Positions 1 through 60,000 of a stretch of DNA of 60,000 nucleotides are shown in pieces (positions within the stretch are counted from its first letter, which is position 1; each line of letters starts with the position of its first letter). A program made the translations under genes and the position numbers. The notes under the pieces were generated by a model. It was not told where the DNA came from and ran no database searches. It saw only the letters and a program-made list of their open reading frames with translations. The DNA comes from Amphiscolops sp. MND2022. Its lineage: Eukaryota. The stretch spans positions 27,840,001 through 27,900,000 of the forward strand of contig OZ076409.1 of assembly GCA_964187785.1 (NCBI GenBank). Reading direction: 5' to 3'.

Positions 1-990
1 TTTCAATCGGAGTCTACTCCCCAACTAATGGCTCATCTGCCTAGTGAACGCGTGACCCCAGCTAGGGCGTTTTCTACCGATGGAATAGGTTTCGCTGGAC
101 GTTTCAATGTCAAGGACAAGAAAAATTCCAAGATCTATATCGCTGTATTCATTTGCCTAGTCACAAAAGCCATTCATTTGGAATTAGTTTCAAGTCCAAC
201 CAAGGAGGATTGCATAATGGCCCTTAAACGGTTCACATCAAGAAAGGAGCCCCTAAGAAAATCATAACAGACAAAGGAAGCAAGTTCATAGGGGCCAGAA
301 ATGATTTCCTTCGAATTCAAGCTCTTCTTAATAAAGAAACCGCTTGATGGTAAACAACTTCTGAGACACTTGGCAGGTCAAGGCACTGAATGGGTTACGA
401 TTCCCCCTCGAGCATCACATTTCGGTGGTATATGGGAAGCCGCTGTAAAGAGTATGAAGAGACATCTGAGACGCATACTCGGGCTTCAAACTTTGAAATA
501 TGAAGAACTAATTCTCCAGCAAATTGAAGCAACCTTAAACTCAAGGCCACTCTTTCCAATGTCCGATGACCCCAATGACTGCCGAACTTTAACGCCCGCA
601 CACTTTATCATGGGAGACTCGCTACTTTCAATAGCCAGAGAAGACATAGTTGTACCTGCAACACAGAGACTAAAACTCCTTGAACGAATTCAACAAGATT
701 TCTGGAAGTCTTGCAGCAGAGACTTCTTTGTGGAACTGCGAATACGAAAGAAATGGTTTCGTACTGGACCTGGTATAAACATGAGCGACCTTGCTTTGGT
801 AGCCGAAGATAACGGAGCCCCACTGGTGTGGAAACTTGCCAGAGTCTCGAAACTCTAAAATGAAATGATGAAATTCCGAGGGTAGCAGAGATCAAAACGT
901 CAAAGAAAACCTTCAATCGACCTACAATTGAACTCAGAATGCTACCGCTAGCTGAATCCATCGTGAAAAGAACCCCCAGTGGTCATTGAG
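1..990 (+). pseudogene. BEL/Pao LTR retrotransposon pol 3' end (integrase core and C-terminal domain), frameshifted
   Basis: ORF fragments with BEL/Pao integrase motifs MAHLPSERV, VFICLVTKAIHLELV, PPRASHFGGIWEAAVKSMKRHL, LNSRPL and LTPAHF. Frames are broken near 267-301 and 858. Confidence 0.9.
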
Positions 991-1201
991 GGAAGAAAAA
1001 GATGGAATATTTTGGTTAATTTCGTCGTTATCTTATGATGAAAAATTATGCCTTCTACTGAACTACTGACAACTTCATATACCATTTCAACTTGTCACAA
1101 GATGCCTTTGACAGCATATACTTCGGTCTTGCAGTTAATGAGTGGTTACTCCTCGGCAAGTTATTAAAGAGAAATGAAGAAAATTGATATACATACCTCT
1201 A

Positions 1202-2190
1202 TCAGAAACTAGAGCCGAATTCTTCCCTTCTGCGGCACCCTAGAGCCAAATACTGATCCGCTCGCCTCATCTGCTCAGTACGCCATCCTTCGATCCTCCT
1301 CTCGCAGCTGTACATCGTGCACACTGATCCAGGCTGCACGTCCGTTCAAACAGAGTGCAAGAAGAGGTACGGGAAGTAGACGGTGCGCCCAGGCTCCCGA
1401 AGAGTCCAAGACACCTGACGGGCCTGCTTCCTAGAGAGACATCACAAAACGTTGATAGCCTCAGAAAAAGACTTTCTTTGTTCTCGTGCAGTTGCATCCA
1501 GCTTCTTCCCTGTTGGTGAAGGCAGACAGAACATCCAAATCTTTCTCCCAGTAACGAGAGTAGAAAAAGAATGTCCTTCCTCAGCAACGTCAACATGGAA
1601 GCCTCTGAAACTAGACTTCTCCACGAGAACCGTGTCACCAAGTCTGTGCAACTATCTCCCTTTCGCTCAATTCCTCCGGATCACAGAACTGCACCCGGTG
1701 GTTTCACTCTCGTGCGGACTCTAGAAGGGGTCTCAACACTGTTTGACAACAGCACACCTCCCTTCCAAGTCTCTAAGACCATCCAACGAATGCAGCTTCC
1801 GCAGAGTCTCATCTTCTGAAGAGAGTGTTGCCAACCGCTCCTGAATGACCACCAATTCTCTAGGATCTTCAAGCACCTGCTTGAACGTCTTTACAGGCAC
1901 TGGAGTCGAGCATGACCACTTAAGCCACTTGAGTAAGATCTCAAATTCCGGCAACTTCCCAGAATCATTGGATCGCAGACCATATCCGTGGCTCTTTGAA
2001 AGGATCCACACGCCGCTTCCTCCCACTCCTCTCCCTCGCATTGTCATTCTCGACAAACTGTGCCGTGAAGTATCTGAAAACATAACTCTATCTTTATTGA
2101 AGGACTTCAACCCGGGGCGACATGTGTTGATGCTTTCTAAAACATTCTTTTGTGATAACTTTTGAATTAACCAATCAGGAATCAACACAT
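1202..2190 (-). pseudogene. Intronless JmjC-domain (Fe(II)/2-oxoglutarate dioxygenase) reading frame with premature stops
   Basis: One minus frame reads SSFRGFHVDVAEEGHSFSTLVTGRKIWMFCLP ... LREPGRTVYFPYLFLHSV*T. HxD at 1597-1589, GxKxW Lys at 1543 and distal His at 1357-1355 match the JmjC pattern. ORF 1733-2188 is in the same frame; terminal TGA at 1204-1202. Confidence 0.75.
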
Positions 2191-2540
2191 GAAGTTACGT
2201 ATGAACAAGTTTGAACTGTTGATTTTCTGCCACGTTTATTCACACTTTCCCACTTTATTTCAAGCGTCAAGTTTGTTTCTACTCTTCTCATTGAATAAAA
2301 ACTGTCTTCTCATTATCAAATTTAATTCAATCATTTCATAAATACAACTCTTCAAACATCAACAGTATAACTTTTTTTTGGTAAAGTTCGCTTTTGCCAA
2401 ATGCTCGGGATCAACATATTGTTCAATAAAAATTGCAGTAAAGAATATGGGCTACTGGCAAAATGGATCAGAAGTTGAATAAAGGTAGGCTGATATAAAC
2501 TACAACTAGGCTATTTAGGGTTAAGACTTAGTTCTTGTCT

Positions 2541-3100
2541 TTTTTAGTCGGCGCTTTTCCATTAAGGGAAAAATGCCCGACTATAGCAGTGACTTTTTTT
2601 CAGACTACAATCCTCACATTGATCGGTCCACTTTTTAGAAACAATCCTGAAACCACCTAAGGCGCCCAGTCCGGCAAAGGGGCCAAGGCAAACTTAGTGC
2701 AAAGGGTCCCCCTTTCATTTTTTACTTTTTCAAGGTAACCTACAAAACCGGCCGAGGCTAAAGGGTCCCCCCTTTCGAATTTTTTAAAAGTTTTTTTCGG
2801 CACTGTGCGACTTTTTTTCGAAAATTTTTTTGTCTCCAAAGGGTCCCCCCTATCATTTTTTGCTTTTTTTAACGTAACCTACAAAACCGGCCGAGGCTAA
2901 AGGGTCCCCCCTTTTGATTTTTTTTCGGCACTGTGCGACTTCGAAATTTTTTAGTCTCTAAAGGGTCCCCTTCAATTTATTTTGATATTTTGCAACAAAG
3001 TGGACTTTCAAAAAGCCAAAAGGGTCCCCCTTTTACAATTTTAAAAACTGCGCTTTTTGAGCCTTAGATATAGCGCCGACTTTAGACGTTCCCGTCTTGT
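2541..3100 (+). mobile_element. Non-autonomous Helentron/DINE-1-like element (HINE), copy 1
   Basis: 5' TTTTTAGTCGGCGCT with adjacent partial inverted repeat; 3' subterminal AGCGCCGACT (3072-3081), hairpin AGACG-ttcc-CGTCT and terminal TGT; internal AAAGGGTCCCCC repeats; T-rich flanks with no TSD; several copies in the window. Confidence 0.75.
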
Positions 3101-3497
3101 TATTAATTAAATAAATATTGGTTTAAATAACGGAAAAAGCCTTTGTCATAACCGAAATTTGATTCACATCATTTCTGGGTTCTTTGAACATTTCTACGGA
3201 AGCTGAATTGTTATGGAATCCGTGAATGGGATTTTTCTCTAGACCTATTTGTCGATCCGCTTAGCTAATTTTGATTGGCTACTCAAGTCATTAGCTAGTT
3301 TATTTAATTCTCGTGCGATGAAGCGAACAATTATTCATTCGTATCCCTTTCATCGAGATCAAGCAAATGAGTGTTGATTATTCGTACGCCGAAAGTTTCT
3401 GATACATTCAAATACGTGTGCGAACTTGGTAGTTTTATTTCCTTTAGTCCGAGAAGAGCCAAATGTGTTGTAAAGTGGCACAATTGTTAATTGTGCT

Positions 3498-4311
3498 CAG
3501 GGTTACCAACTGGTCGGATTTCTCCGAATAGTCGGAATTGGTCGGAATAATTTCCAAAGTCGGAAATTCAGCCTAGTTCAGAAATCCTTAACTTCTCAGG
3601 CTTGAAAAAGTGCGCAGTATGATGTTTACTTGATTTCACTTCACATCATCAGTGATTTTTACTTTCGTGAATCATTGTACCTAGTGGACTTTCGTTTTCC
3701 AGATTTTGGAAGTGGGCAAGTGTAGTTGGACTTCGGAAATGCAGACTTCGTTTTTAATTTTCCAGCATTGGGGAAACTTGTGAACATATCAATCATTCTT
3801 TGTCCGCATATGACCGTTGAAAGCAGCTTTTCTCCTTTTCAATCAAACTTTAATGCTGACCTCTGTGACTCCAATAGAATCGTCAGAGATTTTTTCAATA
3901 AAGAAATTTTTAAAACTTTCGCAATGCCTTCACGACCTTATTGCGAAAGCTGCATCATAATACAAAAAGGACATGTCTGAAAAGGCAGGCAACAACGGCT
4001 CCCTGGCCGTTGGTGTGTGCGTCGGACTCACCGATAATCAGCAAAAAAGACAATTGCGAAGTGTGGATAAATTCATCAGTGACATGGAAAAACAACTCCA
4101 AGAGCTATAAGCCGAACGCAAGAGGTTTAGCGAACAATTTGCGTCTTCTCAAACTCGCAATGACGCGACTTCATCAGCTGTTATTGATTCAATATTCAAT
4201 AGATGAGTTTGAACTCCAATTGTGGTTTTTTCTAAGCACTTAATGACTTAAATAATTGTTTTTAATTGAATTTCATGTCGGATTTTTTTGGAAAAATAGT
4301 TGGTCATCCTG
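3498..4311. mobile_element. hAT-like non-autonomous DNA transposon
   Basis: Imperfect 14-bp TIRs CAGGGTTACCAACT / AGTTGGTCATCCTG, subterminal GTCGGA repeats, and 8-bp flanks ATTGTGCT / ATTGTGCG (7/8 match). Confidence 0.7.
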
Positions 4312-4907
4312 ATTGTGCGCTATAGACACAGAACCGTCTCGGTAAAGCGAAGTATTGTAAATAGAAAAACAACATGCAGTCTAAAAAAAGTAACAAAGGC
4401 GGACAAAGAGACTTAACAGCAAATACATGTAAAGCGTTCATTCAAGCTACCATTTCGTTCACTTTTAGTTAAGAATTGCTGTCACGCTAATCGATTTCTA
4501 TTGGTTGTTCATTTAACATCTGATATGCTTCACTGAACGCGGACACGGTGTAAGTAAATCAATTATACGCGCGGCTTCGCCATACTTCTTCCGGTTTTTG
4601 CGCCAAAATCTTGCACGCCTCGTGTCTCTGGCCGCATTTCAGCATGTTTGAAAACGTGCTAGCTCTGACCCATATCTTCATACCAGTGGGATAACGTGAC
4701 CACAAACGGAAATTGGAAAAACCAAAAATCTGCACTCAGTTTTTTTTTGTTTCTGAGACATCAGGTCAATATTTCCTGGAAAGGCGTGCAATGCCATTTA
4801 ATTTCGTCTGATCACGACACTTGCGATAAGCAAGTGTTATGGGAAAGTGCGGGTGCTTTTTTTCCGGGCGACAACTCTCATTTCAGCCCGCAAGTCGCAT
4901 AGTTCAG

Positions 4908-4979
4908 GCGTTCGTGGTCTAGTGGTAAGATGCTTGCTTTTCAACCCAGAGGGTTCGTGTTCGAGCCCGTGCGTATGCC
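4908..4979 (+). pseudogene. tRNA-like sequence (Gly-like, degenerate) embedded in repeat DNA
   Basis: A box TGGTCTAGTGG, B box GTTCGAGCCC, acceptor GCGTTCG/CGTATGC (6/7 pairs incl. G-T), T-run at 4983-4990. Anticodon and T stems pair poorly. Confidence 0.55.
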
Positions 4980-4989
4980 CTATTTTTTT

Positions 4990-5640
4990 TACAAGTATTC
5001 CGAAGCAGAAGATTCTCACTTTTCGGACTATGCGATGTTCCCCTTTTTCGACTTTGACTTTTTCGAAAATTTTTAAATGTCCCCAAGGGTCCTCCCTTCA
5101 ATTTGTTTGATATTTTGCAACAGAACGAATAATATAAAAATCCCAAAGGGTTCCTTCTTTGGATTTTTTGGCACTATGAGACTGTTAATATTTCTCATTT
5201 TTTGGTTTTCGAAAGTTTTTTGAGGACTTGAAAGGGTCCTTCCAATTTTTTGAAATTTTGCAACAGAATGAATGTTGAAAAATCTCAATTGCCTCCCCTT
5301 CACAGTTTTCGGCTTTATGCGATTTTTCAAAAGGAATAATTTTCGTCATGAAATTAGGTTTTCTCAGGCCCAGCACGCTATATCCGATTTTGTCTTTTCT
5401 AAAAGACCGGTGTTTTTTCCATGCGACTTTTTTTTAAATTTGTTTTCACCGAAGCCCCTCGTCAAGTTTTGCTAGAAACGAAACGTTTTGCGAGCTTTAA
5501 GGACTCCTCAAGTTCTCGGCACTATGCGACTTCCCGGAGACCATCAAAAAAATTTTGAAAAGTTTTCCGTTGAGAAAGATGTGTTTTTTGCTGTTTCCAG
5601 TTGGGGAAGAATGGTTTAATGTCCTTTTACCCTTGGTGTT
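4990..5640 (+). repeat. Longer relative of the HINE family (internal region)
   Basis: Shares AAGGGTCC...TTCAATTT..TTGATATTTTGCAACA and GGCACTATGCGACT motifs with 2541-3100. GGCCCAGCACGCTATATCCGA (5367-5387) recurs inverted at 57691-57711 and, imperfectly, near 34490-34510. Confidence 0.55.
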
Positions 5641-6262
5641 TGCGAAGCACGGCTTCGCCTCTGTGTCAAATTCTAGAGTTTTCTTTACCATACGGTCAGC
5701 TGGCTCCTTCAGAAACTAACTGGTAGGAATTGGACCCTATCGTCCATTTAGAGTTAAAAGGAGTGTATAGTTATTCCACATATTTATCAATCAGCCAAAG
5801 TAATTTTGAGAAGGAATTTCAAACATATTTTCAGTTGAAATAGTTGATTTTCTTTTTCGATTACCAGAAGTTAACTTCAATAGAAATGTTGCTTTTTGTC
5901 GGAACAAATTACTTTGAACACATTTTGACTATGAATATGATCGATTCAACGTTTTTGTGACTCAAAACTTAAACTGTTGATTTCTGAATCAAGGATGCTT
6001 GGCTCTATCGGGAGAAAGTCTGAACGAAAATTATATCACAACGCCAAATTGTTAATCTAAACAGGTTAGAAATTCTAAATGTGGGAAACCCATTTCTGCA
6101 ATTATGGCAGTTAAGTGCGGTGACGGAATGTAAGATACATATCGCGCAAAAAGTGTGACACGCCGATGTGAGTCTGTTCTCCTAAGCTAGTCATATTAAT
6201 GCAAATGTTTCAGCATCAACAATGACCATTTGTGCATTTATGACGTAGGTACCTGTGTTTAG

Positions 6263-6505
6263 GAGTACTTGTGCATTCTGGCACCCGCAGCTGAGGTGAA
6301 GTTCATCACAGCCAAAGACGCGAGTGGCAGAGGGGCGGCTTTGGTGGCTGCCACTTCGTGCAGACTCAAGTCTCAGACGAGCTCACCCACCATGGCGCGC
6401 AAGGCCTCCGCCACCAAAGCGCCCTCTCCCAAACCAACCGTTGACAGCAACAACTCAACTTCTCCTACCGCACCCTCTGTCAAAGTCACTGCTGCCCAAA
6501 ACTGA
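6263..6505 (+). CDS. HK: Hexokinase, terminal coding exon (upstream exons outside the window)
   Basis: Acceptor gtgtttAG at 6261-6262, then EYLCILAPAAEVKFITAKDASGRGAALVAA, matching the hexokinase C-terminal LAP..V.F...EDGSGxGAAL motif. Stop at 6503-6505; AATAAA at 7057-7062. Confidence 0.8.
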   Translation, partial: EYLCILAPAAEVKFITAKDASGRGAALVAATSCRLKSQTSSPTMARKASATKAPSPKPTVDSNNSTSPTAPSVKVTAAQN

Positions 6506-9500
6506 GCAGCTCTCATGACGTCACCATGCTCAATGACGTCATGATGTGTGATGGCGATAATGATTATGATGATGAAAATTAAAAACGGCTGATGTGTAAT
6601 TTCTTTATAGCACGCTGCGGAGAATGAAAAAGTTTGAAGGTGACCGATTACGGGATTTTCTACTTAGTATGATGCTGATAAGTGATACTTCTTCCTCTGT
6701 GCTGAAGTTTTCACAACTCTTGTATTGTAAATCTTTGATATTGAATTTCACATTTATCCATTACACTTGAATTGAGGGTTATTTCACTGGTAGATAGATG
6801 TTTGCTCTACCTTCTAATTCCAACTTCCACCCGTTCGAGCTACTTATAATCTGATTGCAGTCGTTTAAAAATTGGCTCGATTTTTTTAAAACAGTGGACC
6901 CTGGCTGGTCTTGGGTTGGGAAGAAGTACTGCGAGTTTCAATCTCGAAACCCCCGAACAATAACATTATTTGAAAATGATAGCTTCTAGTTTGTGTGCCC
7001 CTTTTCACACCTGTTTGTTGGCTGCTGATCTGGGCTGATGTTACTCCAATCTATACAATAAAGCTTTGTTAATATCTCAACAATTTATAAGTACCCAACA
7101 ATGCCGCAACTGATCAAATTTGTATGCACCATATTCGAAATAGTTTGTTGACGTTTTATCTGCAAAATTAGAGTAAGCTGTTCTGCATACCGTAGTACCT
7201 TCCGTGCACTTTTATACCAATTTGACACTAAAGGTATGTGTTGTTCAATCAATGCTTTCAGTTGAATGTACGTACTTGGAACGTAACTTCACAACCAGAA
7301 GTATGTAAATCTGTCTGATTAGTTTCTCATATGTCCTCTCACCTGAAGAATAATTGAGTAGATGGCGCTAGCAAGCATTTCAAACATCCACTCCTAGCGT
7401 TGCAATACCACCCCTGGAACGGGATATGTATGGGCTCGCCGCCACAGCCCCATCAAATTGATGAAATTGTATTTCCAAATTAATTATCTTAACACGTTTT
7501 GTTTTCTGCATACTTTTAGAACTCTAAATATGAGAAGCAATACATTGAAAGGGGTTGAATTAGCGAGTTTAGCTTCAAGGAAAATAAGATGGAGAGTTGT
7601 CACTATCGTATCGAGCTATAAACACAATAATTGTATTTAAATTGCAATACAAATTGTTTTTCAAACAAATCACGGAAGTGTCCATTCCGCTAAAATTAAG
7701 GAGAAAACTGCAAGAGAAAAAAAGGTTCTGTACATTCTTGAAGAATGAAGATTTTTTCTACAATTCCGAGAGGCCGACGCCGAATAATCAGTTACACTAT
7801 TGCTACGTACCATTGACAGGTGGTTGAACAAAGGTCGACTTGAAGCTGTTTCACAGTGACTTGTTCGCCGTCACAAACCCCTGGATGCTCTTTTTATTTG
7901 TTTTTTGCGCGCGTTTGCCATGACCATACCCCCTAAGCGCTCAAAGCCAAGAAATGGAGTTGAGAAATTTAAATCGGATACCTCCCCGACGCAACGAATT
8001 TCTCACATCAGCAGACCTTTTTGAATCTTTCCTACTATTTTGCATATGCTGGAATATTCAATTGAGTCAGGTGCACTTTCTGTAGTCAACGCTGTATTGA
8101 ATTGAGGCCGAATGAATAGTGGGATTTAGTTTCAATCCACACGAAGTGGTCAAATTATACCAAAGATTGTACAGATTGCATTGAAAGGCAAAATCGTGGA
8201 AGGCTAACAGTGATCTGGCTTCTGGAACTTACTCTACTGACAGTTGCAGAAGCTTGGCTCCTCAAATATCAGTTTAAAACTGCTGCGTTCTTCACGCGCA
8301 TTGTAATGAAAACCTAATAATTCGAGGCCATAAATTAAAAAGGTTCGGAAGCAGAAAGCATTTGCCTTGAAACCCAGTAAGTTCCGGAAATATCAAGTAT
8401 CAGCAATATCATAAAATAACCCGCATTTCAAATATTTGTCATTCTCCGCCCCCACAAATTTATCTGTGTATAGGGGAGGAAAATCAAAATTGCGTTGTAA
8501 GGAGGAAGCCTAAGTTCGAAGATACAGTGCAATCTCCGAATTTTTGACGCTGTATCCGAACTATATTGGGTTTTACCAAAGAGGAGGTAACTTTCCGATT
8601 AGGCGTCTATTGTTAGCCAATTGAAGGCGGAAAATATCGCGGTGCATAGCGGGTGTCTTGTTTGTTTTATCACGTGCAAGGTGGGAATTCGAAACTAATA
8701 AAAAGCCGAGGACCGAAAAATTTTTGAAATATAATCTTAGAATTGCATGTACATAGTATAGATTTCGGATATGAGCTATAGTCATAGTTTAAATGTCGAG
8801 GTTTTGAAGTAGTTATGAGGATACTAGCTGCGTCGTGGTGCCTTATGTCGCTTACTGTTACAAAGATTTTCGACATTGAAAAAGGTTCGTTTTTTAATAA
8901 TTTTTTCTATTACATTTAGTTGTATCTCGTTCCTGTTGGCGTACTACCGATGCAAAGTTTAATAGGCTTAGAAAGTCATTTAGGAGTAAACTATCTGTAT
9001 TTGACTTTTCAGAACAGACCTGAATTTTTTCGGATAATTTTGACCAGTCTTTATTTTCACTTCCTTTATATCAGCGCTTTAGAAAGCATTCACTGGCAGT
9101 AGCATTTGGAATTGGAGCATTTTTGTGACGCTTTTGATGTTGAAATATTTAGATTTTCTTCCTGAAAAGTGGTTTTTTCTTTTATTGATTTTTCTGCTTA
9201 AGTTGAAATGTTCTAGAAGCCGTAAATGTGATCTTTTTTCCCAGATTTAATTCTCGACCTGGTTTGTTTGCCAATTTTAGTACCAATGAGGCAGCGCTTA
9301 TCATAGTGTTTAGCCAGTGTATTCAATTGCAAGCAAAAAAAGTAAAAAAAAATTCCTACGCCGAGTTCATTGAGATTGATAGTTAATACGAAAGTTAATA
9401 ATTCTTTTGCCGAGAGCAAAAACCAAGGCAAACGTACTGGTTATCTTCTCAAGTCCGAGAAAAATGAATGGCGTTGTTGTGATATTCCTCTCCTGTACGG

Positions 9501-9993
9501 TCCTCATTTATGATTATGGTATCGTCTAAATCAAAGTTTTGGATGGAAATTGGTTGTACTGGAGATCTAATTTCGATTGTTCCTGATGGCTATATAGGAT
9601 TATCATGTATTTAGTTTTCTTGAATTTCGGTATCAGAAGCGTTTGTTTCACCGTCGTTGTTGTTTATGAATTTTGGTGTTCAACTCTAGATGTCGTTTAT
9701 TCATTGATTTTTCTGCTAGAAACTGACTGTGTTCTTCTACTGATTTTCACTTCTCTCATCATCTTTTCTAGCATTTCATTTCTTTTTTTATTTCAGCCAT
9801 TTCTCTTTGTATTATCAGTTACTCTTCGTGTCCACACCTGCATCTCATTCTCGTTTTATGTAGTCAAATAAAACTGCTTCTCTATTCCTAACTGAACTAA
9901 CATTATCAAAATTAATAAGAGTTTCTATCATAGTTTCAAAAATAGCCCATTTCTCTTTCAAGTGAGGTTGATTGTGCTCGTCTAGATCTTCTA

Positions 9994-10493
9994 TTTTTAG
10001 TCGGCGCGTTTTCCTTTTAAGGAAAAATGCCCGACTATAGCAGTGACCTTTTTTTTTCTTCAGCCTCACACTGATCGGTCCACTTTTTAGAAACAATCCT
10101 GAAACCACCCAAGGGGCCCAGTCCGGCAAAGAGGCCAAGGCAAATTTAGTGCAAACCTTTTTCAAGGTAACCTACAAAACCGGACGGGACTACAGAGTCC
10201 CCCTTTCGATTTTTTCGATTTTTTTTCGACACTGTGCGACTTTTTTTCGAAAATTTTTTTGTCTCCAAAGGGTCCCCCCTTTCATTTTGTACTTTTTTAA
10301 CGTAATCTACAAAACCGTCCGAGGCTAAAGGGTCCCCCCTTTCGATTTTTTTCTGCACTGTGCGACATTTTCCTTAAAATTTTTTTTTCGAAAATTTCAA
10401 GTTTTTTTTGAAAATTTTATATTTTTTTGAAAAAAATGTTTTGCGCTTTTTGAGCCTTAGATATAGCGCCGACTTTGGACGTTCTCGTCTTGT
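9994..10493 (+). mobile_element. HINE copy 2
   Basis: Same termini as copy 1 (TTTTTAGTCGGCGC ... AGCGCCGACTTTGGACGTTCTCGTCTTGT); inserted in a T run. Confidence 0.75.
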
Positions 10494-11968
10494 TTTGTTT
10501 CCCATCTCAGTTAGGCTAAAACGATGTTTTATTGGAGAGAAGAAATTCAGTTAAGTTGGAAGATCAAATGTAGTAGAGTTGGAAAGAAAGTTGAAAAAAT
10601 TATTCATAATATCAGATCAACAAGATAAAATAAAGCTTGCGATGAGATAAACTGCGGAATTTTATTTCCAAAGAGATAAGAAAAGTAGGTATGAACGAAT
10701 TGGCAGTTTTCGAGTAATGAATTTTTATGGGTTTTTTGACTCTCCTATTTCTCGGGGTTTTTTTGCAACATGACCGCCATTTTTCAGAAAATCATCCTTA
10801 CATCATTATTACGTAACTTATAAAAATAACGCCCCGTTTGTTTACTCGTTTTAAAAATAGATTCTTACTTGACATTATATTTATAAATAGAATCATGCAT
10901 GACGTAATCAACTGCTTTCTGATTGACCACAGTGTATAACGTACCGTTAGCAAAATCATAATGGTTTATGTACGTAGTACACTTTATGACTCATTTCTAT
11001 CACTTATTGTATAATACTGGATGAATATTATTCAGATACGTAAGAGTCATGATACCAAAAGTCACATTTGATATATTGAAGGAATGAAATTAATCTGCAT
11101 TATGCTGCAAACCTGATACGGTAGTTGAATCAAATAATTAAGTTCAGAATGCTTCACTACTGTATGGGAACTGCGCATAATTTACACACTTCACGACTAA
11201 ACTTTTAGAGTAGCATCACAGGTTTAATGAATCGCCAATTGGCACTACCCAGACATTTACATGTAAACTAGCTTCACTGACAAAGTTTGTTTAGTATTAA
11301 CAGTGTACAAGTCACATCATTGCTGTTATTAAAACATCATAACTAAATTTACATAACACAAGTTTTATCAAAGCAATAAGTTTTTGAACTGATATTTAAA
11401 GACAGTTTGAAGCATTTGCCATCAATGTTGTACAACGGCTGCGACAGTTGTAAACTGGTACATAAAGTAATTGCGCGCTTCTTCGAACGTGTTCTTCTTT
11501 CTTTTTTCAACTTTCTCATATTAATTGCCATACTCAATGAAAGTCCAGGTCTACTTATTCTTGTTTTCAGATACCAAACCCGCGTTTTTTGATCATAAAG
11601 GCTTCCCCTAAAAGGATTGTTAAGATGCTTTGAAGTACTCTGTGGTTTTTAGGCTTTAAGCGTGTGTCGATCCATGCCGTCAAAAAAAATCTGCCAACAA
11701 ACATCGCTTGGGTGTTTTGAGAAGTTTTCGAAACTAGTTTTCTCAGTTTGAAGCTTATATATTAAGTCAGGGACACTTCGTGTGTCAAATATTCTGAGAT
11801 GTTGCCGATGCAAATTACCTTGAAAATTGTCCAAAAATGCGTCTATAAGTATCACCATCAAGACCTCTTTAGTTTAATTTAATTTAGTCGAGGTTGATTT
11901 GTTTTGTTGCATTGTAAAGTTGTTTTTCCTGTTTCTGTGAAACTATAGCTGCTCTCAGAATCATTTAG

Positions 11969-12185
11969 AAAACGAATCATTTAGATACATTGTAATCGAA
12001 GGAAAAAGGTAAACTAGTAACTGTAAAATTCGAACACATTGCTAACAAAATGCGCACACTGGAAATAGGACCTTAGGCTAAGGTCCTATTTTGAGTGTGT
12101 GCATTTTGTTAGCCATGTGTTCGAATTTTACAGTTACTAGTTTACCTTTTTCCTTCGATTACAATGTATCTAAGTGATTCGTTTT
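11969..12185. repeat. 217-bp near-perfect palindrome (foldback) with 1-nt spacer
   Basis: 108-bp arms centred on 12077 (GGACCTTAG-g-CTAAGGTCC) with only a few mismatches. Confidence 0.92.
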
Positions 12186-12850
12186 TTTTCAATTTTTTGC
12201 CTACGATCTAAAGAGTACCCCAAGTGGCCAAAGGGTCCCATTTTCAACGTTTTCCTTTTATTGAAAGTTTGATAGCTATATCTGACTAAGGTTCCCACTT
12301 CTGAGTATTTTTTACTTTGGTTTTTGGATATTTTAAATCGAGAAAATTTTATTTTTGAAGTCCAAAAAGTCCTTGTATTTTTTGGCATTGAGATTTTTCA
12401 AACTTTACTAAAAACAGCTTTTCGACATTTAAAATATGTAGCGCTTTTTGATCTCACATGAAGCAATAAAAAAATCAGTAGTGAGGAAAGTGAAAAACCC
12501 GGATAGTAATTGGTTGTTCATAACCCAACTTTTTCATTGTTCAACCTTTCTGGGCTCTGAATGGTCAAGTTGTATACATAGAACAGCAGTTGACCTGAAA
12601 GTTCAGAACCGAAAATGGCCTTACGGTTAATGATATAGACTGAAAATGACGCAAATTAAGTACAATCCATCTGTGGTCTAAAGCTTTTATTTGCAGTAGC
12701 TAGTGGACAACAATTCAGATCAAAGACACCACAGAAAACAATTTAGTTTTTGACACACCCGTTGGACTATTCACAGTACAAATGGGTCAACTTACTTGGC
12801 AAGGCTTCAAATGATAGCTTTACATGACGCAGACTTTGTACTTTAGACTT

Positions 12851-13037
12851 TGAAGTAATTCTAAGATAGGCTTGAGAAAAGAGATTAAGATCAACGTTTA
12901 CTCTAGCTGAAAGTTTACTGTAATGATATCAGCTTTAGGTTAAAGGTTAAGTTGTTGTTAGTAAACAATAATAGGTTCGAACTAAAAATAGCAACGGTAA
13001 TTAATATAGAGAGATTGTTTGTAAACAGTCTACTTCA
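12851..13037 (-). repeat. 3' LTR of element 1
   Basis: Direct repeat of 18627-18813; TGAAGTA...TACTTCA termini. Confidence 0.95.
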
Positions 13038-15036
13038 TTCCCCCTTCTTTGATTGGAGGAGAATCCTCCAATGGGTGTGCTTGTCCGTTGCTGTCCATTC
13101 TATTGTTATGTCCGGTTCTCCGTCCATGGTCTGGTAGTATTTTCTCCGGTGTTCCGTGAGAGGCATGTTGTGCTTCCGGGCGGTTTACTGGTCGACCTCT
13201 TCGCTTTGCTCCGGCATTTCCTCTGAGTATTCCTGTAGTGGTGACAGGTTGAGTCGTCTTGTTGTGTTTCCTGTAATCAGATTGGTTGACTGGGTTGTTT
13301 AATCTAACAATTGGATTTGTATTTGTTAACCTCTTTGACCGGCGTAAGTTAGTATTTTTTGGTTGCTCTATTTCTTCCTCTAATTCGGTACTAGAACTTA
13401 AGTTGCTTGCTAGTTCTAATTCTGATAGATCTAGTTTGTTTTCTATTTTGTTGTTATAAATTGTCACCTTACCGGAGTTATCTCTGATTTGAATTTCTTG
13501 CCCTGATTGTGTCGAGTCTCTTATTGTTTGGTCAATATCGGACTCCGACATTTGGTCTGTATTGATGGTAAGTGTCCCGGTTCCTGCATTGTTTTGTTGG
13601 CCCGGTGTGCTGTCTGGTGTTAGCGGTTTGTTGGTCCGTGGCCTTCCTCTGCCAATTGTGCTTGCCCGTTTGGTGGTGGGCGGTTCTGGGCTGGTATCCA
13701 GATCTTCTTCTAATGGGGATTTTTCGGGGGATTGTTTGGTTTTGTCCTGTTTTCTGGAAAATCTCCCGTCTGGTCCTCTTGGGCCCGTCCCTCTGTTTGT
13801 TGGTTCCTGTTCAAATGTATTAATTGGTTTGCTAATTAATTTACGGTGGATAATTTTATTATCTGAGGTAGTCACGGTATGTTCCGTTCCCGTGACCGCC
13901 GTTTGTAGATGCTCTGAATATGGACTTTCGAATTTTCCCTTTTGATTTTTCCGTTCGAAGAACTGAAACGGGTATTTACTTACCGTTTTTGCTCCTTTTC
14001 TCTTTTGTTTCATTGGTAGATGGTCGGAGCTACCGCCTTCTCCACTGAATGTATATACCTGTAAGGTATCTGGTCTCGCTGAAATGGAATTATTGGTTAT
14101 CAATTTAGTTTTATCTAGTTTCAGCATATTTCCCCATTCCGTATTTGGTTCTCTGCCAAAGTGTAGTTCGAATGCGGATTTTCTTAGCCTAGTGTGTGGT
14201 GTGGTCCGCATCACGTTTAGTGCTAAGTCCAATGCTTTTCCGAATGGTTCTCCGGCTTTTATATTAGTTAAGAGGTTTTCTTTCAAAGTGCGTACTCCTC
14301 TTTCTACTAGGCCGGTTGGGGTGTGAATATACGGTGTCCCGTATATTAGTTTTATGAATTTGTTTCTACAGAATTCTCTAAAGTGTCGTCCGGTAAAGGC
14401 GGTTGCCTTGTCCGTTCTTATCGTTTTTGGTACACCGTTTAGGTTACAGTATTGTTCCAAAAATTTTGTCGCCGTTTCACCGTCTGTGGTTTTGCACAGA
14501 CTGGCGGCTGGCCATTTACTAAACCTGTCCATGGAGAGTAAAATATAAAATCTACGGTTTTGGTCCGTGATTGGTCCGATGAAATCCAATTGGATTTCGT
14601 CGTTCGGTGCGTTTAAGGGAGGTAAGCTATTTTGTTCTGTTCGTGGTATATTAGGTTTAATGTTCTTACCGGAAAGTTTGCACGGTATACAGCTGTCACA
14701 TTTTCGTTGTATGGCTTCCATCAGTTTGGGCCACCAGAAGTGCTTTGCGGAGAGTGTCATTTTGTTGATTGCCGGGTGTCCTTTATGCAGCAAACTTATT
14801 ACGGTTGTTCTCAGGTTGATTGGCACAATGATCTTGTCTTCGAAAAATACCAGCCCATAACGTGTTGATAGCTTTTTTTTGTATGGGGTATACTCATCCG
14901 GAATGTTGTCATACTGTTGACGTTCCAGACAAACGAGTGTCTTCAGCAATTTTGGGTCATTTGTTGTTTCCGTCATAAGTAACTGAAGGTCAGTGGCAAA
15001 TTCTTTTTCCGTTTCGCGGACGGTTTGTTCCAGGTC
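13030..15036 (-). CDS. Integrase portion of element 1 polyprotein (after the in-frame TAG)
   Basis: HHCC (HKGH..CDSCIPC) and DDE (QLDFIGP, RTDKATAF, GLVERG), then a long low-complexity tail; in frame with the upstream ORF. Confidence 0.9.
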   Translation of the reverse strand, partial: DLEQTVRETEKEFATDLQLLMTETTNDPKLLKTLVCLERQQYDNIPDEYTPYKKKLSTRYGLVFFEDKIIVPINLRTTVISLLHKGHPAINKMTLSAKHFWWPKLMEAIQRKCDSCIPCKLSGKNIKPNIPRTEQNSLPPLNAPNDEIQLDFIGPITDQNRRFYILLSMDRFSKWPAASLCKTTDGETATKFLEQYCNLNGVPKTIRTDKATAFTGRHFREFCRNKFIKLIYGTPYIHTPTGLVERGVRTLKENLLTNIKAGEPFGKALDLALNVMRTTPHTRLRKSAFELHFGREPNTEWGNMLKLDKTKLITNNSISARPDTLQVYTFSGEGGSSDHLPMKQKRKGAKTVSKYPFQFFERKNQKGKFESPYSEHLQTAVTGTEHTVTTSDNKIIHRKLISKPINTFEQEPTNRGTGPRGPDGRFSRKQDKTKQSPEKSPLEEDLDTSPEPPTTKRASTIGRGRPRTNKPLTPDSTPGQQNNAGTGTLTINTDQMSESDIDQTIRDSTQSGQEIQIRDNSGKVTIYNNKIENKLDLSELELASNLSSSTELEEEIEQPKNTNLRRSKRLTNTNPIVRLNNPVNQSDYRKHNKTTQPVTTTGILRGNAGAKRRGRPVNRPEAQHASHGTPEKILPDHGRRTGHNNRMDSNGQAHPLEDSPPIKEGGMK

Positions 15037-18000
15037 CTAGCTATTTTGTTCGAGGGCTTGAACTCTTGGGGCGTGTCCCATTTTTATGTACTGCACGCTT
15101 TTTACCCCGATGTAATTTGCCCAGTTAATGGTGGGTACTTCCAGTACCGACGGTGCCAGTTCTGAGTCGCTGGAAATTTCTCCCTCTTCCATAATAATGT
15201 CCTGTTGGTTAACCGGTTCTGCTCTTGATGTTCCCGGTTGATCGTTATTAGTCCGCTGTATGAACCCTCCTCGGAAGTTTTGCGGAGCAGGTGCGGTCGA
15301 TTGCCAGTCTGCGGAGTATTCGTCAGATTGTTGTGGCCGGTTTCGAATTTCCCTGGCCGGGCTTTCTAGTTTCCGGATTATTTCGGAAAGTCTTTCTTCT
15401 ATTTCTCGTCTTTCTCCGCGGAGAAATTTCGGTTCATGGTATTTTTTCCATTTCCCGTTTGAGAGTCGGTATATTCCTGGCTTTACTATATTTCGCCACC
15501 GCTCTATCAGGTCCGTTGTTTCTTGTGAGTTGTCAATTCGCTCCAGGTTGTCCACTGTTCTTGCATCCATTGCTTTAAGATCGATCTGGTTTTGATGAGT
15601 TTTGCTACTTGTTTTGATGCGGTCAATGTTGTTAATGGCGTTTTGTTCACGTGTGCGTTCCGTTGACGGCTGTTTGTTTGCTTTCGTTCCTTTTGACATT
15701 TCGCTGCGCGCTTGTGATTGGACAAGGTGGTTGCTAAGGCAACCAACTTTTGAAACAAATTCGTAGTGCGGTACTATGCTGTTAATTACGTACTCTTCTT
15801 CGTATGCTTCGTCTTGTTGCGGTGGTGCGATTGGATTTCTACTCAAGTAATCCGTCAAAGCTAAATGCTTTCCCGCGATGTGGTTCACGTTAATTGAGAA
15901 GTGTGCTAATCGGTCGAGCCATCTAGTTAAACGGGCGCTGTATGTTTTATTAGAGCGGTTGCGTTTAATTAATGGTTCTAAAGCCTGATGATCGGTCAAT
16001 AGTTTTATCGGTTTACCGTATATATATAAACGGAAATGTTCTAGGCCCCATACAACCGCCAATAATTCTAATTCATTAATGGCGTATTTTTTTTCGGTAT
16101 CCGATAGAAATCTGCTTGCAAATGCTATCGGTTTCAATTCGCCATTATGTTGTTCTTGCCAGAGAGTTGCGCCCAGGCCTTTCGTGCTGGCGTCTGTCGT
16201 TATTGTATTCGGTAGATTGGAGCTGTAGTGTGCTAGACACGGTATCTCCGTGATCTTGTTTTTTAATTGTGTAAATGCTTCGGAGTGTTCTGGTGTCCAG
16301 CTCCATTCATTATTTTTTTTCAATAGTTGTCTCAGCAAGTCCGTTTGGGCTGACAAGTTTTCAATGTATTTTGATAAATATTGGATTGCCCCCAAGAAGG
16401 ATTTTAGTTCCTTTTCGTTTTTTGGTTCTTTTAGTTCTTGTATGGCTTTGAGTTTGTCTTGCAACGGTCTAATACCGTTTTGATCAATTTTGTGTCCCAC
16501 CCATTCTATTTCCGATTTGAAAAATTCGGTTTTGTTTTCGCTTAGTCTGTAACCTGCGTTTTCTAGTTTTGTTAATACGTCTATTAACTCGCGCTTGTGT
16601 TGTTCTTTTGTTCCTTTGGTAACTACTAATATGTCATCTAACCACGCCGGATGTTTGTTTTCCAGTGTTTGGTCGATCTTTTCTTGAAATATGGTCGGAA
16701 TGTCCGCCAAGCCGTAGAAGCCTTTAAGGAATCTATAGTAGCCGGTAAAGTTCCCACCGGTTACCGCAAATATGCATAGGTCCATTGCGTTTTTTGATAA
16801 CGGTAGTTGACCGTATGCATAATCCAAGTCGAATTTCGATATCCATATCTCGTCTGCTTCTCCGTCGGCGATTTTTCTGGATATTCTGGAAATTAATTCC
16901 TCCATATTCGGCATTTGCGCTTTTCTTTTCACGGTAATTTCGTTGAGTTTCCGTGAATCTAAGGCAATTTTTACCGATTTGTCTTTTTTGACTGTGATAA
17001 CGGCTGGGCTGACAAAGCAGTTTTCGTCGATATCGGTAGCTTTTTCAATATGACCGTTCTTCATTAATTTCTCGATTTCTTTACCGACTGCCGGTTGTAA
17101 ATGAATCGGTATCGGTCGGCCTTTCTGTTGTATCAATTTTGCGTCTGGTTTTAGTTGAATGTCTACTTCTATTCCTTTCACGGTTTTGTTCTCGTGAAAT
17201 AGTTTTTTGAATTTGTTTTTCAAATCGATGATATCTGGATCTTTTTGAATGTTTTGGATTTTTAGGTTTGACTTTTCGACATTTACGTTTATTCCCAGAT
17301 GTTTCATCCAGTCTAGTCCCAGTAATGGATTTGTTCTTTTTGTGGTAATCAGTAACTCGAGTTTCTTCTTTTCTCCGTCTATTTCGATGTTTGCCATTGT
17401 TTTTCCTTCGAATTTAATTTTGTTGTTGTTTACGTCTCTGTATTCTTCGTTCAATGGATATATTGTTGTAATGCCGTTGAACTTTTGTTTTGGTATTATG
17501 GTGACCGGTGATCCGCTGTCTATTATGAATTTGATTGGACGGTTGTTGACCAATACCGTCGCCGTGAAGAATGGTTGTCCGTGTTTGGATATTTGTATTG
17601 TTGAATGGATTGTTTTGTTTATTGAGTGTATCTTGTTTGGTGTCCAGTTGTCTTCTTCTGCGCTGGTGGCTTCGGAGTCTTGTTGGATGTGTTTTATTCT
17701 ACGGTCCGAGTTTTGTTTTGATCGGCATAATCTTGCAAAATGGCCGATTTTTCCGCAGTTTAGACACTTTTTTGTTTTCGCCGGACAGTCATGTGATTTG
17801 CTCCAGTTTGGTGCCCCACATCTGATACAGTCTACTTTTCTGAATTTATTTTGTCTTTCTTTTTCCGGCTTTTGGTAGGTTCTTTTTCTATCCACGTGTT
17901 TAATTTTTGTTTCTTCTTCGGAATCTTTCGATTCGTTCATTTTTTCATACATGTATTCGTGTATTGTGTCAGTAATTGCTTCTACCGACATGTCCCCTTT

Positions 18001-18597
18001 CTTTATTTTCTTCTTCAGGTCCTTGGTGTCTGTCGTTTTTCCGATAACGGATAGGAATTTTGATGCCAGCAGTTCTGCCGCTGTTATTTCTTCAAATTCG
18101 CAATTCTTTTCGATTTCTAGAATGCGTTTCCACGTTTCCGCAGCTGATTCTCCTGGTTCTCGTTTTAGGTTGAAGAAGTCTGCTCTACTGTGGTGTTTGT
18201 TCCTCTCGGGGATGAAATGGAGTCTGAATAGTGTATAAAGACGGTACAGTGGTAGAGAGTTTGGCTCTCTCTCTCTTACCGTCTTTGTCATTTCCGTGAT
18301 TGCTGATTGGCCAATCGCCCATATGAATACGTCTTTAATTTCTTCCTCCAACTGCTCTCTAAATTGTGGCAGTATTTCTTTGGAGTTAGTCATTTTCGAC
18401 AAGTCGATTTCTCGGGTCATTTTAATGTATTGGACGAATTTTCTCCACCATAGCTTTGCACTGGTGTGATCATTCTTTTCGAGGATCGGAATGGGTAGCT
18501 TTTGTGTTGCTGTCCGTTCAACCGATCTCGTCGTTGTGTTGTTTGGAAGGGATTGGCTGTTACTCTGTCCAGTAATGTTGCCTTCTTCGTCTTCCAT
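15037..18597 (-). CDS. gag-pol polyprotein of element 1 (Gag with two Zn knuckles, protease, RT, RNase H)
   Basis: CIRCG..HDCPA..CLNCGKIGHFARLC, FIIDSGS, HPAWLDDI, TDASTKGLGA, TDHQAL. Ends in a TAG that is in frame with the integrase ORF. Confidence 0.93.
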   Translation of the reverse strand: MEDEEGNITGQSNSQSLPNNTTTRSVERTATQKLPIPILEKNDHTSAKLWWRKFVQYIKMTREIDLSKMTNSKEILPQFREQLEEEIKDVFIWAIGQSAITEMTKTVREREPNSLPLYRLYTLFRLHFIPERNKHHSRADFFNLKREPGESAAETWKRILEIEKNCEFEEITAAELLASKFLSVIGKTTDTKDLKKKIKKGDMSVEAITDTIHEYMYEKMNESKDSEEETKIKHVDRKRTYQKPEKERQNKFRKVDCIRCGAPNWSKSHDCPAKTKKCLNCGKIGHFARLCRSKQNSDRRIKHIQQDSEATSAEEDNWTPNKIHSINKTIHSTIQISKHGQPFFTATVLVNNRPIKFIIDSGSPVTIIPKQKFNGITTIYPLNEEYRDVNNNKIKFEGKTMANIEIDGEKKKLELLITTKRTNPLLGLDWMKHLGINVNVEKSNLKIQNIQKDPDIIDLKNKFKKLFHENKTVKGIEVDIQLKPDAKLIQQKGRPIPIHLQPAVGKEIEKLMKNGHIEKATDIDENCFVSPAVITVKKDKSVKIALDSRKLNEITVKRKAQMPNMEELISRISRKIADGEADEIWISKFDLDYAYGQLPLSKNAMDLCIFAVTGGNFTGYYRFLKGFYGLADIPTIFQEKIDQTLENKHPAWLDDILVVTKGTKEQHKRELIDVLTKLENAGYRLSENKTEFFKSEIEWVGHKIDQNGIRPLQDKLKAIQELKEPKNEKELKSFLGAIQYLSKYIENLSAQTDLLRQLLKKNNEWSWTPEHSEAFTQLKNKITEIPCLAHYSSNLPNTITTDASTKGLGATLWQEQHNGELKPIAFASRFLSDTEKKYAINELELLAVVWGLEHFRLYIYGKPIKLLTDHQALEPLIKRNRSNKTYSARLTRWLDRLAHFSINVNHIAGKHLALTDYLSRNPIAPPQQDEAYEEEYVINSIVPHYEFVSKVGCLSNHLVQSQARSEMSKGTKANKQPSTERTREQNAINNIDRIKTSSKTHQNQIDLKAMDARTVDNLERIDNSQETTDLIERWRNIVKPGIYRLSNGKWKKYHEPKFLRGERREIEERLSEIIRKLESPAREIRNRPQQSDEYSADWQSTAPAPQNFRGGFIQRTNNDQPGTSRAEPVNQQDIIMEEGEISSDSELAPSVLEVPTINWANYIGVKSVQYIKMGHAPRVQALEQNS

Positions 18598-18626
18598 TGT
18601 AGTTCTTTAAATTGTTGACTGCGCCA

Positions 18627-18813
18627 TGAAGTAATTCTAAGATAGGCTTGAGAAAAGAGATTAAGATCAACGTTTACTCTAGCTGAAAGTTTACTGTAAT
18701 GATATCAGCTTTAGGTTAAAGGTTAAGTTGTTGTTAGTAAACAATAATAGGTTCGAACTAAAAATAGCAACGGTAATTAATATAGAGAGATTGTTTGTAA
18801 ACAGTCTACTTCA
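18627..18813 (-). repeat. 5' LTR of element 1
   Basis: Direct repeat of 12851-13037; followed on the minus strand by the PBS. Confidence 0.95.
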
Positions 18814-19243
18814 GACTTGAAATCGAATTTTGCTCTTTAGACATTGCTCTCAGCTTCAATCGAATTGGTGAAAAGTAAACCAGTTCATGTTTGTTACACT
18901 CGATGACTGTGATTCTTAAAAGAGTCGAAGTTTTAACACTTTTTAATTGCAAATATTTCAGCCGCTTGAATCGTAAGCATTAAAAGTTACTTTAGATCTC
19001 AAAATGGGCTCAACAGGAATAGAAAGCCTGCGATGTGTGGACTGAATCAAGAGGACCACCCTTTGGCGAAGATTTGTTTGAAAAAAATTGCACTCCTGTT
19101 CGAAGTTTTTCATTCAGGGTTTTATCTTTGCGTCGTTTTCATTTCAATCATTTTTCAATTTAACTAATTTCCAATGATACTCGTTGCTGTTAACCTGAGA
19201 CATTTAAGGCTGGTTCATTGATTACAAGTCACAATCTAAGTAA

Positions 19244-19739
19244 ACAAGACGGGAACGTTTAAAGTCGGCGCTATATCTAAGGCTCAAAAAGCGAAAAAGA
19301 ATCTTTTTTGAAAAAAACTTGAATTTTTCTGAATTTTTTCTTTCAGAAAATGTCGCATAGTGCCGAAAAATGTAAAAGGGGGATCCTTTGGGCTTTACTA
19401 ACATATATTCTCTTGCAAAATATCAAAAAACTCGAAAGGGGGGCTCTTTTGAGACATAAGAAAAATCGAAAAAAGTCGCACAATGCCGAAAAAATTGAAA
19501 GGGGGGCCCTTTAGTCTCGTCCGGTTTTGTAGGTTACGTTAAAAAAGTAAAAAAATGAAAGGGGGACCCTTTTGCACTAATTTCCGCTGACCGGAATTGG
19601 CCATATGGTAGTAGTTTTAGTAGTTTCGATTGTAAGAAAAGTGGCCCAATCAGAGTGGTTGTAGTCTGACGAAAAAAAAAAGAAAAACTAGCCACTGTAG
19701 TAGTCGGGCTCTTTTCACTAGAAAAGCGCCGACTAAAAA
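19244..19739 (-). mobile_element. HINE copy 3
   Basis: Reverse complement of family termini: ACAAGACGGGAACGTTTAAAGTCGGCGCT ... AGCGCCGACTAAAAA. Confidence 0.75.
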
Positions 19740-19790
19740 CTCTTGAGTAAAGGCACTCTCCAAGTGGGCCTTGGTCAAAATGATTACAAG

Positions 19791-19955
19791 AAATTTCGTC
19801 GTCGCAAATTTCGTCGTCGCAAATTTCGTCGTCGCAAATTTCGTCGTCGCAAATTTCGTCGTCGCAAATTTCGTCGTCGCAAATTTCGTCGTCGCAAATT
19901 TCGTCGTCAGAAAATTGGTCGTCAGAAATTTCGTTGTCAGAAATGTCGTCGTCGG
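19791..19955. repeat. 15-bp tandem array (AAATTTCGTCGTCGC), 11 units
   Basis: Seven perfect units followed by four diverging ones; no unique spacers. Confidence 0.95.
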
Positions 19956-20417
19956 TAGTTACGTTCTATTAAACTTCGCATTTTATCTAATCTACTAGGA
20001 ATAGTCCACTATTATTGAGTCTTAATAGTTATCGAGTCTTGATAATTATCTTAATAATTGTGGGAGGCTCTATGGTTTAAGCAACGGCCAATTTTGTGGC
20101 CATAGAGTGTCCAAGGCCTGAATTCAGGTTAGCCATAGAGTGGTACTACAAAAAGTCATATATAGGAAACTTCCAGCATTACGGAAAGGTATTCATTCAA
20201 AAGCAATCCGGAAATGATTGCCGCATACACTTGCGCAGCCTCGTCGCATAGGCGGAACAGGTAAATAACGATGACGTAATTAGACACTCTCTGGCTAGTG
20301 ACGTCATCAACATTCCCAGCCATAACACTACCTGTGTGACGTAATCAGACAACTGTAATTTATACAAAGCCGCCGCATGACATAACGTTCATTTCATAAC
20401 TTCATTCAATACAAATC

Positions 20418-20508
20418 ATTGCGTTCGTTTTCAATTTTTATTCAGAATTTTTAAAATTCCTATAATCACTCTTTGTTCACCTTTTGGTTACATATAGACA
20501 CGTGATGG
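20418..20508 (+). repeat. Left inverted repeat flanking the tyrosine recombinase gene
   Basis: ATTGCGTTC.TT.TCAAT ... CACTCTTTGTT-cacctt-TTGGTTACATATAGACACGTGATGG; inverted partner at 22875-22949. Confidence 0.85.
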
Positions 20509-22751
20509 CTAGTATACTTAGATCTGGTCGAATCCTGAAAAATTCACCGGAAAAAGAATTAGAACAATCAGAATTGCGAGAATCTAGTCCAGAAAACTTA
20601 AATTTAGACCTCAGTTTCGGTTTATCAGCACCAGGGCCTCTTACACAGGCAATTATAGACGATTTAGCTGGGTCTGAGTCCACCATGCGAGTGCTCGACG
20701 ATATCATCGAAAATGATTTCCTCCTGTTTTCCCCTAAAAAAAACAGACGATGCCCCCCTTGAAGCCACCCAAAGTCGTGAGGAGATACCCCCCGAAAAAT
20801 CGGAGACCGAACAAGGGCCCTCAACGCTACCGGCGGAACAAAAAACAGTAAAACGCGGAATCAAGCCAAAACAATCTGATGAAATTCAGTGTCCAATCTG
20901 TCCAAAAAAAGTGAAATTTCTTCGTCAGCATTTAGTCAAGAGCCACAAATGGACCGGTATCCCCCTACGTTTCATTTTGAGTGTGTTTTCTACTAAAAAT
21001 GCCAAAAGTCCGGTGTATGAATGCGCAGAATGTGTATACCGTTTCACTCATCGTCAGCGACATTTGAGTCAATTCCCTCAACATTCAATCAAAAACATCA
21101 CCCGAGACAATTGCAATGTATTTCCAGCCGAAATCATCAAATACATGAAAGAAAAAGGTGTCCTATCCGAGAAGGGCGGCGAAATGCTGAACAAATATCG
21201 CGATTATTGTATCGAAAAAATGAAACGGCCACTTGCAAATTTCCAATTCGACGCAATTTCAAAGTTTTTTAGAGGCACACACAGCATGAAAAGACCTGAA
21301 CTAGTTGGGAAAAGTCTTGATGATTTGAAAAAAGATCGCCAATATACTTTCAGCTCAGTACGAAAAATTTGTTTTGACATCAAACAGTTCATAAAGTGGA
21401 TGAATGCCGGGCATCAAAAATCTTATCGTATAAACAAGGTCAGTTTTGACGACTCGATCAATTTGTGGCTCAGTGAGACTTCTAAGGATTGCCTTAAAGA
21501 ACAGTCAAAGCGAAAACAGGAACGATTTGCACAAATTCCTACCATGGAATCACTTTGTGAGATCCAAGACAAGGTGGAAACTTTCATTGAAAATAAATTA
21601 GAATTAGACTCTCGATGGCATACAATGACCGTATTCGAAAAATTGTCGCTGATGTTATTCCAAATTCACTCACGGGCCAATTGCCGTGTGGGTATTTTGT
21701 TGTCTTTTACGACTGAGCAACTTGACGCATATGAACCAGGGACCTTTATTTGCTCGAATGACCATAAAACCGGAAGTTTATTCACCAACTACGCCTATAT
21801 AACAGCTTTTGAAAAGAAAGTTTTGCAAGAAATTCACAGTGAATACGAAGAAAAAGACGGTATCAAACCGACAACAATTTTTCCCGGCCATGATGATAAT
21901 GAATTCACGTCGCAATCGGCCACAATCAGCCGTCTAATGAAAAATTTATTTGGCAAAAAAGACGAAAAATTCAACCCGAATTCATGCAGAAAAGTTTGGG
22001 AGACTTTTTATGAGAAAAACAAGCAAAAAATTCCGACAAATCTCCGCAAAATATTCTAGGCTAATTCGGCACACTCTGAGAAGACGCGTGAGAAACACTA
22101 TGTTGTTCCACCAACAGATAATGAGTTACAAAATTTATTCGATGCGACAAATGATATCCGTATTCAATTTCGAAAAAAACGCGCCGAAAAACAATCAGAA
22201 ATACAATTGACAGTTCCCAGTACTGCTTCTGAGGATGCCGCCGAAAATCTTGAAGATGAGGATGATCCTCAAACTGAATTAATTGCTTCTTCGTCAAAAA
22301 ACTTTGTCCAAAACAGATCAAGTGAAAACTGGTCAGAAAGATGCAAAACGGAAAAAAGTTTCAAAAAAGAATAAAAATCGGGACTCCGAAACAGATCAGG
22401 ATTCTGAAAGCAACAGTAATGATAACGACGAAGAATTTCAACCCCCCCCCCCCCCGAAATGCAAAAGTTGTCAAAATTGAAGATACAAACATTAAAACAA
22501 GATTGAAAAATGAGGAATTATATGATGAAATTGCCAAAAGACTTTTGAAATTCAGTAACAGAAAGTCTTTCCCGTTGGAATCACAGTATAAAAGAGCTTG
22601 TCGAATGGTGGCTTCAAAGAGAGCAAAGTTGTCGAAAGGCAACGTAAAAGACATCGTAAACGAATTGAAACTAAATGAGGAAGACACTGCTTTTGTTTTC
22701 AAAAAAGTTTATTGTAAGCTGGTTAACGTTTACGCTACTGTAAAATTTTAG
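20505..22751 (+). pseudogene. Tyrosine recombinase with N-terminal C2H2-type zinc fingers, interrupted by one stop and homopolymer frameshifts
   Basis: CPICPKKVKFLRQHLVKSH and CAEC..H fingers. Catalytic-type motifs in order: ANCRVGIL (R), DHKTG (K), PNSCRK (xxxR), then past TAG 22057-22059 AHSEKTREKHY (H...Y, Tyr at 22099-22101). Frameshifts in an A run near 20740, near 22300 and in the C run at 22442-22455. Confidence 0.8.
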
Positions 22752-22874
22752 TCTGTACATAGATAATGAGTGACTCTGTTACTGCTGGTAATTACTGGAT
22801 AGTTTTGGATTGCCTAAATCAGAGTTTTCAGTTACTTTGTTGAATTGAAATTTGAGCCGCCGAAATCTCTTAAA

Positions 22875-22949
22875 CCACCACGTGTCTATGTGTAACCAAT
22901 TTCATAACAAAGAGTGTCTCATAGTAACTAGATTGACAATGAACGCAAT
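22875..22949 (-). repeat. Right inverted repeat flanking the tyrosine recombinase gene
   Basis: Reverse complement reads ATTGCGTTCATTGTCAAT ... CACTCTTTGTT-atgaaa-TTGGTTACACATAGACACGTGGTGG. Confidence 0.85.
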
Positions 22950-23600
22950 TTTTTCTGCCATAAGATGTCTGTAAGAAAAATTGGTCACCTGGTGTGATCA
23001 AAAAATTCATTCATAAAGAGAACCTTTTTTAGCTCATTAGAAATTCAAAAAACTTGAAGCGAGAGCCTTTTCAAGGATTTTGTGAAACTCTGAAAAATGT
23101 GGCACACTTCCGAAAAAACTTTGGATACAAAAAGACAAATTGATAACTGATTTTCTCATTTATAACAGAATGTTTTTAGCCATGAGCGTGGCAAAACATC
23201 AACTGTTCAAATTAGTTACCTTCAGTTCTCTTTACATTATTTCATGATTCTGTCAAATAAAGGAAACTGTGAAGCCCGTTGACGTGTCACACCAAGATTA
23301 ATTTTTCAAGAAGGAACTCTAACGCAATGAATAGTGAAATTTAATTGCCCGTTCAAGTAAATTGAGACAGAAGGCTTTTGAATTAAGGAGCCAGACCATA
23401 GCGTAAGGATGAGCCAAAATTTATGCAACTCATCCAACTACAATGAAATTTAGGCAAAGGTTGAATGTCATCGGGAATCAACTTCCACAAATTGAAATGA
23501 CTCAATTTGTGAGCTCTTTGCAATCTGTGGTATTTATGAATCATTTGAGGGAGACGTCCAAAATATTTTAAATTAATATTTGGATGATGAAATACCAACT

Positions 23601-23793
23601 TGTAGAGAGTGCAGACAATTAACTTAATTAGTCTTTATGCTATTTACTACATTTGTATTGTTGATGTTCTTTTGTCTAAATACCTGCCACTTAAGTGCAG
23701 ATGATCTACAATCATATAGCTCGAATAGTAAGCAAGAAAACAATTGAGTTTTGTACTGAAATACTTCTTCAACCATAAAGCTAGAATACAACA
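23601..23793 (+). repeat. 5' LTR of element 2
   Basis: TGTAG...CAACA; repeated at 29464-29656. Confidence 0.95.
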
Positions 23794-23860
23794 AGGCGCA
23801 GTCAGAATAGCTTTAAAGCTAAACACGATTTACACCAAAAAGAAAAAGTAACCATTCAAC

Positions 23861-26800
23861 ATGGAAGAAAATACGGGAGACGGAGAAAACACACAGACGT
23901 CAGCGGGCACACAACGAGACGGACAAATGTTACCGAACGACACAATGAACAGGACGGTAGACCGGACCTGCACCCAGAAGCTCACCATTCCCACGCTAGA
24001 AAAGCCCACGCAAGCATGTGGTGGAGAAAATTCGTCCAATACATAAAAATGACGAAAGACATAGATTTGTCAACCATGACAAACAGTAAAGAAATCCTAA
24101 CACAATACCGTGAACAACTCGAAACCGATATAAAAGACATTTTTATCTGGGCAATCGGACAAAATGCTATCACGGAGATGACAGAGACGGTCAGGGAAAG
24201 AGAACCGAGCTCATTACCATTATATAAACTGTACACACTCTTCCGACTACACTTCACCCCAGAGAGAAACGTACACCATAGCAGAGCCAACTTCTTTGAT
24301 TTGAAACGGGAAGACGGCGAAACTGCAGCAGATGTATGGAAACGGATATTAGAAGTAGAAAAGAACTGCGAATTTGAAACAGTTACCGCAGCAGAACTTG
24401 TAGCATCAAAATTTTTGTCACTCATCGGTAAATCAACCGGTGATTACGACTTAAAAAAGAAAATCAGAAAGAGTGACATGTCGGTAGAAGCCATAACTGA
24501 TGCAATACATGAGTATATGTACGAAAAGTTAAACGACTCACCCGAAACAGAGGAAGAGAAGAAAATCCGATATGTAAATAAACGAAAAACAAAAACCACA
24601 AAAGAACAACCAGAAAAACCGGCAAAATTTAAAAAGATCGACTGCAACCGTTGCGGAGCACCGAACTGGTCACGCCAACATGAATGTCCCGCCAGAGGAA
24701 AGAAATGCGCAAAATGCGGCAAAATCGGCTATTTTGCTAAATGCTGCCGCGCAAACAAAAGAGTAAACCACTTAATGGAAGGCGAAACAAGCAGCGCGGG
24801 TGAAGATGACTGGACACCGAACACAATCCATTCAGTAAAACAAAAGATACACTCAACCCGGTCGATGAGCAGCAAGGGACCGGAATTCTTCACAGTCACC
24901 GCATTGGTCAATAACCGACCAATCAAATTTATAATAGACAGCGGCTCACCAGTAACGCTAACACCAAAATCACAATTCAACAAGTTAACACCACTACGTC
25001 CCCTGGAAACAGAATACCGGGACGTGAATGACAACCGGATACGATTTGAAGGGAAAACAACCGCGAAAGTAGAAATTAACGCAACCCGAAAAGAACTGGA
25101 GCTCTTAGTAACAACCAAGAAAACAAACCCCTTGCTAGGTTTGGACTGGATGAAAAAATTGGGAATAACACTGGAGACCGGTACGACCGTCCCACAAATA
25201 CACCAAATAAAAGAAGACCCAAACGTAACAAAATTAAAAACGAAATTCAAAAAACTGTTCAACGAAAACCATACAGTAAACAGGCTAGAAGTAAAAATAC
25301 AACTGAAAGAAGACGCAAAACTGATACAACGGAAAGGAAGACCCATACCGATACATTTACAACAATCGGTGGAAAAAGAAATTGAAAAGTTAATAAAACA
25401 AGGACACATCGAAAAGGCCAACAACATCGACGAAAATTGCTTCGTAAGCCCAGCAGTAATCACGGTAAAGAAAGATAAATCCGTAAAAATAGCGTTAGAT
25501 TCGAGAAAGCTAAACGAAATAACCGTGAAACGAAAAGCTCAAATGCCGAACATGGAGGAGCTGATTTCGAGAATATCGAGAAAAATAGCAGATGGCCCAG
25601 CAGACGAAATCTGGATCTCCAATTTCGATTTAGATTACGCCTATGGTCAGCTCATACTCTCAAAATCAGCCAGAAACGTGTGCATATTCGCTGTAATCGG
25701 AGGAAACTTCACCGGTTACTACCGTTTCCTAAAAGGGTTCTACGGGTTAGCGGATATACCGACGATCTTTCAAGAAAAGATCGACCAGACACTGGAAAAC
25801 AAACACCCAGCATGGTTAGACGATATTATCGTGGTAACGAAGGGATCTAAAGAAGTACACATGAAAGAACTAATCGACGTCCTAACCAAGCACGAAAACG
25901 CTGGATACAGACTGAGCAAAACAAAATCCGAATTTTTCAAAACAGAAATTGAATGGATCGGTCACCGGATAGATCAAGCCGGAATCCGACCGCTACAAGA
26001 CAAGTTACTGGCTATAAAAGAACTGAAACAACCGAACAACGAAAAGGAACTAAAATCTTTTCTGGGAGCCATCCAGTATTTGTCAAAGTACATTGACAAT
26101 CTTGCCGCCCAAACTGACAGTTTGAGACAGCTGTTGAAAAAAATAACAAATGGCTCTGAACGGAAGAACACACGCTGGCTTTCGAAAATTTAAAACAAAA
26201 GATCACGGAAATACCGTGTCTAGCACATTACAATTCCGACTATCCAAACGTAATAACAACCGACGCAAGCACAAAAGGCTTAGGGGCAACCTTATGGTAA
26301 GAACAACCGAACGGAACACTAAAACCCATCGGTTTTGCAAGTCGCTTCCTATCAGACACAGAAAAAAATACGCCATTAACGAGCTCGAATTACTGGCAGT
26401 AGTTTGGGGCCTAGAACATTTCCGTCTATATATTTACGGTAAACCTATTAAACTCTTGACGGATCACCAGGCATTAGAACCATTAATTAAACGAAATCGT
26501 TCCAATAAAACATATAGCGCACGTTTAACACGGTGGTTGGACCGGTTAGCCCATTTTACGATCAACGTAAACCATATAGCCGGCAAACATTTAGCTCTCA
26601 CGCATTATCTAAGCAGAAATCCGGTATTACCACCACAAGTGGACGACAGGTACGACGAAGCATACGTAATCAATAATATCATTCCACACTACAGCTTCAT
26701 CTCCGAATACGGTTGCCTTAGCAACCACACGAGCCAATCAGAAAACGGTACCGAGAAAAGCGAACGCAAATCAAACAACGAGCCATTGACAAACGACACG

Positions 26801-29451
26801 CGTAAACAAACTGCCATTGATTGCCTTTACAGCGATGTACACACACGCTCAAATTCAAACAAACCGAATAATTCAAAGCATACCACATTACCAAGGGATG
26901 CTAGAACAATCGAAAACATCGAAACGAGATTTAATTCCGCCGAAATAACCGAGCTAACGACTCGGTGGAAAGAAATTGTAAAACCCGGAAATTATCGCAT
27001 GACCGGGGGGAGATGGAAACGCTACCATGAACCCAAATTCCTTCGCAATGAAAGGAAAATCATATTAGAACGATTACAACAACTTACCAGTAATCAACAA
27101 CCAAAAGACTTTCGACAAATTATCGGACCGCAACACAAAGGGGGCTATAAACCACTAACCGGTCACTCCGAGCAATGGACAGTGGATCTATTCTGGGAAA
27201 TGGACCGACCAACCCCAGTGGAACAACACCAACCAGACAAACCTGGCCCATCCTCCGCACCGATCCCCATGGAAGAAGGTGAGATCGACTCAGAAACAGA
27301 CCAAGACCCTTCGGTCCTAGAAGTGCCAGCGATAAACTGGGCACGATATGTCGGGGTAAAAAGTGTCCAGTATGTAAAGATGGGACACGCACCAAGAATT
27401 GCAGCCGAAGAGCAAAATGACTGGAACCTAGAACAGGCAGTGCGGGAGACAGAAAAGAACTTATCCACGGATTTGCAGCTAATAATGACTGAGACCACAA
27501 ATGACCCCAGCCTGTTAAAAACCCTGGTATGTCTCGAAAGACAACAACAAGAAATGATACCCGACGAGTACCAAATGGTCCGAAGAAAGCTATCCAGCCG
27601 GTTCGGTCTTGTCTTCATGGAAGACAGAATCATAGTGCCAAAGAACCTCCGAAACCACAGTCATCAGTCTTTTACACAAAGGACACCCAGCCATCAATAA
27701 GATGACCCTGGCAGCTCGACACTTCTGGTGTCCAAAGATGACGGAAGCCATACAGAAGAAAAGTGAAACTTGCATACCCTGCAAAATGTCCGGTAAGAGT
27801 ATAAAACCTAACATACCCAGCACGGAAAAAAAAACCTACCCCCGGTGCATAGCCCGAACGAAGAAATCCAATTGGATTTCATCGGACCAATCACGGATAA
27901 CAACCGTCGAGTCCATATACTACTGTCCATTGACCGGTACAGCAAATGGCCGGCAGCCAGTTTTTGTAAATATACCGACGGGGAAACGGCGGTAAAATTT
28001 TTTGAACAATACATTCAGCTGAACGGTATACCAAAGACAATCAGAAAAGATAAAGCAACTGCGTTCACGGGCCGCACTTTTCGCAATTTCTGCAAAAAAC
28101 ATTACATCAAACTGATTTACGGAACACCGTATATTCACACCCCCACAGGTTTAGTAGAACGAGGGGTCAGAACTCTGAAAGACAATCTTCTAACGAACAT
28201 TAAGGCCGGCGAGCGGTTCGGAAAAGCCTTAGACTTGTCATTAGACGTGATGAGAAAAACACCTCACACGAAACTAAAGAAATCCGCATTCGAACTACAT
28301 TACGGTCGAAAACCAAACACGGAAATATCCAATCTGTTAAACTTAGATAACTTGGAAAATCTAACAAAGAATTCCATTTCAGCGAAACCAGATACCTTAC
28401 AGGTATATTCATTCAGCGGAGTTGGCGGTGCCTCCGACCAGCTACCGATGAAGACAAGAAAAAACGATAAAGGAGTTAGTAATCAACCCTTTCTTTTTTT
28501 AGAAAAAAACATCAGAAATCAAAATTCGAAAGCGCATATACAGATAAACCGAATATAGCTATTTCGGAAACGAACCATACCGTAACAACGCCAAATGGAA
28601 GGATAATACACAAGAAATCCATTAGTAAACCCATCTGTGATTTTAACCAGGACTGCAACAACAACAGAGGAACCGGGCCGAGGGGACCAGACGGCCGGTT
28701 TACAAGATCACCATCAAAACCGAAGAGGGCATACGAGATCGAATCAGACACCGAGACACCGCCACCAGAGACAAGCAACCCAATCACCACGGACCAATCA
28801 GACAACGCCACGGTGAAAAAGGGCACGTATGGCAGAGGCAGACCAGTGATAGCAGTACGAGACCGGAGGAGCTCAAGCCCCCACCAACCCCCACCAGGAG
28901 GGATGAGCAACACTGGTCCACTTACCATCACCGCCGCCAACATGACAGACACGGAGATCAACCGTACTATCGAAGACGCTAGACAAGCGAACGATGAACT
29001 TTTTATCAGAGATGATAACGGTAAGGTGTTTAAAAATCTGACTTCTTTCCCTAAAACGGGGGAAGAGAACAACTTTGAAAATTCTGAATTAGACCTGATC
29101 AGTAATCTGAGCTCTAGCACCGAATTAGAAGCAGACATTAAACACGAAGAAGAAAAAACAATACGCAGATCAAAAAGACTAACAAAAACCAACCCAATTG
29201 TTAGATATAATAATCCAGTATGTCATGATTACAGGAAACATCGTAGAAAGGCTGAACTCGGAAGCAACACTGAGTCAAATGGAAACGGAAACAAACGACC
29301 CCAATTAGTCCATACAACAGACAACAAACTGACGTCACGGATAAACGCTCACCGTGACAACCATACAAGCAAGGATCGGGTATCCGTCCACAAACAACTG
29401 GACCATTGGAGGGACTACCGCCATACAGCAGAACCGAACATCAGTCAATAG
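23861..29451 (+). pseudogene. gag-pol of element 2 with multiple frameshifts and stops
   Basis: Fragments (e.g. 24016-26193, 26150-27700, 27845-28558, 28813-29451) are collinear with the element 1 polyprotein. Confidence 0.92.
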
Positions 29452-29463
29452 TGAGAGGGGAAA

Positions 29464-29656
29464 TGTAGAGAGTGCAGACAACTACCTTAATTAGTCTTTA
29501 TGCTATTTACTACATTTGTATTGTTGATGTTCTTTTGTCTAAATACCTGCCACTTAAGTGCAGATGATCTACAATCATATAGCTCGAATAGTAAGCAAGA
29601 AAACAATTGAGTTTTGTACTGAAATACTTCTTCAACCATAAAGCTAGAACACAACA
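29464..29656 (+). repeat. 3' LTR of element 2
   Basis: Direct repeat of 23601-23793, preceded by the PPT. Confidence 0.95.
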
Positions 29657-29808
29657 CAACTAATTAACGATAGGTGCATTTTGAGCAGTGAACATCTCTG
29701 TAAAGCATTAGCTAAGATGACTTCAAAACACTGGGGAAAGTCTCGCAGAAGTTTTTGATGAGATAAAGTGTTAATCCAAACGTCTTATTTTTCTGCTAAT
29801 AGCTTATT

Positions 29809-31010
29809 TCAATGTTTTGATAGAATGAAGTCCAAAGTCAGATTTTTGTCTCCCAAAAATAAATATGAGCCAGGACGCAAACCTTCCCAAGTAATATACT
29901 TTTGTGATGGGTACCTCCAAATCCCCTTTTTAAAATTCCAGTAGCCGGTTCCAAAAGTCCTTTCTCCTCTAATCGCGAGTCTGAATTTACATTCAAACTC
30001 TGGAACTGGATTGTCCTTCACAATACTGTTGCAGTGGACTATGATTTTGAGACCATTTTGTAATAATGTACCATTGTTCGAGGCCTCTATCCAAAAGCGA
30101 ATATGTCCAAATGTCATATTATCAGATGCAGCGATGGCGTCCATAGAGTGTACAAAAGTTATCCTCGATAGAAAGGAAGGCGGAATGGTTGTTTGTGAGG
30201 TTGTTCACGGCGAGTGTACTCTTTTCGTGAAATAAGACACATCGAACGACATGACTGGTCAGAAGAGACCGCTGCTGGTGAAGAAGACCCAACAGAAGAT
30301 TGTTCAGATAATTCAGTGCAGAGGGAAGTAGTTGAGGAAGCAGGCGATTCTCTTCCACAGGCCACGAGAGTGTTTTCAGAAATAGCCAAAAAGTTTCGTT
30401 TCCGCAAGTTAACGTTTGACAGATGCATTAGAAAAGGCATTTCCGGCACACTTTTCCCCGGAATTTCGTTGCGTAATATTTTGCTATAGTTGTCAGCATC
30501 TTTCTTATCCGATTGCAACTTCTCAAGCTCTGCCATCTTGCAATCGATTTTTTTCTCCAGAATTTTCTTGTATTTCGTTAAACCATCCTTTAGAGGCATT
30601 TCAAACTGAGATTCGATTTTATCCACGAAATGTTTTCTCAACTTTCTCATAGAATGATTGTCATGGTCTTCATCGATGCACTTTTCGCATATCATGATAT
30701 TACACTCTGTACACCAAAAGGTACATTCTTCCGCCGTGTGCATAAAACATGGCAAGTGTACTTTCTTGTGAGTTCGCAGTGCCTGGACCTGTAGGAAATC
30801 GCGGATTCCATACAGAGGTTTCAGCGCCTCTATTGTAACTTGAGGATGTACAACACGACAGACAGCGCACCGCAAGCCTTCTCGGATATCCAAACTGTTC
30901 AGGCATCCCCGTGAAGGGCCACAGAATGAATGCCCACACGGTAGAGCTCTAGGGTCTTCCACATCAACTAGGCAAATCGCACATTTGGGGAACTCAGCCT
31001 CAACTTCCAT
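29809..31010 (-). pseudogene. Intronless TRIM-like gene: RING, B-box, coiled coil, MATH/TRAF-like C-terminus; frameshift near 30160-30260
   Basis: CAIC..LPCGHSFC..C..CAVC RING and CFMH..FWCTECNIMICEKC...H..H B-box. ORF 29809-30144 has a MATH-like beta pattern (FWIEA..GLKIIVHC..FECKFRL..KYITWEGL..LTLDF). Confidence 0.75.
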
Positions 31011-31183
31011 GGTAACCCAATGCTAAAACATGCAAACTTTTTTGAACGCCATTTGACCTGCCACGCTTCTCATATGACTTTTCTAAATACGGAATCTGGT
31101 GTCCAGATCTTTAGATGCGACATTATACTATAACAAATGACGAAAGTTTTCACGGATTATTATTGCTCCAGCAAACTTTCAAG

Positions 31184-31239
31184 GAACGTTACTCCCGACC
31201 TAATTTCTGATGACAATATTTCTGACGACGTAATTTCTG
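31184..31239 (-). repeat. Inverted degenerate copy of the end of the 15-bp array and its flank
   Basis: GAACGTTACTCCCGAC..ATTTCTGATGACAATATTTCTGACGACGTAATTTCTG aligns to the reverse complement of about 19908-19966. Confidence 0.7.
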
Positions 31240-31447
31240 GTAAGCGTGGATAATTTCCTAAATACAAAAACGTAAATATGATCCATCATATCTAACGTAC
31301 TCTTCCTCTTACGGAAACTTCAATATTTTATATCAATGGAAAAATAAATAGCAAATGTTGATGTTAAGCCCAGCCGCCATGTTGAGTTAAACGAAAAGTT
31401 TGTTTTTAATGTGAATCCGATCTTAACTTAATCTACGGAATCTACTA

Positions 31448-31981
31448 CCCGTACTGACAACCCATGGTAACCCACCACTGGCCATCGGTGGACCACCAGT
31501 GGAGGCAATTTTGGATAATCAGTCACTACTTCCACCGGTGGTCACCGGTGAAATTTTTTTCAAAAAAAATGTATTGTGAATTATGGAAAATTATTGAAAA
31601 TTATTTCATTATGGAATCCGAAGGTTATTTAAATTTTCAAAAATTTACTTCTGCACTCAAGAAGTTCAGCAGCAATTGAGACTATTTTGGTACCGCGTGT
31701 ACGCGAGTCGCGATGTTGGTAATGCAACAGAATATAGCTAAGGCAAGACAAACAAACTACAAAGCTGATAGCACAGAGGTAAATGCTGGAGTGTCAACAA
31801 AATTAATGCAGGTTCGCGTCACGATTTTTGCAATATTTTGTATACAACATGAAATTTTCCCCCACCGGTGGCCACTGGTGGTCCACCACTGGCCACCACA
31901 AAATGTGTCATGGCCACCGCAGTGGGCTGCGATGGCAAGTGCGGTGGCCACCGGTGGGTTACCCTGGGTTGTCAGCACGGG
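31448..31981. mobile_element. MITE with CCC..GGG ends and 2-bp (TA) TSD
   Basis: 29-bp TIRs CCCGTACTGACAACCCATGGTAACCCACC / GGTGGGTTACCCTGGGTTGTCAGCACGGG (2 mismatches), subterminal CCACCGGTGG repeats, TA on both sides. Confidence 0.88.
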
Positions 31982-32907
31982 TAACTACCGACTATCACCG
32001 AATGAAAGCTGAATTTTAGTAATCAAAACTGAAGCGAAAGTGACCGCTGTTTGGCATTATATATAAATTTTAAGGATTTAAAAAGCGCAGAAGCTGGCTT
32101 TTCGATGAAAACTAGCATTATTTGCTTTTAAAAATTAACCAAAATTTAATTGATCGAAGGTTGGGACTTTCAAAAAGATATTTCAGTTTCGTGAATTATG
32201 AAACGTCTTCGAAAAAATTCAAGAAAAACAAAAGATAGAAATATCTTTAATATGGCAAAAAAAGGGAAAAACAACGCAAAAAACGTATTGCTGTCCACCG
32301 AGTGTTCACTATCTATTGTTCTTTGCCGATGGTTGTCAATGTTCTTTGGCACTTTCATGATTTGATGTACAAGGGGGTATCAAGTCTATAGTGAGTTTAT
32401 TCAACGCCTCGAAGATCCGTTGCCGTGAAAATCGTTGATACTTGAATTTTCATGTCGATAGAAACAAACTTTCACAAGAACATTTTGCCTCAAAATTGTT
32501 TTTTTTTACTGAAGACCTCATGAGACAAGCTATCACATCCACTTCCAACCAGAAAACGTAAAGTTGGAAGCTAGAACGATGACAAAAATGGAAAATCATT
32601 CGATCGTTTTGTTTCGAATCGTTCGATTTGTTTGCAAGAATCCAATACTAATAACTGCCTATGGAAATACCCACGGCCCCGAAAATAAATCTTTCAGAGT
32701 TGCTGCAAACTGTATCGCCTTTCGTTAGAAAGCGATATGACAAGCCTAGGACTTCTACTATTTCAACCGGATGAACTTTCAACCGCTTGCAATATCAACC
32801 GACGCACCTTCAACTTGTTTTACTTATTTCAAGTTGTTCTTTGCGAACCTCCTAAAACTAATTAAACACATTCAAAGCGCGGCAAAATAAAAGCACACAA
32901 ATTGTGA

Positions 32908-33305
32908 ACAAGCCGGGAACGGCCCAAGTCGGCGCCATATCTAAGGCTCAAAAATAGCAGAAGGACTTCAAAATGTCAAAGTATTGGTGAATTGGGGACC
33001 CTTTTAAGAAAAAACAACAAAAGCTCTCAAAAAACTAAAAATTGAGAAAAAAATTTTTTTGAAATTTTTTTTCGAAGTTTCCGGTAAGTCGCATAGTGCC
33101 GAAAAATGTAAAAGGAGGGACGCTTTTTACCTCATGTTTGACGCTTTGGATGCGTTGAAAATGAAGTACTAAGTACATATGGTAAAAGTTGGTAAATGTG
33201 CATTAATTGGATTAATGCACAAAAGTGGACGTACGCGTTGAACTGACGAAAAAAAAACAAGCCACTGTAAGAGTCGGGATTTTCTTCGAAAACGCCGACT
33301 AAAAA
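32908..33305 (-). mobile_element. HINE copy 4 (diverged subfamily)
   Basis: ACAAGCCGGGAACGGCCCAAGTCGGCGCCATATCTAAGG ... AACGCCGACTAAAAA. Confidence 0.72.
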
Positions 33306-34977
33306 GCATAATATTCACGCATTCAGAACTTCCAATGCGCTAAAATTCAAGATAACAAAATGACAGAAGGACGTAAACAAACGGTGCAGTTTCCATGCGT
33401 AAACGCAATTTCCATTCAACAACAAGCCCAACGCGTTCTCAAACTTACCATCCATTAAAAGTTTCAACGGGTAGTGACCGAAATTTTGTGAAAAGTGTTT
33501 CTTGTGTAAGTTTCAATTGAACGCCAGCAATCTTTGAAAGTCAGCTAACGATGAAGACTTTTTTGAAACAAGTTACAATTAACAAATTAGATATCTGCTG
33601 GTCCTTTGAAAGGTTACACCCTGAAAAATTACCCCTTGAACTTCAGTTACAATTCTTTAATTAGATATGTGCTAGTCCTTTTTAAAAAATTGGTCTGATT
33701 TCTCTTCCACGCGCTTGTGGTTTCAATACCGCTGTCGTTCTGGAGAATTGGTTTGAACTCATCGCGAATGTCAAATGGTGGTCAATGGGGGCGCAGGTCT
33801 CACTTATATTCTATTTATTGTTGCTTTCGGCAAGCTGTGTCAATCTCGCTGTTTGGTTGACAATTTGTTGAGGTGAATTAAAAGCTTGTGACAGTCATTC
33901 TAACTAAGCACCACGTTCTGTTTAGCCTTCAAAACAGACGCGCCTTTGATTGGATAATACTTCGTGGATCTCGAGCGAATGCCACGCCAAGTAATTCGTT
34001 TTTAGTCTGGGCGTTTCGTATAAATTTTGTGTCACCACTATTACAGTGGCAAGTTTGTTCCTATGTCTCCTTCTGAAAAGACACTTTTATTGTTCGGTTT
34101 GATCAACTAAACGAATGCCTCGGAAACGCGTCTAAATTGGTGCAAAGGTTTATCTTTTCGTTGTCCTTTTTTACGTATCATTCAAAACCAGAAAAGACTA
34201 AATTTTTGCAGTTTTGAATATTTTTTGAAGTCTCTTATTGTCAACGAACGTCCCGTTTCAGTTTTTTTTTAAAACGTACGACCAAAGTGGATGATAATAG
34301 GCTCACAGATTAGCCTGTTCATATTGTTCGGCACCATAACTGTTCCAAAATACTTATGTTTTGTCTGAAACTAAGTTTTCTGATTCTGAATAGAGCATTA
34401 TTTTTTTCAGCACTCCGAAATTTGGACGTTATATCCGACGTAGTTTGCCTTTTACTACGAGGAAATTCGGAAATGAGCCTTCCTTTTCGTCCCAACACGC
34501 TATATCCGAAATTTGACGTCAGAACTTAAGTCTATTGCGTTTTTGTGAATCGGAAAAAATTGTCGATACTTTTGTACTCTTTTTTCTTCCGACCTTGGAA
34601 TGAATGTTCGAGTTCCTGTCCTTACAATTTTTTTTAATTTGAGAACAATTGTTCATTTTACACCCAGAGGTGCTGCGCCGCAATGACATCAAAATGATAT
34701 GATCTGGAGAAGATACAACCATTTTTGGACTTTTCCGATTTTCTCTGATACTGTTCATAAGATTCAAACGAATTTTTTAAAAAATATTTCAACACCCAAT
34801 TAGGGTCCTGTGTGTGTCCTGGGATCTGGAAAACAGCCAAAAATCACCAATTGACAATAAATACGTAGTTTGTTTCCCAATAATTTGATCCGTTTCTAAC
34901 TCCTTTGCTATCTTTTGGTTCCGGTACTATGATGGAGGCCAGGGTTCGGAAAAAACGCGCCCATATGACTCAGTACC

Positions 34978-35168
34978 TGTGACATGACGTCATATTATGT
35001 ACTTATTTACATACATGCTAAAAATAGTAGTACTGACAATTTAGTACCAGTCAATAGTACTACCATGTAACATACATATGCTGACCTATTCACTTAACCT
35101 TTATACTTTGATACAGAATAGAAGCTTCAGCATTACATTCTTTTCATACTTATTTGTGAGATACAACA
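34978..35168 (+). repeat. 5' LTR of element 3
   Basis: TGTGACA...CAACA; repeated at 40705-40895. Confidence 0.95.
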
Positions 35169-35184
35169 TGGCGCAGTAAGCAAG

Positions 35185-38100
35185 ATGGAGAGTCAAAAAT
35201 CATCAAAAAGCACAAGCTCATCAAGTGGGGAAGTACCCGAAAGAGCAAATGCAAAAACAGAAAAAACTCATCAAAAAATCACGCTACCAACGTTCGAGAA
35301 ACGGGGAATACAAGAGGCAAAACTATGGTGGAGAAGGTTCACCCAGTATATAAAGATGACTCAAAACATCGATCTAAACGAAATGACAACAGATCGCGAA
35401 ATATTGCCGAACTACAGAGACGATCTGGAACACCGGATCAAAGATTTATTTATATGGGCACTCGGCGAGTCAGCGATAACGGAAATGACAAGAACCGTTA
35501 GAGATAATGATCCAAATAAAATGGACATTAACCAACTATATTCACTGTTCCGGTTACACTTCATACCGGAACGAAACAAATTTCACAGCAGAGCAGATTT
35601 CCTTGGGATAACTAGAGAAAAACATGAAACAGCAGAAGATGTGTGGACCAGAATATTACAAGTGGAAAAGAATTGCGAGTTCGAGAATGTGACACCAGCC
35701 GAACTGAAAGCTTCAAAATTTCCCTCTGTAATCGGACGGTCAACCGGTGACTACGAATTAAAAAAGAAAATCCGAAAAAGTGACATGACAATAGAAACAA
35801 TAACCGCATTATTACACGAGCACATGTACGACCGATTGAACGAATCGAACAATTCAAATGATGGAAAGGAGATTAAACATGTGCAGGAACGGCCACACAA
35901 AAGAAAGTGGACAGACAAAACCGATCAAGACAAATTGAAAAGACGACCGGAAAATCAAAAATATAAACAAAGAGATAACCGATGCGGACAATGTGGCGCA
36001 CCAAACTGGACAAGACAACACATATGCCCGGCGAAAATGGCAGAATGCAGAAATTGCAAAAGAAGAGGACACTATGAAAAAATGTGTAGATCCTCAAAAA
36101 GAGTTCAATACATCGAAAAAACAACTTCATCAGCAGAAGAAGACAACTGGGATTACAATAGAATCCAAAGAATAAACGATAAAGAACAGAAGAAAGACTT
36201 CTACAACGCAAAACTATTGGTCAACAACGTACCAATAAAATTCATCATAGACAGCGGCTCACCAGTAACACTAATTCCAGAGTGCTTATTTAACGATATA
36301 ACCACAATTAAACCACTCAAAACCACTTACAAAGATGTAAACAATCAAAGGATTGAATTTACTGAACAAACGAACGCACTGGTGAAAACAAACAAAGAGA
36401 CAATTGAATTACCACTACTGATTACAAAAGCGAAAACATCACCATTGATGGGATTGGACTGGATGCAACGGTTAAAAATCAACCTGAGCTCAAATAACGA
36501 AGCAATCCAAATCCACAATATAAAACTAGACAACATGGACAAGAAAATAATAATACTCCAGAACGACTTCAAAGATTTGTTCTACAACAACTAAGAGATA
36601 AAGAACCTCTCAGTCAAAGTACAATTGAAAGAAGGGGCACAAATAATATAACAAAAAGGAAGACCGATCCCAATACACCTACAAGACCAAGTGGCATTAG
36701 AACTAAAACGACTTATCAAACACGGGTACTTGGAAAGAGCAACAGAAATCACCGAAGATTGTTTTGTGAGTCGCGCAGTGATTACAGTGAAAAAAGACAA
36801 ATCAAAATAAATTGCCCTAGACTCCAGAAAACTCAACGAAGTTACAATAAAGAGAAAAGCTCAGATGCCAAATATGGAAGAGCTAATTTCACGGATATCA
36901 AGAAAGATATCCGAAGGAAAAGAAGGCGAAATTTTGGCAACAAAATTAGATTTTGACCACGCCTACGGTCAGATTAAACTCGACGAAAATACAAAAAACC
37001 TTTGTATATTCACTGTAACAGGAGGGGACTTTACCGGATACTATCGTTTCTTGAAAGGATTTTACGGACTGGCCGATATACCAACAATTTTCCAAGAACG
37101 AATAGACACGACACTTGAACACAAACACCCGGCATGGTTAGACGACATCATTATAGTCACCAAAGGAAGCATTGATGAACACGAAACGGAAGTTCGGGAG
37201 ACAATGAAGAAACTGGAAGAAGCTGGCTATAGACTAAACCCAAAAAAGTGCGAATTTTTCAAAAAAGAAATCGAATGGGTCGGACACAAAATTGACCAGC
37301 AAGGAATACGACCATTACAAGATAAACTAGAAGCCATCACAAAAATCAACATACCAAAAAACGAAAAAGAATTAAAATCATTCCTGGGAGCAAAACAATA
37401 CTTATCAAAGTACATCGAAAATCTGTCAGCAAACACAGACGTACTGAGAAAGCTATTGAAAAAACAAAACGAATGGATTTGGACAGACGAACACACAGAA
37501 GCATTCAACAAGCTAAAAGAAGGCATAACCAGAATACCATGCCTGGCACACTATAACGCACAAAACGAAAACATAATCACCACAGACGCCAGTACAAAAG
37601 GACTGGGGGCAACGTTATGGCAAAAACAAAAAGATGGAAATTTAAAACCAGTCGGATTCGCAAGCAGATATTTATCGGACACAGAAAAGAAATATGCGAT
37701 AAATGAACTAGAACTACTGGCAGTAGTGTGGGGATTGGAACACTTTCGATTATACATATACGGAAAGCCAATAGAACTATTAACAGATCACAAAGCGTTA
37801 GAACCATTAATCAAAAGAAATCGATTGAACAAAACATATAGTGCAAGATTAACAAGATGGTTAGACCGCTTGGCTCATTTTGATATAAACATCAAACATA
37901 TCGCCGGAAAACTTTTAGCACTAACCGATTATCTGAGCAGAAACCCAATCTCAAAACCAGTACCGATTGAAAATTATGATGAAGAGTACGTAATTAATTG
38001 CATAATGCCTTTACTCGAGTTCATCAACAATTATGGCAGCGTCGCCAGTCAAAAGAAATTAGAAGCGCGAACGGATCAAAACGAACAGCGTGAACAAACC

Positions 38101-40422
38101 GTCAACCAATCAGAGCGAAGCAGACCAAACAAACCGAAGTCAAAAGAGAACAAAGCAAACAAACGCAGTTCATCGCTACCACATTCAAATACAGTCGATA
38201 CAAATAAACTCAATACCATTCAAACCGTTCAAGAAATAACAATGGACATTCGTCGAATCGAACAAATTGAAAAAGAAGATCATTCAGAAGAAACACTAAA
38301 CTTGACGAAACGCTGGAGAGAACTAGTCAAACCCGGAGAGTACAGAACATCAAACGGAGCTTGGAAGAAATATAACCCGCCAACACATCACAGAGCAGAA
38401 ATAAAACGGATAGAAATGAGTCTGAACCAACGAAGAAACAGAATGCTCTGGAATCGCATGGAAGAACAAGATGAAGAAGCAAGAGAAGAAAACGAACGAA
38501 GAAATGAGCTGTACCGGGTTATCGAAAAAATCCGAAACTTGCCACAAAAACAAGAAAAACAACTAGAAACAAGCAGTGAAACACAAGAACAAGAAGATTC
38601 ACCAGAAGTAGAAACAGAATCAACAAGTTCAATTGAATCCCTGGGCGTTCCCGCAATAAATTTCAAAAAATACATCGGAGCAACCGGTGTCCGATATATT
38701 CAAATGGGACAAGCCAGTCATATACAAGAAGAAAACAAATGGGATTTAGAAGAAACAATTAGACAAGCGGAGCAGAAATTTGCAACTGACCTGAGAACAA
38801 TTGCTAAAGAAACAACTGACGACGAGAAACTACTAAAAACATTAGTATGCCTCAAAAGAAGAACATTAGAACAAATCCCGGAAGAATACAAAGCCTACCA
38901 AAAACAACTATCAACGAGAGTCGGTGTGGTATTTTACGATGACCGAATTATTATTCCAAAATCACTCAGGACAACCATTATAATGTTACTACACAAAGGA
39001 CACGCGGCCATAAATAAAATGACAGCAGCAGCCAAACCGTTCTGGTGGCCACGACTGATTCGGGACATACAGCAAAAATGCGACGAATGCATCCCGTGCA
39101 AAATGGCAGGTAAGAATATTAAACCACAATTACCAATGACAGAAATTAACTACTTACCACCGGCGGAAAAAACCAACCAAGAAATCCAATTGGATTTCAT
39201 TGGACCAATAAGATTTAAACACCGGAGATTTTACATATTGCTCTCAATAGACCGGAATAGCAGATGGCCGGCGGCATGTATTTGTGAAACACCAACCGGA
39301 AAAACAGCAAAGAACTTTTTGAAACAATACATAACACTGAATGGTTTACCACAAACAATAAGAACAGATAAAAGCACGGCCTTCACCGGAAAAGAATTTA
39401 GAGATTTTTGTAAATCACTAAATATAAAATTAATTTACGGAACACCGTATATTCATACCCCTACCGGATTGGTAGAAAGAGGAATCAAAACACTGAAAGA
39501 GTACTTACGAACTAACCTAGAAGAAGGTTACGTAATAAACGAGGCATTAAGCCGTTCATTAAATGTAATGAGAATGACGATCCATTCAAGCATAAAAGAA
39601 ACACCATTCGAACGTCATTACGGCAGAAAGCCACGAACGGAAATTCATAATTACTTGAATGTGTCACCTAATAAACAATACAATGTTTCAGCAAGACCAG
39701 AGACGCTGCAAGTGTATTCATTTACCAACGGAAACGGAACATACGATCAACTGGTAATGAACACCCCGAGAAAACTAAAGGAAGACGTGAGTAACAAATT
39801 TCCTTACCTCTTTCTCGAAAGAAAACAAAATAGAAACAAATTTGAAAGTATGTACGAAAATAAACCACAAATGGCCGTGGCCGGTACAAAACACACCATA
39901 ATAACGGATACGAACAAAATAATACATAGAAAAAGAGCAAGCAAACCTTTAAACCAAATATTTCAGAATCCTCTATCCCGACGAGGAGAAAACCCGAGGG
40001 GAAAAGATGGAAGGTTCACAACGATCGAACAACAGGAGGACAACACCAATACAGCGGAACACTCAGAAAGATGCAGTACACCGGTGCTAGAAGAAAACGT
40101 GTTAAACAACACACTGACCCCAATGACTCCAGAACTAGACTGGGAGAACACAAACATCAGCCCAGTGTACGGCAGAGGACGAAAGAAGCTAATCAGAGAC
40201 AGAAAGAACACACCAACACCTGGAGCAACAATCAATGGAAGACCAACAACAGAAGAAGATCCAAACGTAATCACAGTGGTAGATGAAAACGGTAATACCG
40301 ATTTAATAAAGTCTGAAAACATAGAACCAAACGAAAACCAAAATGAACAAAATATACGAAAGTCAACCAGACTAAGATCCACTAATCCAAAAAAAAAAAA
40401 TGGAAATCCAATCACATTCTGA
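35185..40422 (+). pseudogene. Single-frame gag-pol of element 3 with two premature TAA stops
   Basis: ORFs 35185-36594 and 36865-40422 share a frame; stops at 36592-36594 and 36649-36651; Gag knuckles, DSGS protease, WLDD RT, RNase H and HHCC/DDE integrase. Confidence 0.92.
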
Positions 40423-40704
40423 CTATTACAGGTAACACCGTTAACAAATGGAACACAAACGACAGCCAGTAAGAGAAGCAAGAAACAACGACCGGAAGGA
40501 GCAAACTCAGAAGAAAGAAGAAAACCGATAAAAGAAGAAGAGGAAGATTGTACGGTGGAAACCGTACCTAAAATAGAAACAAACACTTTGACCATTCGGT
40601 GCTATATTTACCGTTTGAAATTTGAGTTTAACTTTGAGTTCATCTTTGTTATATTTATTTATAGTTACACTGTATGTACACTTACATCCCGAAGGAAGGG
40701 GGAA

Positions 40705-40895
40705 TGTGACATGACGTCATATTATGTACTTATTTACATACATGCTAAAAATAGTAGTACTGACAATTTAGTACCAGTCAATAGTACTACCATGTAACAT
40801 ACATATGCTGACCTATTCACTTAACCTTTATACTTTGATACAGAATAGAAGCTTCAGCATTACATTCTTTTCATACTTATTTGTGAGATACAACA
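40705..40895 (+). repeat. 3' LTR of element 3
   Basis: Direct repeat of 34978-35168. Confidence 0.95.
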
Positions 40896-42072
40896 GTATC
40901 TTATGTCTGACTTCTTGAAACGTTTTTTGAGCACGAAAAGCCTCTTTGGGTTTTGACACCTTTTTATGAGTTTCTTATGAAAAAGTAGAGCATATTTTTG
41001 AAACTTTGCGCTTTTTTCTTCAAGGTGTGGCGCCGACTTGGGACGTTCCCTTCTTCTTGATTATAACAGTAACCGTTGTGTAGTGCGATGTTGCCCCATC
41101 TGTTGACATTTTGATTCGAAGTAGCATGTTTTGAGTTTCAATTGGACATGGTGTGTTGGTTGGGTGAAAACATATTTCTACTACGAAACCATTCCAAGTA
41201 GTTAGCACCTTTTGATAGTTTGAAAGATTTTAGGTAGTTGCTCGACTCTTTTTTAATCGGCGCTTTTCTCAAGAAAAGAGTCGGCTTCGGTCATGGCTTT
41301 TCGTAGTGTTTTTTTATACAGCTGAAGTGACCAAAATAGTCCTATCAGAAGTTCTACAAAATTTTATGGCGCCAAATTGTACCTGTTGGTCCAGGGAACT
41401 GAACCAATTTTTTTTCTATTTCTTTCTTGACAAGGCCGGAGGATGAAACTACAAAAAGTTGAACGTGTGTACGGTTGTAATTGCGAGCAGTTGTAATGTT
41501 TCTTTGGAAAATAGGAGTTCATATAGTATGCACTAACACAGTTTTTCGTATTGAAGCAATGTTGTACTGGTAAACAAACCCATACCTTTAGTTGAAAGTC
41601 ACATGAAAGATAGTTCGGAAAAAAATAGCTCTTAAAAAGTTTCAAAATGCTGTTTGAACAAAAAGTCTTTACAACTGAATTACGTCTGTAGGTATCCCAA
41701 GAAATTGATGATCAATTACACTTTGTGGTAGTCGTGTACCATGTCTTTTTTTACCCCATAAATCGAAGACTGACTATTCTTAATGCAGCTGCACTAAAAG
41801 TATGGAAATTAACTTTGCTAATTGATATTGAAGTTCGTGTTTCCAGCATTTACGGGAGGTTCAAAATAATCAGAGCTTCTTTGACAAAACATTTAGAACA
41901 AACTATGACGGAAACCGTTCTTGGTAAGAGCATTGATTACCTGCTGCACCAGTGCGCTACACAAGAATGCTGGACTCAAAATAAGTTTGATAAATCGGTA
42001 CACATGCAAACTGAGAAATTAATTAATAAGGAGATTTGGGATTTTGGAAGACTTTCCTTTGATAAAGCCTTA

Positions 42073-42530
42073 TAGTTTCTAGCTGTAACAACTGTAGCAA
42101 TAGCCATTCGGAATAGACGCTGCTAAAAACAACTGTAACGACAATTTTCCAGTCAAAATGCATTCAAGGATTAGATTATGGCGACAGTCATTTTTCCTAA
42201 AATAGGCATTACAGCAAACTGCGACCAGTTTTTTGTGTAGCAAAAATCGACAAGTTCTTGTTCATTGACTTCTCCGCTTTGTATAATATACGGATTGTTT
42301 TCGGCGAGTTGGTTTCAACAAGTTTTGCTGGATTCGTTTATTAATAGTATGACGTTTAAAATATTCGTGACAAAAGATATACAGTATATCGAGACAAAAA
42401 AGCGCAAGCTTGATTTGAAAAAATAATGTCGTCATAATCCAATGCTAATGTGCATTGTGACTGAAGGAATTGTCGTTATGATTGTTTTCAGCTGCATCCA
42501 TTTATAATAGGCGTTACAGGCTGGAAACTA
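42073..42530. mobile_element. Old foldback/MITE with about 110-bp degenerate inverted arms
   Basis: 42073-42186 aligns with the reverse complement of 42427-42530 (TAGTTTC.AGC..TGTAAC ... TAACGACAATT....CAGTCA.AATGCA ... GATTATG.CGACA). Confidence 0.6.
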
Positions 42531-43997
42531 AAAACTGGAAAACTCGTACAAACTACTACATCGAAATTTCGTCGCAGGTTACAGTAAATCATCTCAGCCA
42601 AAATTCATGTCAATTTTGTTACGGTACTGTGTAACGGAAAGCGATGATCGGTCGTTTAGCACATTAAAAGAGATGTAGGAACCTGCAAAATGGGTTTATC
42701 GCCGTGACAGGCATCCATCGCCACAAGTCCATTTTGCCTCCAGGGTGAAATACGTCCCGTGGGGCCTTGGGTGAGGTCCCACTCCAGCCGAATACTTACC
42801 AACCAGTCCGAGTATGAGTTAGGGGAATCTTCCTGACATTCTAAGGACCATCACGCCAATAGTTTCTAAGAAGTAATTTCTGGGCTGAGAATAATGTAAA
42901 TTTCCTTTTCCAGGGCGACAGGTAGCCTAAGATCTAAATTGGCTAGCCCTCGATCTAGAAATTACAGTTATAGACAGTAATCATCCATGAAATCATACAT
43001 CGGAACAGCAGACCACACAGGTAAAAGCTGGGCTTCAAGTACCAAACAAAGCCATTCAACCAAAAAGACTCACTCGGTGATTTTTGCTACAACAGGTAGC
43101 ATCTTGCTAAAATACATAAAAACCGCATGTTTAGCAACTGCAAAAAAGTCTTTCAAAGCTCTTCTCAGTTCTCAGCTTCTGTCAGGCTCTCTAGGTCTCG
43201 CTCTCGTCTTTGCTATACATGCAAGGAGGCGGTAACAGCGAAAATAGGAGTCACATGCCCAATGGCATGTCAAACGTCTGATTAGAATTTTCCACAAAAC
43301 TTCTGCAACTTGTTACCATCACATCATTGTACCTGGGGTAACACAATAATGGAAGGTGACATTACGCTGTGTTGAAAACAACGAATTACACTGTAAACTA
43401 CTATCAAAATATCCACGTATTAGGTTTCTGCTCCAAATTAAAAACGAAAAGTTAGTTTGTGACCAGTTTTTCGCTGTTAAACTTCCACAAGTTTTTTTTG
43501 GCGAGTTGTATTTGCCGAGTTGTTTTCGAACAGTTTTCCGCATACTTTATTAAACACAAAAAAATTTGGCAACTGAATTTTCGCGCATGTGCTTCACCGA
43601 ACTGTTAACACACGTATTCACACAAGTGGGCTTCAAGTAATTTCTGGGTATACGTGACACCTCGACCCGCAGGGTTGTCTTCAGGTGAAGCAACTGAACT
43701 GTGTGAAGGCTCAAAATGTTGAGTCTCTCGGTTTTAAGATACAACAAAACAGCTCCAAAAATGTAATCATGACACCCCTTTTTTATTGGAGTCATCTTCA
43801 AAAAACTGCAAAAACAGAGTTACGTCAGATAACGTCATACTATTTATATCACAAGTTTAACGACATGACATTCAAGGTACGATTGGAATTCAAACGGGAA
43901 AAACCCTGGAAACACCGCGAAACATCGTATGAAATGTGTTTCAAATGACATCAAATAGCATAGAATCAAGTAGTCACGTTATATAGTTACTCCTGGT

Positions 43998-44205
43998 AAA
44001 AACGCATAATGACGAGTACGTCACTGCTCGAACCGCAGGGTGCGGTATAATGGTTTTAGTTAAAAATGTAAAAAGGCGCTTATGCGTCAGACCTCGAAAC
44101 GTATAATGCCGCATAGTGATTTTACAAAAAGCGCATACTGATGGGTATACGTGACACCTCGACCCGCATAGTACCGCATAATGGTACTATGCTAAAACGC
44201 AAATT
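43998..44205. repeat. Degenerate ~64-bp minisatellite (3 units)
   Basis: Three units sharing a CGT.A...CTCGA..CG core; a 27-bp block at 44142-44168 is repeated exactly at 43645-43671. Confidence 0.6.
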
Positions 44206-45757
44206 ACTACCTAAGCACAATTCCACGGGTGCTATATCTTTCTAATTACGTCATTTGATGATTGTGTGACTCATTGGACAAACTAATAGATGTTTTCAAT
44301 GCAATATCAGAGTTCATTAGCTCATGTTGGAAGGGTTCATTCGGGAAAAACTGTTTGCAAAATAATAATTTACATGACGTCATAAGAAACAAACAAAAGA
44401 CAAATAAAACATCAGTTCATCAGTTTTAGAGTTTTTGATCACTTCTAGGCCTCGTTTACCTTTTGCTGTTCCACTCCGGTTCCCACACAGCTGCTGGGCT
44501 GTGACACCACTCAAATCAGAAAACTTTAGACAACAATATGCCATTTGTTCGGGACTTACCTTTGTAAGAACAATGGATTTTGGAATTTTATGAAATAGCC
44601 CTTCTCACTTTCACATTATTTTTTTAGAACTGAAACTGAACAAGTTCGACATGTTTCCCCTGGGTTTTTTCATTATCAAAAATTTGGAATTTCTTCAAAT
44701 ATTCATCACAAACAGCGAACAGTCGGTTGAATTACGTAATCGAATGCTGTTTTAATGTAACTGACCCTTTGAACTATCCCCTAAAGCATAATATCATTGA
44801 ACTATACGAAACGTTACAGCAAATTATATAAGAACGCTTTCGCAAGAATCATTCTATATTGTCGCAGGCTGCCACTTGCGACGGCATATTCTACCAAGTT
44901 ATGCCGAACGACGACCAAAGCAACCCTGGACCGGGAGTCTTACCCATATAGGAAATATTTTAACCTTACCAAAATCTCAAAACAACAAACTGTTACGCAT
45001 TTATACTGTTAAAGATGATACAATGATGATTTTAGGCTGCATATAAATTTTTGTAAAGTTTACCAAAGATCAACTTGACAGCATCGTTATACTTATCTTA
45101 TTCCAAGTATTGAATTGGATATTACTTTGCACGAATTTGCTTAGCAAATTTATTACACGGACAATGCGTCAGATTTTTTCAGTACAATAGTTTGGTAATT
45201 GTGTAGTAAAACAGGCTGAAAAGTGCTCTAAAAGCTAGTAATACAAGCGAGAAAGAAGGAAAACGCGTTCAACCTACTCACTACTGCAGTTAGGATGACG
45301 CCTTGTCCAAACTTATTTCAGCCAATCAGATCGCAGTACGAGCCATTCACTGCAGTCACGCAGACCCTCGGTCAGAAGTAGTATTGTTTTGAGTACTGAT
45401 ACTGCCGCTACATGTAATGTTGCTTTTTACCTAGATTCAGTAATTTGCAAATATTACGCCACAAGTTTGATTCTACAACTCCCCAGCAAAATTGACGTAA
45501 TGTCTGGTGCCCTCGTCAATTTTTAGATTGCATGACCTAATATTGAGGTTAAAGGTAAATTTAGACTGATCTCGACCTAAATTCAGCTACACGACGTACA
45601 AAATTGTGGGTGTCATGGTATTTTAGCTATACATACCCGGAAATAGTTACTGAAATAATCATTGTTGATATTGCTGATATACAATACATAAAACCGTTTC
45701 ATCTAATTCATTTTGACTCTTTGTCAATTTATTGTTGAATACGAATACTTTCTTGTT

Positions 45758-48700
45758 ATGCCTTCAACTAGGAAACAGGAAGCCAAAGAAAAGCGTTCAA
45801 GGCAATCAGACGTAATGTCTGATCTTGAAAACATGGATGTGTTAGGTAACTATGCAGAAGAAAATTACGAAATACAAGAAGAGAATGTTGAAAATGAAAT
45901 AGACTTAAGGTCAACTAGACAAGATCAAGAATTGGACCATAGTGACGAAGAATTCAAGTCTTACGTAAACACTAATCTTAGTGAAAATAATGGTTTGACT
46001 GTAGAGACTAACAGAGCAATTAACTTCTCCTCAGGTTTCAGGACAACTAAAAGAACTCAAGTCTAAACTGAACGCTCAGATTATAGAAGAAATTAGCTCA
46101 GCTATAGCTGAAAAGGTACTCCTGTTGATAAAAAATGCAATAAGACCAACTAAAAGAGCTTTTTATACAAAAACAGACCTTTGGTCAGGCGGACAGAATC
46201 AGGGCAAGTTTGTACAACTAACTCAGAAACGTGACCTAAGGTCAGGAGGACTGCATCCAAAAAATATTGGCCAAACGTCTCAGTACTGTGACCGTCGGAC
46301 AGCATCAGAGTGAGTTGGCACAAGCAACGCAGAAAAGTGACCTTGGTCAGGTAGACATCATCTATGCAAAACAGGACCAATGACTCAGAAATGTGACCCT
46401 CGGTCATATAGACCGCATCTAAGTAACAATAGCCAAATGGCCCAGAAGTCTCAGAATGACTTCCCCTGGTTGATTACAACTAGTAGTAACCACAATAATC
46501 ACTGTAGAGATAATAGAGTGGATTCCCATCAGAGTGGTGAAGATGGCTGCAACATGGTGACAGGAGCCAACCTTACCCCACAAATGGTCCCTAAATTTTT
46601 GACTGATTGCCCATGCAATTCCGAACCAAAAATCTCGACCAAAAACTAGAAACGATGACACGCTAGAATCACCCCTTCCAGGAAAACAAATACCAGTCCA
46701 TACTAACACCCATTACTCTCGCCCAGAAAATCCGATGGATCTTAATCGCCGCGCAGACGTGATCATGGGAATGAACAACAAATCGTCAGCACAAACCCTG
46801 ATAAAACGACCAGTCAGTACAACCACACTGACGTTCGGTGGTAAATCCGAAAAGTATGAAATATTTGAAGATCTTTATAACACAATGATAAAGATGCAAC
46901 CTGACATGACGGAAACAATTAAAATCAACCATTTTCACTCACTGTTGAGCAAAAACGTGCTACAGAAAATCCGCAACATTAGGTCGACTAATAAGCAAAC
47001 TCTGGAAGACATAAAACCGGTCTTCCGCAGGAAATACGTAAAACCTGAATCTCAGGCGACTGCCAAACACAAGTGGCATACACTGCTATTTGACCAAAAC
47101 ACCATGAAACAGTCGGATTTCCTTGAGGAACTCAACCAAAGCGCCAAAAAAAACATTTGGGGAACACGCACAAGCAATGGTCGACAGTCTCTTTTACGCC
47201 AAATTGCCAACCAAACTGAAACGCTAAGTCAATATGGCCAGAATTGAAAATGGAACCTATGAAGAAATTGTCGCTCACTTAGAACGTGAGCTGGAGCTTA
47301 ACGAACTTGAGGAAGGCTGTGACATTACCACCTCCACAAAATCCACAGCCCCAACAGCAACACGACGAGGACAAAGCCTCCTTTCATCAAGCAAAGACCC
47401 AGGAATCACTTGCAATTATTGCAAGAAACCAGGTCATACCAAAGATGACTGCTGAAAACACGAACGATAGGAGGAGGGTAAACGTGATGTCTAGACCACC
47501 AAAAAAGAGAACCCCAAATGCCCCACTTGCGGCAAAGCCAACCAACCCGCCGAACGGTGATGAAAGGGCGCCTGAGTCCATCTCAAGCCCAAAAACCTGA
47601 AATTGGATGATTATACTACGGAAGAATCCACCACCAGTCAAACTAACAATAATGACAAATCTACAACTTCTATACTCAAAAATCCAAAACACTAGATTCG
47701 ACACGACTCCATATCAACGAGGAACTTCCTCTCAGAATATATAATATCTGACCCCTCTATTATAACTATTATAACGAATATTCTTCATCACTTAAACCAA
47801 ACTCATCAGCTGACTGGCAGCAACAGGCGAAACATTCTTCCATTAATTTACCCAACTTGGACATTCAGTCCAACAGACAGCAATGCAATATTACTACTGT
47901 TTGCTCTCTACCCCTTATTTTTAAATACAACCCCTACTACCTTGACCCAGACTTTAATTTTAACCCCTTTTGGGACATTCAAATGTACAACCAACATCAT
48001 CTGCACTTTTACACCATTTTTAACAAAAATACTATAGAACTAGAATCTGATTCACCCGAAACCAACCAGATTCTCAACGTTGTTCTATCCAAGGCTCTCG
48101 TGGATAATCGGCAAAGCCGATGGGCTGACTCTCACCTGACAAACCATGAGGCGCAACGGAAGGAGCTTCCCCAAGACGGACACTTGGTCACGTTGGCCGC
48201 AACTGTGGAAGAACGATTTGTCAACACACTAATCTCAGGAGATTGTGAACCCGACTACGTCCCGTTAACAACAAACCTTGGACTCAAATATAGAGACGTA
48301 TGCTCTACTTCCATAGGATTTTGGCGAACTAACATTAGACGGCCTTGTAGACACGGGAGCGCATTCCCAGAAGCTGATCTACGTGAAAACCGAATATTAT
48401 TTCCTCAGTCGATAATTTAAGAGGGCTCAGCTCCCAACATCCAAATAATCGTTGCTTATGGACAGCTGGAGAATCCAAAAAGTAGAATCGAGCTAAAAGT
48501 TGAGATCGGCGACATCGATTTCCACGAGATCTTCTTAGTCTTGGAAATGCTTACAAATCCATTAATCGGTCTTACGTTCCTCCAACGGAACAACACCATA
48601 CTAGGCATGCAACAGGGGGACGTAAACTTCCCCTTCTTTTCCATGCAATTAAAAACCGCGGACCACAAGTACACTAATGTCACGGAACCCATCTGCACAC

Positions 48701-51095
48701 GGGAGGGTATAACCTTCCCCTTTAATGAAGGGGTCTTCATGTATTCTCAACTCTATGCTGACACTGTCTCTGGAATCCTTCAACCGAGCAAGGACCTCAC
48801 AGGAGATGGCGACATACTTTAGTCACACTGGCGCATGGCAGGTTGCGATCCATGTGAACAACTTCACTGATCAACGATATACCCTCAAAAGACGTTCGCA
48901 CATTGCCAATTTCTCTGTTCTGACGTCAGAACAGACGAAATACGTCAAACCTATTGACCCCGTGACCACATGGCACCTCTCACAGGATAATCCAGAGCAT
49001 GCTGCCTTTTACGCTAGCAGCTTGATCAAATCCACTAAAGCTGAGGTCGATAAATAAAACTATTTGTATCCTACTCCAGAGGACCGCAGAGACCCTCAGC
49101 TTCATTCTCCGTTTCAACAACGAATCTTGCGAAACTGTACAACCTCCAAGAATTGGAGAGACTCAACCCTCAGGATGGGATGACCCAAAAAACGATCACT
49201 CGCCATTTTTGACTGGACAGACTCAACGTTGCATCCAGCCGAAATTGCACAAATTGAAGAACTACTTGTCGAAATCTACGACGTATTTGCAAAACAGCGA
49301 TTTGACATAGGCATGAAATAAGATTTTAAGGTCAAATTGACCCCCAAAGATGATTCGTCAGCCTATAATCAGAGCTCACCAACACTGATTAGTCTCAAAG
49401 AGGATATTCTTTAAACGCTGTTACACCAATATGACATTATGACAACACTCCCATTTTCCCAATATGACAACATATTTATGCAAGTCCACTCTTTGCCCAG
49501 AAAAAACCACGAAATGGCAAGATAAGTCTCTTGGTTGACCTTCGGAAAATCAATGACTTGATCTCTGATGATTACATCAACAAAAATCATCCTGTCAGCA
49601 CATTAACAGACGCTGCAAAACACATGGCAGGCAAGCGACTGTCTTGCAACTTAGACTGCTCACAAGCATATCACTGTCTACAGATGGCTGACCAGAGGCC
49701 CAAAGAGATGCTGGCTTTTTATTTTGCCAGCAGAACGATTGCTTATCGCAGACTTGCGCAAGGTCTCAGTCGAGCACTGTCAGCCCTTTCGAGCTTTTTG
49801 CGCGAGTATTTAGATAAAGTGATCAAAGCTGACCAATTCGCACAGTTTGTAGACGATATTGGAATGGTGACAATTGACGCTGAACAGCTCATCAAAAATC
49901 TTCGAGCAACGTTCAAGTGCATCCAGACCGTTAGTTTCAAACTAACGATGCACAAATGCCATTTTGAAGCCAGGGAAATTGACTTGCTAGATAGTACCAT
50001 CACCCCTGAAGAAGTGCGGCCACAAAATCCCTCGGCCCAAAATTTCCTACAAAAAGCAAATTCCTGAAGTCCACGAAAGCGCTTCAAAGATACGTGGGCT
50101 TTCTGAATTCCTATCGGAATTACATCCCAAGACTTTCAGAAAAACTTACTACATTCGTTAGATTCTTGAAAAATGATGAAAACGTCATGGTGACACGAGA
50201 TCTGTTAGAGAAAATCACTGAGATCAACAAATCTTTTGACCGATGCTGTGAACTTGCTCTCAAACAGCCTCTGTCCATGAAACAATGAGCAATACCAACT
50301 GTTGTTAGTTTTTCGGCAGCAGGCTACGCAGTCCTCGGCGAAGATGATCCACTTGAGAAGTATACTCCAACGCGAAAAGCCTTCGTATCGGTAGCGTATC
50401 GATCTAAGACCATTTACGTCAAAGAATTTTTGCGATAATCTTTGCCCTTAAAGAAATTGGACATATCTTCTGGGGGACTCCAAAACTGGTGATTATCCGT
50501 ACAGATAACTAGTGAAGCACTCGCTTTTTCAAACGAAAATCATTCCACTCACACTGTGGAATGCGTGTGACAACGTTATCCAGTTCAATTTCACAATTGG
50601 CCACATACATGGCAAAACTAACACTGCAGCGGACTATCTGTCCCATCTAGAAATCTCCCCAGAAGAGAAACGAAGATCTATCAACGACGCCTATTGAACT
50701 CAACGTTCAACCAGCCGGAGTAACTGAAGAAGATCAAATCTTCTATGCCGAAGAAGATGAAGAAACGGAAGAACAAATCTGGTAACGAAAGAAGGACGCC
50801 AGGTCCAATCCGACGAACCCATTACCTGATATTATTTTAGAGAAGCTTAGTACCCACAGCAGTACTTACGCCCAAATGTCAAATTTGCAGGAACTCTCCA
50901 ATACAGCCACCATGGCTATTGAGCAACAAGACGACACTGTTCTACAACTATTGCGACTTTAATTGCAAAAGAAGAAAGAATTATCCGAGACTATCCTACA
51001 GCAAAATCCGCGCTATTAAAACTACTGCAGTCAAATTGACCGTGTGTCTGTTCAAGAAGATATCATCATTATAGACTACTATGATGAAACAGGCA
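45758..51095 (+). mobile_element. Heavily decayed Ty3/gypsy retrotransposon of a second lineage, 3' truncated
   Basis: Leader ORF MPSTRKQ..., gag with CNYCKKPGHTKDDC, protease LVDTGA (near 48345), RT LVDLRKIN..LDCSQAYH..FVDDI, RNase H remnants. Ends near the start of integrase, next to a HINE copy. Confidence 0.88.
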
Positions 51096-51125
51096 TCATA
51101 AAAGGGGCAGATAAAACAGACAGAT

Positions 51126-51497
51126 AAAAGGGGGGACCCTTTGGGCTTTATTAACTTATATTCTGTTGCAAAATATCAAAAAACTCGAAAGCGGGACTCT
51201 TTTGAGACCTTAAAAAATTTTAAAAAAAAGTCGCACAATGCCGAAAAAAAATCAAAAGAGGGACCCTTTAGTCTCGTCCGGTTTTGTAGGTTACGTTAAA
51301 AAAGAAAAAATGAAAGGGGGGACCCTTTTGCATTAATTTCCGCTGACCGGACTTTGCCTTATGGTAGTAGTTTTAGTAGTTTCGATTGTAAGAAAAGTGG
51401 CCCAATCAGAGTGAGATTGTAGTCTGACGAAAAAAAGAGAAAAAAAACTACCACTGTAAGAGTTGGGCACTTTTCTCTAGAAAAGCGCTGACTAAAA
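51126..51497 (-). mobile_element. HINE copy 5 (3' end missing)
   Basis: Closely matches 19375-19739. Confidence 0.75.
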
Positions 51498-52303
51498 CTG
51501 CATTTATCGTTTTCTGCTGGAAAACAATGAAAAGTTGAGAAAAGACTTCAAAGTAAGAATAAACAATCATCTATCTCATAGGCCACTGTACAGATGTCAA
51601 ATGATTTGGCATTCACTTGGATCAAATCATCACATATCAGCTAGAAGTGGATCTTCTACTGAAGAAGATGACTAGTTTATCTAGAGGCTTTACTCGGTCA
51701 GAGATTTCTTTTCCTAAAACTTAGGCTTATCGTTTTCAAACGCTTTGGTCAAAAATCACTTACACTATCCGACATTGATATTGAACAGTTATTCACAAAT
51801 TTTAGGAATCTTCCTTGAAAATCATCTAAGCTGTAGTAATAAAGCTTGGTGCTACTTAAAGAAACTGATTCGTCGAAGGACCTGAAACTCAAACAGGAAA
51901 TCATCCCTATCCGATTGCTTATTGACTACCGAGCAAGCACATACTTCTTAAAACGTAAGAATAATATTGTTCCAGCAATCACGGGAATGAACGAAATTTC
52001 CACTGGCAAAGTGAAATTTCATGGAAGATTGGATAAACTAATTATTGAGACAGATGCCACGACCAGCTTCTTACCGAACTGTTATATGAAAAGAGCACTT
52101 GTATGAAAAGAACAGAATACTGAAATCAATTTCAAAGAATACTTACTTTTACGAAATCAGAAAATCGTTTTTGAATATTCTCTTCATCTCCTGAATTGAG
52201 CAACATGAGCATAGATTGATCTTTTGGAAAGATTACCGTTTTCAACTGACCTCCAATGTTCGTTTGTCACTTTGAATGGTTTCTACGTTATTGTTAGTCA
52301 TAA

Positions 52304-53200
52304 CCCAGTGTTCCAAGCCATGGAACGCTTGCCATGATCATGGTTAATCTTGCTAAATCATGGTTAACCATGGTACCCTTGTCAAGATCATGGCAAATCA
52401 TGATACATGGAACGCTTGCCAAGATCATGGCAAGATCATGGCAAGATCTTGACAAGATAACCATGGTAAGACATGTAAGCTGGTATTAATTGTGCATAAT
52501 TTATTCTTTTCGCAAAAATCTTTGTCGTCTGCAATTTTTGAATTAGCCATTGTAATAACTTTGGACATAATATTTATTTATTGAAAATAGTTTTTTAATT
52601 GAAAATTATCCTGAATTTGCTCAATAATTTGCTGCACCTATTGACCGAGTTTTGTTACTTGAGAGCACGGCATTGTTACTACTAACATAACTTATCATAC
52701 CAAGCAAACTCCGAATCAAGTTATTGCAACTTGCGGGTTTGCGATATCGGTGTGAAAACCAACTTTTCTAGCTATGATTTGTTTAGAATTATGCAAATCA
52801 TGCTATTACCTGATCTATTGAGGTAACGGGTTCTAATTACTGAAGTTCGAGAATGCAATAAAAACTCAAAATGGTCGGAGCAAAAACATTTTCCCTTTAA
52901 TGTCATGACTACCACTTTTTCTTCTGTTTAACCCTATACATGTCTGTTTTTTGGTCCCAATAAATTTTTAGATACTAGTTACAATTTGAAAATAAGAGCT
53001 CTGAATTTTCCAAAAGTTTCGCTAATGTTACCATGGAACCCTTGCCAAGATCATGGTTAATCATGGTTAGCCTTTGCACGATCTTGCATGGCCATGGCGT
53101 CCTTGCCAAGATCATGGCAAGATCATGGCAAGATCTTGGCAAGGCTACCAAGGAACTTGCCATGGATCTTGACAAGGATGCCATGGCTTCGAACACTGGG
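52304..53200. mobile_element. EnSpm/CACTA-like non-autonomous element (CCC..GGG ends, 2-bp AA TSD)
   Basis: 20-bp TIRs CCCAGTGTTCCAAGCCATGG / CCATGGCTTCGAACACTGGG (1 mismatch); subterminal CAAGATCATGG arrays at both ends; AA flanks. Confidence 0.85.
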
Positions 53201-54754
53201 AATATTATTACTTTCAATATATTAGTGTTTTACTGTACTGGATTTTATGAATGAATTTGCTTGTTCCTTTTCTTTTTGATTTCGGATTTCAGCGTTTTCA
53301 TTTTCTCCCAAACACTGTAAGAGTTATTCTGTGTTGATTGCTCTTCATCTAATTAGACCTTTCAACGGTGCGCGAACGATGTCGATTATCTTTTATCATT
53401 GTGGGAATTTTTAAGGTTAGCAGTGCACATTAAACAAGTTTTCTCCAAGAAGATAACTAGTTGAAATAACCATGGAACCAAATAAATCTTTTTGCTCTTG
53501 TTTTTTCAATTTGCAAGAAAGTATGATAAATTGTTCCAATGGACATGCATGGTCAGAGACTACATTCTAAAATGACATGCATTTCTACTATCTGCTACAA
53601 CGTGATACCCAATGTGAAAGAACTCTTGATGACAGATCAGCACATTCGAGATACAAGATAGAGTGGATTTTTGATAGACTTCCATCGAATGGTTTTTGGC
53701 TAAAAGATTCAGAATGAAGTATCGAATTAAAAAATCTCTCCAGTTTGCTTGAAGTGTAACGCCCACACTCACAGCATCAATTCATTATCAGATCTTGAGT
53801 AGTACACTAGGTTACCAAAAAGCTGAGCACACTCGAATTCTTCGTCAAATTCAAATCGCAATACATTTTTTGCATTCATTTGACAAAAATCTCTAGGGCA
53901 AAACCCTTCGAAGTTGAATTAAGTCAGAATAACAACGTTTTTTATTTTGAAAGCAAAGGAACACTACAAATGTTATATCACTTGGCATATTCGTAATTTC
54001 AGGTATTTTTCGAAATATATCTGGCGTTATCTGGTCATGACGAAAAAGGCCAGCGTCAAATTTTGTAGCCTTTACACTTTCTAACTTTTTGGTTAACCTT
54101 TTTTTGTGAAAAAGCTCTCCTCAAGAAATTACACTGCAAAATGTTCACAAATACGAAAATTTGAACATTTTATGCAATTGGATATGTCAAAAATACACAA
54201 AAAAACTAAGAATTCGTGGCTTTCCATTTTCTACGGATGCGTCAGATAAACTACAGATACGTCCGACTAGTAGTTTTGCAAGATGTTCAAAACAACACAT
54301 ATATGTTGTTTTGATATATACATATTAAAACAACATATATATCTTAAAATGAAATACACGTTTAGTAAATAAAAGTGACAATCGTAAATAACTTCAATTT
54401 TGTTAATAAAAACAAATGTTTTATATACCGAAATTGAGCCATTCGTCAGCTGTATTTACTACACGTGTATTTCATTTTATGGTGCATTCACTTTTTTTTG
54501 CAAAAACAAGCTGCATTTGCGGTACACTAGATACGCTGATCAGATCAAGTCTAGTTGGCACTTTTGTTTGTTTTCATTCACAGTTGTTAACCTTCAACAT
54601 TGAATGTTTTAGCACGATCTTGCAAAATCTTTGAAATAGTTGACAGTCTTGAAACGAAACTTGGAAAGATTTCTATCAAATTATACAACATCGTTGTCAA
54701 GAGTTCCCGATGTTTTCACACTGGTCTTATTGGGTATACATCGCAGTTAATCAT

Positions 54755-57080
54755 TTATTTGAATCCCAAAGCAGGCTTCAGGTTCTGTCGGAAAGATTGG
54801 ACGAACACAAATATGAAGATGCTGTTACCGGAACAATTGATGACGATCGGCAGCCTTCTCAAGAGTTTAATTGAGACAAATGCCAGCAGCTGCGAAGCTG
54901 ATTCTGCTTCTCTGCCTTCGAATTGGAAGCCTCGGATTTTTGAAAACACTATTTCCAGACAAACTGCGATGAAGAAAACCAACGACACGGAGAACAGCAA
55001 GCGAAGAGCGTTGGATTTCTCCTCGGAATGGGACCTGTGGAACAGTTGATTGATGAAATACTATTGTGAAAACATTCTCATGAAAAAAACTAAAATCAGA
55101 TTACTGCAGAAGAATATACGAACTAAATAAACTGATTTAAAAACTGCAACTCATATTTTGTGTTGTTTTTATTTTCTATTGCTCTTTCAAAGATTGCAAA
55201 ACAGAAAACAGAAACCATGTGGTTCATTTAAAGGTCTACATGTAGGACCTTCTACAGCTAGTTCCAATGCAGTTGACTGCGGTCAGTTTGAAATGTTTGA
55301 GATGAATTCGCCAGGTTTGACTGCTTCTTTTTTGTCTACATTGCAATTTCAATTCCTTCGCAAAAAACATTAAGTAGGTGTATCATTGAGAAAGTTACTG
55401 AAAAACAAAACCTTTCAATCTTTGCCTGACATTGTAGACGGAATACGATCAATATGTTGAATATGACTGCTGCTAAGAAGGGAACAACGATGAAGAACAG
55501 TCGATGAACAACCAGCAGAAACTGACCAATCGGCTCATTCACATAATCGGCTAAGCCAAAACAGTGTTTTTCAGCATCCACTGAGTGCAGAAACGTGAAT
55601 AGTAGAGCCACAAGAAGCGCAAAAGCTGCAATAAATATTGAATTCTTGTTCGTGGTGTACATCGAAACCTTTTGTTGGTACTTGAAAGGGAAATATGTTG
55701 CATAAAATCTGTCAGCCGCCATGAACACGACAAAACTCATTGAAGATTGGAGTGTTGCGTAAAACCATGCAACAGAAATTGGACAAAGATACCGCAGTGT
55801 TGACACATCGAAGTTGAAGAGATCCGAAATGCAGACTTTGAAAATATTGCCCAGCAAAGTCATTGAATCAGAAAACGAAAGCCAGCAAGTGATCAGAAAA
55901 CCTGAAACAATTTGTGAAAATAGCCAAGACTAGCTCAAAGTTCAAAATGTTCACAAAGCGCTTTTAAATATGACCGTTATGTTTTTCTGAAATTTCCAAA
56001 AACCTCATAGTACCAAAAATTCCAAAAAAAACTTTTACACTTGCAAATAGCTTTTCTGAACTCGAAACATCAAAAATATTCGAAGGAGACCCTTTGGAGA
56101 TTTTGTAAATTTCGCACAGTGCCGAAAAAGCCGTACGAGTGCACCATTTGGTCTTGTTAATATTTGCTGTAATGAAATTATTAGTTCAGCCCGGGATTTG
56201 AACCCACGTAAACCTTCTTCCCAGTCATGCACTCTGTTCATAAGGCCAAAGAGTGTGAAGTTGGAGTGAAAGGATTCATGTGAATATACAAAATTGTTTA
56301 TGAAACCGCCGACTTGAAATTAAACAAAGTAGTGGATCTTTGTGACAAAACTACCCACTGTAATGCTCATGCATTTTTACACGTAAAACCTACTAAAATC
56401 AATTACTTGCGTCAAGTTGTTTCAAAGTTTTCATAGAACAGGCTTTAACAAAAAAACTTTTGTACAATCAAAACCATTTAAGCTCATCGAACTTTTATCT
56501 GAACTGGTCATAATTTTGCCATGCTCTTAGCAAAGGTTCCATATTTTCAAACGTATATTAGTGTTACCCTAATGACTGTTTTTATTACCCAATAAACCCA
56601 AACATCAAAACGCCCTTAGTGAATATTTTGGAAAGACTAAAAGGTTGATTTTTTTTCTCGCAAAAAGTCGCAATGCTCAAAAAATCTAACAAAACAACTT
56701 TTTGTACCGTCTAGTCCTGTAAACTGTGTATAGATGAACTATAGATTTGCTGCACGATGATATGGAATCACTGATGGAATTAAACTGATTGAACAAAAAA
56801 AATTAAACAAAAAAACTAGTCATTGTAATAGTTTGCTCCTTCCTCAAAAAGGCCGTGACTAAAAATACAGAAATCTCTAACCTGCTGTTTTCTTCTGAAG
56901 CACGATATGTCTGGACACTATGAATAACAGAACATTTCCAGCAATTCCTAATAGGCTCAAAGCGATCATGAAGTGAGGCGAATACTCAAGCAGTTGGTAA
57001 AATCTTGGAAATGCATCCTCCAAAATTGCGTCCAGATCATCGAAATTGATTGTGTCGTTGGAATATTCTTCAAACTCCAT
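54755..57080 (-). CDS. Class A (rhodopsin-like) orphan GPCR; exons 57080-56882, 55901-55412, optional 55335-55249, 55034-54755
   Basis: GT-AG introns in compatible phases; TM1 GIAGN, TM2 LSFSD, TM3 MAADRFYATYFPFKY, TM5 VPF, TM7 INCSGNSIFIF; 322 aa (351 aa with the optional exon). Confidence 0.85.
56040..56868 (-). repeat. Two degenerate HINE-family copies in GPCR intron 1
   Basis: Degenerate family 5' ends at 56350-56399 and 56812-56866; CGCACAGTGCCGAAAAA and AAAAAGTCGCA motifs. Confidence 0.5.
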
Positions 57081-57456
57081 TGTTCGGGAACAAAGAATCA
57101 AGTGTTAACAGCAAACAGAAAAGTCGCCCGATTTTGTGACTCGTGGAAGTTTTATCTGAAGAGCGTTGAGCGTTGTTTCGGAGATGGAAACAAAAGCTGA
57201 TTTTCCTGGTTTCACAGTTTGAAATATGCTTGAATGACTTTTTGGGGAAAATGATAGAGTAATGAAAAATGCTCACTTTAGTTGTTAGTCTTACTTGTTG
57301 CAGTTATGGTGAACCAGCAGCTACTGCCCTTATTTGGACTCGATGGCTTTCCATCTATGAACAGTGGTTGTCCAGACTTGGTGCAACAAACACTTCTAGA
57401 TCTGGTCTAACCTGAACCAGCCTGGTCAGTGATGGAAAGCAAAATTCCATCAGCTT

Positions 57457-57830
57457 AAGCTGGGAACGGCATAAGTCCCCGCCCCGATTAAGGCTCAAAA
57501 ATCGCAAAGTTTTCAATATATACCCAGGTCGTTTTTCTGTACAATCTGTCAATCATAGGATCACCAAACAAGTGGTACTTAGATGGTACCAAATTATCTT
57601 AACAAAATAGGTCAGTTTGCTGGTCATTAAACCAGAATTCGCATAAAGCGCAATATCTTCGAGTCTTCGCATTCACTTTAGCAATTTATTTCGGATATAG
57701 CGTGCTGGGCCAAATGGTACATTTCAAGATTTTACGATTTTGTATAATTTTGTAGAACTTTTCCAGTTCGTGTGTATTGAAAAAAATGAAAAAAAAACCG
57801 ACGAAAAGCCACTGTAATAGCCACGTTTTA
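57457..57830 (-). mobile_element. Degenerate HINE-family copy
   Basis: 3'-end motif AAGCTGGGAACGGC..AAGTC...TAAGGCTCAAAAATCGC and 5'-proximal AGCCACTGTAATAG. Confidence 0.55.
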
Positions 57831-58659
57831 TTTAAACTTCTCGTCAAAACATTTTTTGTTGACATTTAGCAATTTTAGACTGACAAAAAAGTAAAGTTAA
57901 GTAAGTTTGAGCAAGTTCGAAACAACTGTTGACAATAGCACAAAATTTTGAACAGTTAAAGACGGTTGCTGATTCTCTGAAAACAACAGTAATGAATGAA
58001 GTTTAGTTGAAAGCTTTTGAATTACTTTGCTGATCAATACGTGAAGCTTTAATTTGGAGTAATCACCTGATCAGGAGATTTTCTCCTACTGTTCCGTGTC
58101 TCACGTCTTTTGAGCTGCGATCGTTTTACGTTTTCTAAAACACTCCGATAAGAAGAAATTTACCAAATCAAAAAAAGCATTCTCAAATTTAGATCATTAG
58201 TAGATTGAAAAAAAAAACAAAAAGCAGTCGCCGAATCAGCGTAGAATTGTCCTGATTGCCAGATTGCAAAGGTGAGGTATTTTTGATGTTTATGTCTGAT
58301 GCCACTGATCAATTTACTTTAGAACAACTCAGCAGAAGTAGGAACACGATTTTCAAAGCATGCAAGTTTTCGTTATAATAATTAAAACTGGGACAATCCT
58401 TTTGAATGCCGAATTGCAACTCGTTGACTGCAGAGAACTTCGCTTTCTAATTATACCTTCAAATGGTGCAACATTGATTAATCTGAAGAAAAATTTCCTG
58501 GCTTTTTTCCCGAAGTGATCTCAACCGAGAGGAAAAGAACAACTCAGAAACAAAGTTCACTAATGAAATCATATTTTACTCCCTTAACATCCGCTATAAC
58601 TCAAATCAAGATGCTAAATTTTGAAAAACAACTGAAATGACAAAGCTTTCACAATTGGA

Positions 58660-59240
58660 GCTTCCTGTCACGGATGTCGTGATCTTCATCACTAGAATGG
58701 GAAACATGAGTCTCCTCGGAAGTAATCACTCTGATTACCGTTAGCCGAATTCGGCTTTGAGTTGGATTTCCAAACACTTTTAGTATTTTTCGCTTCGGCG
58801 GTCCCGCTAAATCCCCTGGACCTGTGGTCCATTTCCTCCCGAAACACAGTATTTTCGCTGTTAAATGAATTTTGAATGTTTGGAAGGATTCTTTCACTGA
58901 TCACTGAGTTTAAGGTCTCTGTCATCTGACAATTCTAATCTCTTTTCAATTCTTCTGTTTCCCTGGAAACTTCAGAGTTCACTAGTCTCATTGTTTCAAT
59001 GGTAGCATCACCATTTTCTCTACTATTTGAGTTTAAAAGAGACCTGAAGTCATCACATCCTGTATTGTCTCCGGCCGAATTAGACTCAAGGTCGGCTTCT
59101 GCATTTCTTTCTTCAGAATTACTTTCAATCTCATTTCTGGAAAATGAACCTAGCATCACGTCTAAATTTTCAACATCAGACATCAAGTCTGCTTGCCTAG
59201 AGCGTCTTTCTTTCGCTCTTCGCTTTCTAGTCGAAGGCAT
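58660..59240 (-). pseudogene. Fragment of the MPSTRK leader ORF of the second gypsy lineage
   Basis: MPSTRKRRAKERRSRQADLMSDVENLDV aligns with MPSTRKQEAKEKRSRQSDVMSDLENMDV at 45758. Confidence 0.8.
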
Positions 59241-60000
59241 TGAAGAAATTTATGTCCAAGAAATAATATATTGTCGAACTTTTGTCTTTATCAAACAGAA
59301 CGAACTACTGTAACAAGCAAATCAATGCTGGTATCAAGAATGTAATCAGTACTAAAGGTCGGGATTTTTCAAATTGGCAATTGAAGCAACGTGTGATTTC
59401 ATAGATTGGTCGAATTCTGTTCTCCCTGACTGGGAGTCCTCATATATACATCTAAAAATGAATGACACGCATAATATTAGCAGTCACGATACTGAAAATA
59501 GCGCCAATGTTGGGAAAATAGACCCTGGGACCTGGCATCCTATTGAAGTCATGCTAACAAGGGCAACTCTTCTAGGGAAAACGCACTTTTGGGCTAAGCA
59601 TCCTTACGACACTCAAAAAGCTAAATTAAACAACAAATCGTGTCATGAGGGTATGAAATCAGTGGGGGGCGACAAGGCGGCACGGTTTTCATGTTGCATC
59701 TACATTCACTTCAAATTCGTTGGCTGGCATTGTAGTAATCATAATTTACATGTAGTGGACCAGCAGTCCGAAATAACTAGCTGAGACTAAATTAATGATT
59801 GGTTGATTAGTTGGCAGTCTACGCGTCCAATTTGTCCAGTACGGCGGACAGTTTGAACGCGTTTCCTTCAACATTGCAGTTGCCTTCATGCTGTAACTTT
59901 TACATTCTATCGCAAAATCAAAGCATCAAGCTGTTCTGGTTTACATTGCATAAGCCTATATATGTACAAGGGTATATGTATAAATGTATGTATAAATAAC

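Follow-up and report, generated by a model that had tools for sequence, protein, structure and literature searches.

Antisense JmjC-fold genes carried by BEL/Pao retrotransposons, with a candidate role against silencing

Introduction

JmjC proteins form a class of iron-dependent enzymes, some of which erase silencing marks from chromatin. Cargo known from retrotransposons includes chromatin readers with a chromodomain or MBD, as well as DNA methyltransferases and a single RNA demethylase. Several described systems come close to the one presented here, the orchid Gypsy AlkB enzyme and the JmjC genes of DNA viruses being the nearest. Orchid Ty3/Gypsy elements carry an AlkB m6A demethylase, so that an LTR element is combined with an additional 2OG/Fe oxygenase ORF that was read as counter-defence; this enzyme has the AlkB fold and an RNA substrate, and it was captured recently, in a plant, with close similarity to host genes (PMC9289625). 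Endogenised giant viruses of Amoebidium encode a stand-alone KDM4-like JmjC protein, which was proposed to counter H3K9me and whose gene also retains introns (PMC11244446), and ORF11/13 of LbFV are JmjC genes (PMC5381508). The viral JmjC proteins are thus borne by a parasite, stripped of reader domains and proposed to act on host chromatin (PMC11244446, PMC5381508). Antisense ORFs that lie between pol and the 3′ LTR, in the orientation found here, are described in Retand, a plant Gypsy element, where they encode a TRP28 domain and no enzyme fold (PMC11963269). The movement of epigenetic enzymes between transposon lineages is also known from DNA transposons that encode TET/JBP and SET (PMC12730594) and from retrotransposons that encode DNMT (PMC5890265), all of them enzymes other than JmjC; according to PMC12730594, no retrotransposon with TET/JBP was found in that work.

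The DNA analysed here, termed the window, is a stretch of 60,000 nucleotides from Amphiscolops sp. MND2022, which begins inside a BEL/Pao element. As in other BEL/Pao (Belpaoviridae) elements, a single gag-pol frame, TG...CA LTRs and a 5-bp target site duplication (TSD) are present in this group, which differs by an extra antisense JmjC gene, placed 3′ of pol or within the LTRs, an arrangement not found in print. In contrast to the orchid Gypsy enzyme, the protein has the JmjC fold and is old and divergent, and its gene occurs in many lineages of two superfamilies, in antisense and with predicted introns. While the viral JmjC genes belong to large DNA viruses and have an assignable host subfamily or donor, the carrier here is an RNA-replicating element of 7 kb, whose JmjC lineage is unassigned. 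Among the best-ranked matches of the literature searches, no publication on JmjC in any LTR retrotransposon was found (the search left aside Repbase Reports, subscription journals and supplements), and a search for the term "jmj" in a review of giant transposons gave no match (PMC6431247). Within the literature found, a JmjC accessory gene in LTR retrotransposons is apparently undescribed.

Structure of the element

The features of the window copy, which belongs to a family termed here family A, are the following.

1..989, plus strand: decayed 3′ end of BEL/Pao pol with integrase core and DUF5641 (Pfam DUF5641 E 1e-11, rve weak)
990..1201, no strand: spacer separating pol from the JmjC stop; a gap near 1022-1025 shortens it by about 145 bp relative to sister copies
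1191..1196, minus strand: splice-donor-like GT of a predicted 3′ UTR intron, 5 nt past the stop of the JmjC frame; almost every family-A copy that extends over the site has it
1202..2066, minus strand: antisense JmjC-fold gene, decayed; 291 aa in open sister copies
1349..1360, minus strand: distal iron-binding His H240 (LHSV), present in 25 of 29 covered family-A loci
1535..1549, minus strand: G-x-K-x-W strand (GRKIW) with the predicted 2-oxoglutarate-binding K178, present in 29 of 29 covered family-A loci
1589..1597, minus strand: H-x-D iron ligands H160 and D162 of the 291-aa frame (of 30 family-A loci, 29 keep the H and all keep the D)
2074..2080, minus strand: T-rich AG resembling a splice acceptor, 7 nt ahead of the start position; it is predicted to end a 5′ UTR intron or to serve as a trans-splice site
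2125..2364, plus strand: true 3′ LTR, TGTTG...CAACA, about 240 bp, defined by LTR pairs and 5-bp TSDs in sister copies

The genome of the window (1.07 Gb) holds at least 47 matches to positions 1200-2200, most of them at 80-90% identity, and the pol part is about 90% identical to that of sister copies. In most of the 30 loci that were fetched, the homology spans pol and the JmjC region and ends at window position 2364, with the 3′ LTR beyond the gene; the initial annotation, made from the letters of the window, had rightly suspected that the gene lies inside the element. A second LTR copy is found in 16 of 20 ten-kb family loci, complete elements measure about 7.0 kb, and an exact 5-bp TSD flanks L032, L033, L035, L041 and L043 and also surrounds the tandem pair L038/L039. 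A PBS-like TGGTGCC follows the 5′ LTR in sister copies, and a purine-rich tract at about 2111-2124 precedes the 3′ LTR of the window copy. Integrase follows RT, as in Pao-type gag-pol. The Pao-type domain set (DUF1759, protease, RT, Peptidase_A17, integrase, DUF5641) is full in the related families C and E and for the most part present in F, to all of which the pol of family A aligns at 38-57%. The window element is a BEL/Pao retrotransposon with an antisense JmjC gene between pol and the 3′ LTR.

The window element reaches about 4.2 kb upstream beyond the window start. A 5′ LTR upstream had been anticipated, and it was found about 4.0-4.2 kb before the window; it pairs with 2125-2364 and not with the pieces 2420-2540 and 3101-3132, in which the initial annotation had sought a split 3′ LTR. 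Among the 20 family loci, the pieces 2420-2540 and 3091-3140 have no counterpart outside the window copy and are flanking DNA. The left end of the 5′ LTR is missing, so that the TSD of this copy cannot be recovered. Its LTR pair is 92.3% identical, compared with 96.8-100% in most sister copies, which makes it one of the older copies. A dispersed repeat at 2541-3101, made of repeated AAAGGGTCCCC units and earlier taken for a HINE, occurs beside many loci and lies outside the BEL element.

The antisense gene in the window and in family A

The JmjC frame ends about 213 bp past the end of the integrase/DUF5641 region (near 989), in agreement with the earlier estimate of about 200 bp. The convergent minus-strand frame 1202-2194 does carry the motifs noticed at first sight, the iron-binding triad (FHVD, LHSV), GRKIWMF and EPGRTVYFP, and is indeed split by stops, six of them internal. 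Compared with an open sister copy, it contains four frameshifting indels (near 1642, 1687, 1774 and 1991) and two 3-bp gaps, and the start codon is lost. Many copies are broken as well; a frame free of stops over nearly the whole protein exists at five family-A places among 139 matches. The window gene is a dead copy of the family-A JmjC gene. Its stop end at 1202 was placed correctly in the annotated frame 1202..2190, whereas coding starts near 2066. An upstream ATG adjoining the LTR (309-aa frame) was rejected as the start, since other families lack it; the second ATG was chosen because the conserved acceptor and database relatives point there.

Identity of the encoded protein

The Pfam search gave no JmjC match for the window frame read with X at its stops, nor for the intact family-A frames, and a phmmer search of the single protein against PDB returned one unrelated weak match only. 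The JmjC character proposed for the frame was instead recovered through the profile of its relatives and through the fold. Among other members, the family C exon passes JmjC_2 (22.9, cut-off 22) and those of the Gypsy family, F and G pass Pfam JmjC; 40 relatives that were scanned gave mostly weak JmjC or Cupin_8 matches, and a JmjC-type cut-off was passed by seven of them. In the ESM Atlas the family-A protein is located beside JmjC clusters (score 0.95). A profile of 12 natural frames retrieved 70 relatives among 1.84 billion representatives, from which P0102, an unrelated repeat protein, was dropped. The best matches of a 44-row profile, which includes P0104, itself a conventional JmjC protein, were KDM7A, PHF8 and PHF2 (1e-13 to 1e-10), followed by KDM2A (1e-6) and then JMJD6 (6e-4). 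The AlphaFold model of the 291-aa frame forms a single domain (mean pLDDT 86.7, pTM 0.83), for which Foldseek listed PHF2, FIH and KDM7A at the top (E about 1e-7). The VIA alignment gave Z 12.6 for PHF2 (rmsd 4.2, 224 aligned) and Z 12.5 for KDM2A (4.3, 231), with FIH, ceKDM7A, JMJD5 and JMJD6 tied with both within one Z unit (11.9-12.6). JmjC enzymes occupy the top ranks in both comparisons, and the predicted fold is the double-stranded beta-helix of this class. The JmjC call for family A rests on relatives, the profile search and the predicted fold. With these at hand, none of the observations that the initial annotation had named as contrary to its proposal was made: other family copies carry the JmjC segment, the 3′ LTR does not map before position 1200, and a JmjC match was obtained through the relatives.

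The protein shares with KDM7 (KDM7A, PHF8, PHF2) and KDM2 the best profile match, a joint-best structural match and the H-x-D...H plus K ligands, the H, D, K and H being kept in 13 of 13 retroelement rows of an alignment across families. It differs by the lack of PHD or CXXC, by the loss of GxNF and by an identity of only 9-14%. In the GxNF strand of KDM2/7 the N occurs in none of the 13 retroelement rows, the alignment being loose there, and three positions ahead of the first His, six retroelement lineages have Arg where KDM7 has a Thr. No PHD, CXXC or other reader domain was detected by Pfam in the frames or seen in the model; families E and G may have a further upstream coding exon. The tree against JmjC genes, called for from the start, was run, and it places the retroelement JmjCs outside the KDM7-like clade (100/99), which consists of C. 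remanei P0146 and six genes of DNA elements and includes no retroelement row (33 rows, 175 columns, one reference KDM7-like row). They constitute a separate deep group, whose monophyly is supported at 92/93 in one tree, from which three rows without the matched motif were left out, but not in the other, where it appears in 32% of bootstrap trees (164-175 columns, long host branches). A single-copy host KDM7/KDM2 gene was not retrieved with Pfam or P0146, and its absence is not demonstrated by these searches, because both match lists were filled by element copies.

These comparisons bear on what the enzyme modifies. It may be a protein hydroxylase of the JMJD4/5/6 or FIH type, which would favour the element by modifying a host factor involved in defence, splicing or translation, or a protein of the element such as Gag or integrase. 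JmjC-only hydroxylases are likewise stand-alone and without reader domains, as is the retroelement protein of about 290 aa; FIH, JMJD5, JMJD6 and TYW5 (Z 11.6) all lie within one Z unit of KDM7/KDM2, and the retroelement JmjCs are found outside the KDM7-like clade. JMJD6 is also reported to hydroxylate splicing proteins (PMC4316176). Nevertheless, such an activity is judged unlikely, though worth keeping in mind, as the sequence profiles place KDM7/PHF8/KDM2 well above JMJD6 and did not retrieve FIH and JMJD5, and chromatin modifiers are present on other mobile elements of the same genome.

Purifying selection

Of the 30 family-A loci, 23 entered the estimate of selection, after a hybrid and six tandem duplicates had been set aside. 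Changes common to at least three copies comprise 25 synonymous and 15 nonsynonymous ones (pN/pS 0.18), while private changes comprise 95 synonymous and 238 nonsynonymous ones and 11 stops (pN/pS 0.81; shared versus private, Fisher p 2e-5). The private changes are near neutral, as expected after insertion. The integrase gave 0.80 for private and 0.02 for shared changes, so that selection on JmjC is weaker than on integrase (0.18 compared with 0.02). Four of the five other frames yielded 1.5-3.5, and a like value (0.18) appeared only in the mirror frame that shares third positions but has stops. Within lineages, pairs gave dN/dS of 0.08-0.46; between families pS is 0.68-0.83, at or near saturation, and protein identity 36-49%. 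The antisense JmjC gene is under purifying selection, and the intact ORF that was to be looked for in other copies exists as 291-aa open frames with the above ratio for shared variants.

A fragment of a host gene that was picked up once, is carried passively and is now decaying would agree with the dead window copy and the many broken ones. This reading is largely refuted and its probability is very low, since the antisense frame is under purifying selection, frames are open across families whose pol is only 42-57% identical, and the catalytic residues are invariant between families. The gene very probably encodes a selected, element-borne JmjC oxygenase.

Splice signals and RNA

A T-rich AG stands 0-8 nt before the ATG in ten of the ten families with a placeable start (background 3.6% for a similar pattern), and a donor within 16 nt after the stop is good in 9 of 12 families, weak in two and absent in one (background 4.5-13%), both patterns having been defined after the sites had been viewed. 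In families C and D, GT-AG segments that are rich in AT and contain stops (about 114 and 97 nt, respectively) interrupt the antisense frame in phase 0 at the same protein position. The gene, at first described as intronless, is so in the coding stretch of family A and probably not in these two families. In three runs from one seawater metatranscriptome sample, 5-9% of words were present, and at 80% likeness RNA covered LTR, JmjC, pol and gag as short low-depth contig pieces. One RNA joint has GA..TC ends, which are non-canonical, and is not a splice; neither a splice joint nor a strand signal was seen in these low-depth short pieces of a single sample, which speak neither for expression nor for a habitat.

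One may ask if such a unit (acceptor, ATG, frame, stop, donor) is a cassette that host transcripts take up by splicing once the element has landed in an intron, so that host promoters would drive it whatever its substrate. Most families do have an acceptor directly before the ATG and a donor directly after the stop, and a first or last exon was not located within the element. However, the JmjC gene is embedded in the LTR itself in two lineages, and the selection on variants shared among replicating lineages implies that expression is tied to the element, which leaves splicing into host transcripts improbable.

Distribution among retroelement lineages

Protein searches and fetched loci showed that relatives of the gene are carried by one Gypsy family and by no fewer than 12 BEL lineages; in all cases examined they run antisense to pol. 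The initial idea of a captured enzyme is therefore upheld as regards a JmjC-fold gene in BEL/Pao, and not as a one-off event. In two lineages the gene lies within both LTRs (1.6-2.1 kb), so that solo LTRs carry it too. Four loci (L089, L101, L105, L107) are solo LTRs of BEL family F with JmjC, which is open in L101 and L089; in this family the gene is thus scattered without gag-pol. The JmjC of L101 was also considered as Gypsy cargo, and this was rejected, as it is a nested solo LTR of family F. In the Gypsy family, whose elements are 12 kb long, the antisense JmjC gene follows pol and is succeeded by a third ORF, for which Pfam gave no match. One such element (L099+L081+L100, G000:C12, about 55300400-55312450) shows identical 504-bp LTRs, gag, pol and the antisense JmjC; the third ORF is a sense one of 753 aa located, by position only, where env would be.

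When loci were sampled by their DUF5641 score and not by JmjC, 9 of 30 loci, from three of eight BEL clusters, had a JmjC gene within 1.5 kb, although further genes may have escaped notice because of nested insertions or the short flank. In five clusters it was not found within this distance, so that the gene looks dispensable for the superfamily in this genome. The integrase and JmjC trees are concordant for A, B, B2, C, D and G. They conflict for E2, whose integrase belongs to the group of A, B, B2, C, D and G (100/100) while its JmjC belongs with E (100/99), and the JmjC of the Gypsy family groups with BEL H, I and J (97/88 and 91/87). Both conflicts suggest that the JmjC module was swapped between lineages. 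A dozen lineages hold this module, with apparent exchange across superfamilies. A tandem array of family-A and family-E JmjC pieces (L024/L050, G000:C9:11606000-11618000) is possibly a recombination product of two BEL lineages.

The database relatives P0005 and P0070 have best matches of only 66% and 42% identity in the genome of the window and P0073 has no match there, which indicates that other assemblies hold members of the JmjC family as well. Loci surrounding such relatives were sought in two metagenome scans, and none was found.

Possible function

We favour, with a probability of about 0.45, a role in counter-silencing by histone demethylation. According to this model, an antisense promoter in the 3′ LTR would drive a JmjC transcript that would be spliced on the antisense strand. 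Lying on the strand opposite to that of the genomic RNA, the introns would not be spliced out of it and would thus be retained through reverse transcription, which may explain the fixed orientation of the gene. The protein, which has basic patches at its ends, would act in the nucleus on a methyl-lysine substrate of the H3K9me or H3K27me type, so that repressive histone methylation on the elements would be removed or blunted. In the profile search the closest matches erase repressive marks, and the substrates given for KDM7A are H3K9me2 and H3K27me2 (PMC4316176). Large multicopy elements of the same genome, in which a KDM7/KDM2-like JmjC lies near SET-like and BRCT ORFs, also speak for this reading, as does the precedent of the giant-virus KDM4-like proteins. 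The tie of the hydroxylases FIH, JMJD5 and JMJD6 with demethylases in the fold search speaks against it, and so do the loss of the GxNF strand, the lack of reader domains, the selection that is weaker than on integrase, the RNA pieces in which no splice joint was seen and the apparent dispensability of the gene. Because the protein lies outside KDM7/KDM2, a histone demethylase directed against silencing is put forward here as a proposal and not as a finding.

Family A shows no CpG hypermutation (13.7 compared with 10.0-12.8 transitions per kb), which would make any silencing by histones or small RNA more likely than by 5mC. The absence of a CpG-methylation footprint also weighs against a nucleic-acid substrate, such as element RNA, primer tRNA or cDNA, for which TYW5 acting on tRNA and the orchid Gypsy AlkB acting on m6A RNA would be the models. 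The latter is a proven case of a retrotransposon-borne 2OG RNA demethylase (PMC9289625), the Z value of TYW5 is close to that of the demethylases, and several families have basic terminal patches. The fold, however, is that of JmjC rather than AlkB (Z 7.4-7.6 for AlkB-type matches), and five of six proteins have an overall pI close to neutral; a substrate of this kind is rather improbable.

If the erasure of repressive marks is true, it would provide a direct mechanism by which a retrotransposon escapes from heterochromatin, together with a set of compact natural demethylases devoid of reader domains. Whatever the substrate, a selected antisense accessory enzyme gene with predicted introns resides within an element that replicates through RNA. 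A broader picture may be offered tentatively, at less than even odds: LTR elements with their own old stand-alone JmjC histone demethylases (spliced in antisense, traded among BEL and into Gypsy, spread by solo LTRs) and large DNA elements with KDM7-like erasers beside SET-like genes would both take part in a genome-wide arms race over histone marks that leaves no 5mC footprint. A warning also follows, as JmjC "expansions" in such genomes would be transposon cargo.

Other elements and genes

The large multicopy elements with intron-bearing KDM7/KDM2-like JmjC genes are L076, L077, L078, L079, L087, L088 and L109 (e.g., G000:C7:8654819-8655439). Their JmjC genes (PHF8 E 5e-23) lie near BRCT, SET-like and, by eye, Tudor-like ORFs and tandem repeats; one family counts 28 copies at 99-100%. 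No transposase was identified in them, and their Atlas matches remained below 0.8. L111-L116 and L153-L156 (e.g., G000:C6:37139889-37141751) are additional KDM7-like JmjC genes in many copies; their products of 400-620 aa start with a C2H2-like finger and contain short peptide repeats. A SET ORF is near one of them, and in one group many copies have a stop directly after the GxK strand. Among host genes, KDM5 is present as one open frame of 1435 aa (L082:1068-5372, minus strand), and KDM6-, KDM4-, KDM3- and JMJD4-like exons, with subfamilies assigned by eye, were seen at L083, L086, L110 and L084/L085, respectively.

The rest of the window contains three related Gypsy-type elements at 13030-18606 (minus), 23785-29451 (plus) and 35122-40422 (plus), in the first of which one stop ends the gag-pol reading ahead of the integrase frame. 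A 463-aa ORF at 20668-22059 (plus) has a zinc-finger-like start and, by eye, tyrosine-recombinase-like motifs (Crypton-like), with a weak ROS_MUCR match as its only Pfam result. An ORF with RING and B-box (TRIM-like) occupies 30159-31022 (minus), and a fragment of a rhodopsin-family GPCR is found at 55336-55929 (minus).

Follow-up and report, generated by a model that had tools for sequence, protein, structure and literature searches.

A truncated tyrosine recombinase transposon

The window (the entire 60,000-nucleotide stretch of Amphiscolops sp. contig OZ076409.1 that we analyzed) holds, at about 20055–22945, a dead and 3′-truncated copy of a 3.33-kb transposon with a single open reading frame (ORF) encoding a tyrosine recombinase (YR). 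The YR gene (20505–22751, forward strand) is broken by three frameshifting insertions and one TAG codon; relative to an intact sister copy (L002), its frame carries 34 substitutions and insertions of +1, +1, and +4 near 20736, 22296, and 22445, respectively. In intact copies the frame is open for 746–748 aa. The encoded parts, all on the forward strand, comprise two zinc-finger-like motifs (20890–21084; C-x2-C...H-x4-H and C-x2-C...H...H), YR core-binding (SAM-like) and catalytic domains (21157–22101), and a conserved C-terminal domain of four predicted helices (22482–22751). Catalytic codons lie at 21685 (R394), 21766 (K421), 21988 (R495), 22072 (H523), and 22099 (Y532). The premature TAG (22057–22059) is upstream of the catalytic His and Tyr codons and, judged from its sequence, the window copy cannot give rise to an active enzyme.

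Our genome DNA search placed the start of homology to other copies near 20042–20058 and its stop at 22945. Past that point all other copies, the intact ones included, run 441 bp further; the right terminus is gone from the window copy, which breaks off at 22945/22946, and the adjoining interval 22946–23600 returned zero other matches in the genome search. The host target to the left (20011–20057) is a dispersed repeat containing a 17-bp tandem unit ending in TAATAA; L003 and L009, two further copies of the element, occupy the same repeat site. The left terminus of the element (20055–20075, forward strand), a putative recombination half-site, consists of the 8 bp TAATTGTG followed by a terminal copy of a 13-bp motif (20063–20075). 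The first TAA of this terminus can be assigned to the element or to the target alike.

Copies, families, and target repeats

Searching the 1.07-Gb genome at the DNA level gave 48 matches (the best 40 of 72 candidates were scored), with at least 24 other loci covering query positions 1–2566 (to window position 22945), 20 at 91% identity. Thirty loci were examined and both ends were set by exact anchors in 25, of which 15 are intact and identical across 3329 bp, each with a frame of 748 aa; L026 and L030 have an internal deletion and keep both ends. The left flank ends in TAA at 28 of 28 loci (TAATAA at 27 of them), while the right flank begins with TAATAA at 24 of 25, mostly inside long (TAA)n arrays.

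A protein-level search of the genome returned at least 151 matches (150 of 868 candidates scored), and 100 regions were taken for analysis. The elements comprise at least eight families in three target classes (TAA, TTA, and TCA), measuring 3.31–3.37 kb with one ORF apiece. Read in the direction of the ORF, the flanking repeat is (TAA)n in families A, B, and C, (TTA)n in D, E, and F, and (TCA)n in G and I. At 80 further loci of related families the right end was found in 76 cases, 73 of which adjoin the triplet repeat of their own family, where adjoining means that at least 11 of 12 flanking bases are in the repeat (70 scored by script, plus three mis-anchored loci by eye); the exceptions are L159, L164, and L166. 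Head-to-tail stacking of elements from the same or different families within one array occurs at L006, L014, L017, L023, L163, L170, L222, and L224. Terminal inverted similarity is imperfect and limited to 10–21 bp, and the elements have no long terminal inverted repeats (TIRs) or direct repeats. In a protein tree (quick, midpoint-rooted, with long branches, and built without known YRs), the TAA families nest among the TTA families.

The recombinase

All 32 of the aligned proteins keep five catalytic positions or blocks (R394, H420-K421-T422, R495, H523, and Y532) unchanged. H-x-x-R is the usual YR motif, and its first His is not retained in this 32-protein alignment. These results bear out two points of a preliminary description of the locus, which had reported a gene with C2H2 fingers and YR motifs in the expected order and had noted no linked reverse transcriptase (RT); none lies inside the element. 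That description had also proposed a check of the fold. In an AlphaFold model built from a 12-sequence alignment (mean pLDDT 65, folded parts mostly above 70), residues 218–525 match YRs, which are the top structural hits: XerH (Z 10.2, rmsd 5.0, 270 residues aligned), XerA (Z 9.3), and Brujita Int (Z 9.1), followed by Tn1549 Int (Z 8.8) and Cre (Z 8.7). The predicted fold is that of a YR of XerH/Cre-like type. Foldseek likewise ranked YRs first among PDB entries and viral models (BFVD), none of them at E ≤ 0.001. In Pfam, YR families all fell below the cut-off, with weak matches to Phage_int_SAM_1; DUF3504 and GCR1_C gave no match at E ≤ 0.1 in 14 of 14 proteins, and DUF3435 gave none among the proteins scanned.

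The zinc-finger motifs, N-terminal to the core, drew weak matches to Ros and ZBTB7A fingers in a PDB sequence search (E 0.014–0.07), which found nothing beyond these. The best structural match of the C-terminal domain (Z 7.1) is among common helical bundles, and an Atlas search with this domain gave no usable match. Rough dN/dS ratios for residues 125–560 were 0.13 (A versus B) and 0.11 (E versus E2); those for the C-terminal domain were 0.10 (A versus B) and 0.53 (E versus E2, based on few changes). A profile search collected 170 representatives at E ≤ 0.001, which carry no informative names; three scanned representatives of this set have an N-terminal SET domain. The nearest Atlas clusters are eukaryotic and have no Pfam family, with DUF3435 clusters appearing only at feature-search ranks 13–14, and no relative with DNA context was confirmed among the viral contigs or metagenome contigs searched.

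It is extremely unlikely that the gene is the integrase of an endogenous large DNA virus of nimavirus-like type rather than part of a stand-alone transposon. The telomere-repeat YRs described for nimaviruses do have the same layout of C2H2, SAM-like, and YR domains and also target a simple repeat (PMC10871703), but elements that in every family span 3.31–3.37 kb, contain one ORF, and have both ends in microsatellite leave no room for viral genes, and the 50 BFVD matches listed include none with the name of a nimavirus protein.

The internal inverted repeat and the 13-bp motif

The gene is flanked by an inverted repeat (IR) with arms at 20467–20508 and 22875–22916 (42 nt, 81% complementary). 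Its anatomy is as the preliminary description gave it: an 11-bp arm that is identical, a 6-bp middle that is mismatched, and a 25-bp arm with two mismatches, with ATG in the left repeat and GTG at the corresponding place in the right. In the intact sister copy L002 the IR scores 44, compared to a maximum of 27 in 60 shuffles. The earlier proposal that these repeats bracket the element as its target sites or TIRs does not survive comparison with other copies. Homology to those copies, at about 20042–22945 and 441 bp further in intact ones, reaches beyond both arms, and therefore the window copy is 3′-truncated and the IR is internal (about 410 bp in from the left end of the element and about 470 bp in from the right). 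Nothing comparable is present at the corresponding place in families C, D, and E, whose best internal scores (24–26) are within the shuffle range. A weaker 18-bp IR further out (20418/22949, the outer coordinates of the preliminary description) was rejected as a boundary, its last four bases lying past the truncation and being absent from the other copies shown.

The idea that the arms are crossover sites or TIRs of the recombinase, so that the ORF segment inverts or transposes alone, draws on the non-random IR, on a 6-bp mismatch equal in length to a YR overlap, and on a right-hand 6-bp segment that differs at two of six positions between A and B while the rest of the arm is the same. We nevertheless consider it very improbable. 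The preliminary description had itself named as refuting a 6-bp segment no more variable than its arms, and this is what the copies show: of 30 loci, 27 could be scored, all 27 reading CACCTT on the left, and the right segment has two subfamily-fixed states (ATGAAA in 6, ATAAAT in 21). With the six bases left free, the pattern has 57 matches in the genome, 29 left-type and 28 right-type, and none is a hybrid; since every spacer stays with its own inner arm, the inversion product is absent. Full-length copies are all colinear and extend past both arms. A loxP/FRT-type site, as outlined in PMC3212892, consists of inverted 11–13-bp arms around a 6–8-bp spacer, whereas the arms of one repeat around the six bases here are not inverted copies of each other (i.e., there is no flanking dyad symmetry), and the repeats are thus not shaped like YR sites as had been claimed. 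The IR is also missing from its place in C, D, and E, and the real ends of the element map elsewhere. For the germline assembly, the crossover-site or inversion model is largely refuted: the feature first described is real, its headline interpretation is wrong in its specifics, and the surprise it offered, an invertible cassette, is absent.

What the IR arms do contain is two copies each of the 13-bp motif (best copy AGACTCTCTATGG). In the left arm (20464–20508, forward strand) these are direct copies, a weak one at 20464–20476 and one at 20496–20508 that overlaps the start ATG at 20505; in the right arm (22875–22919, reverse strand) they lie at 22875–22887 and 22907–22919. The left pair is placed at ATG-41 and ATG-9, and in intact copies the right pair is 512 and 480 bp away from the right end; both pairs belong to an array with conserved offsets. 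Position is conserved across families A–E for two subterminal copies on the reverse strand (20100–20112 and 20133–20145, together 20100–20145), which are candidate arm-type binding sites, and for an internal forward-strand copy (20282–20294) about 222 bp 5′ of the ATG. Another copy lies 8 bp inside each terminus, the two in inverted orientation, most clearly so in B, D, and E. Non-coding copies number 15 in A, 16 in B, 12 in C, 11 in D, and 10 in E, compared to a shuffle mean of 1–2 and maximum of 5–8; the motif matrix was applied leaving one family out (i.e., trained on the other families) and recovered all four IR copies. Families I and G have five and four non-coding copies (shuffle maximum 2), a weaker result obtained with seeds from their own ends. 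In families A, B, C, D, and E (D by eye), a motif copy of the form AGAC-N5-ATGG extends over the start codon.

From this array we infer that the protein encoded by the element binds the motif copies, and the ATG-overlapping copy suggests autorepression. The IR arms, on the same reasoning from sequence, are probably protein-binding sites rather than element ends. The IR also holds 12 identical or near-identical bases between motif copies, beyond what the 13-bp motif explains, which may point to an extended recognition site, to an inverted duplication that arose locally, or to looping between 5′ and 3′ sites. Families F, G, and I have internal IRs of their own elsewhere (18–25 bp, scores 33–36 versus shuffle maxima of 26–29), and pairing of 5′ and 3′ internal sites may therefore do more than simple binding. 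It is possible, if rather unlikely, that, its motif copies apart, the IR does nothing at the protein level and represents a lineage-specific inverted duplication or conversion tract, or a means of RNA or single-strand pairing. The family-specific sequence and position of the IR are consistent with this, as is A–B conservation of 40/42 per arm, hardly over the non-coding background of 92–94%, but each family with an internal IR has a motif-like copy inside the repeat, and the copy overlapping the ATG is retained in A, B, C, D, and E.

Ends, junctions, and target sites

We compared filled sites with element-free paralogues, which are not alleles. The window copy, L003, and L009 share one host-repeat site, where three TAA units occur in 0 of 24 element-free paralogues. 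The usual empty form of the L003/L009 site has two triplets, compared to two on the left and three on the right when filled. L025 lies in a second host repeat; a single TAA is present there in the empty form (the same reading in 17 of 22 site copies), and there are now four. Insertion in A and B (L003, L009, and L025) thus adds the core element plus 9 bp relative to element-free paralogues. At L166 (family E, in the same repeat as L025), the gain is the element bounded by its 8 + 13 bp plus 6 bp, TAATTA, which differs from both its target and (TTA)2. The 9 bp gained in A/B and the 6 bp gained in E both fit a single 8 + 6 + 8 junction. Two further copies deviate from the usual flanks. In L002 the left flank reads TGATAA and the right flank has no more than two TAA units; L209 carries CATCAT at the right end although the DNA around it is nearly unique. 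When empty counterparts were sought for L002, L209, and the right flank of L009, no usable empty junction turned up. In the TCA families, the phase of the repeat at the ends implies an overlap of 5 or 8 bp, not 6.

The junctions of L002, L025, L166, and L209, as judged by comparison with paralogues, suggest that the overlap need not match, in the manner of Tn916 coupling sequences, with later point mutation also possible. Non-identical coupling sequences are reported for Tn916 (PMC12229494), and the coupling-sequence idea may apply at the true termini of the element rather than at its internal IR. An alternative, which we regard as a serious one that nonetheless falls somewhat short of probable, is that the same transposon moves by classical, homology-dependent Crypton recombination between identical 6-bp TAATAA repeats, with one additional TAA at the right end and no Tn916-like tolerance of mismatches. 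TAATAA is found on both sides of nearly all copies, accounts of Cryptons describe this mechanism, which has been seen in Chlamydomonas CryptonF (PMC3212892 and PMC9977147), and the few mismatched junctions could be due to later point mutations. Suggestive evidence against it comes from the mismatched junctions of the same four copies, L002, L025, L166, and L209.

Proposed mechanism and significance

The window most probably contains a defective copy of an autonomous and recently active YR DNA transposon whose insertions are specific to (TAA)n and have a single orientation. Our best reading is of a CryptonV-like, microsatellite-targeting YR transposon moving through a circle. The protein, with its zinc fingers and its core-binding, catalytic, and C-terminal helical domains, would bind the 13-bp motif; the two ends would then synapse, and the element would be excised or copied out as a circle. 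The circle junction would consist of about 6 bp of TAA repeat flanked on each side by 8 bp and then a motif copy, and would recombine with a target containing TAA or TTA. The remaining motif copies may serve as arm-type or regulatory sites, among which the IR would be an opposed pair of internal double sites, possibly looped by protein and uncut. Cryptons have been proposed to move as circles (PMC3212892), and the circle intermediate is postulated here from YR chemistry, from the Crypton model as presented in PMC3212892 and PMC9977147, and from Starships (10.64898/2026.09.21.753150).

These elements are a new set of families of a known, thinly documented kind, in which the anatomy of the ends and the switching of targets are unusually clear and testable. 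Within the searchable literature, microsatellite-specific YR transposons amount to the name CryptonV and one sentence. With 15 identical intact copies, at least eight families, defined ends, and an array of sites, both the circle model and repeat targeting can be tested using one 748-aa protein and a mini-element, and a compact integrase for "safe" sites in repeats may result.

We think it unlikely, though worth stating, that the elements form a separate eukaryotic YR lineage outside the described Crypton groups, perhaps one that was a source of nimavirus repeat-targeting integrases. Such a lineage would be a zinc-finger counterpart of lambda and Tn916 systems, with arrays of arm sites, a 6-bp coupling block carried along, little need for homology, and autorepression at the ATG, and would be very recently active and target-switched. 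If this were true, the families would offer a natural panel for learning what determines the target and the orientation of a compact eukaryotic integrase that consists of one protein.

Comparison with known systems

CryptonV was reportedly described by Kapitonov and Jurka in Repbase Reports in 2012. Some CryptonV families insert specifically in microsatellites, according to PMC8869645, and CryptonV is also listed in PMC5753468. The elements here resemble CryptonV, as characterized in PMC8869645, in being YR-encoding DNA transposons with microsatellite-specific insertion; judged from that description, membership in CryptonV is fairly likely. The element was initially called an undescribed YR DNA transposon. 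That it is a YR DNA transposon without RT stands; the word undescribed is open to doubt, given that DNA transposons with a YR and a specificity for microsatellites have already been recorded under the name CryptonV (PMC8869645). The architecture reported here is not described in the literature we searched, and the Repbase report on CryptonV or a review by Kojima (10.1266/ggs.18-00024) may already do so.

In its way of working the element resembles a Crypton and, viewed against Cryptons broadly defined, it has a YR as its sole mobility enzyme, without RT or RNase H, and has terminal direct repeats or microhomology of 4–6 bp and no long TIRs. A single YR gene, the absence of RT, short end repeats or microhomology, the absence of long TIRs, and a circle model are shared with Cryptons A, F, I, and S as portrayed in PMC3212892, PMC13465315, and PMC9977147. 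These accounts give animal CryptonA and CryptonI neither a C-terminal domain nor terminal repeats; the element here, by contrast, carries zinc fingers at its N terminus, a helical domain at its C terminus, and an array of 13-bp sites. CryptonA and CryptonF themselves were rejected on the lack of a DUF3504 (A) or GCR1_C (F) match. DIRS, Ngaro, and VIPER were set aside in view of the missing RT-RNase H and the missing inverted or split direct terminal repeats. Starships resemble the element as eukaryotic YR transposons with microhomology at their ends and, in their case, a demonstrated circle (10.64898/2026.09.21.753150); Starship identity was rejected given no DUF3435 match, no cargo, a length of 3.3 kb, and a single ORF.

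The telomere-repeat YRs of nimaviruses share the order of C2H2, SAM-like, and YR domains, a simple-repeat target, and concatemer-like arrangements in target arrays (PMC10871703). They belong to viral genomes of 280–400 kb and target (TAACC)n, as reported there, whereas the element here is a 3.3-kb stand-alone unit that targets triplets. In the tree given by the authors of PMC10871703, these telomere-specific YRs are not close to DIRS, Enterprise, or Cryptons.

Lambda Int and the Tn916–Tn1549 integrases, as presented in PMC12229494, show further likenesses: a YR fold, a DNA-binding module added at the N terminus, internal sites repeated near both ends, short inverted ends, AT-rich targets, and possibly non-identical overlaps. 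The element here differs in being eukaryotic, in lacking excisionase and conjugation genes, and in having zinc fingers where those integrases have an arm-binding domain. The lambda and Tn916–Tn1549 integrases are heterobivalent, with a division between arm and core sites, whereas the same motif is present at both the terminal and the internal sites of the element described here.

Insertion in microsatellites and family diversity

The microsatellites into which the YR elements (single-ORF tyrosine-recombinase transposons) are inserted can hold more than one copy, with elements of the same or different families stacked head-to-tail inside a single array at nine loci (L006, L014, L017, L023, L163, L170, L220, L222, and L224). 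TAA arrays adjoining elements are broken by TAC units in the right flank of L004 and the left flank of L016; these units are possibly footprints of earlier events, or possibly products of slippage.

Diversity extends beyond the named families: L157, L158, L160, L163, L165, L219, and L225 represent additional, unclassified families, sharing ~67% DNA identity with family C or D or matching family I at one end only. Wherever their ends were seen, these loci also had microsatellite flanks. Family F (L072–L074 and L187–L195) has a shorter ORF (577–639 aa) and a 3' region of 980 bp, with element length unchanged at 3.37 kb; its C-terminal domain may have been lost or may be spliced. One copy of the 13-bp motif arrayed in element non-coding DNA lies within the coding region (element position ~1549 in L007), at a position conserved in families A, C, and D. 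It may serve as a binding site, or it may result from conservation of the protein.

Distant homologues (P0042, P0094, P0147, P0186, P0188, and P0190) are fusions in which a SET domain lies N-terminal to the zinc-finger-YR protein.

Surroundings of the window copy

To the left of the window copy lie a 15-bp tandem array of 10.9 copies (19791–19954) and a tandem array with a 17-bp unit (19945–20057), each part of an abundant dispersed repeat (677 candidates for the latter). Three YR-element copies have inserted independently at one site of the 17-bp-unit repeat.

At the truncated 3' end, four non-element bases past the truncation lengthen the weak inverted match between 22932–22949 and 20418–20435, and the breakpoint falls exactly there. 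This coincidence may be due to chance or to a template switch.

Long ORFs surround the element at 13030–18606 (reverse strand), 23601–29650 (forward), and 35122–40422 (forward). An LTR-like repeat present in multiple copies occupies 23601–23800 and recurs near 29464. Translation of the first two ORFs revealed protease, RT, and RNase H-like motifs, a set that we take to be Gypsy-like.
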